The notes under the pieces: generated by a model
Database searches by the model: none
What the model was told of the DNA's origin: nothing
What the model saw: the letters and a program-made list of their open reading frames with translations, nothing else
Part shown: positions 1 to 64,000 of the stretch, one piece after another
Position numbering within the stretch: position 1 is the first letter of the stretch
How the letters are laid out: the number at the start of each line of letters is the position of its first letter
Source of the DNA: Vermamoeba vermiformis
Lineage: Eukaryota
Direction of reading: 5' to 3'
Assembly (NCBI GenBank): GCA_045837725.1
Contig: JBEWZL010000109.1
Span: 124,001-188,000, forward strand
Length of the DNA stretch: 64,000 nucleotides
Position numbers and translations under genes: made by a program

Positions 1-576
1 GAAGTACCGCACGACCATTGGCGATGAAGTGCCGATGATTATCTTGGGCGATGAAAGTCACCCTGACGGCCAAGACGACGAAATGATCCGCGTGGAGAGC
101 TCAGCCAACTTGAAGAAGAGTCTCAGTACCAAGCGTGTTGCTCCCAATGGCAGTGGACAAGATGAGCGTCCACGCATTGCAACTACAATGGGTGACGACA
201 GCGAGGACGGTACTCGCAGTGCAGACAACACGGAATCTGACTCTGAATCATCGGACTCGTCTGATCGCCCTAAGAAAAAGAAGAATGCCGTGAGTGGCAC
301 GAGCAGTCCAGCGCAGAGTCCTACAGGCCGTGGCGGGTAAGTTCATCTTCATGACCTGTATGAGCGCAACTGCTAACATTCATCAGCAAAAATCGCAGTC
401 AAAGCACTATGGACCCTCCTGGCAATCGCCCCACTGCAGACGCCAAGTTAAGGACATCAGACACCGTTAGTCCTCGAGAAAAGAACAATAACAATAACAC
501 GAACTCCATCACCGACGACACGAAGCAAGATGTGCCCAGCATAGTGATCGACTCTGAGAATAAAACTGACAACTAA
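1..576 (+). CDS. 3' end of a gene entering from the left; acidic/Ser-rich low-complexity C-terminus, product unknown
   Basis: Open frame from the window edge; GT-AG intron 337-386 (gtaagt...gctaac...cag); stop TAA at 574-576. Confidence 0.6.
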
Positions 577-634
577 ACAGTTGTTTTCAAATCAAAGTCA
601 GCGATGTACAGCTTAAAATACAATTTTTATTGGG

Positions 635-2172
635 TTAGAACGGGAATATTTCGGCGTTGAGTGTCTCAGCTTTGTAGCCCTCATCAGTGGCGGGATCATA
701 CGGCCCGACAACCATTATAGCACACGTGGCGTGATCAGGCTTGCCAGGGAACAGTGCGTTGTCTGACGGCAATCGTTGTGTCGGGTGTTGTTCCATCCAC
801 TCGCGACTCTTGGCTGTGGCTTCAAAGGCCGAGTTGATGAACTTCTTGGAGAGGTGCATGGGAGTAATGTGATTGGGGTTCTGATTGACGAGCTGTGTGA
901 GGCACTGTTCCATGTACTTCTGCTTGGCCTTGTCGCGCACATCTGACGGCACTTGTTCCCACTTCTCCTCTTGCAGTCCGATCTCTGTAGGCTTCTTGCC
1001 CATGGTGCACGGGTCAAAGTTGTCGTGCACACCGTCTGTCATGATCAACAACAAGTCACCCTAGTGCATGCACTGTTAGACCGAGCGAATTAATGGTGCC
1101 TGTGCTCTTCCTACCTCCTCGCAGCCCACGAATGAAAATCTCAAATTGCGCAAGTCAGGGTCGTTTTGACCAACTTGCGGACCTGTCCTAGTGTTAGCTT
1201 GAATGAAACACAACTGCGCGTGACTCACCAATGCGACCACCAGGATCTGACGCGTCGTCTGTGCCTCTGTTGCCAGCTGTAATGTCAATCACTGCGCGTG
1301 TTCGCTTCGTGTACAAAAATGCCTTGCAATCACCAATGTTGACGAGTACAATGCCGAAGGGTGTCGGGGCTGCGCAATTCACGAGCGAGTCAGTAAAGTC
1401 CTCTGTTTGACACGTGTCACCTACCTTTATCTAACTGCACAATTACACCGCCGACAAGTGTCGTGGTGCCAATGCGATTGAATCTAAACAGTGCCGTGTT
1501 AGTGAGGGCCATGAGTATTGTCTTATCACGTACTTCTCTCGCGCTGCTCCATCGAGAATCTCTTGATGCGCGACAGCAAGGGCAGTGACAAACACTTGCG
1601 CGCAGTCCTTGACTGTCTTCATGTCTGTCGGACAAAGTGTCGTTAAATTAGTAAAGATGAGAATTGTAATCTTGTTAGAGTGCTAATAATATTTTAAATG
1701 ATAATTTATTGCAATATATTTTTAAGCGCAATTTTTAAAAGATATCGCAACGGATCACCTTCATAAATTTTATTCATTAGTTACCTGAAGTCTTGTTGCT
1801 TAAAAATTGTGTAAATGCATCGCGTGCATGTGCTGCTGCACCTTTAACATGAGTTCCCCATCCACAGCCGTCACAAATGCAGAACAAAGTCGCGTTTGAA
1901 AGCGTGTGAATGCGATAAGAATCGCAAATAGGATCTCCTTCACGTCTACAACTCTCTACATCGAGTGGATACGTCGTCGTTGTACGTCCAAACGCGTGAG
2001 AGAAGGGGATGTCAGGAAATTCTTCGTCGTAGGGTCCACTCAAGCGTACTACTGGACTTGATTGTATTTTCTTAATTTTATATGTTGGTAGATTATTAAG
2101 CAGTCCTTTTTCTTGGACCCACTCGTGAATAAGCGTATTTTTCGGTGCCTTTTGTTTCTTGTTCTTCTCCAT
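635..2172 (-). CDS. PP2C-like (PPM-type phosphatase) domain protein, CG9801-like; multi-exon, 5' end uncertain
   Basis: Motifs ICDGCGWG, GTTTLVGG, NIGDCKAF, DPGGRIG, MTDGVHDNFDP and GKPDHAT across GT-AG-linked exons. Confidence 0.75.
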
Positions 2173-2472
2173 CTCGCTCCTTTCGCCTAATAAAGTCTGC
2201 TAATAATACTCCGCTATATATACAAATAATATTCTAAAATATGCCGAGACTTGTGGCGTTAATAAGCGGCGAGGTCGAAAATGACGTTAAACTCGCCGAA
2301 AAAAAATAAGGTTTACACCTGCACGAGTAAACACTTAAAATAACGAATTGTAGTGCTTCTATAGACAAACATTACTGTAAAATATTATTTATTACAAAGT
2401 ATATACTATTTTTGGTTTTTGTATTTAATGGTTCTCGCAGTTTCGCTTGATGCAGTCAAGCAATCGAGTTTT

Positions 2473-2917
2473 CTATCCACCAACAATGATTTGGTTGATG
2501 GGAATGAAGATGAGCTTAATAAAGAAGCCAATGAAGCCCATAATAGCAAATCCGATCAAACTGGCGGTAGCAATCTTGACAAACTCTGAACAAAATTAAA
2601 TATTAGCAATGTAATAACCAATACATTACATTCAATCTAAACAATAGTGTGCAATTGGTTTACTATCATTGTATGAAAGGTGGCTGAGATATTTTTTTCA
2701 ATTTTTTTTGGATTAATTTTTAATTGCTTTGAAAGCGTGTAATTAGCATATTAATACTTTTAATAATATTAATTGCACGTATAATTAAATAATCAGCATA
2801 AAGCGGGCAATTTAACCTACCCTTTCGGTCGGGCTTGTTGCATTTGCGAAGCAACTTAACACTGTCGTCAGCAAACTTAACAAGAGGCTTGCCCACGCTT
2901 TCAATGGCCTTGTCCAT
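2473..2917 (-). CDS. SEC61G: Protein translocon subunit Sec61 gamma; exons 2917-2821 and 2585-2473
   Basis: CNKPDRKEF...[26 protein letters not shown] signature; phase-1 GT-AG intron. Confidence 0.97.
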
Positions 2918-3153
2918 CTTCTGTGGTATGTTTTGTGTAATAAATGAATAAAACCTTCGCGTTGGAAAAATTCGTGTTGACAATGCGAAAGACAAATGTT
3001 TGACCAAGATCTGACCGAATGACACAGCAGTCGGGTACGGCCAACAAGAGTAATCGATAAACCGCACAAAAAAAAGGCAAAAAATGCTACCGTAGAGTGA
3101 AAAATATTGGGTTTATGAAAGCTACTAACAGATACGAAAATTTCATCTCGAGG

Positions 3154-5138
3154 TCAAAGGCACTCCTCTTTGTAATTAGACTTGAAGATCCACTCAGCGT
3201 TCGAGCACACCGACAGAAGCAATACGGTGTTATGGATCATCTTCGCAGGGAACTTGCAGAACTCCTCCTGCATCAAGTCCGCCACATCTTGACTAGGGAC
3301 AGACAGCGTGCAAAATCTGCTTCTTCCAAGCGTGTTGCTTCAATACATTCTGCGTGGACATGAGCACTCCAAACAGTTTCTTGTGCAACAACTTCTGAGC
3401 ATCGTCGCGGTCGTACTCGCCGCTGTGCTTGAAAGCGCGCGTAACACTGACGCCGATCACTTGGTCCCACAACTTGCAGCTGTAGTCCGTGATCTTGGAG
3501 CCGTGGGGCCAGTACTCAATCTCCATCTCTGTCTTTTCGAGCTTTGCATTGAAAGCACGTTGCAAGATCTCAAGTGAGAGGGCCTCACTGAACACGCTAG
3601 TGCCTCCAGCATTGGGCAAGTCAATCATCTTCTTGGCATCGCTGCTCCACGACATGCCTGAAGTGTGATTTGCGCGCAATGAGACCTTGTGACGCAGACA
3701 AGCGGGTCTGTCCATGTCATTCACAGCCTTGCAGAGCTGGAAGTACTGAGCCGCAGGGTACGACACGATCATATCGCCACCCAACACGTGTGAGCTCGTG
3801 GTGTTGTCAGAACTCACGCCGTGCACGCCAATGATGTTCGAGGCCAGCGATTGGTCTTCAGCTGCAAACTCGAATATCTCGCGCATCTTGCGACTCTTCT
3901 TGGACTGCTTCTTGCTCGCGTAACTTCTCTTTTTCTTCTTTTGCGACTCGTGGTCGATGCATTTCAAATTGTACCACAAGCCATTCCGAAGCTGCCACTC
4001 GGTCAAATTAAGCGGCAATTGGTGCTCCGAGAAGATTGAGAGTATTAAGAGGATTAAGGAGATTATTGTGTGCGGCACCAAAGGTGAACTGACCAGCACC
4101 GCAAACATTGCATTCCTTATCTTGATGCCAACTCTTCTTTTGGCCCCACTTGGAAATCTTAAATTTGCGCTTAAAAAGTTTAAGATGTCCCTCTTCACCG
4201 AGAACAACGGCTCGTCCTCCAATCTGTTGAGACTGCCCTTCTTGAACGCCTTGTGACTGTTGCTCCACGTGATGAACCGGCACACCAACGACAACATGAA
4301 CTCGCGGCCGTTGAACGGGATAAAGCTGACAATAGGGGGGTACAAAGCAAGGTGAAGTGGTGCAGGTTGAAGTCGTGCGAGTGCATTGTCTACCACCACA
4401 ACCATAGCGCGTCCTCTCCTCCTCACGTATCTCTGTGGATCTTTCAAACCACGACATTGGTTCTCCACGCATAAGACGCTGGAAGGCAATAATAATCGCT
4501 GGAATAATTGGTGCTGGAGGCGCGGCTGGAGCGGCAGCGGCATTTTCATTAGTGGGAAAATGTGACGAGGAGGCTTGGAGAGAGAGAAGACGGCGCGAGA
4601 GGCATAGTAGATCTCGATCCGACAGTCGATCATCCAGATCACAGCGATCAAAATACAACGGCTTGGACGAGGCAGGGGTGGTGGAGTGGAGCAGGGCCCA
4701 CATCTGGCTGGCGGAGATGGGGCGAGCGAGGGCGTCCAAAATCGAGAAGAGGAGAGTGGAGACGATGAGTTGAGCGTCCATTAGCTCACGAGTGAGGACC
4801 AAGAGGCCATTGACCATCGACAGAGACCTACAAGCGCGAATTAGTTTTGAGACGGATGAAGGAATTTGACCAATCGCGTACTTGTCTGCTTGCACCGGGG
4901 ACTCAGAAGGGATCGAGATTCTTTCAACAGTAAGGCAGGCTGGTAACTATATCATGGATTAGTGATTAATTCAATAAAATAATCCGGACGACCTTTGGAT
5001 AAAATTAGAAAAACGAATAAATACGATAAATTTGAATAAAGACTAGCATAATTTTCTTACCCGAATACTGTTTGACTTCATGAAAGTAGGCAAAGATAAA
5101 GAAGACGAAGATAAAGCGCAAGACAACAAAGAGTTCAT
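3154..5138 (-). CDS. AAC4-family protein (like Dictyostelium AAC-rich mRNA clone AAC4) with long N-terminal extension; +1 frame break at ~3295
   Basis: NAGGTSVFSEALS, KTEMEIEY, KITDY, IGVSVTRA, WKKQILH; tail NTVLLLSVCSNAEWIF lies in the next frame; 5' exons linked by canonical introns. Confidence 0.7.
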
Positions 5139-5467
5139 GGTGGTTGATAGATTTGAGGAATTTGAATGAGTGTGTTGAGTGTTGAGTGAGTTAAAAACTC
5201 GAAATTGTTGTATTGCGTTGAAAGTGGGAGTGAGTTGTTGTGATTGTGATAAATAAGTCACGAAAAATAGCGACCGCTGAAAGTTGAGAAATTGAGCAGA
5301 AAACAGATCGGTGAGAAATCTCGTAATTCTTTGCACCTCAGCACAATTGTCGAGGTAACATTCTGAAGCTAGTAAAAAAGATGTAGCACTTAAGGAGGTA
5401 TATATGCCGCACTTTTAGAAATACTTGAAAAATCTTCCCTCGCAAAATTTTTTGACACGCGAAACAG

Positions 5468-6989
5468 ATGAGCACAAACAAAAAGCGAAAGAGAACCGAA
5501 GATGATTCAGATGATTCGGAGGATTATCCTAAAAAGAAGGTAGTCAAAAGGTCTGCAGATCAAACACTTCGCGCAAAACCCAAGATCGAGACCGATCCAG
5601 TTGTCGAAGAGACACCCTACGAAAGGGCCAAAAAAGCCCTTCATTTATCATATGCTCCTCACGAGCTTTTGGGTAGAGAAAAGGAGAAAGAAGACATAAC
5701 AATATTTTTAAAAAATAAATTGGATCCAAAAACGCGGGAAAAAGCTGCTTCATCCCTCTACATATCTGGCCCTCCGGGGACTGGCAAGACCCAATTAACG
5801 ACGAAGATTTGCAGCGAAATTAAATCATGGGTAAGTTCTCGAACATCACTTATTAAATAATTGATGCTGACGATAATTTCTAGAAAATTAAACAACCTTT
5901 CCGCGTTATTGTCATAAACTGCATGAAATTTGATACTACAGAAACTATATTCACTGAAATATTACACCAAATTGATGGCTCGCGAAAGACAACTAAACGC
6001 GCGATGGCTATTCTCGAAGAGCTATTCAGAGAAGACACTCACATGACGTAAATATCTCGGCAATGCACTGTATTATTACGTACTAACATTTTATTCAGAG
6101 TCCTCGTCCTGGACGAAATCGATCAATTAGTAAAGCAAGATCCAACAGTGTTGTACCAACTGTTTGAGTGGCCGAGTCTGCCCGATTCCAAATTGATCCT
6201 GATTGGTATCGCTAACGCACTAGACATGACCGAACGTTTACTTCCGCGCCTGAGGTCAAAGGGTCGTAAGTACCGCCGATAACCGAGTGTAATAACTAAT
6301 GCCATTCAGTTGAACCGCAACTGATCCACTTTACACCGTACAAGACCGAACAAATCACGAACATTGTCAAACAGAGATTGGGCGACCTAACAACAACGCT
6401 ATTTGGTCCGCGTACAATTGAGCTCGTTGCGAGAAAAGTAGAGTCCGTTTCAGGAGATTTGCGTAAAGTTCTGGACATTTGCAAGTAAGATCACTTGTGA
6501 TAAACGGCCAATCATGTGCTAATATGTGACAGCAATGCCGTGGCCATAGCCGAGAAGCAACATCGTCGAACAAAAGCTGCAGAGCTGACGCAAGTTCGCA
6601 TCGAACATGTCAAACAAGTCATGGACCGCGTGTTGGGCTCACCAATTGTCAATGTCGTTAAAGGCCTGCCCATGCACCAGAAGTTTGCCCTGTGCGGTGC
6701 GGTATTGGCTAACAGAGCCAATAAGAATGCAAAGATGTCTGACTTGTGGGACCGTTACTCGAGTTTATTGAAGTCCAACAACCTGAAAGGCGTGCTCACC
6801 TCGGAGTTTTACGAGATGTGCAAGGACTTGATGTCATATTCGCTCATCTCTATTGAAGGCAAGAACAAAGACGAGCGAATGAAAACGGTGCGATTGACAG
6901 TCAACGAAAACGACGTGGTTTTTGCGCTGAAAGAAGACGCTTTCTTAGGAGAGGTACTCGGCACTAATAACGATAATCTTAATTCCTAG
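5468..6989 (+). CDS. CDC6: Replication licensing AAA+ ATPase Cdc6; 5 exons
   Basis: AKKALH, LLGREKE, Walker A YISGPPGTGKT, Walker B LVLDEIDQL, IGIANALDMTERLLPRL, SGDLRK, C-terminal winged helix. Confidence 0.95.
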
Positions 6990-7103
6990 ACAGCGTGTAA
7001 CTGTAATATAAAATTTTATTTTCGGCTTTTTGCTTCATTTTTCAGGGCAGTTTAAAGTAGAACAAGAACAAGACAAGCGAAGTGACTTTGTGTACTTATT
7101 CGT

Positions 7104-8687
7104 ATGGAGCGCCAGACTGTTAGGGTACGTTAAAAAGTTGCTCTAATTACTTAGCTAACCAAATAAAAGATCGCGATCGAAGGCTGCGCTCATGGCGACC
7201 TCGATAAGATATACGATGCAATTGCATACACAGAAAAAATCAATGATTTTAAAGTGGATTTACTAATCTGTTGTGGTGACTTTGAGGTAAGAGATCTGAC
7301 TTTCCAATTTAATTAGTAAAAATTTGGTTGGGGAATATCGAATAATTAATCCCAGGACATAATTGTGGCATATATATACATTTTATTAAAAATACTAAAC
7401 AGGCTATTCGAAACGAAGAAGATCTGGAGTCGATGGCAGTCCCACCCAAGTTCAAAATGATGGGCGACTTTTACAAATATTATTCGGGTGAAAAAGTGGC
7501 CCCAGTATTAACAATATTCGTTGGTGGCAATCATGAAGGTTCGAATTACCTTGTGGAATTGTAAGTACTTTTCTGTTGGTGCTTGTTACTCATTAAGCTC
7601 AGGCCATATGGTGGATGGGTAGCGCCTAATATTTATTATATGGGTCACTGCAATGTACTCAACTATCGAGGACTACGCATATGCGGCATGTCTGGCATAT
7701 ACGGAAACAACGACGAACACTACAAGTGGGGTACGTGCAGTTGCAATTACGTGACGTAAAATTAACCTTCATTAAGGCCACTTCGAGAAAGCTCCGTTCA
7801 ATCAATCTACTATGCGCAGCGTGTATCATATGCGCGAGATTGATGCATTCAAAGTGCGATTAGTAAAACAACCTATTGACATATTCATCTCTCACGATTG
7901 GCCTCGTAACGTCACTGATTATGGCAATATCGATCAATTGCTGCGTGTAAAATCATTTTTTGAACGAGAAGTAAGTGCAGCATAAGAGACATCGAACTGT
8001 ATGACTGACTGTAAAACAGATCCGTGAAAGATCATTAGGCAATCCAGCCACCGAGACCATACTGCACGAGCTACAGCCAGCCTATTGGTTCTCAGCACAC
8101 TTGCACGTCAAGTTCCCAGCATTGGTCAAGCATCAATCGGGACGAACAACAAAGTTTTTAGCGCTCGACAAGTGCTTGCCTCGTCGTGACTTCCTTCAGG
8201 TATGCATCACCACCTAGCGATAAATCATCTAACACCACGACAGGTCTTGGAATTTGAAACAGCCAACAGAGATCAAAAATTGTCCTTTGATCGTGAATGG
8301 CTGTCAATCCTCAAGTCCACACACCTGTTTGACACCCCTCGCAAAATCCTATTGTTCGATATACCGAACCCCAAGTATGCTTTAATATCATAGTCTTATG
8401 CAAAACTAAGCGATTTTAGGGAGTACGTGATTGATGATAAAGACAAAAAAGCAGTGGAAGAGGCATTGACCAAGCACGGAGACGTCGTTCCCGATAACTT
8501 TGTGCGCACTGCTCCTGCGTACCAACATCAAGTGCAGTTTCAACCTGCACCTATTAATCCACAAGTCACAGCACTGTTGAGTATGATTGGTGTAGCGACA
8601 CCTGAATCCGCAGTACAAACTGCACCCAATACGCAGCCACAAGCGGTGCCTGTACCAAATCCAGAAGAGATTCAGCTAGACTTGTAA
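7104..8687 (+). CDS. DBR1: RNA lariat debranching enzyme
   Basis: [59 protein letters not shown] and NPEEI tail. Confidence 0.96.
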
Positions 8688-8967
8688 TACGATGTTAATG
8701 TATATAGCATTCCGGTTCAACTTGTAAATTAAATGAACGTACAAAAAGCGATTGTCTAAACAGATAGGGTCGGTTTGTAAAAGCGACAGACAAGTCTTAA
8801 ATTCATATGTGTTTGTTCTTTTGATAGCACGCCACTAGGCTATCATAGCAGTTACAGTGATTTTTGTTAGTCTGGGAAATCTCATTTGCGAGATTAAAAT
8901 TAAGCCGCTCGAAAAGGGGAGTTAGTAGTACTTGTTTAAACTTAGAGCCACCAGAGGACCCTTACAA

Positions 8968-11711
8968 ATGGCGACTGTTAAGAGAGCTATAGCCCTGGAG
9001 GATTTCGCGGCCGTAAAGGACGTAGAATTAGCCTTCAAAAAGGGAGATGTAATACAATTTATCATCTCGGATGAGGAGAGCGGTTGGGCGAAAGGCGAGA
9101 AAGATGGAAAACTTGGATGGTTCCCTCGAACATTTATTAGAATTTTGGAGGGCACTGAACTTGAACAGAAGTTGGAGGAAAAGGTAAGCAGATTAAATAA
9201 AAAATTAAACTTAATTCAAAAATATTCAAACCAATTTAGTTTCGCAATAAAATCATCAAAATGAATTTTATATACGATGTATTAATCAATTACTCATCTA
9301 ATTCCATTTAGGGTAAGTTGTGACGATCGAGCAAAACAACAGTTGGATTTCACAAGCAGCGTAATTTCGAATTGTTATCTGTTGCTAACTTGCATGTAAA
9401 TTAGTGAAAGAAATGGAGACGCAAGAAACTGAGCTGAAAGTTAAAGAAGACGCGCTTAGGCAGCAATTGGAAGATGTAACCAACCAACTCAAAGAGTTAG
9501 CCAGACGAAAGAGACAAATACACAATGAAATTAGAGTCGCTAAGGGTACGTGATTTTTCTTTTAGCAATCTGAAAATTGGTTCAATTTGGATTTGACCGT
9601 TTGCGTAACATACATCCGAAAATTCGCTCCCAACTAGATTATTGCAGGCATTAAGCGTTATAAAAATATTTAAAATAATATTTAAATACTAGGTGGTGCT
9701 CCTGTTATCTACGAAGAAGACGAATCTGAAACTCAAGACGAGTGGATTAAACCTCTCGCTTCTCCCAAGCGACGAATTGAAGACGTAAAAGAAATCAAAG
9801 AGCTTGAAAATGGTAAATGTATGTATATTTATTAATCCGTCACATTCGAGTACCGCATACTGACCAAACAATTAGCTTCATCGACTAGCCACAAGAAATC
9901 ACCGTCAGTGGAAATTAAATTGGACAAAAAGAAATCTTCAATCAAATTGTTCTCAGGCACTGGCAAGACGAAGAAAGATGACGAAGATAAAGACAAAGAC
10001 AAAAAAGGCAAAGAAAAGCGCGATAAAGATAAAAAGGGCAAAGACAAGGCCAGCACACCCAAGAGCAGTGCTAGTCCGCGCGACGACAAGAAAAAAGATC
10101 CCAAAGAAAAGAAAAGCAAAGAGAAGGCGACCAAGAAGCACACTAAGGGTGGCGACAAAGCTAGCAATGGTAACATAACAACTCGATCGATATATTTGAA
10201 GACTAATTGTTGTTGCAGTTAAATTCGGCAGTGGCGAACAAGATGCGTTGCGCGGTCGCAGTTCAACATTCACACAGTCTGACGGCGGTGAAGGTGATAC
10301 TCCAAATAGCGACATCTCCAAGGATAAAGTGGTACGTGTGAATGACGTCCAATTACGATGTAGTTGTGGTATTAACAATTGATTTATCAGCGCGAACAAT
10401 ATTCCAACCGAAAATGGAAATCAGAAGCACATTTGGCCAAGGAACTCGAGTCCAATCCTTATCGGTTAGTTTCGATGTCATTCAAGCGATTAGACTCATT
10501 CTGACTTGCCTCGCTTTAGATTATCCAATCAAGAAGTAATTCCTGCTCCTCGTTTGCCCGGTCCTATGCCTAAAATGGAAGAAGCCAAGCCCACACTAGA
10601 CTCTCTTGTGAAGAAGGAAGATCCGACCAAATTTTACATTAATATTAAGCCAATCGGTGAAGGGTAAATATTTTCGCAATATTATTAATGATCCTGCTTA
10701 ATAACACTTTATTTAGTACTTTCGGAGAAGTATTTGTGGCTACAGACATGCGCACACTTGAAAAAGTAGCGTTGAAAAAGATGAACCTCGACGACAACTA
10801 CGAAGAGGACTTGATCACTGAAATTCAAATGATGCAAACACTGAAGCATCAAAACATTGTAGATTATATTGACGCTTACAAGTGGAAGAATGACTTGTGG
10901 GTCGTGATGGAATTCATGGGCGGCGGAAGTCTGACTGAAATCTTAGAACTGTACAAAACTCTTCAACTCACCGAGCCTCAGATTGCATTGCTCTGTTTCG
11001 AGGTACGCATTTATCACTTTAATCTATCGATGCTTGCCTTTCTAACCTACTATTCAGGCCCTTAAAGCTTTGGAATACATTCACAGTCTGCACCGCATTC
11101 ACCGCGACATTAAGAGTGACAATATTTTGTTGAATCTCAACGGCGATATTAAACTCGCTGATTTTGGATACACGGTGCAGCTGACTGAAAAGAAGAAGAA
11201 CAGAAACACCACTATTGGCACACCGTATTGGGAGGCCCCTGAAGTGATTACAGGCGAGAACTACGACACTAAAGTTGATATCTGGTCTTTGGGTATTATG
11301 GCCATGGAGATGGCTGAAGGTGAACCTCCATACATGGACTTGCCTCCTCTCGCTGTACGTAACAGAGTCAATCTTATCAATTATAGACCTTGGCGCTAAT
11401 TGTACCTACAGGCTCTGCGGTTGATTGTAGTTGACGGCATTCCTCCACTCTACGACAACAAATGGTCGCCTGAGTTCCGTGACTTTGTGTCGTGCTGCTT
11501 GAAGATTAAAGTCGACGAGCGAAACTCTGCCTCACAACTGTTGCGAGTAAGTGCTGCGAGCTCTTCGCAACTAAACATTAACTAATTGCTTGTTTCGTAG
11601 CACCCATTCATTAGCCGAGCTTGCAGCAAAGATGAGATCAAAAAGATTATCAAGGCTGTCAAGGCTGCCAAGGAAGAAGAGGAGAGCTCTGGAAGCGAAG
11701 AAAGCTCGTAA
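8968..11711 (+). CDS. SH3 + coiled-coil + Lys-rich + PAK/STE20-like Ser/Thr kinase; no CRIB domain seen
   Basis: SH3 (ALEDF...ELAFKKGD...GWAKG...GWFP); kinase [42 protein letters not shown]; the SH3-kinase fusion needs a microexon at ~9312. Confidence 0.85.
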
Positions 11712-11869
11712 CGGATTCAGTGGTCTGTTGCGAGATTGTGAGTAGTCTTATTTATTTGAGCTTCGAAAGAATATTGTAGAAATTATAAAATCATTTGTAT
11801 TGTACAATCATAAAATTCTAAAATTCCGTTTCTGTTTTGTGGAGGTGTTTGGAGCGCATTAGGCAATCA

Positions 11870-11877
11870 TCCCACAA
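11870..11877 (+). promoter_or_regulatory. DUSE-like upstream element TCCCACAA
   Basis: Matches the Dictyostelium WCCCAYAA element and starts 65 nt before the structured RNA; the same 8-mer also occurs elsewhere in the window. Confidence 0.5.
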
Positions 11878-11934
11878 CTTTATTTGGTCGCTCAATACGC
11901 AGCTGCGAAAGCAAGGGCTGCACAATTTCTTGTT

Positions 11935-12052
11935 GACCGCGGTAGCTCAATAATAGAGCACTCGTCTGCCCCTTCGGGGGTCACATCAAGAAGATGAAGG
12001 TTTGTCCGGGTTGTATCGCGAGTGGATGCGAGCGTAATTCTCGCCTGCGGTC
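11935..12052 (+). ncRNA. tRNA-like RNA: cloverleaf, GCC at the anticodon position, ~45-nt anticodon-loop insert, non-canonical D and T loops
   Basis: Acceptor G-ACCGCGG/CTGCGGT-C; D arm GCTC-AATAATA-GAGC; anticodon stem CTCGT/GCGAG; variable loop TGGAT; T arm GCGAG-CGTAATT-CTCGC; followed by a T-run. Confidence 0.8.
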
Positions 12053-12066
12053 TTTCTTTTTTTTTT
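12053..12066 (+). terminator. Pol III-type oligo-T terminator
   Basis: TTTC followed by a long T-run directly after the tRNA-like 3' end. Confidence 0.65.
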
Positions 12067-12096
12067 GAGCTACTGTACATTTATTTTTGGTGTTAT

Positions 12097-14025
<1,929 letters not shown>

Positions 14026-14133
14026 GTGTTCTGCTGCTGCGGTTGATTGCTGATCTAAATTTCCGTTCAAAACCAAAAACTTGGGAGAAAAAGCGTCGAA
14101 TATTTTATCATTCATCGCATATAATAGAACACA

Positions 14134-16324
14134 ATGGCCTCACGTAAAGAAGTCGATGCGTTAGAAGAAGAAATTCTTAGCTTGACTGATCACGGAGCCA
14201 GTTCAAATAAGGTGCTTAAACCCTTAGTTTAATTGCGGAATTAATAATCAAAAATAATATGAAAATTAATTGATATTAATGCTGTTCGTTATCAGCGAAA
14301 ACAACCAGATGACGACGATATTGACGATAGAAGCAAAAAAAGGCAAAAAACTACCAGCAAGTTTCCGTTGAAAAAGAGAATACCACAAAAGTATGTGCCG
14401 TGCATATTATGCTTGCTAAATATTATTTTGTAATTTTTCAATATTTTTTAAATTGAAATAATTTTGTGGTTGATCCACAACGCAGCGCAGCCTTTGTTAA
14501 ACAATATTATATTATTATAGAGAAGATGAACAAAGCGCAGAAGCGTCAGATAACGATGATTCGATGGACGATGGAGTGCGCAAATTGAGAGACGATCTCT
14601 ACTATGACGATGAAGATCAACGAGAGTGAGTGATAGCAGCAATATAACTATTACGACTACATTATATACGAGTGCTAATATGCTGCAGATTGATGGCCCT
14701 ACCCGAAACAGAGCGTGAAGCAATTCTCTTCGAACGTTCAGAACAGCTCGCCCAGCAACGCGAACGCAGCAGAATTTTGGGCAAAAAACAGAGCGAGAAC
14801 CGCAGTAAGTGTCGCTGTCATTAATGTGACACGTGTCAAACAATGACTCACGCCATACAGATGAGAACAAGACCCGTGCCGCGAAGGTGAGCAAGAAAGG
14901 TGACAAAGAGAAGCGCACAGCCCTCGACGACATTGTGGCACGTCGCGAGAAGAAAGTCATGTCGCGTCGCTCAGAGGAGTACCGCGCTGACTCTGACGAC
15001 GAAGACGAGTCCGAGCAAGACGAGGAGTACTACGACGACTCAGCGGCCAGAGCGCGGCGCAAGAGTCAACAAGAGCCTCAAACACCTCGCGTGCCACAGA
15101 CCCCTGCTGTTGCTCAACCTTCAGTGCCACCCAAATTGACACTCAGTGACGTCGCAGGTGCTGTCATCACGCGTGCCAAGCTCGGCAAGTGGCTCGGTCA
15201 GCCCTGGTGGCCGCAAGTTGTCAATCTCTATGTGCGCGCTGGTCTCGGAGCAGATCCGCTCACTGGTCAGAATGTGTATCGCATGGCTCAGATTGTCGAT
15301 GCGTACCCTGGTGTGAAACAATACAATCTCGATGGCATTGAGACGAAGATGGTCCTCAAGTGCAGCATTGGCAACAGCGAGCGAGACTTGCGCATTGAAC
15401 ACGTGTCCAACCAGCCAATCACAGAAGAGGAGTTGCAGCAGTGGATGAAATTGATGGTGCGCGCTGGTGCTCACATTCCCAGCAAAAAAGAGTTTGAACG
15501 ACTCAAGAAGCGCAAAGACGAGGCGGAGAACTACGTGTGGACCAACAACGAGATCGAAAAGCAGGCTGAACTCATTCGCAAACAGAAATTCATCAACATA
15601 CCGCGTGAACGAGTGAAGATTTTGGCTGAGCTTGAAACAGCTGAAGCAGAACAGTACGTGATGAGTTATTCACGATAGCATGTGGGTATTTAATATTAAT
15701 GTCATTGTTGCAGAGATGAAAAGAGGATTGCAGATTTGAAGAAACGGCTCGAGGACTTGGACCACTCCGAGACGGTCATGGCCGAGATGAACAAGAAGGC
15801 AGGCAAACCTGATTTGTCCAAGCTGAATCAGAAGAACAAATCCATCAACATTGTCTCTGAGGGACTTGTAAGTCAATGCACCGCTCTGCCCGTGATCTGT
15901 TCTAACGCTTTCTGTCACATCAGAAAGCCACAGTGCGTGCCAACATTGATCTCGACAACGATCCGTTCTCTCGTCGTCCCACAGTGCCGCAGTACGGCTG
16001 GTTGTCGGGCAAGAAGAAGGACGAGAATGACGCAGAGACCAAGGACGGGGGTGATAAGAAATCGCACGTCAATGGCGAGGCACGTTTTGAGAACCCTGGC
16101 GACGATCTGGTTGACTTGTCGTCGCTCGATATTGATGTAAATAATCCCACCACACGCAGATCGAGCTCGCGCTATATCGATGACCCGCTGTGTAAGTATA
16201 GTACACGAATTCTGCTCTTGTAACGTTAGTAGTATCTTACTCATTGCTTCCAGTGAAAAAATTCGATAACGGCTTGAAGACCATTACATACGAAGAATAC
16301 AAGAAGCGACGCGAGAACCTTTAA
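14134..16324 (+). CDS. RTF1: PAF1 complex-associated Plus3-domain protein Rtf1
   Basis: REAILFER motif, Plus3 domain (ITRAKLGKW...YVRAGLG...YRMAQI...VSNQPITEEE), DPFSRRPT, terminal YEEYKKRR. Confidence 0.92.
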
Positions 16325-16397
16325 AACTAGCAACTGATGTGCGAGAATAAAGTACATTTATTTACAGCGTTGATTGGCGTATTTACAAGTGGTAGTG

Positions 16398-18125
16398 TTA
16401 TTTGTAGAATTTGTGCACAGCCCAGTTGAGTGGCGCTGTCAGTCGCGAGAACAGACCACCGGACGAGGGTGCTGCAACAACACTGTGATCGTCTTCGTGT
16501 TGTGCGGGGGTTTCTTGTCCTGGCGCTGGACCTGCATCGAGTGAGTGGCGCGGAGAGTCGTCTTTCTCTTCACTAGGCGCAGTCACAGTCTCAGCAGGGG
16601 GCAGGGAAGAATCATCGCGTGACATGCGCCACGGCAACATGTTCGGAGCTGAACGAATAAACGAGGCTGCACGACGCACTTCATCGCGTGTCCACGTCAA
16701 CAGAGACTTTGGCGCGTGAATGGGATGGAAGATGCGGAACAAGAAGTGCACTGCATGTCGGGACCAGCGGCCAGAAGGAAAGAGCTGATCGAGCGCGTGC
16801 TTGGCTTGTTGCCGCACTGCGCGTGTTGGGTACATCGGACTGCCCGGCGTGGCGTAGTCGAGCAACACGACTTCGAGTCGCGCACGTGTCTTTTGTCCTG
16901 GCACTTCACCTATCGACGAGCAGTGCTCTGTTTGACGTTAGTTCATGTCCACTCTTTGACACGTGTCACATCACGTACCGAGATATTGCACCAATGCGCT
17001 CTCGCTCTTCATCAGCCGCAAGTGTCGCACGAGTTCATTCACGAACATATTGATCGTGTTGATCTTCGTGTGCGAGGGCGGCAGTTTGAGTTCGCTGACA
17101 TGTGCCTCGAAGTGGCGCTGCATGGTGATCAGAAATTCGTGCAAAGAATCCACGCGATCGTAATAGAAGTAGAACTTGGACACGAGATCAAACAACTCCA
17201 GCGCGACACTGGTCATGCTCGTCGTCCAGCGCGCGTCATTCAACAGCAGTGCTTTCAAGTACTGTCAGCGGTGATTAATAGAGAGCTATATTAGAGACGT
17301 GTCAGCGCTGAGGACCTACCAAATAAATGGCGTAGAACCGCTTCGTGGAGCTCTCCAAATCGAGCCAAAACAACTTGTTGGCGCCTTTAATAAACACATT
17401 CAATCGCTTCAGTGTGTCTGGCGTGTCATTCACTGGCAAAAATAACTGCAAAGAATTCGGGTGGTTAGTTCCGCCGTAGATCGACATGTCATGCGCTTGA
17501 CACGCGTGCAATACGTACCCAGCGGTGCACAAGACTCGTAAATATGACTTGAAAGTGAATGTTGCCCCACAACGGCGCTCCTGCTCCTTGCAACAGATCT
17601 TCGATTTTATCCGAATGTTCTTCGTAATACGACGATAAAATCAAATAGTAACGTTGTGGTATTTCTAAAGTAATGTCTTCTTTCCTTAATTTATCTAACA
17701 CGCAGCAGATCTCGATTAATTTTAATTGAATTATTTGATTAATTTTCTACTTGCCTTTGACAACCTCTTCAACCTTAAAAGACAGCTCATAAAATAAATT
17801 CTTCAATACTTCATCACGTTGCGAGCCTTCTTCTTTGCTGCCAGCAATCAGGGTCTCCACGATCTTGTTGTGGAGACGAAGTTGAAAAAGCTCATCTACG
17901 CGTCACGTAAGCTACGTTATTCTGAAATAATTATATAGTAAACTTACACTTAGACGAGGGAGCGTTTCTAATACTTGTAGGCGATGACTGTTGCGCGTTC
18001 TCTTCGATGTGAGAAATCTGATTCGCAAACAGTGTCGATTTGGCTACATCACCAGCAGCCAATACGGGAGGTATGCTGTTTGAATATTCCGCACTGGGCT
18101 CATCCTTGAGGATGTCTGTGTCCAT
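16398..18125 (-). CDS. Uncharacterised helical protein, multi-exon
   Basis: Spliceable exons; C-terminal PTRAVRQQAKHALDQLFPSGRWSRHAVHFLFRIFHP recalls an uncharacterised plant/protist family. Confidence 0.6.
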
Positions 18126-18715
18126 ATGCGACGTGTGGTAATCAATGAGCAAGCGAAAAGATTAATGCTGAAAATTGCACGAAAAGAGACGTTAATTGCA
18201 CGACTGCAAATGCTGTCGAGGCAATAAGATGAGATGTATGATTGAATAACACGTAATTGAATGTGAATGGCGGCAGAGAATCTTTGTTGAATCAATTTAC
18301 GAAATTGAATTGATCCACAATTTGCCGGATCGACATGACGAGTCAAATAAGTACATAATTGAACGTTCCATATATATGCGCAATCATGTCTATAGACCAC
18401 GAAATGTTCCGCTCGTGCTGTGGGAAACAATAAATTGCGGATCCCGCAATCTCTTCAAATTACAGTGCGTTTAATTGTGCCTCAATCAGAAGATCTTGCT
18501 GATTAAATTTGGTGAATTTTCCTTATTTGGCAATGAGCTACGAATCTCTTGCAATGCGGCAACATTTGGAAACAGAAATTGAATGGTCTTAGTGCTGCCA
18601 GATCCAAGTCACGTGGGGTCAGTGCTGCAACACACCATGTGACACGTGTCACTCCCCGTCCTGCGAGCATGTGAACAATAAATTAAACACGATTTAATAA
18701 CAATAAACAAAGAGA

Positions 18716-19867
18716 TTAGAACAGAATGTCCTCGTCAGGAGCAGCCACTTGCGTCAAGTCGCGCACTTGTTGCGGTGCCTTGCCCTGTTCTTTCAACTTC
18801 TGACTCGCCTCCAACTCGTCCATGTCGCGCTTCTTCTTGCCCTGCACTTTCTTCAAGCGGAAAAAGTCCTCACGCTCTGCACGCACGGTCAGTCAATTGC
18901 AATGGAAGTATCACAGTGGTAGTGCTAGTATTGGAGTCTGTACTCACCCATCTCATCGAGTTCAGCGACAATGTAGTTGATGGTGTTCTGCAGCTGCGGC
19001 TTGACGACGTACTCGATGGCATTCACACGGCGATTGGTCACTTTGATCACCTCGTCCAGCGTCACGAAAGTGGTCTGCAGCGAGGCGAGGGCGATGAGTG
19101 CTTCGAGTGCCTTCATGTAGATCTCACGACTCTTGGCGATCTTTTGACCACCCTTGCCGAGACCTGTCAAGCGGTGAGACTAGTGGCCCGTGACTATGCA
19201 AGGCGAGGACTGTACCTGTCAAGTCTTGGCTCGCATTGCTCTTCTCGTTCACGTGTTCAAACACGGGCAATTGTACACCGACGACGTTCTCAGTGCTGAG
19301 TTTGAGCTTGAATGAAGCCTTATCTACATTTTCAATCACAGTGTCGCTGCAGTGCGGTCAGATCCGATCAGACGTTAATAGAGCTGGGGACTTACGGCAT
19401 GTTTTCACCTGCTGCGTAACGAGCAGTGGCCAATGAAAAATAAGCGTCCTTCATCAAGGGACCAAGAGCCTCTTTTTTCTATTGAATATAATCGCGTAGT
19501 TAAGTAAATAGAAATTAATTAGCCGGATCGAAATTATAATATTCGTTAGTATTGATATTCGTCAGCAATAAATTATCATATCATGCGTAAAATAATTCAA
19601 TGCAATTATCCAAATTATTTCTGTTAATATTGGGCAATTACCTCTTTAATTTTGTTTAAAATTGATCTAAAACGCAAACTGAGTGCATCAGCTTTTTTCT
19701 TCAAAAGACTGTGACCACGAACGGCAGCAGTATATCTCTGTTTGAGAGATTGCAAGGCCCTATATAGGAGAATATTACAGTTAACGTTGATTCGGGATGT
19801 CACCACAATAACGGTGCTGCGCTTACATTCGCGTCGGCACAACGTTCAAGCGGTCCCTAGTTGACAT
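18716..19867 (-). CDS. ATP6V1D: V-type proton ATPase subunit D
   Basis: VVPTRM, GHSLLKKKADAL, ENVVGVQLPVF, LTGLGKGGQ, LASLQT, TNRRVNAIEY, ELDEMEREDFFRLKKVQ. Confidence 0.97.
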
Positions 19868-20329
19868 TGTGTGTTATTGTGTGTAACTCGCAACGAGAAA
19901 GACAGCAGCTGCTCAAATACTGGGTTATTTTCCGATCCAAGAAAACGACCAAGAAAAATCAAGCTAAGAAGCTGCGAACGAAATTGACAGTAAACAAGTG
20001 GAATATAGCCGATTATGCCATGGCGTTGTTTAGTGCATTTCGTGCAGCCGAGTCAAATGTCTATGCAGCTGAAGTTGTGGATTAGTAGTGCCTTTCTTTC
20101 AAAGCATCATCCTATCGATCCGTCAATAGCAGCATACTAAAAGAGTACAATTCTATAGAATTGATACAATCCTGCTCAGTACAAAAACAGTTAACCCGCT
20201 CTTACTAGTCAAAAATATTGTTTGCCGCCCAATTACAATTATTTCAACAGTAACTCATTGAACACATTCAAGTTGTGTTTAATAGTTGTATTTTTTTGTA
20301 TTATAGTCATTTGTATTCATATATTAGCG

Positions 20330-21568
20330 ATGGAGCTAAATACAAAATCAGATGCCCCTCCCAGCACTTATTTACCCTCACATTTGTTCCCTAACTCGGT
20401 AAATATTTTTGGCAATATGCGTACCATTATTAAAAGTTGAATTAGTCTCAAAATTATTTTTACAAGCCGAACTGCGAATTAGATCCAACTTTTATTTTAA
20501 TGACACTTTTTATCAGGCCCCAAAGGGCATGCCAGTGACTAGACCAGCTACATATGACCCTATTAACACGGAGTTCATCGACACTTACAACGGCAATCTC
20601 TACGGCAAGTACGGCGAGGACGCAGATCGCAGTTTCTCCACTGGGTACGTCATAGCTGCGCTGTCATAACAATACTGACTGCCATCATAGCTCGCCCATG
20701 GATAGGCGCGGCGATACTAAGAAAGGTGCACCAGTCCAATCACAAGCACCGCCGACTCAGTCCATCTACGATCTGATCGGTGAACCCAACACGAGCGTGA
20801 ATGAGGTGCGTTATTCTAGCGTATTCATCGAATACATCTGAATAACAGCTGATATATATGCACGTAGTCAATACAATTAGGGCCCACTACACCGCCACAA
20901 ACACCGTTCAGACTGACTGCACTCACATCTGCCTCTTCAACACAGCGGTGAGTACAAATACTTGCAATAGTAGTGCCATTACTAAATAAGGCAACAGCTC
21001 GGTCGATGCCAGCGATCAATTCACGCCAGCAGCCCCGCGCATTGAAGTGCATGATCGTTGGATCACAGTGTTTGGCTTCAATCCCACCGCCATCCCCGCC
21101 ATACTGCAACAGTTCCAGTCCTATGGCGAGGTGATTAAAGTGCGTCACGGTCCGACCAATGCCAACTGGATCCACTTGCAGTACCGCACCAAGTTACAGG
21201 CCCTCAAAGCCCTCGAGAAGAATGGTCGCACATTGAACGGCACATTGATGATTGGTGTCGTGCCCTGCACTGACAAGGTGAGTGGCGATATCACCTGCTG
21301 ACTGGACATATGACCCAACGCTGACTAACACGCCACAGCTCGTTATCTCAGGTCAGGGCAGCAGTGTGCCAGAGCCGTCAGTCCGACTCATGACTGGACC
21401 ACAGAAATTCCGCGCAGCATCGAGGTGAGTGCTGATTGGTCGCTATTTTTAGCTCAATACTGACACGTTGACAGCGAGTACAGTCTCGACAAGATTGAGC
21501 CAGCCAATGCCCCGCAACCCCGTCGATCATTGTGGTCTAATGTACTGACCTATGTGTTTGGCATATAA
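20330..21568 (+). CDS. NUP35: Nucleoporin Nup35/Nup53
   Basis: YLPSHLF, PPTQSI, RRM with WITVFGF / NWIHLQY / MIGVVPC, C-terminal amphipathic SLWSNVLTYVFGI. Confidence 0.88.
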
Positions 21569-21635
21569 ATAGTGTGAATAGCGAGCTGTTAGTGTCACTG
21601 ATGGAGTATTCAACGTGATTTTATTTTACAACGCG

Positions 21636-24600
21636 TCACTGCGTGATCTGCATGGGAGGTTCACCGCGACGCTGAATGGCCTCGAGCGGTGCATTGCAGA
21701 AGAAACACTGCTTCTTGTTGAGGAGATGCAGCGAGATACAGCGGTAACACGAGCGGTGTTGACACGGCGAGAACTGCGTGTCCATGGTGGCACTGTAACA
21801 GATCGGACACAGCTCACCATCCTCCGCACCATCTGACACTGCATTTGACACTTCTTGTTGCGCACGTGACTGCTTGACACGTGTCTCGATCTCCGTCACG
21901 AGCTGTGCGAACTGTTGCGTGTCATTGCGATGACGCGTGTCAGATGTCAAGTCAGCACAGTGTTGGGACCAGGGGAACGAGCTCAAATAGCGCAGTGTCT
22001 CAGTGCTCAGACCTCCGGTGTTTACGAGCACATTCATGAACGACTGATTGGCGCGTGACATGTGCAATATGATGCCTACGAGTGGGGCTAGTATCTCGAG
22101 TGGATTGACGCGATCAGCACTCGTCACTAGTGCGCGGTCAGTAAGTGACAGACACTGAGTCTCACAGTACTTACAGCCCTTGACCACCGTGTCAAACTTG
22201 AGCGAGTCATGGCCCACGGTGACGCGATTGAGAATGTACACGAGGAGCTCGCACAGTCGTGACTCATTCAATTCACTGAAACTGAGCGGCACTTCTTTGG
22301 CGATGACTTCAAACAACTGAGCGGAGATTAATTGAGATGAGTTGGTCGCTGCTTATTGTCTGTCGAACACTTACACGGAGCAGGGGACACGAGGCCTCGT
22401 ACACCACGACGAACTTGCGCTTCGATTGTTGGGCCTGCGCAGTGTCCATGCGATTGCCGTGCGCGAGTATCTGTGCGCACAATGAGATACTTGCAATTAA
22501 CACAGACTAACATCCACCTACCTCATCAATGGCCACAGTGAGCTCAGAGAGGGCGAGATTGATGTTGTTGAACAGTTTGTTGATGAACTCGCTCACACGC
22601 GCACGATCACTCTCGTACACAGCACTCAATTCGCGCTGCACTGCACTGCTGCTGCACTCGCTCTTGTCCGCGGCCTCGGCAAAGCCACTGCCCTTCCAGA
22701 ACCGCAGCAGCACCGAGGAGATGAGGATCCACGTCTTGTCGTCGAATGAGCCGAGCAGTGACGGGATCAGCACTCGTCGCACTCGCTCATCGCCCTCGAG
22801 CACGCGCACGTGTTGTTTGTACTGCAACAACACGCCCAAGGACTGCAAGAAGTGTTCGCGCACATCGGGCTGAATCACGCGCGGATCTTTGAGCAGTGTC
22901 GTGAACAAATACAGCACGCGCTGCAGTGTCGCGGCGTGTTCGTCATCGCCAAGATTGACGGCCAAGGGTCCGCGGCGCACAATGTGCAGTGTGCGGGCCA
23001 TGGTCTCAGCGTAGAATGAAGGCACCCACGCCAAGAGTGGTCCAGCCTCGTGCGCGTGACAGAGCAGCTGCGACAAATAGGCCAGCACCGCCCACTCACC
23101 GTGCCGCGTGTCGCGCGAGTAGTACCCAGCACGCAAGGTGTGCCAATGCGAGAGACGTGACAGCTGCGACCACTCGTCGAAGAAGACTTGGCGTGCGAGG
23201 TGCAAGTGATTGGCGGTGGTGCTGTCGCTGCTGTGTTGACTGATCTTCTTGTCCAGCTCTTCCAACTGCGCTGTCAACTGCGCGACACGTGCGTGCAGTT
23301 CAGCTGTCTTGCGAAATTTCACTCCAACGCGCAGAGTGAGCAGCCAGGCCCAGTCTTCGAGCAGTTCTACGCGCATGTCGGTCTCTTCAGCGCGCGAGGA
23401 CTGTTCGAGACTCGGATCGACTTTGAAGTGCTCAGACAAATGACTCTCCACACCTCCTAAGCGCGGGAAGTCAAAGTAATTGCGCGTAGAGTGATAGAAC
23501 ATAGTGTAAGGGAACTGTTCGGCGGTCAGTTGTGGATGCGTTCTGTCAAACAGTCGCGCGACGATGAGTGCTAGTGTTTGCATCGCTGCACCACTGGAGA
23601 GACCACTGGGCCTGATCTGCAGAATAGGTCAGCCACACTCTTGCAGCACGCCATATACTCGACTTACATCGCGCAGAGCACCGCTGTTCTTCTTGACCAT
23701 GTCGCGCAGCCACTGCCGCAACACCTCGCGCGGTGAATGCACAGGCACACTGACATTGGTGTTGCTGACACTCTGCTGCAGCTGCGAGGCTGAGAGACTG
23801 GTGGGCTCGGCGTCGGTGAGGAACAGTTCGCAGAGGTGCAGCAAGTAGTTGTGACGGTCTTCAATCGCCTCGCGCACTGCTCTCATCGCCTCGTCCATAC
23901 TCGCGCGCTGTTGTTGCTGCAGGAAGTGCGATCAGGCACCATTTATGATAATTGCATGAAATTCTGAAATCTACCTGGTCTGGAGCATGCACGTAGACTA
24001 TAGTCGGGATCAAGGCGAGCAGATCTGCATTGTTGGGCTGTTTAATTGAAAAGAAGCTCTCCAGCAACTGCGCGAAGCTAAAAATAGAAAGCAGTGAATA
24101 TACCACCGAAACACGGGTATACCGGGCCATCTACATACGAGGGTAGGCGCGAGACGATGTGCATGATGGACCTGAAACTCAGCAACTTTACCGCCAATTT
24201 CAAGTGCGCCGATCCGCTCGTTTGTGCGCCAACAGGTGTTGTCAGCGTCATATCAGCTAAATATACAAATAAATTGGCCAAAAAGGTCTCCAATTCGTGC
24301 ACCTAGTTGAACCGTGAGTATCGTTTGAAGTCAAATTTAGTAAATCTGAAATTACCTCGATCAAGCTCAAGAACAGCTCAATTGTCTTGGCGAACTTGGC
24401 TCGCATGGCAAATAAACTCAACAAGAATGGTGTTATGGACTGTATCACCACTCGCTTGATCGTCAGCAACGGACCCAGATGGGCAAACACGTGCGCGAGC
24501 AAGATTAGCCCTTGATCTGCGCTGATGACATCTTCAGCTTGTGCACGCTGTCATATCTAATTAATAACGTTGTATCATTAAGTCGCGCATCACTACCTTG

Positions 24601-26212
24601 ACTGGCGACGCGAGTTCACCGGTGTCCATCCGTTGTATTAAACGCAGTACACAGCCCAACAAATAATCGCTTTTCTTCACGGCATTGCTACAAAATAATG
24701 TCGTTAGCTATTCTCTCGCATAATACAAAGCTTTTAACGATGCTCACTCGAAATTGCGCAGATCTAATGCTTTGTAGCCCTCGACTGGATGTTGCAGTGG
24801 AGTTTCACCGCCGAAATTGACGCGGCATCGCTCAGAACCACCAATAGACAACGCGGGGAAATACGCGAGTCCTACAAAGGATAATTGACCGGGTTAATAA
24901 GATCCAAATTAAACGTCACGTTGTCAAGAAGAAAATATTATTGTGCAACACCTAAATAGAGATATTTTCACTATGCAATTATAGATCACCAATTTACAAA
25001 CTGAAATTTAAATCTTGTACAAAACTCAAACGGCAGATTCCGTTAAAATTTCGCCTAACAGGCGCACAAATGAGAAAGCACGTGGCATCATTAACTAAAA
25101 ATTAACATAACTAGGTAAATATAGCTGTGACGTACCAGGCTGATGAGTTCTGATGTTCGCGAATGCAACGCCCAATGACTTGCCGTTCCTGTAGTACGTG
25201 ATAGTGCCCTGATCAGCGTCAATGCAACAGCCAATCACATCGCCTAGAGCACATCCAACACGGTTAGTCCAACACGACCACGCTAGGGGTATTGTCTACG
25301 CACCAATCTTCCACTTCTCGCCGTAGTCCCACTCGCGCATGTTCCACTTCTTGATACGTTTGCCATCAAATGCGTAGGAATCGGCTGAGTCACCGACGCC
25401 GTTCTGTGAATACAGTGCGTGTCAGCTTCAAAATGACACGTGTCAACGGCTACTTTGCAACATACCGTGTCAGTGAAGGCGCATTGGGGCGTCGCCCAAC
25501 CCAGCTGTGAAATTCCACTGGTGAGCAGCGTGATTTCGTACTGCCACTGACCCTGGTAGATGCAAACATTGGCGCGAATAGACGCAAAGTTTGACACGCT
25601 TTCAACCTATAATACCGTGAGTGAGGTGCGAGTGCTGTCACTGATCGTACCTGCAAGTGATCGTCGCTGAGCACGAGCAGACCAAAGCTGTGATCGAGAT
25701 CTAATTGCGCGACAGATGGCCCCAAGCGACCAATCACGTGATTGGCGTTGATAACTGAGCCCTGGTTGATCACTGTTGACTCGCTCTTGATTTCTTTGTC
25801 GGAAATTTGACGCGTGTCACTCGTAGTGTCGTACTGTGCAATGCGATGCTGTAGCACGGCACTCAATTGCTTGAATGTGATTGGTCTGTGGCTAGATCAG
25901 TCACGTGCCTCGATTGAATCACGCGCCCAACAAAGGACTTACCCAGGAAATGACAGGTCAAATACATCGCGCAAGACCGCATCAATGTCCTCACTCGGAT
26001 CTGTATCTACTAAATATGCTAGTCCTTGTAGACTTCTCTTTCTTGCTGAATCCTACAACGGAGAAAATGAGCAAAAAACAATTTTGAAAATATTCGTCAT
26101 TTTTTTTATTATTTACGAACTTGTTATATTTAGCCTCCTTATAATACCGATTTACCATTAAAATTATTGTTTCAATTTTAAAAATACTTACAGTTAAGTT
26201 AGACTTGTCCAT
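21636..26212 (-). CDS. RNF123: SPRY + RING E3 ubiquitin ligase RNF123/KPC1/RKP-like
   Basis: SPRY (NFASIRAN...GQWQYE...QLGWAT...YFPALS); RLGG motif; RING CPICY...FSPCQHRSCYRCISLHLLNKKQCFFCN. Confidence 0.92.
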
Positions 26213-26364
26213 TATTACGATCGCATTCTATGTTAATTCGTTTGTTTACCACCGGCAGTTTATTGAAATAGCTGCTCGATGTCTATTATAAAGAATTGAG
26301 TGCTATCAGTGGTGTATAATAACAATTATTGCGACAAGTGAAATCATTCTATCCCAAACAGAAG

Positions 26365-27693
26365 ATGAGCGAACAAACGAGCAGTAATAATAACAATCAG
26401 ACAAATAATAGCAGTAATGTGAATGTCAAGCTATTAGAAGACTATTACGCGAGTCAAAATACTGTAACTCCATACATGAAAGGTTTGGATTTGATAAAAA
26501 AAAGCTTCCTCGCATTAATTAATCCACAATTATTTAGAAAAATATGAAAAAGATGCCAATAAATTCTGGGACACATTCTACAAGCATAACACAACGAGAT
26601 TTTTTAAAGATCGCCATTGGATCGTCAGAGAATTTGAGGATCTGAAAGAAGGAACCGTAAGTACACATCTAGTTATCATCAAGGATTAACGGCCATCAGA
26701 AAACGATACTCGATTGTGGTTGCGGGGTAAGTAGACGAAGAACGGGCGGGATCTCACCAATCGAAATCACTCCGTACAAGTCATAAACCCGGTGTTTGTT
26801 GTATAGGTCGGCAATACTACATTTCCCCTGCTAGAAGAGAATGATAAGCTGTTTATACACGCCATTGACTTCAGTCAGCGTGCGATTAAGTTGTTTAAGG
26901 TATTTCCGGAATCCGTTCTGATTTGGGGGACATTCCCAACTGAATCAACACTAATCTCCGCCCGCAGGACAACCCACAATACAGCGAGACTAAATGCATC
27001 GCTTCAGTGTGCGATATTGTAAATGATTCACTGCCCCAACACGTCCCTGAGAACGGCATTGATGTTGCCATGCTGATCTTTGTCCTGTCAGCAATTGCCC
27101 CGGAGAAAATGACCACAGTCATGCTCAAGATTAAACAGGTATAGCATGATACGATATGATACGCTACAATCAATAGAAGGCGAGTGACAGCTCATTTTGA
27201 TTAAATTCTTCCGAGCCGAATCAATCGCTCACAAAACTTGCGCGCCTGTCAGATTACTTAACGATATTAGAGGTTAAACTAACATTGTTTAACAGGTCCT
27301 AAAGCCTGGAGGTGTTATTTACTTCCGTGACTATGCTGTCGGAGATGAAGCGCAAAGTAGATTCGCTAAGAAAGATCAAATGAAAAAAATAGCTGAAAAC
27401 TTTTATGTGCGCAATGACGGCACGAGATCATATTTCTTCACACGAGGTAATGTCTCGCTTAGAGATTCTAACGCAATTTGCGGCTTCTCCGTTCTTATTT
27501 TGGCAGAAGAACTAAAAATTTATACCCGACAGAATTTATGCAACAACTGGCGCAATCAACGGGCCTCGAATTGATAGTGAATGATTACGTGAATAAGCAA
27601 GTGGAGAATCGGAAGCAAGAGAAAGTAATGGACCGGATTTGGTTACAAGCAACATTCAGAAAACCGCTCGAAGTACCCGCCGAGCAAAAGTAA
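26365..27693 (+). CDS. METTL6: tRNA m3C methyltransferase, METTL6/METTL2/Trm140 family
   Basis: FWDTFY...FFKDRHW...[41 protein letters not shown]. Confidence 0.9.
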
Positions 27694-28236
27694 ATAAACA
27701 CCTTTTAATCCACCACGACAAGGGCCAGATCCGCTAAGGGAGGCTAAAGAAAACTCAAATCCACTTTTGTCTTCTTTTAAATCACAATTTCACGTGCTTC
27801 AGCGTGAAAATTTCGCATGAAATTCCTCCAGCGAGGTTTCCATATTTGAAAATCACATGGCATTGTGTGAACTTTCACGTGGGCGTTGTGTGAGCTGTTT
27901 TTGGACACACAAACCAAACTGACGGCATAAAAAGTTTAATTTTGATTGGCCGTCACAACTAATCAAACAGCTTGGGTAGTTAAAGGTATGAATCATATTT
28001 ATGCAACGCTATTTAGGACTTCGCTCCGACCATTTTAAAATTGAATTTCTCTCCTTTCCACTTTCAAATTAATTTTATTGCTTCAACTTTCTTTCAGTTT
28101 CACTTTTGTAATATTTAGTTTCATTTTTTATTACGATCACATCGTATTGACTCGCTACGAGTGTTAAATACCACATTATAATTTTTGATAGTCATTAATT
28201 TTCTTCTCGAGCTTAGTCAAGTGCAGTCCAGTTAAA

Positions 28237-29928
28237 ATGTCCATAGTGCAGCAACCTCCATCCCCAGTATCTAAGAAGGTTCGTAAGACCAAAAGTGAGG
28301 CTAGTCTAAATGTTGTTGGATCAAAGCCTCTCTCCGCCTCTGTCGAGATTCAGCGCACGCCAAAGCAAAGACTTATCTGGAACAAGCCACTGCACGCCAA
28401 ATTCAAAATAGCAGTGAAGAAGCTCGGTCCTAAGGGTAAGGGGCTTTCTACTTCAAACTAGATTTGCAACTTTTTTTTGATCTACGGAGCCATCATTCAA
28501 ACTTACCTATCTTACTCATATTATGATCCTTATCGAAACGTTTCTCTCGTCAACGTTATTCTTGTTTATATTAACAAACCCTTCAATAATTTTAGCTGTT
28601 CCCAAGCTAATCTTGAACGAAATGGGCGTGTGCGGACTCACTCGCGAACATGTCGCTAGCCACTTGCAGGTACGGTCACGTCTTTTATATTTTCCTTTTC
28701 ACCAATCAATCGGGTTATTTTTGTTGATCGTAAAGATCGACGGCGGAGTGCATTCACTAAAATGATAAAAAGGGGTTTCTATCCCACAAATCTAATCAAA
28801 TTTTCAAACGCACCCTCAAAAATGATGTTAAAACATGCATAATTCCATCCAAGTTCTGCGCAATTAGTTTTCGCTTTTAACGAAGCAGATTTCCGGCTCG
28901 GATTGAATTTCACGGGTTGAGGAAACTGCTCAAAATTGTTATTTTGTTAAATCAATCCACAATGAAATTGAAACGATTAAATGTTTACAACGGCTATAAT
29001 TGCGCAACGCTCATATTTATGTCAAATGATGATAAGATGACATCCGCGCGTTATTTTGGTCTGGATCTGACATTTGCTTGTTTTTACAGAAATATCGTCT
29101 CAAAAAGAAGAAAAAGGCTCAAGCTCGTGGCGAGACAGTTTCCCCTAACGATTCACCTCGTAATATGAAGTATTCTACCTCCGACAGTTCAGATAGCGAC
29201 TTGGAGGACGGGATGGAGTCGAACCAAGACTTCTTTGATATGGAAATGGATGAAAGCGCCAGTGTTAGCGATGGCACTAGCAACTGCAGCGATGTTATGG
29301 GCTCAGATTCCTCAACTGTTGTCGGATCAAACAACGGTTACTTCGTTGCCTTGATCCCCACTGTTGTCAATCCTTCTAACGAACAAAATGGAGCCCCCAG
29401 TCTGTCATATCATCACAACGTAGCCATTCCTCGCCTCAACCTTAACTTTGGCAACTATTTTCACGAAGTTGAATCCGCTCCCAGCACATTCAACGGCACT
29501 CGTTCAGCTGATGCTTCAACACACGCCGGTCATTACAGTCTGCCCACGACTCCTCACGGTCAGAACTCGCATCACGTGCAGTTAGCTGCTTCGTTGCCCA
29601 CTTACACTGTCTTCCAACACCACGGCGGCAATGTCTCGCTGCCCATGACCCCCCACGAACAACCCACTCGTAAGTCTCCTTCGTGTCATGTCTTATCATG
29701 TTTGTGCAAGTCAATTAACGTACTTCATTCTCAGCGCACACTCGCGATGTACAAATGGACCCATTGCCCTTCGAGTTGGAATTCCAACAGCAAAACCACG
29801 TCATTACCCAACAACCTCCTGCGTATTTCCCGCATGATGGCTTGGGTTTTGCACAATTTGAACAAGAGATTCCATTCACTTCAGACATCGACATCACCAG
29901 CCAGTTCTTGGCCCACGACACCGCTTAA
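28237..29928 (+). CDS. GARP/G2-like Myb (SHLQKY class) transcription factor without receiver domain; 4 exons
   Basis: RLIWNKPLHAKFKIAVKKLG / AVPKLILNEMGVCGLTREHVASHLQ / KYRL; last intron ~29670-29734; stop at 29926-29928. Confidence 0.9.
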
Positions 29929-30244
29929 CAGAGAGCAGATTCAAACTCGATTTGATCGCCTCGGCGGTTTCTGTGGTTCAAATGAACGTGCAGGCACGCC
30001 ATGTATAATAGCCCATGTAAAATAGAAGGTATTGGTGGTCGGCCGAATCACTCGATCCAAGTATTTAATCTAAACTAAATTATTTATAACCAAAACTTGT
30101 AAAAAACAATAACCCTTGTTTAATATAACCCATATGATTATTTATTAATAAATCAACACTTATTTATTGTAACACAACTTGTTTTTTATTTGATTCGCTC
30201 ACAAGTGCAGCATTAATTAATGATTTCAAAGCCTACTCCGATAT

Positions 30245-32082
30245 TTAAATAGAGCCAGGCATCGGGAAACCCTTTGAGAACTTTTCAACCTCTTCGCGCA
30301 GGGTAGGAACATCAGGGTGATCAGGAATGGCTGCAATAAAGTCCTTCAACAATTTGCTGGTCAACTTTGATTGAATGTCCAAGGCAATCTTCAACGCACG
30401 ATCCAAAAATTCAACAACCTTGACAAATTCAGCCTCTTTGAATCCTCGGCTGGTCAATGCAGGGGCGCCGAGACGAATACCACCAGGAGAGATAGCATTG
30501 GTGTCACCGTAGACAGCATTCTTGTTGGCTGTGATGCTCACGGCATCGAACAACTTCTCGAGCTTGCTGCCGCTCAATTGATGCTTGCGCAAGTCCCACA
30601 AGACCAAGTGGTTGTCAGTGCCACCAGTGACGAGATCGTAACCCCTCTTCGTCAATTCAGCGGCCATAGTCTTGGCGTTGGCCTTGACTTGTTGAATGTA
30701 TTGCTTGAACTCGGGTGTTTGAGCTTCTTTGAGTGCTACTGCAATAGCGGCAATAGTGTTCTCGTGAGGTCCACCTTGCAATGAAGGGAACACGGCAAAG
30801 TTGACCTTGCTTTCAAAGTCGTATTGTTCTGCGACAATATTCAGTCCGTTGTGCGCGTACAGTTGCACAGTCTAGTACGTACCAGTGCTGTTAGGCTTGG
30901 TGCCCTTGCGGAAAAAGATGAGACCAGCACGAGGACCGCGCAATGTCTTGTGTGTAGTGGTGGTGACGATATCGCAGTGCTCGAAGGGGTTGTTGCACTC
31001 TTGTGCGGCCACCAGACCACTGATGTGTGCAATGTCAGCCATCAAATAGGCATTCTGTTTGTCCGCAATCTACTCTCTCGTATCAGTCAACCGTTCTACA
31101 AAGCATATTGTAATTACCTTTCTAAGGCGCTCATAGTCCCAGTCACGAGGGTAAGCAGAGGCACCAACTACAATCAATTTGGGACGGAACAGATCTGCAT
31201 TCTCTTCCAAGCGATCGTAATCGAGGTAACCAGTTTGCTATTAATACGTTAACAGATGTATATATATAATATGAATATAGAGTGTGACATACAGTGTTGA
31301 CACGGTAGGGCATGGACTCGAAGAAGATGGATGTGGCAGAAATCTTCTTCTTAGTAGTTTGGTAACCGTGAGTCAAGCTGTGCAAATATTAGTATATCTT
31401 TGGCGACAAGAGAATTCTTTTAGTTGCGTACTGTCCACCAGAGGGCAGATCCAAACCCATCAATCGATCGTGAGGCTGCAAGATAGCAGTGTAGGCAGCG
31501 AAGTTAGCGCCACTTCCTATATAAATATCGCTATTTAATATCAATTTATGAAAATTATATTAACTGGTCGCACGCAGTCATATGACGGGTCTGCATCTGA
31601 CACCACTTTAGATAATAATAATTATTAAGTACCTGAGTAGGGCTGAACGTTGACACCCCATTGAGTAGGGTCCAAGTGAAAAGCTTCGAGAGCGCGCTTA
31701 ATGCACAAGTTTTCGACTTGATCCACCACTTCAGTACCGCCATAATAACGGCCGCCGGGCAAGCCCTCAGCGTACTTGTTGGTCAAGCACGAGCCAAGAG
31801 CTTCCATCACTGCCTTGGAAGTAAAGTTCTGCCCAATGGGTCAGCTTCGTGGCTACGATCGAGATCTTAACCGGGTCTCAAACTTACCTCGGAGGCAATC
31901 AACTCGAGTCCTTCAATTTGTCTTTTCTTTTCCTTTTGAATAAGAGCAAAAATTTCGGGATCGGACTCGGCCAACAACTTGTTTCCCTATTGTTTGATAA
32001 TTGTTATTATTATTTGTTCCCTCCAAGAAGAAACAGTAATGTGTCATCAAGTATAATAAGTTGTGCATACTAAATCAGCCAT
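30245..32082 (-). CDS. SHMT: Serine hydroxymethyltransferase, cytosolic type (no presequence)
   Basis: [74 protein letters not shown]. Confidence 0.98.
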
Positions 32083-32275
32083 TTTCAGACGGGTAGTGGT
32101 GTTGTTCAGCTTTGACTAAAACAGAATGTTGTTTGTTGCCGCGCAAAAAACTTTTTACCCCACAGCCGCGCCGCATAGTTCCTACTCGACTGCGGGACCA
32201 AAGGGAAATTAGCGGGGGCGAAGAGTTGTAGAGGTTTATTTACAAATGTACAAACACAGTTGATCTTTGAGTGTT

Positions 32276-33501
32276 CTATTGAGCGATCTCTTCTTCTGAT
32301 ACAACAGGCCAGCTCCAAATTTGAATGCCATCTTGATTCATCTTACTTGCTGTTACGCTCAAGTCGACTTCAGGGGGGAAATCACCACTGCGCTCAAACG
32401 AGCCCTGAAATATCTCTTCTTTGAGCCAGTGCTTGTCCTCGCTCTCCACCCCTAATCCGCTCTCGACGAGCAGCAGACCCGTGGGGTCGTGCGTCAAGCT
32501 AGCATTGCTCGTGTTGAGAGCATCGTAGTGCGACACTTCTGAGCCGTCGTGCACGTCACTCTGCTCGTAGAACAAGCGCGGCAGTTTAAGCCGTCGCTCG
32601 CCCTTGATGGTCCAGGTCCTCTTGCGCTTGTTGATGCAGAGCTGATAGTCCTCGCCCTCCTTGCCTGCTATCTCGGCCAGCACTGCGAACTGCTTCACTC
32701 CGCGCAGTGTGTTGACGGGTGGGAACTGCTGGAGTGAAGTGGTGCTAGTTGTGGCCTCTTGCTTGACTTGCTGGCATGACTGCATTAGTCACTCGATCAT
32801 GCTGCTATTAATATCACTCGTGCACTACCTTTTCAGTCACGACTTGCAGTTGCAGCAGCTTGTCGGTCAGCTCAATGAACTTCTGCGCGTCAAAGGCCAA
32901 TATATCGTCAGATTTGAGTTGCAATAGCTCTGCTAGTCGCTTAATGTCTTTGTCAGTGGCATTGTCCAGTGTCGGGCCGTACATTCCGAGGTACATCCTG
33001 GATCCAAAGGTCAACTTACTACACAAAAGGTATTAAGGCTTCCTACCGCTGAGAATTTTTCACGGCCACTTTATTGCGCTTAGATCCAACTTGCGTGTGC
33101 TCGGGCAGTTTGCAGAACTTGCCAATGAACATGCCAGCTCTCGATCGGTTTGTTCGCATGTTCTTAGGAAGCAATAAATCCCAAAAAATCCAAAACCTCT
33201 CCCTCGGCACCTCATCGTCGGGACTGGGCTTGAAGAATACTGACAGAACGAGTTCTCCTGCTTCTTTTGACAGCGACGGATTTGACGACAAATTGTCAAG
33301 GTCGTGGAATGGTGATTTGGGAACTAGTGCCCTTAAATATTGCTTGATGGTGTCAGGATTATTAGCGTCCAACGCCTGCAATAAAGTGTTGTGCTCGATC
33401 GACTGCAGTTGGTGCAGCGAGGCTTCGAGACCAATGACTGATTGCAAGGACTCATCTGTGCTATTCAACAGCAGCGTGGGAGTGACATGGTTGATGTTCA
33501 T
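32276..33501 (-). CDS. Protein with unknown N-terminal domain and C-terminal HSP20/alpha-crystallin-like domain; start uncertain
   Basis: 3 in-frame exons; FAVLAEIAG...TIKGERR...GSFERSGDFPPEVD...DGIQ resembles an alpha-crystallin domain. Confidence 0.6.
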
Positions 33502-33600
33502 AATTTGTGGTGCTGACTGGGCAGTAGTGCTGCTCACCTGGGCACTAATTTTAATTCAGTTTGAAAAAGAAGATCGTCACACAATACTGCAGCAACAACC

Positions 33601-36016
33601 ATGACAGCAATATTATCTATATTCGACGCACATAAGCGTCTACTTGACAATGCTACGAAAGATGATGAAACACCAACCCCTGGTTACATGTACAATGAGA
33701 TCAACAGTATCCACCCACGATAACGTCATTTATCTCAATTACCTATTTATATGTTATTATTCCTTAATTTTTATATTAGAAATAACATTCGAGAGCTATG
33801 ATCAATCAACCAAGGTCTTGGAACATTTGTTGCTCAGATTAAAGAAAAATATGAGTGCTGCAGTTAAATTAAAAGTGCTAATAGTCATGAAAAGTATAAT
33901 ACAAAAAGGAAATCCTCAATTTAGAAGGGACCTACAGCGCAAATCGGAAGAAATAAGAGAGTGTTTGTGTAAGTCAAGTCACGTCGAAAATTCTAGAACC
34001 TAATTACCACTCATAAGCATAATATTAATACTGCTCGTTTGTAGATTTCAAAGGTCCTCCAGATCCATTGAGAGGAGATACCCCTTACAAAGTGGTGCGG
34101 GATCAGGCTCAGGTAAGTTGACTGAGGTTCGCGCGTCTATTTACTAAATCTAATATTGAGGTGGTGTTGAATATGCTCTTTGACACTGAAACCAACGAGA
34201 CTATCAGCACTGCTAGCATGGGCAGCATCTCCAGTCCGCAGGTGGAGAATGGATCTAACAAGCTACCGAACATAGGAGCACTATGACACCCTCTATTCAC
34301 AACGGACCCACATTCGGACACCGAGGGCCAACGAGCATGGGCAATGTCATGTACGAGAAGAAGGGTAAGTGCTCGTGATAGTGCGGTGACAGCAATGTAT
34401 TGACACGTGTCAACACGCCAGAACCGACGCTGTTGGAGAAGATGAAAGCAGGCATTGTCAATCTCACTACGCGCAAGCAACAGCCCAGCTACGACCACTC
34501 AGCACCGCTCGCTACTTACGGCAAGATTGCTAACATGTCCGAACCGACCTTCCAAGAGTACAGTACGTGCTTAGTGTCCGCGAGTGTCATAGACTGACCG
34601 GCACTCGTGTTACAATCAACTACATAGACTTGTCAAACAATAGACTGACCATCAACAGCGGGGCCTATTGAGCCCAACAAACCTCTCGGAGGCTGGGATG
34701 ATCCCAATGAAGTCAGAACACGTGTCAATGTCAACAGTCCTCTGCCGCGCACCGTGCATGCTCCAGTGCCTGTCAGCACTCAAGCGGAAGAGCCGCAAGT
34801 CAGCACTGGGTAAGTCACAGCAGCGAGTAATAGGACGGAATACTGACGCGACAACAGTGAAAAAGAGCTGCGACTCGTCGAAGAACTGACACAGCCGACT
34901 GGCGTGCGTGCAGTGCCCTCCACAGCGGAGTTGAATCAATTTGTGCGCACGTGTCAGAGCGGAAATCTGGATGTGTTCACTGTCTATGACTCGTTGGTCG
35001 AGAAGCTGACCTCGAACCGATGGCAAGCACGTCTGGTACGTCTGTCGTGCTCGCAACAAGGCACTGGTCTCACTGATTTATTTTCGAACAGAAAGCATTG
35101 CACGCCATTGAAATGCTGTTGAAATCTGAAGTCGACAATGCTGCCTCTTATTTTGCAGAACACACACACGTACTAGAAGAGCAGTTGTCTTCACTGCAGA
35201 AATCAGTGGTGGACAAGACACAACAGGTACCGTGCAGCAGTGCGTATGTGGCAGTTGTTGTAACACTGTTGACAGGTCTTAGCGCTCATTCAGCCCGCAG
35301 TACAGTCGCAGAGCAGTGACAGCGCGTTCAATTTCATCAACGACAATGGTGCTCAAGAGAGCTCCTCTGGCTCGATATTCGATGGTCTCAACACAGCTGA
35401 CGACGAGTCCAGCTCCACACTCTTCTCTGGTCTGAGTCTGAGCGAGTCCGCAGCCAAGCCTGACAATCACGTGACACGTTCTAACGGTCCGGAACTCATC
35501 AGCTTCATCGAGACACCAGCGCGCACTAGTGTCAGTGCCCCCACATCACCTGCCCCTCCACGCACCAGCAATAATGCGGACTTGGATCTGCTCAACAACA
35601 TTGACTTCAACGCGCGACCAGTCACCACACCTGTCGTGCCACAACAACCCATCGTGCCGCAGCCACACATGGTGCCAGTCCAATACGTGCAGTACGGTCA
35701 GACAGTAGTGCCTGTGATGGCCAGTCCAGTGCCTGTATTCACCTCTGCAGTGCCCGTCACCACGCCTGCAGTCCAGCAATTGCCCTCAATGCAAGTGGCA
35801 CCCTCGCCATTCGCTGCAGCACCGTACGAACAGCCCCAACTCCCAGTAGTGAATGCGCAGTTGTATTCCGGCCCCTCAGTATATAACACACAAGCTGTGA
35901 AGAAGAAGACTGGCCAGAGCGACTCTGGATTTGGCTTCGTGCACTCAGAAGAGGACAGTTTTGACTTTGTGACGGATGAAATTCAAGCGATGAAAGCGAA
36001 GAACACTGCCAAATAG
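33601..36016 (+). CDS. TEPSIN: Tepsin (AP-4 accessory ENTH/VHS protein; plant MTV1-like)
   Basis: ATKDDETPTPGYMYNEI, VKLKVL, KGPPDPLRGDTPYKVVR, second VHS-like domain (LVEELTQPTGVRAVP), C-terminal SFDFV. Confidence 0.88.
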
Positions 36017-36326
36017 TGTTCATTGCATTGTTATAATATATATCTTATTGCGATGTACAGTGTGTTGTTTTTGCCGATTTGTGGCTTGAAAGCATTAAAA
36101 AAAATCTGACTGATTTCTTGTTGTATTTGTAGAGTGTTTATTGCAGACAACAGTTGTTAGACAATTACGAGCAAAGAGTGCTGTAAATCGAACAAGATTT
36201 TGTGTTGATCTAGATCGGGCTATTTATTGCAGTCAAATTGACTCTATTAACAATTTACAATAGAAACACTCGTCCGTATTTTACAATCTATTAAAGACGC
36301 CTTGAAATATAAAACAGTACGAACAG

Positions 36327-38251
36327 ATGACAGACGATTATATTACGCAAAGTCAGAAATTGGAAGAAAATCCAGGAGACTATGAACAGCATATGAAAGT
36401 ACTAACTATTGCGGAGAAATTGGTAAGAAATTATTTTGACTTGCGGCTAGAAAATCAGATCTGACACCAGCTTGAATTAGAATGATCCAGCGAAGATAAG
36501 GAGATCTTACGAAGCTTTATTAAGCGAATTTCCTCTATTGCACTCTTATTGGAAGAAATATGCCGATTTTGAGCTCAATCAAGGCGACTATGTCAAAGCA
36601 CGTCAAGTCTGCGAGCGAGGTCTCTCGTCAAAAGTATGATAGCACTGCTTATTCAGTGTCATTAACAATCTCATAGGCTGCACTCCATAGTGTGGATCTT
36701 TGGACGTATTATTGTAGCATGGTGTCGGACAGATCCAATGATACTAACGAGATCCGTTCCATGTTTGAGCGTGCTAGCAACAGCGTTGGCGACGACTTTG
36801 CAGCGCATCAATTGTGGGACAAATTCCTCGAATTCGAAATGGTGCGCGAAGACTACAGGCGCGTACGTCAATTGTTTGATCGTATATTAGCCATACCTCT
36901 TGAAAAGACTTCAAGTTATTTTGACAAGTATGATACGTTTTGTGCATTGTACAATACTAATGGACGCACTTAGATTCAAGAAGTTTCTAAATGAACGCAA
37001 AGTCGCAGATCTGCTGACAGACGCAGAATTCAAACAATTAGAAGCAGAACAAGGCAGCGGTGAGGCTCAGCAAAAGATGAGAGTTCTTGCCGCACGCGAT
37101 GAGGTGTACAAGAAGACATTGGAACAGGTTAAAACACGCGAGTCATTCGAGACCATTGTAGCTAAGCGCGCAGGTTACAGTATGACACCTGTCAATGACG
37201 AGATTTTGACAGCGTGGCGACAGTACTTGGAAGCTGAGGAAAAGCACGAACTATCCAACGCGCGCAAACTCTATGAACGCTGCGTATTGTCGTGCGTAAG
37301 TACCGTCAATGCATTGTTCGCGTGTTGCTGATCCACTCATTCTGCAGGGCAATTATCCTGAGTTCTGGCGCCGATACATTTACTACTTGGAGAAGTCAAA
37401 TGAACAGCAGCTCGTTGAAGATGTGTTTCAGCGCGCGACAGTGATATTGAAGCGTCGTCCTGAACTGCAGCTCGAACACGCCTTGTACGCTGAGTCACAC
37501 GGCCAACTTGAGCGCGCAGAACAGATCTATCGCACTCTGCTCAAGAACAGTACGTGATTGTAAACTATATACCACTAGTGCTAATACTGCTGCAGTCCCA
37601 GGGCACATTGAGTCCTCACTGCGCCACATTCACTTCAAGCGCCGCACTGCCCCGTCAGAGTGCGCGGCCCTGTACAGCAAGCTCTTGAATGACACCGCAC
37701 TGCCTGCTGCTCGTGCGCTGGTGGCTATTGAATACGCACGATTCCTCGAGCACGTGACCGCAGAGATTGAACAGGCACGTGCAGTGTTCACGAATGAAAC
37801 GCGCACGAACAGCGGCGTGTTGGAGCTGTGGCTGACGTGGCTGCACTTTGAACTCCGCCACCGTACTGGCACTGACCGCGAGAGTGCAGTGACGCAGTTG
37901 TGCACGCAGGCGTTGCAAGGCGACAGTTTGGTCAAGTCAGACCGCGTTGAATTGTTGCGTGCGTGGCTCGATGTCGCGGAGTGTTGCGGCACCGATCTGA
38001 CACGTGAGCGACAGATCTCGCGTGATTTGCTGCTGCTGAGTGCCGATCAGAGCACCAGCACTGCCACGAACAAGAAGCGCAGTTCGGAGAGTGCTGAATT
38101 GGAGCAATCTCCGCGCCCTAACAAACAGAGCAAGCAAGACGACACATCTAGCTACACACCGAATCAATCGTACGATCAGTATTATCAAAACTATGCTGCA
38201 TATCCAGGGTATGCGAACTACTATCAAGGCAATTATGTAAATTATCAGTAG
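36327..38251 (+). CDS. PRPF39: HAT-repeat U1 snRNP-associated protein Prp39
   Basis: LLSEFPLLHSYWKKYADFE, SVDLWTYYC, FERASNSVGDDF..HQLWDKFLEFE, LYERC, YPEFWRRY. Confidence 0.9.
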
Positions 38252-38371
38252 TTTGGAATAAAGGCGCTTTGCAATATTTCAAGCCAGTTTTTTCAAGCCA
38301 AGAAAATCTCGGCCTCTGGCACAAAGGCGAAACTAAATCTTTCACCGAGTTGCAATCTAACACCACACAAA

Positions 38372-39728
38372 ATGGCTGAACAAAATAACCAACAAACTCA
38401 AATCATTACTGCCGAGCATGTCAAAGCTGACATTGACAATTGTAAGTTGCAATTTCTTTGTGGGATGTATTTGGAAATTTGGCTTTTCAGGCCTCTGCTT
38501 TATGATTCTATGCTTATATATAAGGATCAAATAATTTATTGTGCGTAATCAAAATAGGTTTGAAGACGGTCAATGAAAAACTTTTCCCCAAGACAAGCTT
38601 CGAATCCTTCAGTGGTTTTTGCTCCATGGTGAGCTCTTTCTTTTTGGTCGCTACTACTCGCGACTCGGTTGGTCGTCAAACCTTCTTGCAAAAGTGTATG
38701 TATTTTGTATCTTTACTTCGGCTATTTAGGTTCGTCGTAGATTTAACATCTCTCTCTCGAGAAACTTCGACAGAATTTCAAGGCTATTTGTGTCAATTGT
38801 ACTAGCGCTCGTACTAACGATATGAATAGTCTTCGCCGATCAGGAGAGTAGACGCAAGGCCCGTGAAGAAAAAGAGCGATTGAAGCACGAGAAGATCGCG
38901 AAGAAAGAGGCTGACAAGGAGGCGAAGAAGAAAGAAAAAGAGGAGAAGAGACGCGAAAAGGAAGAGACTGACGAGAAGGTACCAGTGGTTTGTAATTTGT
39001 TGCGTTCAATTTCTTAGTAACGATTGCTGCAGCTCAAGAAGAAGAAGCAAAAGAAGGATCAAAAGGACGAGAAGAAAAAGGATAAGAAGGACAAAAAGGA
39101 CAAGAAGGACAAGGACGGCAAGAAGGACAAGAAAGCAGAGAAGAAGAAGAAAAAAGAAGAAGAAAAGCTCGCCAAATTGAGCGAGGAGGATCGCGCTGCT
39201 TACGAAGAGAAGAAGAAAAAGAAGGAAGAGAAGAAGGGTAAGAAGGACAAGAAGGACAAGAAGGACAAGAAGAAGGACAAAGACGGCAAGAAGGACAAGA
39301 AGGATAAAAAGGACAAGAAAGACAAGAAGAAGGACAAGGACGGCAAGAAGGACAAGAAGAAAGACAAGAAGGAGGACAAGAAGGACTCGAGCAATGCTTT
39401 GGCTTTGATCCGCAAGGCCTCTGACGCCTTCACCAACAGAGGTCAAAGCATCTCTCGCTTTGCTCCTTGCTTGGCTCTGCTCGATGTCTGCGGTGTCAGT
39501 GATCGTCGCTGCAATGTCTTGCGCCGTGCTACTGAGTTGCAGTTCAAGTCTGAGCTCTGCTGGGTCAACTACCTCGACAAGGTAGCTGCTTGTGGTGTCG
39601 GCAAGGACGCAGCCAAGTGCTACAAGAAGTACTCTGGTGACGCCAAGCGTTGCGACAAGTTCACCAACAAGGCGCAATACGTGCTCCGTCAATTGACCAC
39701 CCAAACCAACGAGACTCAACAACAGTAA
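38372..39728 (+). CDS. Unknown protein with a long (K/D)n repeat and a Cys-containing C-terminal domain; 4 exons
   Basis: Canonical introns join the exons in frame; KKD/DKK tracts; strongly biased codon use. Confidence 0.75.
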
Positions 39729-39827
39729 ATTAACCCCTTGGTATTCATTGTGTCGATAACCGCCATTGATAATAAACCCGTGCAACTGTAATCAATTATA
39801 AAACAATATTTTAATCAAACAAAATTT

Positions 39828-42800
39828 TTACAGCAAAGAAGCAGCAAGCTCTTTGATTTTGATTTTGTATTGCTCTCCGATGTTCAGCGAGGCGACGCTG
39901 TTGTTCAGCGCAGTCAAAGCATTCTTGCACGAAGCAACGAGCAGTGTCTTGAGTTCAGGGTCGTGCGCAGCGATGACTAAGGCGTGCAACACAGAGATCA
40001 ACTGCTGCGCGGAGTCATCGTCAGTGACAGTCATGGCAGTCAATTTGTTGGCCAGATGGGCGCTGATGTTCTGTCTGTCATCGGGGGACAAGCGAGGCAC
40101 CAACTGTTGCGAGATTAATATACAACACTAAGAACAATATTAATCAAAGCTACGTACCACTGGGAAGATTTGTTGCGCGAATTTCAACGTGTCAGCGACG
40201 CTCAAGTGCTCCGTGTGTTTGGACAAGAGCTGCGAGACGAAGGTGATCAGCGCGGCATCTTGGAGCAGTGCTTGGCGCAGTTCGTGCTCTTCAGGTAGCT
40301 CCAAGAAGCGCGCGAGTGTGCTGACGACCGTGGCACAGGCAGCGGGTGGGAGGGACAAGGACTCAATGGCCGAGTACAGCACGAGAGCAGTGGTCTGTGT
40401 GGCAATGGCCTCGTCTGCGTCTTCAACCACCAAGTTGGCGAGCTGTTGCACGAACTCCAAGTAGTGCAGCTGCGAGGCAGGAGCTTGTTCTTCAGTCTCC
40501 ATCTTGTCGTTCACATCGACTTGCGACAACAAGTGCTGTTGACGCAGCCCAGTGATCACCAGCTCCAAGCATCCATCGTCAATGTGCGCCAGAGTGAGCA
40601 GCAGTTGACGGCACACGCGCACAAAGTTGTCCTGATTGGCGTGCTCTTTCATCACCGTCACCACAAACTCGATCAAATTGCCCTTGTTGTTCCAGCTGTT
40701 CGAGAGCTCTGTTTGCACCTTGGCAATGCGCTCTTCGTCCACTTCAGCCTCCTCGAATGCAGCACCAATCTTCTGGAAGACATCGAGCACGGTGATCAAC
40801 AGCGGGGAGAGTGCGTTGTGCTCGTCGACCCAAGTGTGGTGCAGCACAATCTTGGTGAAGTGTTGCAACATCTTCTTCTCGAGCAGAATGAACTTGTCGT
40901 CGAACGGCGACTCCAAAATGAACGTGAGCACACGCAGCAAGTGCTTGAGTGCGTGACTGACGGACTTGTCCAGCGAGGTGAACACTTGCTTCAGGGTCGA
41001 TTGGCGCATACGTGGCAGTTCATTGTAGCCGCGCGTGAGGATGCGGAACAAGACGTCTGCAGTGCGCGGGTACTCGGCTGATTCGAGGTACAAGAAGCGC
41101 ACAGTCCAGTCCCAGTTGTGCGCACCCAACATGCGCTCCAAGAAGGTGACATCAGCGGCAGCACATCGATCCACAATGCCGTAGTAGTGCGGCAGTGACT
41201 CGTCGTTGAAGCTGTAGAAAGCAGGACAGGCGCGCAGGGAGATGAAGTAGCTGAAGAAGCGCGTGTAGACCTTGTCGTCTTGCATGATCAGCTTGAGACC
41301 TTCGTCGTTGCCTTCGAGGGCCTTGTTCCAGTACTGCACCAGCGCGAGCTTGTTGAGATCGCACTCCATATTCACATCGATGGCGCTGAACAGCTTGAAG
41401 AAGGTGTCAAAGTGCGCGTTGAACAGCTGTTTCTCGCGCGGTGAAGTGAGACCCCACTGCAAGAAGCGGAACATGCTCAACAGACGCCAGTAACCGCTCG
41501 GATAGCCCTCGTCAGCGGTGCGTGTGAACTGCGCAGTGTCACCCGTGGCATTGAGTCGTGCGAGCGGGAACAGACTGAGCACTGCAGTGTAGATCTTGAC
41601 GAAGCGTGCATCGACGACGAGCGGATCTGCTTCGAGACCCACAAACACGACTGGTGTGACCTCCTCAGCGGGCTGATCAGCGAGCACGTCGTCCTTGGGC
41701 AGGTGCGTGTTGTAGCCAGGCAGTTCAGGCACCATCCACAACAGCATCGTCTCGGTGACTAGACGCAGCTCTTCGTAGGTCTTGTAGAACAGCAGGTCTT
41801 CAATCCACAGCTCAATCGTGTCCAGCATGAAGCGACGCAGCACGGGCAGGGCGGGCATCAGCTCGAGAATGAGACGCACGGCGTGATATGTGGCGTTCTT
41901 GTACTTGAGATTGTTCTTGATCACTTCGAGGTACCTGCGAATGCCGTGCTCCACGCGCGTGGCGTGCAGCGAGTCTTGCATGCGCAACAGCTGGGCGTAG
42001 ACAATAAAGTAGGGCTTGAACTGCTCGTAGTTGACCTTGTTGATGCCACTGTTGAGCAGATCCAGCACGCGAATGGAGAGTGCTTCGTTCTCGTAGCACA
42101 AGTGACAGATGAGCTCACTCGCTGCAGTCGGGTGAATGCCATCGCCAATCACGCGCTCCAAGAAGATGTCGGAGCTGATCAGTGCCCAGTCCTCGACACT
42201 CATCACCAGTGCTGGGCCCGGCAGTTGACTCGGTGTCGCGCTGTCACTGCTCGCTGCCTGATAGCTCTCGCTGTCCTCACTCGGTGCTCGCGGCACACAA
42301 CCGCGCACCAGTGCTGCAATCGTGCCCACGGTGTGCTTCATGTTGCTGAGCTGTTGCTTCTCGGTCTTGCTCTTCTTGTTGGGCTTGGCTTTCTTGTTGA
42401 GTCGCGGTGCATCGTCTTGCAGGTAGTAGTCCGCGAGCACAGTGAGGGCCTTGTGCTTCAACAGGAACTGCCGCTCTGGGGCACCAAGCGCTGCGAACTC
42501 TTCGAACACCAAGAAGTACTGATTGAAGTAGCGCCAGTGATTGTTGGCCTCTTTCAGCAGTGCCATCACGTGCTCCATGAATCGCACAATCACGGAGCTC
42601 GAATCACCGCGCGACTTCTCAAAGGCCAGGGGCACTATCTCGTCGTCACTGCGGCGCTCAATCTCCATGGCCTCGCTCTGCATGGTCACATCTTCCACTT
42701 CCACATCGTACAGTGCGCGCTCGTGTGCAGCGAGGCCTGACAGAGCCAGGGCCAGCAGCTTGACGTACTTCTCGCGCGCTTCAGGCACGGGGCTGTGGAA

Positions 42801-45800
42801 CAACATCTGCTTCAACCACGCGCAGTCATTGGCCAGCGAGGCCTCCAACAGCCAGCGACAGCCAGGCACGTGGTGTTGATACAGCTGCGACAAGAGCTCC
42901 ACAATCTCGTTCAAGTTGTCGCGCTCCTTGGCGTGGGCCAGTGTCTCAATGAAGAAGCGCGTGCCCAGCTCCAGCGAGGCAAACACAGGGTCAAACACGC
43001 GCGGCTGTGGCTGCTTGTAGTCCTGCACCATGTAGTCGAGACTGTGCGCGTAGTCGTTGTTGTGTGCCGTGGGCTTGTAGAGTGCCAGCACGCGCTGCAC
43101 AAAGTTGGTGTAGGAGGGATCGAAGATGTGCTTGTCGTGCAAGAAGCGAATGTTCTCTTCCCACACTTGACGGAACAGCTCCGATTGGCCTGTGACTGCA
43201 CTGCTCGTGGACTCGGTGCGCGGTTCAGTGCCGAGTGGATTGGGCTCGACTTTGCTGTAGAACAACATGTATGCGTTGTTGGGACGCATTTGATTGCGCG
43301 TCACTCGCTTGCCCTGCGCCGAGTCCCAGCTCTGCACCGACTCGTAGCCACCGAAGCACTGCGCGGGAATGTCAGCGGGGTCAAATGGCTCGACCAGCAC
43401 GTCGTTGAACTGGTACCAGCGTCCAGCAGCACCGCGCTCCTTGATGAACGAGTAGTAGTGGCCACTCTCTGCCGTGCCCGTGTGCACCAAGATGCCGCTC
43501 AGCTCGTACTCGTAGTAGGACAGCGGGTGCAGTGCCTCCACGGTCTTGCCAGCTTGTTGTTGTTCGCGGCGGTGCAGGCCCTCTTTGGTGTACGGCTCCA
43601 GACTGAGACGCATCGGGAACTCGCAGTGATCGTTCACTTTGGTGCGACGCATGCTCTCAAAGTCAAATTCGAAGCGCTTCAAGTGAATGATGAGGTTGTT
43701 GGGCAGGCCCTTGAGACAGCAGCGCTTGAGGGCATCGACCTTCTTGCCGCAGGTGCTGCACATGTACTTGTTGTCGCCTTCCAGCACGTCACCTTGCACG
43801 AACAGCTCCAGCGAGTCCTCGAGCTTCTTCTTGCCCTTCACTTCCACGCTGAACGAGAAGAAGCCCTCCTCGCGCTCAGAGGTGTGCTCGCACTCCTTGC
43901 TGATGATCTGATTCAGCATGGTGCCACCAAAGAAGTTCTTCAGAATGTGATCTTGCGGTGTGCCCTTGAGCAGCGTCTCCACCTTGTCGAACAGCATGTT
44001 GAAGAACTCATCGGCGTCCATCTGCACGGCGGGATTCATGGGCTGACCGTCGTACTTGTAGGCCTTGCAGAACTCTTTGGGATCGTAGAACTTCTTCTCG
44101 CTCTCCTGCAAGTAGGTGAAGATGGCTTGGAACTGATGCAGCAGACTCTCGCGCTTGTCTTCTTGACGGTCGGGCGCGGTGAGAATGCCACGACGGAACT
44201 CGGGGATCATGAAGAACTGCTGCATGAGCGAGTTCATGTAGCAGGTGGCACCCAAGTTCTTGAGGCCCACGTAGCCCACAGAGCCCTTCTCGTAGCCACT
44301 CGGCAAGTAGCTCCACTGACGGCGCGGCTCAGCGAGATTGTGCTGCACGATCAGACGATAGACGAGCTGCTTCATGTTGTCGGGATGATTGCGCGCCAAT
44401 TCTTCGAGCAGTTTGAAGGCACCACCGCGACTGGCGAGGGACTTGCAGCGCGGGGGAGTGATGGCTTGCTTGGCGTGATTGGGCTCGGGTATCTCGAACA
44501 GACACTGATAGAACACTTGCGACACGAGATCTCCACCACCCTGCGCAGTGGACAGACCTGCGAGTGTCTTGAACTCGCTGTCCTTGCTGATCAGCGTGGT
44601 GACGAGCTGCATCAGACCAATCAGCACTTGATCTTCCACTTCAGGCTGCGCTGTCGTCTCCACAATTGGATGGCGATGAATCATCTCGGTGCACGTGACG
44701 AGCAGCGATTTGAACTGGCGCGGCGAGGCACCCCCGACGCCTGAACACGCGTCTTGCAGCAAGCGATTGACGAGCTCAAAGTACTGTGCACAGGTGCGCA
44801 TGGTGGGACTGATGCCCGGCAAGTACTGCAGCAGCTGTTGCAGCAACACCGTGGTGGGCAGGGGTGTGCCCTCACGCACGGATTTGCAGATCTGATACAG
44901 GCCCTCCACGGCCTTCTCGCGCACGAGATCGTACTCGGATGTGAGCACGAGCGATGAGAGCCAGTTGGCAAAGTGCGCGTGTGTGAGCAGTGCTTGCAGC
45001 GAGGCAGTGCTGCTGAGGGTGGCTGCAACGAGCAGGGGCATGGCGTGCTTGACCACTTGCTCGGGCTCACTCTCCGTGCGCTCCAACAGCGTGCTCAGGA
45101 CATTGCTGCCGTCCTCGCTCACTGCTGCTGGCGCCGCTGTGTCCGTGCGCGCGTCGTTGGGCAGCTGGGCGACGGTCCACGTGATGTGCATCAACTTGCT
45201 GAGCAGCTCGAGCACATTCTGACCACTGCGCGCCAAGACCTCGTTGAACTGCGGCACATCGAGCTGATTGCGCGTGAGCACAAAGGCGCTGACAATCTTC
45301 AACAGCAGCACCAGACAGGCCAATCGCTTGCTGCCCTTGCTCTCCTCCAAGAACTCGCTCGTGCTCAGCACTTGAATCAGATGCGACACGCCACCACGCA
45401 GCACAAACTGTTGTCGCCACGACTCTTCACCTTCAGGTTGCAGCAGGGACTCCACGATCTGCAGCGCGTACAGCAGTTTGAACAGCGAGCGCGGATCCAA
45501 CAGCTCGTTCCAGTTCGGATGCATCGGATCTGTGTCGTGCGGAGTGCGCAATCGTTGCAGCGAGTCGAGCATGGTGGGGTTGGTGCGCAGCTTCATCAAG
45601 AGGTCCCACACGAGCTGACCAATGCTGCCAGGCAAGATGAGCAAGTCGAACAGCTGCGCAAAGTAGCGCTCTTGTGCCAGCTGGCGCGAGGGCAACATCT
45701 CGTCGTCTTCTTTCTCGCTCGGTGCACTCACTGCTGGACGTGCGTGCGCCTCCACACTGCCATCAGCCGCACGCCGCATGTACCGCGTCACGTGCACGAC

Positions 45801-48800
45801 TTGATTCTCGGTGAGTCGCAGATCTGAGAGCGTGTCGTTGTCGTTCTTCAATTCTTTGCCCGTGGTGAGCAGCCGCAACACCTCTGCGGACTCGTTGATG
45901 TGCTCAGCAATCTTCTGACGCAGCTGGCCGACTGTGTCTGCAGTGGTGAGCACCACGCTGAACTTGCTGCCGTTGAGCACCACAATGTTCAGCGTCACCG
46001 TCATGCCACTCGACTTGGCACCGTGACGACCGCGCGATGACGAGCCCTCAAAGGCCTCAATCAGCGACTTCAACAGCGTCAAGCAGCGCACAATGCGCAG
46101 TGACAGTGCAGCATCGGGCTTGACGGCGTACTCTTTGGCCGCACTCGACAGATACGCCATGCACTGGGCGATGAATTCTTCGCGCAGCTTGACCAGCTGG
46201 GGCTTCAAATCAGGTGCGAGCTGTGACAGCGGTGAGTGCGCGCTCGCGGGTGCAGCAGGGGGTGGTACTTACAGCCTTGTACAGTCGCGTCATCAATTGC
46301 ACGGCAGACTTGCCAACCTCGGCGTGGCGACACTCGAGCACGATGCGCCACAAGAGTGCCAGTCCGTCGAGATTGAACGACAGCACTGCGAATTCTTTGT
46401 CACGTGATTCGTACACCACAATCTTCTTGCGATTGGCATTCACGATGCGGAACAAGAACTCGAACGAATTGAGTCCTTGCACGGTGAGCGCTGCAAAATC
46501 GAGCTCCGCAAACTTGTGATCGAAGATGTACTCGATCGACTCGTCCGTCAGCGAGGCGTATTCTTTGTTGTTGGTGGTCGAGCGCGAGGTCTCAATCCAC
46601 TGCAGACCCAAGTCACGCTCCTCCACGGTGAGGCCCTGCACGACAATGGACTGCCACAGCGTGTCGAGCTGTTGCGGCGTGAGACTCAAATCTGAATTGC
46701 CCAGCGTGAAGTCCAGGAATTCAAAGCGCTCGCGAATGTGCTGCAAATGTTGCCACTTGCCAATGAACATCGTGTTGATGTCCACCACGTGACCTGCAGG
46801 CAACTTGGCGAGCTCCTGCTTGACGTGTTGGTGATAGGTGTGCAGATTGGCGAAGAAGGTGTCGAACAGATGGTATTCTTTCTCTGCCGCGGTGATCACT
46901 GCGCCAATGCCCTCACGCTCCTCGCGACGATTGTACGAGCCTGCACATCAGAGAGGTTAGAACTGCGGGCACATAGCGCTGCCTCAGACGCGTACCGAAT
47001 ATGCGCGCCAACAATCGCAACGACTGCGGCACAGACTTGCCCTCCTTGAGATTGGTGAGACAGAGCATAATGTAGTGATTGCTGTGCAGGTCTGTCAGTC
47101 ACACGTGTATGCAGCGAGGTGTGCGCGAGGACACTACGTACCGATGGGGTAGCACTGGGGTCATGGCGAACAGCTCCATCAAGGTGTTGAGGGCACTCAT
47201 GAACAGCTCGTGCGGCACATTGGTCTCGTCGAGAATCAAGTTCCACAGTGCCTCCAAGCCATAGTAGCGCTTCTCGTGGTGTTGTTGCGCCACACCGAGG
47301 CCGTGAATGGTGACATCGCGCACCAGACTCAGCGTGTTGGCGCTGTACTCGTGATAGGGGATCAGTTTGATGCGCTCAAACAAGTAGTCGAGCTGCTCCA
47401 CGGTGAGGTAGCTGGCGAGTGCCTTGATGCTGCCCCACACCGTGTGACTGATGGTCTCGTGCTTGGCGGACGAGGCTTGCCACAGCAGATCAATGTGACG
47501 CTGTTCGAGCTGTCCCTGCACGGCCAAGAACTTGAGCAGATCACTCGCGCGCTTGATCAGTTCGAGGTGCATATTCGCACCATACAAGTACTCTACCACT
47601 TGCTTCTCTTTGAACCAGCGAATTAAATAGTCAATGTCAATGCCTGGATCTGAGTCCATCATCATGCGTTCACCGTGACGCAACAACATATCGCGCTTGT
47701 TCAATACGCGCACTGTGACCTCGCGTATGTCGCTCAAGCCTGCAATGCGCTTTTCTAAGAAAGGTGACTTCAAGAACTTGAGCGCCATATCGAGTTTGAA
47801 TCGTTCCATGAGCTCTGTAGAGTCGTCCATGTGATGCAACAAATCTTCCATAATTGATATGATATCCGCCACTGTTTTACGATCTTCGTTCTTCAGTTCA
47901 TCATCGGTTACGTTCAACAAGTGATCCAAAACCAGATCGCGCAGTTCAGGCAAGTATTGTGAGTGAAGATACTGCGAGTCAAGATAATCCTTGATCTGTC
48001 GTAAACAAGATGCCTATTAGTCATATTCACAAAACAGGTAACACCACGCAGCTGACCTTGAGCACGAGTTTGAGCATGCAGCGCAGTACGGAGAGAGGCG
48101 TGCGCGGCTGTTTGTTCTTGATGCGCTCTAAGATCTGTTCGAGACCTCCGCGACGCACGAATAGCTCGACATTCGACACTAAATAGGCTGAGGCCCACTT
48201 GCTGTGCACCTACAAGCGTGCCAAGGTAAGTCAGATGGTTTGTCACGCCATTCAACACTACGCACCGTGACTTGAGGAGTATTCGGGTCCTCTTCGTATT
48301 CGAGAGTGAACTCTTCTTTGGACTGCGAGTCGTCTTTGCCGTAGTGATCGTAAAATATGTACACTGAACTGTGCGAGTAGATGCGCGCCATTGTCTCCCA
48401 AGCTGAGATCATATCATAGTCGGCATAATCCAGCAAAAATAAGAGCGATTTTTGCATGAATTGGTTGAATCTAGATGCCACATCGACACTAACGTCTCTG
48501 AAAATAAAGAAATTTAAGAATATGTTTTCACCGCCAAGAAAATTGATTTTGTTGCTCATTTGCGTCAATTTGTGAGGCAAGCACTTACCCTCGCTTGAGA
48601 ATACCCGTTATAACTTTGATAAAGAAATTTTCAATATAAAGGTGCGCTCTGTCTGGTTTTGCTTCCTCTAATGCATCCAACCACTCTTCTATTACTCGTA
48701 ATGCATTCAAAGGATGCATATCTAAATATTAAGGATGAGTTAGCATGCAATTCTGAATCAGGAGGTTGGGTTATTTTTTTCGTTTCCACAAAATAAACGA

Positions 48801-48925
48801 TTTTAGGAAAAATAGTATTCAATTCCAACAAATATAGTACCCCTCTTAATTGTATTGTCCAATGAAGGGAATTGGCGCTTGGCCTCTTCAAATTCCTTGT
48901 CATTGTCTTTGTTGTCACCACTCAT
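39828..48925 (-). CDS. Large ubiquitin-specific protease, USP9X/USP24/FAF-like, with an internal ubiquitin-like domain
   Basis: Cys box GLKNLGATCYMNS, QMDADEFF, HLKRFEFD, His box VHTGTAESGHYYSFIK, WYQFND, NAYMLFY; SPFLEKRIAGLSDI; UBL (DTVGQLRQKI...LRLLTTGKEL). Confidence 0.93.
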
Positions 48926-49175
48926 TTTCAAAGGGCCAAGTGTGAGGCTAAGACATAATAATTAGCTCTGAGTGTCAACGTGAGGGCCTGACAGTTGCTT
49001 GCTACTTACGTTTGGTTAGTTTAAAATGGTCAAAAAATATTGCATAAAACAGCTTTTGTGACCGTGAAAAAAAGACTTGCGAGTCAAAATTAGCTGCGAG
49101 CATTTTCAACTGTCAATGTTGTAACGAACACCACCTTACTTATTTATATTTGTTATTATTGCCGTGAATAGTGCT

Positions 49176-50764
49176 ATGGCGCTAGTTCCTTGCCGCATTG
49201 TTTGGATCGGAAGCCTGCATCCAGAAACTAATGAGGAGGAAATTCGGCTGGCTTGTTGCCAATACGTTCCCAATTCGTCTATTGTATCTATCAAGGCAAG
49301 TTATTATTTTAATTTAATTATTGTATTAATCACGCAAATAAACACTTTGATTTTTATTATTATTGTTGCTGGTATCATTGTACTGACTGCTACTTCAAGC
49401 TTTTAAGACCCAAAAATTGTAGCTTTGTTAATTTAACCACTATCGACGAAGCACAGCGTGTATTAGCAGGACTCAACGGCGCGCTGATCCACGGTCAGAG
49501 TGTGCGCACAAATTGGGGCAAAGAATTCCCTGCTGCACCTACTATGCCTCTGATGCCTTCCATGCCGCACGTACCCCTACCTGGGGCACTTCCTGTCATT
49601 GGTATGTAAGATTCGCTCCGTGTATGTGAGCTAATTCTTCTGCAGATCCAGAACAGCTGAAAATTATCGATAAATTAGCGGAGTTTGTCGTCAACAAAGG
49701 CAGCGAGGGCGCAGTGTTTGAAAGTGTGGTCAAAGAGCGCGAGCGACACAACAGCAAATTCGCGTTCTTATTCGGTGGACCCTACTACGCGTATTATCAA
49801 CACAAGCTGCTGGAACTGCGCGCTCAGCTCACTGTAGCACCACTGGTACCCCTCGGAGGACTGAACACACCACTGGTACCCCTCGGTGGACTGAACACAC
49901 CACTGGCACCCCTCGGACACAACGTAGCAGCTGTAGTGCCCCCATCACTCGGCCACCCCTCGCAGGTACCGGGCCACGAGCACGACACAGAGCTGCAGCA
50001 CTTGTTGCAGGAGTTCAGTGTCTCGAAGCAGAGCAGTGCAGTGTGTGCGTGGCTGACGAGTCACAGTGCCGCGCTGAGTGCGAGCTTGGAGCTGATCAAG
50101 CAACAGATTGAGCGCGCACCTGACGACGAGCACGCCCTCCACTACATGTACCTGCTCAGCGATCTCTTGCAGCAGAGGTAGGTGTTTGGATTGCGGCCAG
50201 TACTCGGCTACTCACCCATCTGCAGCTTGAAGCGACGCTCGCTGTCAGATCCGCACTTGCTGGACGACATCTCGCAGACTGTGCTGCACGCTCTGCCCGC
50301 ACTGCTCGCTGCCCTCACACGACGCGCGACACACTTCGACAGCACGGTAGCTCGCATACAGCGCGTAAGTACCTGTCCCGTGAGTGCCGCGTCTCTGATT
50401 CTCTGTTCGCACACAGCTATTCAAGCAGTGGGAGCTCAAGGGCGTGTTTGACAGCAGTGTCCTGCAGACCCTCGAGCTGCACTTGCACGAGCACAAGCCA
50501 CCCCCGCCCTGGGCCACCGTGCAGCACTCGCCCGCTGCCACACTGCCCCCACCGCCGCCCTTCCTCGTGCCCAGTCCCCCGCCGCAGCAGCAGCAGATCG
50601 ATCCCAACATCAACATGCCACCGGGCATCATCGTCGCACTGCACCACCACTACCGTCCTGCACCCTACACACCACTCAATATCGCACTGCAACCCATTCC
50701 ACCCATGGCTGCACCCGATGCGAATATATCCAGCGTGATTGAACAGTTTGTAAACTCGTTGTAA
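49176..50764 (+). CDS. RRM + SURP + CID protein, CHERP/U2SURP-like splicing factor
   Basis: RRM (VWIGSL, CSFVNL, VRTNWGK), SURP (IIDKLAEFVVNKG...FAFLFGG..YAYYQHKL), CID (LHYMYLLSDLL, WELKGVF), MPPG motif. Confidence 0.75.
49838..49917 (+). repeat. Coding 30-bp tandem repeat (PLVPLGGLNT), about 2.7 copies
   Basis: caccactggtacccctcgg(a/t)ggactgaaca repeated. Confidence 0.9.
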
Positions 50765-50869
50765 GAATACTATCCTTAGGTGAAAACTCGTGTGAGTCTG
50801 TCTGGCTCTTTTTCTTGACTTTTTCTGCGGCTTGTTCGTTGTTATCTAGCAGTTTAATAGTGAACACAC

Positions 50870-52747
50870 ATGGTAAGAGATATCATATCATTTGCGGATA
50901 CCATTGCAGATCTAACAACGTCAACTAAGGCATCTCCGGACCGAGACAATCGATTTGGAGACAGAAGGTAATTATATAACTTCTGACCAATAATAATTGG
51001 CGGCTATTTATAGGTTATTATATTGATAGCGCCATTTTCTTTCAAATTAATTCGGTTTTTTTTGATTTGGCTTAATCCATTTTTTGGTGACAAATTGCCA
51101 ATTATTAACGAATATTTATTGCTATAAAAATAATACAAGCCAGAACAAATAAATTAATTACTTTCCTACAGACTAGAGGATTCACCCCGTGGTCGCAGTC
51201 CCCGTGGCGGTTCTCGTTCTCCTATGCGGTCAGTCCCCTTGCGCACTGCACGCACTGCACTTCACTCACCTTCTATGCACAGACGTAGTTCGCGTTCACC
51301 TCCTCGTGGTCGCTCCCCGTCCCCTCGCGGCAATGCCAATGCAGGCAAGATCCTGCACGTCTCCGGTCTCTCGCAGCGCACTCGCGACATTGACTTGGAG
51401 AACAGATTCGCCAAGTACGGCAAAGTGATTGACTGCAAGGTCGTGCGGGACAAGCGCAGTGGCATGGGTCGCGGGTACGCCTTTGTGACGATGGAGAACG
51501 ATCAGCAAGCGGAGGAGTGCATCAACGCGCTGAACAAGAGCGAGTTCGAGGGCCACACCATCAGCGTCGAGCGGGTATGTAGCACTGATGCATATATATA
51601 CATAGCGAGAATAGGATAGTGTTGTGTGCGTCGTTGATGTGATGCGGGTACTAGTGTGGTCGTCCCCTCTCTCTCTCTATATATATACTATGAATATGGC
51701 GTGCTTATATTTCGATGTCCCACAACCATAGCATTGCACACAACAACAAGTAGTAATTTGTTTATTATGTCACAGTCAGAGGCCTCAATATTTACACCTC
51801 ACCCTTTTCAAATTACACCAATTCACTCTTAATAATCACCCATTCCCTATCAACCTCGTTAAATACACGCATGATAACACTTGATTGTTGGCATGGTGGC
51901 CGCTGAATCAATCCTATAACACCACACACACAGTGCCGCAATAACACGGTGCAGCTTTGAGACACGTGCAATAATGTAGTGTTCACCTCACACCTCTCTG
52001 TTGATGACGCCTAGTGTTCACCTCACACCTCTCTGTTGATGACGCCTAGTGTTCACCTCACACCTCTGTAGTGTTCACCGCGTATTTCAATTCACATTCA
52101 CGAATCAGCACCCACTAATTTCAGCTTCACTCTATTCATTAACACCGCACACTTAATCACCTGTCAAACCATTCATGAACACCACACCCACCCATTACCT
52201 TATTAGGCAAGAAGATCTCGTCCTCGCACTCCTGGCCGTCCTCCTCCACGCAACTACGAGCGACGTAAGTACAGTGCCGAGTGTCTGCGCGCAGTGACTG
52301 ACGCTCTGACAGGTGGTGGTCGCTATGGTGGCTACAGTGATCGCGGACACGGCGGTGGCTATTCAGACTACGGCTATCACAGCAGCAGCAGCAGCTACAG
52401 CAGCAATCGTTACGCGCCCTATCCACCCTACAACGGAGGCAGCAGTGGTGGTGGTGGCAGCTACGGGTCAGTCGCACCCCTCTCTCGTGTCTAACACAGC
52501 ACTAACCATTCCTCGCAGCGGCTACGGCAGCTATTACCGTGATCGTCGCTCACCGCCACGTGACAGACGTCGTTCTCCCTCGCCACGTGATCGACGCCGC
52601 ACACCCTCGCCCCCACGTGATCGTCGTCACTCGCCCTCGCCCCCACGTGGTCGCAGCAGATCACCGCACGAACAGCGCTATTATGGGGGTCCTCCTCCCA
52701 ACTATTACCCGCGCGGCAGATCTCGCTCGCCACCCAACTACCGTTAA
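50870..52747 (+). CDS. TRA2/SR45a-like SR protein (RS-RRM-RS)
   Basis: LHVSGLS, RGYAFVTM, ISVER/ARRSRPRTPG, RS/SP repeats on both sides; first coding exon is the ATG alone. Confidence 0.85.
51977..52079. repeat. Intronic 35-bp tandem repeat (2 full and 2 partial copies)
   Basis: tagtgttcacctcacacctctctgttgatgacgcc at 51977 and 52012, partial copies at 52047 and 52069. Confidence 0.92.
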
Positions 52748-52903
52748 GCACGTGTAGTGTCTTATAAACTGTGCATCATTGTACATACACCGTGTAGCGT
52801 CTTATTATGAGTGAGTTCCCGATCCGATCTTGCTTGTCTTCTGTCGCTGCCAATCGCAACACTGCATTTTCATTCGTTTCATTTACTACTTGTAGACACC
52901 ACG

Positions 52904-53570
52904 ATGAGTTTGTTCAGAACTGCATTCACGCAATTGCGTCCAAGACTTACGCGCACAGTAGAAGAGTTCTATGACGCTACTACTAAAAAGGGCGAAAAGC
53001 CATTCACAGGTAATAATAGATCGAGATCTGAACAGTTAAAATTTCTAGAAATATTAAAATAGGAACAAAAGGGGTTGTTAGTATAATAAATAACTTCGTG
53101 ATATTATTTAAATTATTTTGAAATTGGTGAAGGAATTTTGAATAATCATAATAATAAGCTTATTGAGTTTATCAAGCACCAGACGCGGTATTTACACGCT
53201 ATAATTAATATTCATAGGTCGTAGTTGGAGAGCGTCAGAATTACGACTCAAGTCATTTCAAGATCTGCACAAGTTGTGGTTCGTGCTGCTCAAAGAGAAG
53301 AACATGTTGCTCGGCCAGCGCTTAGAGGCCCAAGTCACCAAAGAGCGCGAGGCATTCCCGCACCCGCACCGCCTCGTCAAGGTCAAGAAGAGCATGGCGC
53401 GCATCAAGCGTGTCTTGTCTGAGCGCGAGAAGATCGTCGAACAAGCCCGTCAATACGTACGCTTGCTGACTCATAATACAATAGTAATAGTAGTAGTACT
53501 AATGCATCGGCTCTAACACTTTCCTCAGGTAAAAGAATTGTACGCCAAGCAACAACGACCGAGTCAGTAA
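52904..53570 (+). CDS. MRPL47: Mitochondrial ribosomal protein uL29m (L47)
   Basis: Presequence-like N-terminus, VEEFYD, GRSWRASELRLKSFQDLHKLWFVLLKEKNML, KVKKSMARIKRVLSER. Confidence 0.95.
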
Positions 53571-53670
53571 CAGATGCACCCCTGACGACAATAAATATCC
53601 ACCTTGTTAATATTTAACCAATTGGTCGAGGAGGTGCACACATATATTAAGGGGAGTTTACTGTACAAAT

Positions 53671-56189
53671 TTACAACCAACCGAAGATGAGTCTCTTACG
53701 CTCATCCGCAGTCAACAGCTCGACAGGCAGTGCATTGAGCGCGTGACACAGATTCATCGACAGCTCGTAGTGGCGCAGATCCAGCAGCACACGACGCGCA
53801 TTGTGCATGGTCTGCACGGCACCTTCAGAGGGGTGTGTCTTGCAGTAGGACCACAACACGCCGTAGTTCGGGGCCGCACAACTCGCGGCGTGTTCAATGC
53901 GACTCAGATCTGCTGCAGGGCCCTGAGTGAGCAGCTCCACGCGCAGCCACTCCACGAACGAGTCACCGTACTGCGGTGTGAATTCAATCGCGCGCTCAAA
54001 GAAGAGGCGTGCAGTCGCTGTGTCGCGTGCCATCAGCGCCAATCGACCGCCCTCGCACCACACCTCGCCTGCTTTGGGCACCTCGTGCACGGCTTGCTTG
54101 AACACGCGCCAGGCACGCGCGAATTGTTGCGAGGTAAGCAGTTCTAATTGAATGTACAGTGCCCACAGTCTGCCCGTGCACGGATGTGCGTGCAAGCTCG
54201 ATTTGACCAGCTGCAGCGCGGTGTCGTAGCGCTTGGCACGCACGTCAATCAATACACGCTCCAAGTAGAGCTTCCACTCGTAGCTGAGCTCCTTCTTGGC
54301 CTTGTCGACAATGTAGCGCGCACGATCGCTGTTGCCAATGTACTCCTCCAAGTGCGCGCACTCGAGATAGACCACACTGCGCATCTTCTCGGGCACTTGT
54401 TGCACCGCTTTGATGAGCAATCTAATGGCGCAGGTGAGTACAGCGAACTCCGCACTCGATGGACACGTACCTCCGTGCAATGGCGATGTTGCCAGCGGTG
54501 AGTTCAAAGCGCGCACCTTGCACCCAGACACGCCACACCAAGTTCTTGGGACAGTTCAGCGCTGCTTTGACGTAGTTGGTGCGCGCAGATGTGAGCTGAT
54601 TGAACTTCTCGTCGATCAGTGCCAGCTCCAGGTACAACTTCCACCACAGTTCGCGCGACAAGTGCTGCAGTGCGGTGTTGAGCAGTGTGGGCAACAGGGA
54701 CAGCAAGGCACCGTCTTGTTCGATCAGTGACAGCGCAGTGAAGTACAGCGGAGAATAGGAGGGCGCGTGTTGCAGACCAGCGGTCAGCCACGACAGCACA
54801 GCACTCACACTCGGCTGTACGGCACGTGATTCGAGTCTCAGACCTTCAACATAGAGGGCTCCTGACCACGGCACAATGCGCGTCAGATGTGTGATCACGT
54901 GACGTGCAATATCGACACGACCAGCACGCAGTTCTGCGCAACGAGGTGAGTGATGTGCACACCATACTGACCATAGCAGCACTTACCAAACAGAGCTCCC
55001 TCAAGCATCACGCGCCAATGCTGCGACAGATCCACGTGACGCAGTGCACTGAGGGTGTGACGCACGAGTGACACGTGACCGCACTTCTCTTCCACGCGCA
55101 GTGCTTTGACGATCAGAGCCTCGCTCTCAGCAGTGAGGGCACAGTGTTCCATGCCGCGCAGCAGCACACTCTCTGCGTGCATCAGCTCGCCGTTCTCCTC
55201 CTCCATCTTGGCCCATTCCAGCCACGCCTTGACTTCACTCGGCTGCAGCGCCACAACTTGTTCAAAACAGCGTCTGGCGTGCGTAAAGTGCGACTCTTTC
55301 TGTTGGCTCGGTGATTAGGACACTATCTGCTAGCAACTTATACAACGATAAGACACTTACGCGCGACAGTTCAGCGAGCTCCAAGAACATCTTCCATTGC
55401 ATGCGCGGCGGAGATTGAGCAATGTACTGCTGAGCGAAGCGAATAGCAGCGCGATAACCTTTAGACTTCTCTGCGAGCTTCAATTCCGCGCAAAATTCTT
55501 CAACGGAATGAGTCTCGGTGTAGATCTCCTCGCGCATTGCTGGCTGCTCAAAATGTTGCTGCTGTTGATAATAGGGGACGTAGTTAGGCTGCTGATACTG
55601 CGGTACGTAATACTGCATGGGCATTGGTACATCTACATAATTGACAGGAATCATCATGGGTGCGTAATTGCGCGACATGTGCAGCGGATCGAATGACAGA
55701 TCCAGCGTGTCTGTCGATGAATTCGATGGACTCGTTGAGTAGAAGCTCGATGTTGATGAGTAAGATGTTGCATATATCTCCGCTAGACTTGATCCTGAAG
55801 AAGAGGAATTCGGAGAAATGGAAAGTGGCGACAGATGCTCTTCATCTGAGCGAGAGTAAATGCTACTATTGTCGCAATTACGACAGTAAGTTATATGCAC
55901 GTTATGTATTGCAATATTACTAACCTCCTTGTGGTAGTGTCCTTGGTAGGGGAGAATAATTTGTCCACAACATTCAACACCACACGCTCTAGATCTAACT
56001 CCTCGCGCTGTAACTAAGTGTTAGTGGTATGGGGCTTATATAAATATATATTATAGGACTCACTTCATCTTCAAACAATTCGTCATCTGACAACGAATTG
56101 TCACTGAGCAGAAATGGATGCCACGAAGAGTTATTGAAGTGCGAGTAGTTGGAGGGATATTGGTGGGACCACTGACCTGTTGCCAACAT
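53671..56189 (-). CDS. TPR/HAT-repeat protein, function unknown (possibly RNA processing)
   Basis: AWLEWAKMEEENG, WKLYLELA, TGRLWALYIQL, VPKAGEVWCEGGR, FTPQYGDSFVE, PNYGVLW. Confidence 0.75.
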
Positions 56190-56338
56190 GTTGATACGAA
56201 ACAATTAAATATACAACGAGCAGAGCAAGTTTTTTTGTTTGTTTGCAACGGCTAGTAGATTTAAATTTCGAACGAGTAATTTGCGCGGGCTTTTGAAATG
56301 CGAATTCTTGGTGGAATTATTATGTACACTTTTATTAA

Positions 56339-57334
56339 CTACTGCGCAGCAGCTTCACCATCGTCATTGCGAATGGAGTCTTCTTCTTTTTCCAGTTGAC
56401 TCGTCTCATCTGTTTTGTCTTCGCCGTGCGTTGGTTCTGATCTGAAGGTCCTTGGTTCAACGCGCGATAATGCGGCAGCAAGTTGTTCGTCTTGCTGCTT
56501 CTTGCTCTCTTCTAGCAGCTTGTTGATCTTTTCGTCGCGCTTGACCGGCAAGTAGTAGATTTGGGGAGCGGCTTTTGTAGCAATAAATCCGCTAGTTAGC
56601 TGGTGGTAGGCTTTCAGCGTAGATTGCTGCGAGACAGATTAACAGAAGTCACAAATTACAGCCGCGGGTTGAGTGTAGTCATGATCAAATACGTACCAGT
56701 AGCGCGACTTCTTTGTCTTTCAATTCACTCTCGATCTGTTCTTTGTGGCTCTGCGCTTCTCGCTTCTGTTCCTCTATTTGTTTTAAATACGTTTCTTTGA
56801 GTTGCTCTTGATCTTCTTTCACTTTAGTCTCCACCTTCTGCTCTAATTGCTTTCGTCGCTGAATGACATCTGACTTCTCTTGTTGCGACAGACTGTCTTT
56901 GGCGCCTTTTAAAGTGCCCATTAATATAGAGAACATCTTCTTGTTGCGCATTTGTATGTCCGCTGGTGCTTTGGGGAGCTCGCGGCGCGGCTCAGACGTT
57001 GAATCCTCCTAGAATATTATTTTAATACCCAATTATTTCTATAATTATAGCAGCTGTATTGTACAATCGCTGCATCACTTACCTTGTTCACTGCGCTATC
57101 GGCAGTACGTGCGCGTTTGGCTTCTGGTTCGTCTTCTTTCTCTTCATTTTTTTCACGTTTTCTGCAAGCAATAATTAGTATAAATTACTGCTTTTATTAT
57201 GCTATTTTTTAGTACCGTTTATTGTTTGATCCAACTGTGATCCGCTCTTTGGCAGCAAGATCGCGCAGCTTTTTGTTTGTTTCAATACGCTTTTGCTCTA
57301 ATAGTTGAACTTCCTTCCATAACGTAGTGTCCAT
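56339..57334 (-). CDS. PNN: Pinin/SDK/memA domain protein
   Basis: RNKKMFSILMGTL, coiled coil, FIATKAAPQIYYLP. Confidence 0.88.
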
Positions 57335-57766
57335 TGTGCTTAATTGAGCTCTTGTTCAAGCGATAACGCGTGTTTGTTAGAGCGCCGGAATTAAAGGTTG
57401 CTCAGAAGAAATTTCGCACAGGTTTTCCTGAGAGACTTGGTATTGTACTACCGATAGGAAATTTTACTATGACGTTGGCTAGTACATTCTTACAATGGTT
57501 TATTCATATATCCGTTCTTCCCCGGGGTCAGAGATCAAATAACCTGGCCAGCACAGTTAAAACTGAACCCATTTTCCGCCCATCAATCGATCGGCCTTTG
57601 AATGACGTCTCGCTGTCTTTGGATGCTACAACTTGAGAGCGGCACAAACTACCTCGATGGACATCTGTATGTTGGAAATCACTTGTCTATATGACATACA
57701 GCAAAATGTTACCCCATTTTTTTATCAGTTGAATCAAATTGCGACCCCCAGGCGCCTTGTCCATCA

Positions 57767-59503
57767 ACCAATAGGTGGACATCCCACCCGCCAATTTTTT
57801 TTCGTCCGTTGACTTTCGCTGTCCGCTGATGTTAGTAATTGACCAACTTACTCCTTACTTTGCCATTAGCACCGGCGGACCCAAGAAGTACTACTGCTGG
57901 CATCGGGAGGCTTTAGGCTGATTGCTGGAGGCTGAAAAGGGCAATGTTCTGCACAGAACTTAAGTATTAGAACTTTGTTCTATTTGCTGCAATACCATTT
58001 AAACTTTCCCAATACCAAGAACTATCACTACATAACACGAAAAGTAAGTAATCAAAATAAAAGATAATTGAGTGACAGCAATTTTCAGCATTAAGTATGG
58101 CAATGTTCAGCAAAGAACTTAAGTACTGGAACATTGTTCAAAGCTTCAATACTTGAAACTTTGCTGAACTATCACTGTAAATCATTATGTATGAACCCAT
58201 CCATCAGCACATACTGTGTACAACACAACTATCAATTTTATGCTTGATCTTTGGCAGCAACCCTGGACGGACGCAATGTCCACAGACGAAAAATTTTTGG
58301 CGGACAGGATGTCCACCATGATACTTAATGAGCAACAAAATTCAAGTGTTGAAGTTCATAGCATCTGTATCAAGCAACTAACATATACAACCAGGGTATG
58401 TTTGCTGGACAAAAAACAGTTATACATCCAACCCAAAAATAGTGAGCCATGCTTAAGCAATCCTCTCGTAGATATGTAGTTCTGCATAGAACTCTGGCAG
58501 AAATGGAATATTGTGAATGAGAAATATCTCATAACAAAAAAAAGTTAGACTCTTTCTATTGAACTCTGACATGTCCACTGGCGGACATGTGCTGATGGAT
58601 ATTCATACTTAATGATTTACAAAGCTGTCACTACATTATCTTTGACGATTACTCGTCTCTTCTATTACTATAAGTGCCCAATATCTCAACAATTGCCCCT
58701 AAAATTATTATATATCCACCTAGTACTTATACTGCTATGGTGTTGTTTAGCTTCGTAGCACTGATAGTGCGGTTCAATTTTTGGTTTGTTCGGTGAAAAA
58801 GTAACTGTTACAAACCCGAAGCTTTTTCCCGCTCGATCTGGCCCATTCCTGTGGCTTTGTCCTCACAACTCAACAATTTTGTTTGTTGAACTCTGAGAGG
58901 CAAACTGACACAACTGCTCGTGTCCAGTATGCTGGTGATATATATATGACATTCGCCAGGCCACTGGGACAACAGCCAAGTGAGTTTTTGGAGGTTTGGT
59001 GGGTGCGGCGAATCTAATCTGACCCACCAACCAACCATTTCTGGTGCACTGATGAGCACATATAATATTTAAATATATACACCTATTCGTAATTAAATAA
59101 TTGGTGCTTAAAATTTGCCGGCTGAAAATTTTTGTGGGCAAATCCACGCAGACGAAATAATTTTCGCTGCCCAAGTGAACGGACAAATTTAATTTTCAAA
59201 TTGTTGAGATATTGGGGCCGCCGAGATACGGGGCATTCGTAGTATATAGTGATAGTACTATGTATTTTTAGTTTAAATGGTTTTGCAGCGTTTAGAGCAA
59301 AGTTCTAGTACTTAAGTTCTTTGCAGACATTGCCGTTTTCAGCCTCCAGCACACGCCCAAAGCCTTCTGATACCACTATTGTCTGGGTCTGTGGTACTAA
59401 CGCACAGTTTGGAATAAGTTGGTCAATTACTAACATCAGTGGACACAGCCACCCCTGAGTCAAGAGGACGGTGAGAAGGGGGCGGGACACCGGTAGCTAT
59501 TGG
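57767..59503. repeat. Large imperfect inverted repeat (arms ~57767-58040 and ~59236-59503) with nested internal repeats
   Basis: ctgatgttagtaattgaccaactta and gctggaggctgaaaa.ggcaatgt...gaacttaagta.tagaactttg occur on opposite strands. Confidence 0.88.
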
Positions 59504-59859
59504 CTCCCTAAACGGTGCATTCATTAGCTTGCAGCAGATTTTAGTGTTGTATCTGACCAAACTCATGACCCGTCTAAACCAGACCTAGGTTTTTGACGGG
59601 ATGTCCTCCTTCGCTGCCAGGTCAGTTATTGAATTAGTCACTCCACACAAAAGGAATACTATGTACAAGATATGAATGGTGGTTGATCAAATGCAGTACC
59701 TGAGAAAATGGCCTGTAAGTTCTTGAACTGTAACAAGATGCCACCCACCAACACCACAACTTCTGTCAATTATGACCTCCAATGCTTGCATGAACTTTTT
59801 TATTGAAATCAGCTAGGATCTTTTGGCTGGAAAAGTGGCCCTTTACTATTTACAGATAT

Positions 59860-61452
59860 TTACATGGATTGTTCAGTGAGTTCTTGTGTTATACGTACAA
59901 TGTCGGTGTCATCTGTTATTTGCCACAGCTCTCCAAATATTTCAATGCCAGACAACACCAAGAAGTTGTGATTGCTACTATTATGCCCTGTTTGCAGTAT
60001 TCTAAACCAACGGAAAGGCCGCGCTACAGATACTGGGAATGACATGACTGCAAAGGGTCCGTTCAAACTGTCATCATTGTGATGCCGCTTGATCATGGTC
60101 CAGTTCTTGCCATCGTTGCTGCCTTGAAAGTCCCAATTCCTCAATGCATCTGCACGGTAATTGCCGCCGTGCCGCAGTGAATAAGCGCGGGGCAGCACTG
60201 CATAGCCCACGAGTTCCACACTGATCCACGATGCAGGCACGTCATTGGTCCACAGCTCCAGGTCTTGGGCTGCAGGGGCTCCAGTCGGTCCCCAGCCCCA
60301 GTCCACCATGCGCATGGGCTGTCCTCGTTCCGTTGATGACATGGCCACGCGCACGCGTCCAGTGAGTGCAGGATTGGTCCACGCGGTAAGTGGGGCACTG
60401 CTGAGGGGGCGAATTGGACCCAAGTCCGTGCCGAGCCAATACAGCACACCGCGACAGGGCTGCGTCCAATCGATCGGTGCCGTGCTCAGTGCACTCTGCG
60501 GCTGATATTCAAAGCTCACACCGCGCCACACACGCGGCTGCAAGTGTTGCAAGTCGTGCTCGCGCCGCACCTCTTCGCGCACAGCCAAGCGCGCCATGCA
60601 CGCCTCCAACAAGATCTGGCGCGGCACTTGCGCGTGATTGCAGGCCTGTTCGAGCTGCGCGTAACTGAACCAGCGAAATCGAACGGTGCGCATCATTTGT
60701 TCCACGAGCTCTGGATGTGCCTCTAGTTGTTCTTGGTTGTGGCTAATATAACGACAAACTAGCTGATATAGACTCCACTCATTACCAACGGATAGTCTCG
60801 GGTGTGTTAATAGGCGCAGCATTGTTTTGGGTGGCAACAAATTCAGATCTGCCAGTTCGTCGTTGAGTGGCGCTTTCTTGCTGATGTTGCTCGGTGTCAC
60901 ATTGGATTCACCACGCCACTGATAATCAATGCCCCACGTGTTCATATGTAAGAAATTGGAGGCTACGAAGTTGAGACATTTCTGTACAACGCGTTCCTGA
61001 TTGAAATTTACGGCATCCACTAGCAGCTAGCCGAATGATACCACATTAATTAGGTATATTAATGGCGATGTATGTATAGGTACCTTAACGACGGTTGAGC
61101 GCTTCAAATGCTTGTCGACAAATTCAGCGCATTTGGATGCGAGGTGATGAATCAAATAGTGATCTGCCTGTGTCAGCAGCGATATGACGCTGTCTAAAGT
61201 GACGGTCAACTTGCCCTGGTAGATGAACTGCAGCACTTGCGGGAACACATTGCTCGGATCGGGGAAGTTGAGTTTGACCACAGCCAAGCGCTTCTCTTTG
61301 AACTCGCTCGACAACAACAGCTTGAAGAACTCGCTGCTGTGCGCTAGTATCACGCGATGTGCGCGTATGTGTCCGTGCTCTGTCACGAGCGTCACATCTG
61401 ACAACTGACCTGACTTCAAGTAGTCCAAGAAGCCTTTCTTAAAGTGCGTCAT
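59860..61452 (-). CDS. BTB/POZ + BACK + F5/8 type C (discoidin-like) domain protein
   Basis: SDVTLV...AHRVILAHSSEFF...LQFIYQG; VRF; GVLYWLGT, WTNP, YSLRHG, LRNWDFQGSNDG..W, SGIEIFG. Confidence 0.88.
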
Positions 61453-61610
61453 CAGTCCTCAATAGTACTCAATAGTACTCAATGCAGTCCTCAATGCAGT
61501 GCGCTGTGTGCGTGTGCACTGAGCTGTGAAAAAATGAACTGCGTGCTCGCTGATTCTGAACTTAGCCGTGCGAGCCACGAACACAACACAGATCTTAGGC
61601 GAGTATCAGC

Positions 61611-64000
61611 ATGCCAAAAGGTCGCTGGAAGAAGCGCAAGCAGCGCGATGAGTCGCAGGAACAACACACCGATCAACCAGCACCCAAGAAGCAGAAGACG
61701 AATGACTGGAAAGAATGGGTCAAAGAAAATCCGCGCTACGAGGAGTACTACAAGGTAATCATTTTAGTCCTTATATTAATGTAGTGCGTAATTATTGCTA
61801 TCGACGTGTGTGTAAGATCAATTAATATTCAATTATTTTTTTGTTTCTCACTTGCGATCTGCATCCAAACTGTCGTACTTACCAACGCCATTAATAGGGC
61901 CAGCCAGGCATAGTGCCACCAGAGGAGTGGGAACAATTTCTCAAGGTATTGCGATCGGATCTGCCCACTACGTTCCGGATCGATCGCACGAGCAGTTTCG
62001 CGCGACTAGTGCGCGCACGACTCGAACAACGCTACGCACACATGACCGATCTGCGCTCTGAGGGCGAGGCAGTGGCACCACCGCACGCCATGACCTGGTA
62101 CCCCGACAGATGTGGCTGGTACTTCTCGCGCTCGCGTCGTGTGCTGCGCAAGATTGAAGGTGCGCACTACGAGGAGTGGCGCCAGTTCATGATCACCGAG
62201 AACGAGCTCGGCAACATCAGTCGCCAAGAGGCTGTCAGCATGGTGCCGGCCTTCTTTCTCGACGTGCGCGCTGATCACACCGTGCTCGACATGTGCGCTG
62301 CCCCTGGCTCCAAGACCGCGCAGCTGTTGGAGCTGATTGCCGTGCAGGGCCGCACCCTCGACGAGCACGACACGGAGGCCCCGGTGCGCGGACTGGTGAT
62401 TGCGAATGACGTGGACCGCGACCGCTGCAACTTGCTGCTGACACGCACGCGCACGGGCAGCAATCTGATCGTGACCAACTACGAGGCGCAGCTGTATCCG
62501 ACACTCAAGCTCTTGCAGCACGATGGCAGTCACGTGCCACTCAAAATAGATCGCATTCTCTGTGACGTGCCCTGCAGCGGTGATGGCACCATGCGGAAAA
62601 ACCCCGATGTGTGGCAGTCGTGGCACGTGGAGGGCGGCACCAATGTGCATCCTCTGCAAGTGCAAATATTGTCACGTGCCTGTCAGCTGTTGTTGCAGTG
62701 TCCTCCACGTGACAGCGGAGACCGTGAAAGAATTGTCTATTCGACCTGTTCACTGAATCCCATCGAAGACGAAGCAGTCATTGCAACTATTCTGCAACGC
62801 CATCCTGAGCTCCGATTGGTCAATGTCGATCACGTGTTGCCTGGTCTGCGTCGTCAACCAGGGCTGTCGCACTGGCGCGTGCGCACACGTAGTGGCGAGT
62901 GGTTTGACAGCTACGAGGCCCTGGTGAGTGCCACGCAAGGTACCGCGCAAGAGAGTCACGTGACACGCAAATATCTGCCGTCAATGTTCCCGCCCAAAGA
63001 TACGTCTGGTTTGAACCTGCACTACAGGTATGTGTTTGACAGCTGATGACACGTGTCATTTGCTCATCTCCATCGCAGCTTCAGATTGTTGCCGCATCAC
63101 CAGGACAGCGGTGGATTTTTTGTGGCAGTGCTGGAACGGGTGCCACCAAGTGTCAATAATGTCAACGTTGTAGCTGAAGTTGCTCCTGCCAATTTGACAC
63201 CTGTCACTCCGACACCTGTCACCGAGCCCGAGACTGCAAATGACACGCCAGCCCCTGAAGTTAACACGACTGAGCCTCGGCCCAAAAAACAACGTCGTAA
63301 GTGACGTGCAGTGACACGTGTCAATGACTGACCTTTGAATATTTGCAGAACCCAAATTTGGTGAGCCCCTGAGCGTGTTGAGCGAGGCAGATCTGGCCTC
63401 GGAACAGTGGACCAAAGTCAAGTCGTTCTACGGACTGCGCGATGATTTTCCGCTGCGTCAACTGATCACGCGCGCGCAGAGTGGCGTGTCGAATCGCTAC
63501 TACTTTGTCACGGAGCGCGCACGTGACTTGCTGCAGGCCCAGACACACACCTTCCGAGTGGTGCACACGGGCACCAAGCTGTTCGAGCGCGCGGACAATC
63601 AGGGCCCGTACTGCAATCTGCGCATCTGTCAAGAGGGCGCGCACGTGCTCTATCCGTACATGACGCGCCGTGTCATCACGATCACGTGGGAGGATCTTTG
63701 CACTTTGCTGCTCAATCGACACCCGTTCTTCACGCAGTTCTCGACCGAGGTGCGCGCACAGCTCGTGGAACTGTTGCAGGGCTCGTGTCTGTTCGTGTTG
63801 CCACCCTGCGCACAGACGCAACACAATCGACTCGTGTTCGCTGCGTGGCGCGGCAAAAATAGCTGCAATCTGCAAATGTCATCGGAAGAATTCAAATCTG
63901 TCAAAGCGCTGCTCGGCATTGCGGATCCTGCAGCGGACCAATCAGCTGCTAGTGCATCCAATGTCACGGACCAATCAGCTGCTAGTGCTTCCAATGTACG
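61611..64000 (+). CDS. NSUN2: tRNA m5C methyltransferase NSUN2/Trm4 (continues past the window end)
   Basis: LPTTFR, GNISRQEAVSMVP, VLDMCAAPGSKTAQL, IAND, ILCDVPCSGDGTMRKN, YSTCSLNPIEDEAV, PHHQDSGGFFVAVL. Confidence 0.96.
63934..63997 (+). repeat. Coding 33-bp tandem duplication (DQSAASASNVT)
   Basis: cggaccaatcagctgctagtgc(a/t)tccaatgt twice. Confidence 0.85.

Follow-up and report, generated by a model that had tools for sequence, protein, structure and literature searches.

The gene at 8968-11711 on the forward strand of the window, by which we mean the whole 64-kb stretch of DNA that was analysed, belongs to a Vermamoeba-like amoeba. As read from its sequence, its product is a PAK-type Ser/Thr kinase of 645 aa in which the catalytic domain is preceded by an SH3 domain, a coiled coil and a Lys-rich linker. 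The parts of the gene are listed below; the third of them, a single letter between two introns, is the subject of this analysis.

8968..9183, forward strand: exon 1, with the ATG start, 72 codons, the SH3 domain and a phase-0 end; present in the contigs of all four transcript runs.
9184..9311, forward strand: intron 1a, 128 nt, GTAAGC...CTAAT (9298-9302)...TTTAG, GC 0.20; missing from all four transcript contigs.
9312..9312, forward strand: probable one-nucleotide exon G, the first base of a Val codon (G/TG); one G in the cDNA in four of four runs.
9313..9404, forward strand: intron 1b, 92 nt, GTAAGT (9313-9318)...CTAAC (9385-9389)...ATTAG, GC 0.37; missing from all four contigs, apart from a G that the aligner places on 9404.
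9405..9545, forward strand: second sizeable coding exon, TG AAA GAA ATG..., entered in phase 1, a predicted coiled-coil linker.
9546..11711, forward strand: remainder of the gene, with nine more GT..AG introns, the Lys-rich linker and the PAK-type kinase domain; stop codon at 11709-11711.
9546-9692, 9819-9875, 10170-10218, 10332-10390, 10465-10519, 10664-10716, 11003-11057, 11355-11411 and 11547-11600, forward strand: the nine further introns, taken from transcript joints.

The upstream gene on the same strand (8400-8688) ends with a TAA at 8686-8688, and since transcripts of the kinase gene begin at or before 8941, the intergenic or promoter space between the two measures at most about 250 nt. 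Farther away, an unbroken open reading frame of 2022 codons occupies 40140-46208 on the reverse strand, within a block of 0.56-0.59 G+C as compared to about 0.40-0.45 around the kinase gene. Its Pfam matches are a ubiquitin-like domain, UCH (E 1.6e-56) and DUF3517, and by these matches it looks like a large and seemingly intronless USP-type deubiquitinase.

A word-based search with the protein encoded by the SH3 exon returned one cluster of relatives, including P0001 (JGI/Logan, 640 aa) and P0004 (645 aa), the latter being the product of a Trinity transcript that its source names Vermamoeba vermiformis. The product of the window is identical to P0004 at 617 of 645 positions and shares 606 identical residues with P0001. 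Exon 1 matches SH3_1 in Pfam (E 2.7e-12), the exon at 9405..9545 matches no Pfam family at E <= 0.01, and the catalytic part matches Pkinase with E 3.3e-65 when the near-identical P0004 is the query. The solved kinases nearest to P0004 are PAK1, PAK2 and PAK3 (E 5e-82 to 4e-79), with the MST kinases STK3 and STK4 ranking behind them (E 1e-69). Through P0004, the amoeba protein thus shares its type of catalytic domain with the group I PAK kinases (PAK1-3). Those kinases have an N-terminal CRIB/p21-binding domain, whereas the amoeba protein has an SH3 domain followed by a coiled coil; a Pfam search at E <= 0.01 found SH3 and kinase families in P0004 and P0001 and no CRIB/PBD domain. Word-based searches with the SH3 exon and with the first 130 residues gave the P0001 cluster alone and hence no more distant orthologue with the SH3-PAK architecture. 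In the genome and viral contig collections there was no match by protein scan, nor any match to a donor-spanning DNA pattern that allowed GG or GGG. The metagenome contigs yielded a single locus, which begins at about residue 260 and so does not cover the junction. Its segment at 45-1533 (forward strand) corresponds to the 3' two-thirds of an orthologue from a relative (75-82% identity), and a second kinase, 40-46% identical, lies on its opposite strand at 2515-3262.

The problem posed by the 5' part of the gene is one of phase. Exon 1 ends in phase 0 with the AAG at 9183, and the exon at 9405, which begins TGAAAGAAATG, needs one more base; joining 9183 straight to 9405 produces a TGA immediately after codon 72. 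Between the two exons lies TTTAG/G/GTAAGT (9307-9318; slashes mark splice boundaries), in which a single G at 9312 sits directly between an acceptor AG (9310-9311) and a donor GT (9313-9314). Its inclusion gives AAG GTG AAA (K-V-K) and a frame that stays open for 645 codons, as many as P0004 has residues, corresponding to a CDS of 1938 nt. An earlier note on this DNA, made from the sequence alone, had described this phase mismatch, the arrangement of branch point, acceptor, G and donor, and the contrast between an immediate TGA and an open K-V-K frame, and all of its positions were found again when the window was re-read. Each of the two flanking introns has its own donor, branch motif and acceptor (GTAAGC/CTAAT/TTTAG and GTAAGT/CTAAC/ATTAG), like the ordinary introns of the gene. 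The branch sites were predicted from motif and spacing; in both sub-introns, a YTRAY motif is located 10-16 nt 5' of the acceptor, the same distance as in the nine undisputed introns. The perfect donor of intron 1b, GTAAGT, occurs in just one of the nine other introns. A further TTTAG, with a TTAAT upstream, is present at 9235-9239, 56 nt past the exon-1 donor and hence at a typical intron length for this gene. An acceptor at 9239 would, if used, read into the TAG at 9309-9311, and no joint using it occurs in the four transcript contigs.

The evidence that carries the case comes from transcripts. Matches to the sequence were found in 20 public runs, each covering at most 0.44 of the sampled words, and for all of these runs the RNA status is a guess. 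Contigs of four runs from four studies (X1, X3, X4 and X6) were aligned to 8800-11800, and because they lack every intron of the gene they were taken as spliced transcripts; all of this evidence comes from one species or from very close strains (>94% protein identity). In the contigs of all four runs there is exactly one G between 9183 and 9405, as the earlier note had predicted for cDNA across 9150-9450. The note had also warned that aligners could misreport the joint, and this is what happens: the aligner joins 9183 to 9404, skips 220 nt with ends GT..TA ("both = 2") and assigns the extra G to G9404. The record coordinates are contiguous at the joint (1775/1776 in X1, 1016/1017 in X3, 225/226 in X4 and 160/161 in X6), and the piece at 9404-9544 has no mismatch and no added letters in the contigs of the four runs; together, these two observations mean that the mRNA has one G between ...GAAAAG and TGAAAG.... 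Since the contigs of X1 (2018 nt, spanning 8941-11765) and X4 (2001 nt, spanning 8959-11773) cover both parts, the SH3 exon and the kinase are on one transcript. This disposes of two possibilities raised in the note as potential refutations, namely a transcript of the kinase alone, starting at the ATG at 9413 and distinct from that of the SH3 exon, and a 4-nt CAGC exon at 9357-9360, given that the cDNA junction contains one letter and not four. The same contigs remove the nine other introns, which are 49-59 nt long except for one of 147 nt, and every one of which is GT..AG. The residues LEEK-V-K are found at the junction in both P0001 and P0004, two independent transcript-derived proteins. Two small variants were seen elsewhere in the transcripts: X6 has a C for T at 10717, the first base past intron 7 (GGT to GGC, silent), where the aligner gave a GT..GT joint with the C between, and in the 3' UTR at 11721-11724 there are deletions of 1 nt and 8 nt that vary from run to run.

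Where does the G come from? We enumerated all routes from the genome to the observed 61-nt cDNA junction. Removal of a single block can give the cDNA in three ways, with ends GT..TA, TA..AG or AA..GT, all of them non-canonical. Among the 176 two-intron solutions, exactly one is canonical (GT/GC..AG for both introns), and this is the removal of 9184-9311 and 9313-9404 with retention of G9312. The sequence YAGGGTAAGT occurs once in the 64-kb window when both strands are considered, as against an expected 0.09 (a match in 9 of 100 shuffles), and when the 195-nt intron interior was shuffled 100,000 times, AGGGT appeared in 5.0%, AGGGTRAGT in 0.055% and YAGGGTAAGT in 0.019% of cases. The only other places in the window where a branch site and YAG are followed after 1-3 nt by GTRAGT are 20946-20947 (forward strand) and 45732-45733 (reverse strand), in both of which the spacer is 2 nt; the site at 45732-45733 falls within the long USP reading frame and is probably due to chance. 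A stwintron or a zero-nucleotide recursive site removes one contiguous block that starts and ends with G and leaves nothing behind. Both were rejected here, because one G stays in the mRNA and the possible contiguous blocks end in GT..TA, TA..AG or AA..GT. No further copies of either sub-intron, which would hint at an introner-like origin, are present in the 64-kb window, the best other match being 16 nt long.

We consider it likely, with a probability of roughly 88%, that G9312, in a nuclear gene of this amoeba, is a real one-nucleotide exon and is included constitutively. Its main competitor is an indel in the assembly or between strains, in which case the true genome would have an extra G, reading AAGGGTAAGC at the donor (AAGG/GTAAGC) or TTAGGTGAAAG at the acceptor (TTAG/GTGAAAG) where the window reads AAAAGGTAAGC and ATTAGTGAAAG, respectively. 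A plain 220-nt GT..AG intron would then yield exactly the cDNA observed, and the TTTAG/G/GTAAGT inside it would be coincidental. Both candidate sites, the GG at 9183-9184 and the position beside G9404, are G runs, which are places where long-read assemblies can undercount. We nevertheless regard this explanation as improbable. One would have to assume two coincidences independent of each other, first an indel at either of just two sites and second a perfect acceptor-G-donor arrangement with a branch site (about 2-5 in 10,000), and the intron would become the longest of the gene. Moreover, there is no indel between the assembly and the four transcripts across the 1938-nt CDS, including its runs of 6-7 A, so the assembly appears to be indel-clean in the coding sequence. 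A single non-canonical intron, removed in one event of 220 nt with ends GT..TA, TA..AG or AA..GT while G9312 is never used, would agree with what the aligner reports and would dispense with a one-letter exon altogether. We find this extremely unlikely: the other introns of the gene are GT..AG without exception (9/9), cleavage would have to miss the good canonical sites AAG/GTAAGC and ATTAG/ by one base, and a fully canonical alternative is available in the form of two introns around G9312. The known spliceosomal intron classes are GT-AG, GC-AG and AT-AC, and the three pairs of ends fall outside them.

The remaining competitor accepts the exon and changes its use. The earlier note had proposed that inclusion or skipping of the G could switch between the full kinase and an SH3-only or NMD-targeted product, the former being 72 aa long. 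Skipping would lead to an immediate TGA, and P0002 and P0003, both JGI gene calls, begin precisely with the Val (GTG) of the junction, as would fit transcripts with a closed upstream frame. These calls may just as well be truncated or intron-retaining contigs, derived perhaps from environmental transcripts that were partly spliced or had lost their 5' end; P0003 ends in '...LLRVSI', reading into the last intron. The transcripts did not bear the switch out, with the included form alone being present in four of four runs from four studies and no G-skipped joint (9183 to 9405) in any of their contigs, although this is a weak negative, as contigs lose rare variants. On balance, regulated inclusion seems very unlikely to us. 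Constitutive inclusion of G9312 is the reading that we follow below.

How could an exon of one nucleotide be spliced? The acceptor of intron 1a (TTTAG/G) and the donor of intron 1b (AGG/GTAAGT) share the same 10 bases, so splicing factors could not occupy both at the same time, and from this we infer that intron definition operates twice in succession, taking out one intron before the other. The exon is therefore probably spliced in two successive steps, that is, in two separate events. Such stepwise removal would resemble the use of a recursive splice site, except that one base remains. Were intron 1a to be removed first, the new junction AAG-G/GTAAGT would recreate a donor in the manner of recursive splicing; were intron 1b to go first, the acceptor of intron 1a would gain a normal downstream exon. 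The absence of skipping would be accounted for if each donor paired over a short range with the branch site and acceptor closest to it. No partly spliced intermediate, with one sub-intron removed and the other retained, was found in the contigs of the four runs. In Drosophila and vertebrates, ratchet points are zero-nucleotide recursive splice sites that subdivide very long introns and leave nothing in the mRNA. The amoeba site is like them in having an acceptor directly beside a strong GTAAGT donor and, if the route above is right, in the stepwise removal of the two halves. It differs in that one base stays and in that the halves measure 128 and 92 nt.

In the predicted fold of intron 1b (-22.8 kcal/mol, z -2.14, with 9 of 200 shuffles as good), the 5' end, which includes the splice site, is paired to the region of the branch site, and no comparable excess of folding is predicted for introns 1a and 2. 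This signal is weak and may be due to chance. Given the predicted pairing and the overlap between the intron 1a acceptor and the intron 1b donor, one could imagine that the one-letter exon acts as a control point, at which the order or efficiency of the steps would be tuned, for example at encystment, giving either the full SH3-PAK kinase or a transcript that is SH3-only (72 aa) or targeted to NMD; such exons might, besides, be common and systematically overlooked in amoebozoan annotations. We think this is a long shot. As to the origin of the arrangement, two speculative options can be named. Exon 1 may formerly have ended in ...AAG G, with intron 1a arising later at an AAG/G proto-splice site. 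The other option is that the loss of one base was compensated by a cryptic AGGGT, by analogy with what has been suggested for a Fusarium gene (see below).

The earlier note had described one-nucleotide exons as known but very rare, and the literature agrees. In Fusarium CYP621A, a one-nucleotide exon with an AG/G/GT core has support from public transcript (SRA) reads, and a cryptic AGGGT that rescued a one-base loss is suggested as its origin (Nelson & Syed 2026, PMC12940212). The two cases are alike in their AG/G/GT core, in the restoration of phase by the G, in a composite "intron" more than twice the usual length, in read support from public transcripts and in being missed by automatic gene models. 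They differ in that CYP621A encodes a fungal P450 in which the G occupies the second position of a conserved Gly codon, within a catalytic-fold motif, and shows conservation across 24 genes, whereas in the amoeba kinase it is the first base of a linker Val codon and has been seen in close strains. In Arabidopsis thaliana, the single-nucleotide exon A333 of APC11 was proven by genomic resequencing together with substitution and deletion constructs, and its authors propose intron definition with sequential, recursive-like removal (Guo & Liu 2015, PMC4674806). That exon is likewise constitutive, flanked by AG and GT, located inside an annotated intron and essential for the frame. The letter is an A in a plant gene and rests on constructs, while the amoeba letter is a G known from the assembly and transcripts. 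Finally, a long-read annotation of Coprinopsis cinerea lists 13 one-nucleotide exons in 13 genes (PMC12230235). Such exons recur in genomes with short introns and intron definition, and break gene models when missed; the basidiomycete figure is a genome-wide count and the amoeba exon is one described case. Among the papers listed by a literature search on one-letter exons there was no amoebozoan example, and those listed by a broader, unspecific search on microexons in amoebozoans contained no microexon term.

With regard to its sequence-level features, G9312 is a further case of a known and very rare kind of exon. As the first base of the Val codon, the G shifts the phase from 0 to 1 and thereby joins the SH3 domain and the kinase in a single polypeptide; were it skipped, translation would stop after residue 72, directly behind the first domain. 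The consequences for annotation are direct. Gene finders and spliced aligners cannot represent a one-letter exon, and the aligner used here reported a GT..TA intron in its place; gene models would break the SH3-kinase up into two genes, shorten it or postulate a non-canonical intron. At 221 nt the locus is small and would make a handy natural substrate for the study of sequential splicing under intron definition. One-letter exons are the smallest that the spliceosome can retain, and the AG/G/GT core common to Fusarium and the amoeba suggests a general rule, in which no letter but G suits the consensus of the acceptor and of the donor alike. The transcript-backed case in this amoebozoan would extend one-letter exons to a third eukaryotic supergroup, and it would do so as an annotation lesson in a new supergroup rather than as a new principle.

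Follow-up and report, generated by a model that had tools for sequence, protein, structure and literature searches.

In the window, by which we mean the whole 64-kb stretch of DNA that we analysed, a wide spacer between two genes holds a pair of long inverted arms around a non-coding centre, which raised the question whether the structure marks a place on the chromosome, as a centromere would, or is one copy of a repeat. Besides searching the window itself, we compared positions 54800-61600 at 80% likeness with four public runs: X1, which consists of DNA contigs with the same organism label and may be the source sample itself; X4, a water metagenome from a separate study; and X18 and X20, two sets of RNA reads labelled as the same species. 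Among the 21 public runs listed, 17 contained part of the stretch and two contained at least half of its sampled words, and no RNA run among those listed contained the stretch.

A wide non-coding spacer and its inverted arms

Long ORFs are few in the window, its exons are GC-rich and its non-coding DNA is AT-rich, which marks its source as an intron-rich eukaryote. Genes lie throughout it, and the two that flank the structure are both on the minus strand:

56339..57355, minus strand: pinin-like gene of small low-GC exons, its 5' end facing the element
59860..60945, minus strand: last exon of a BTB-BACK gene (BACK, E 2e-6), its stop codon at 59860 facing the element

The pinin-like gene was recognised by Pfam matches to Pinin_SDK_memA on exons 56339-56638 (E 3e-7) and 56685-57008 (E 7e-11), and its upstream exon, 57209-57355, has a methionine start near 57334. 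A relative of the BTB-BACK ORF, a protein of 512 aa with BTB+BACK, is 88% identical to it, and six of its seven organism-labelled matches, at 32-39% identity, are from Amoebozoa (Pelomyxa, Tieghemostelium, Acytostelium, Dictyostelium purpureum, a Physarum transcript and Planoprotostelium), the seventh being from a coral. RNA reads from X18 and X20 covered 56389-57523 as well as 59794-61382, their loose ends falling at exon borders, and were absent on 57524-59793; since these runs were only 80-95% like the window, with 0 of 129 reads in one and 0 of 307 in the other at least 99% like it, the absence is uninformative on expression. Measured from the pinin-like start codon at about 57334 (reads extend to about 57523) to the BTB stop codon at 59860, the spacer spans some 2.3-2.5 kb, and the element occupies its middle, with about 250 nt between it and the last RNA-covered pinin-like bin and about 350 nt left to the BTB stop codon.

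This gap had been described as the largest between genes in the window, and its size of about 2.5 kb was borne out; its rank is plausible rather than established. The low-GC stretch 25940-29440 (3.5 kb) may be a second gap of comparable size, given that none of the seven ORFs of at least 75 aa in it had a Pfam match and that a longer ORF at its edge likewise had none. Low GC itself was rejected as a marker of gene-free DNA, since the longest low-GC stretch of the window, the 5.6 kb at 6740-12300, has Cdc6_C, DBR1, SH3 and protein-kinase exons. For annotation this is a warning: pinin-like, Cdc6, DBR1, SH3 and kinase exons are all low in GC here.

The claim that no credible ORF lies between the arms was upheld, because none of the 13 stop-to-stop ORFs in the gap, the longest of 110 aa, matched Pfam at E<=0.01, and the only listing up to 0.1 was tRNA-synt_2b at E 0.1. 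The only Rfam match, to mir-322 (E 0.57, with 22.7 bits where the gathering score is 62), was set aside as noise; no tRNA was found in the region, and Tandem Repeats Finder reported no tandem array in 57700-59560.

The arms themselves were confirmed at the proposed 57820-58040 and 59236-59446 by a repeat search, blastn and gapped alignment. By blastn, 57820-58041 matched 59445-59236 at 77.9% over 222 nt (E 1.2e-41), and gapped local alignment paired the longer stretch 57787-58041 with 59486-59236, 197 of the 263 columns being identical. The repeat search resolved the pairing into four collinear inverted pairs of 81-96% complementarity:

57820-57863 with 59402-59445: inverted pair I2
57923-57947 with 59327-59351: inverted pair I7
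57948-58005 with 59270-59327: inverted pair I1
58011-58041 with 59236-59266: inverted pair I6

The arms are thus about 255 nt long, 75-78% alike and 1.19 kb apart, and the same searches and alignments show the terminal inverted repeats by which MITEs and other non-autonomous TIR elements are recognised. Folded as single-stranded DNA, 57768-59504 has a predicted energy of -355 kcal/mol and 197 pairs between the two arms, where 25 mononucleotide shuffles gave -178.6 +/- 6.9. Blast of the entire window against itself (64 kb, E<1e-6) returned two non-self matches only, the arm pair and a 68-nt direct duplicate adjoining it, so that the structure at 57768-59504 is the only one of its kind by this search, and blastn, word searches and self-blast found no further copy of the arms or of their end motif elsewhere in the window.

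Two further features of the sequence-only reading did not hold. The weaker similarity that had been traced out to about 57540 and 59630 is at chance level, for 57480-57790 aligned to the reverse complement of 59484-59760 scored 24 against 21.9 +/- 3.1 (maximum 37) for shuffles; and the core described as AT-rich, at an inter-arm GC of 0.387, is only slightly lower than the arms (0.435 and 0.442) and flanks (0.41-0.43) and falls inside the 0.37-0.44 span of the window's other low-GC stretches. What stands of the observation as a whole is therefore the arms and the lack of coding signal, with the status of largest gap plausible rather than established.

Within these limits, the element has the following parts:

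57768..58041, plus strand: left arm, from alignment to the right arm, X1 depth and end-module alignment, its outer boundary uncertain by about 20 nt
57774-57819: outer end module of the left arm, from end-module alignment
57820-57863: best-conserved block, just inward of the outer end module
58099..58162, plus strand: direct partial duplicate of 57940-58007, from repeat search and blastn
58254..58317, minus strand: internal inverted copy of the outer end module, matching 57774-57816 (I3, 79% over 43 nt)
58587..58643, minus strand: inverted copy of the inner-arm pieces 58060-58099 and 58176-58212 (I4, I8, I11)
58663..59243, no strand assigned: copy-specific segment of 581 nt, from its roughly single-copy depth and from X1 joints that skip it
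59236..59504, minus strand: right arm, from repeat search, blastn, alignments and X1 depth

From its ends at 57768/57774 and 59491/59504 the whole measures about 1.73 kb, or about 1.15 kb without the segment 58663-59243. The outer end module, of some 45-65 nt, starts with a 19-nt motif at 57774 that occurs in the window only there and at 58299, inside the internal copy; the outer end of the right arm, 59446-59504, is a degenerate version of this module, and a weaker end-like module was seen by repeat search and end-module alignment at about 59140-59190. Inward of the end module, the best-conserved block contains a run of 24-25 nt identical between both arms, from which a 23-nt word matches exactly in both. 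The inner left arm has a unit of about 159 nt that is partly duplicated, one extra time only: the duplicate at 58099-58162 is 88% like 57940-58007 over 41 nt in the repeat search (D1) and 80.9% like it over 68 nt by blastn (E 3.5e-10). The piece at 58587-58643, which is 89% like the inner-arm pieces over 37 nt and 80% over 40 nt, becomes the inward continuation of the right arm when 58663-59243 is set aside. This segment has an inverted repeat of its own, 58677-58694 with 59199-59216 (I9, 18 nt, 100%), which when extended is only marginally above chance (score 42, with shuffles reaching 41 at most), and its junction can be read, ambiguously, as a TA duplication.

Just outside the arms, at 57768 and 59504, lies a CCAATA-type heptamer common to both sides. 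At the candidate ends of this one flanked copy, 57768/57774 and 59491/59504, which are placed to within about 20 nt, we saw no target-site duplication; outside 57774 and 59491 the sequence is mutually inverted, as the CCAATA-type heptamer shows, not direct.

As a separate observation, the heptamer TGTCCRC occurs eight times in the element, in both orientations, at a density of 4.6 per kb where the window has 0.36 per kb, a count reached by 0 of 312 tiles of equal length, for a pattern that was noticed post hoc. These heptamers would fit subterminal protein-binding sites.

Other copies of the element

The comparison with the DNA contigs of X1 bore on whether the arms are unique. Summed word depth in consecutive bins was as follows:

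57751-57977: 28,769 (preceding bin: 522)
57978-58204: 13,626
58205-58431: 8,321
58432-58658: 4,145
58659-58885: 1,042
58886-59112: 686
59113-59339: 11,245
59340-59566: 13,665
59567-59793: 443

Against flanks of 443-522, the arms thus stand at 22-58 times the flank depth, in a measure that is not equal to copy number and to which other organisms may contribute, and the counts of distinct contigs weigh more. These counts point the same way: distinct X1 contigs with a letter unlike the window numbered 21 at 57851, 23 at 57855 and 29 at 57856, and the majority letters at these three positions are those found in the window's own right arm. In X4, the outer arm had a depth of 58.7 against about 3-12 on the flanks, with six variant contigs. 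Among the 453 X1 pieces, 46 fitted two places in the stretch and 355 were at least 90% like the window, the successive identity bands holding 93, 105, 157 and 98 pieces. Dozens of variants in one organism indicate a repeat family and not a unique chromosomal landmark.

The course of the depth and the joints within single contigs also informed us about the shape of other copies. Depth peaks at the outer arm and drops inward, from 28,769 to 4,145, as is expected where termini are kept and interiors vary; at position 58284, in the internal end-module copy, it was 17,134. Three X1 contigs join 58661-58663 straight to 59240-59244, and a fourth passes from 58654 to 59270 through 40 letters resembling 59236-59266. 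The direct joints between 58662 and 59244, taken with the roughly single-copy depth in between, indicate that 58663-59243 is specific to this copy. In four contigs the right arm leads from 59443-59455 into sequence like 58254-58288, from which we conclude that the right arm of other copies ends in a well-kept end module. Joints that go back, from 58123 to 57969/57970 and from 58212 to 57970, show that the units of about 159 nt are arranged differently in other copies, and seven contigs pass through 58232 toward the inner module with small differences only.

The DNA of the same organism thus contains many occurrences of the arms, of the end-like module inside and of part of the centre, and other copies share both the junction between centre and arm and the outer end module. 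The number of variants, and the loose ends that enter unlike sequence, suggest that the copies are dispersed, as far as contigs that carry no genomic positions can indicate.

What the element may be

We consider it quite likely that the region represents a single member of a non-coding repeat family that has many copies and is of the foldback or long-TIR type, most probably a decayed, non-autonomous DNA (class II) transposon. The family is multi-copy, its internal junctions are shared between copies, it has no coding capacity, and it lies here among genes; transposition as its mode of spread is something that we infer, as are its superfamily and the order of events behind the 0.58-kb segment. 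The family would have spread through cut-and-paste transposition; the gene of the transposase would lie elsewhere, and the enzyme would recognise the arms by their conserved outer 90 nt or so. The segment 58663-59243 would be either a later gain by this copy or a part kept by this copy alone. Insertion of the element would also be the reason why the spacer measures about 2.5 kb instead of about 0.6-0.8 kb, the size it would have without the element, which is in line with the short spacers described elsewhere in the window.

Several observations count against this reading. No target-site duplication was found, and the bases outside the ends are inverted; at 1.15-1.73 kb and with uneven depth, the element exceeds a textbook MITE in size and falls short of it in uniformity; and its arms are 75-78% alike, whereas 355 of the 453 pieces from X1 are at least 90% like the window. 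This low likeness of the arms means either that they are inherently imperfect or that family members make up a mosaic at this locus. Of the readings first offered, the old non-autonomous element is the one supported in outline: the multi-copy state, the lack of coding sequence and the inverted ends agree with it, although no target-site duplication was found and copies elsewhere look more alike than 'old' would imply.

The mosaic, in which two or more family members or fragments lie head to head or nested, so that the foldback is accidental although still transposon-derived, is the alternative that fares best, and we hold it to be unlikely. It would account for arms that differ more from each other than many pieces of other copies (90% or more) differ from the window, for the extra end-like module inside at 58254-58317 and the weaker one at about 59140-59190, and for depths that swing sharply along the arms, from 18,045 at 57856 to 1,942 at 59335. 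However, the junction of the centre with the right arm, from 58662 to 59244, is common to other copies, as three contigs show, and seven contigs run through 58232 toward the inner module; these shared paths indicate that the order of arm, centre and arm is a property of the family.

Returning to the transposon-like family, its likeness to one other sequence deserves mention. A metagenome scan with a 20-nt word of the conserved arm block matched one contig, L001, whose likeness to both arms is an exact stretch of 24 nt; as it goes no further, we rejected the contig as another family copy. These 24 nt lie at the tip of a 313-nt hairpin element, whose arms 2416-2522 and 2622-2728 are 90% complementary; Pfam gave no match for the six ORFs examined among the contig's 13 ORFs of at least 70 aa. 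By a rough estimate, a 20-mer match is about what chance would give in such a collection; what goes beyond chance is that four more bases match and that the match lies at the tip of a repeat, so that this single match of short sequence may serve as a lead only. Among viral contigs, the arm 20-mer and a degenerate 19-mer of the conserved block had no match, and seven matches of the end motif were dismissed as chance, with likeness ending at 19-21 nt; six of the seven lay at 62-66% GC. That the element belongs to an undescribed lineage of foldback-type transposons in free-living amoebae, sharing its arm block with the tip of the L001 hairpin and with hairpins that may be sources of small RNAs, strikes us as doubtful. 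If true, the link would point to a transposase-binding end shared across distant eukaryotes, or to horizontal transfer.

A co-opted foldback, giving small RNAs from a hairpin RNA or acting on the pinin-like promoter or the 3' end of the BTB gene, is improbable in our estimate. The strong predicted fold of the single strand and a location between a promoter and a 3' end would suit such a role, but no transcript evidence was found, a 22-25% mismatch between the arms makes a poor Dicer substrate, and the arms are, by self-blast, unrelated to any gene sequence in the window.

A regional centromere, whole or in part, built of a core between inverted repeats, had been the leading suggestion; we reject it and give it next to no weight. 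Its shape alone, two arms around some 1.2 kb with no ORF, matches, to which the absence of RNA reads on 57524-59793 adds nothing, as runs 80-95% like the window are uninformative. Arms expected once per chromosome are instead multi-copy by tens, with 22-58 times the flank depth and 21-29 variant contigs in X1 and six in X4. They are about 255 nt long and 75-78% alike rather than near-identical on the scale of kilobases; the structure of 1.7 kb ends 250-350 nt from expressed gene ends on either side; genes lie all around it in the window and its core is not markedly AT-rich; and 0.58 kb of the 1.19 kb between the arms is unique to this copy. The centromeres of Dictyostelium, the only amoebozoan type known to us, are clusters of DIRS-1 retroelements.

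An assembly artefact, namely a false inverted duplication, is hardly credible: none of the listed contigs spans the whole structure, but the arms differ at 22-25% of positions and by indels, whereas artefactual foldbacks are near-identical, unique contigs cross the left boundary (56647-57849 in X1, 57131-57795 in X4), single-copy contigs cross the edges of the copy-specific segment (58627-58816 and 58876-59244), and X4 contains both flanks up to the arms.

The result is mainly a correction, in that a centromere-like foldback in a wide spacer turns out to be a repeat copy that explains the width of the spacer. It also provides the outline of a repeat family for masking and classification, made up of an end module, a 24-nt block, units of about 159 nt and a variable centre. 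The family, probably undescribed, belongs to a known kind, and as a feature of a eukaryotic genome it is ordinary; a non-exhaustive literature search found no published foldback family in a non-dictyostelid amoebozoan.

Comparison with known systems

The centromeres of S. pombe, C. tropicalis and Komagataella consist of inverted repeats around a core, and regional centromeres of this type have near-identical arms of kilobase scale and a core of several kb. The element resembles them in its inverted arms flanking a non-coding centre, and differs in that its arms are hundreds of bases long, diverged and multi-copy, with genes a few hundred bases away. DIRS-like retroelements have inverted terminal repeats, an internal complementary region in which copies of both termini abut, and ORFs for reverse transcriptase, RNase H and recombinase. 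A deleted element of this type was rejected, because the inner module at 58254-58317 reproduces a single terminus and runs on into unrelated sequence, and because Pfam searches of the gap ORFs revealed no remnant of a reverse transcriptase or recombinase.

In the Foldback (FB) elements of Drosophila, the arms are arrays of short tandem subrepeats. Like these, our element has long self-folding inverted arms, is non-coding and varies between copies in its internal organisation; unlike them, it has no tandem subrepeats according to Tandem Repeats Finder, only the one partial duplication of about 159 nt.

MITEs are described as 100-600 bp long and uniform in length, with Submariner of Pandoravirus salinus and a relative in Acanthamoeba as examples of the type (PMC4495683). 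The element is MITE-like in being non-coding, gene-adjacent and present in tens of diverged copies with inverted ends, and departs from it in size, with 1.73 kb here and 1.15 kb in canonical form against 100-600 bp, and in the uneven depth along the element, which implies that lengths are not uniform. Neither a TA nor another target-site duplication was seen at its ends, which are placed to within about 20 nt.

In Dictyostelium discoideum, thug-S is described as a repetitive element containing multicopy miRNA loci (PMC6161686). Likened by description, both are non-coding, repetitive, amoebozoan and hairpin-forming, and by analogy with the thug-S miRNAs a small-RNA by-product of the present element is possible.

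Gene content and base composition of the window

Two reverse-strand genes of the window are listed here, the second being the left neighbour of the foldback element, with its 5' end facing it:

40140-47851, reverse strand: USP9X/UBP24-type deubiquitinase gene
56339-57355, reverse strand: pinin-like gene with small exons, GC 0.43-0.45, rich in lysine/glutamate

The deubiquitinase gene contains an unbroken ORF of 2006 codons that carries UCH, DUF3517 and ubiquitin domains, and an ARM-repeat exon lies upstream of it; an exon of this length is unusual given how intron-rich the window is. Reading by composition would call the pinin-like gene non-coding DNA. Exons encoding Cdc6_C, DBR1 C-terminal, SH3 and protein-kinase domains lie in 6504-12617, which is the longest of the window's low-GC stretches, so base composition does not reliably show where genes are absent here. 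Another low-GC region, of 3.5 kb (25940-29440), gave Pfam matches for none of its seven ORFs of at least 75 aa and no self-similarity at E<1e-6, and it may be an intergenic gap equal in size to the one studied here.

Divergence among the sequencing runs

Over 54800-61600, reads of the RNA runs X18 and X20 were only 80-95% like the window, and none of them (0/129 and 0/307, respectively) reached 99%. As both runs carry the same species label as the best-matching DNA run, we conclude that this label spans clearly diverged lineages. In the same interval, fixed differences at many exon positions were common to the two RNA runs and to contigs of the water metagenome X4.

The DNA contigs of X1, labelled as the same organism, include a second contig of 442 nt that is ~89% like the copy-specific segment of the element, over 58860-59245. 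Its depth was 126, compared with ~440 for the locus's own contig, and it could come from a paralogous locus or from another strain or haplotype.

Short motifs within the element

A 24-nt run has the same letters in both arms of the element (57827-57850 and 59415-59438), and the identical 24 nt form the inverted-repeat tip of a 313-nt hairpin element on the metagenome contig L001 (2416-2730), which is otherwise unrelated to the window. This common run may represent a transposon end that has been conserved, or it may have arisen by chance. L001 additionally carries a further palindrome (2073-2365) and tandem repeats (1164-1614 and 3894-4195).

The heptamer TGTCCRC, picked post hoc once the sequence had been seen, occurs eight times in both orientations within 57774-59504, that is, 4.6 per kb versus 0.36 per kb in the window, a count reached by none of 312 equal-length tiles. 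These copies may be subterminal binding sites.
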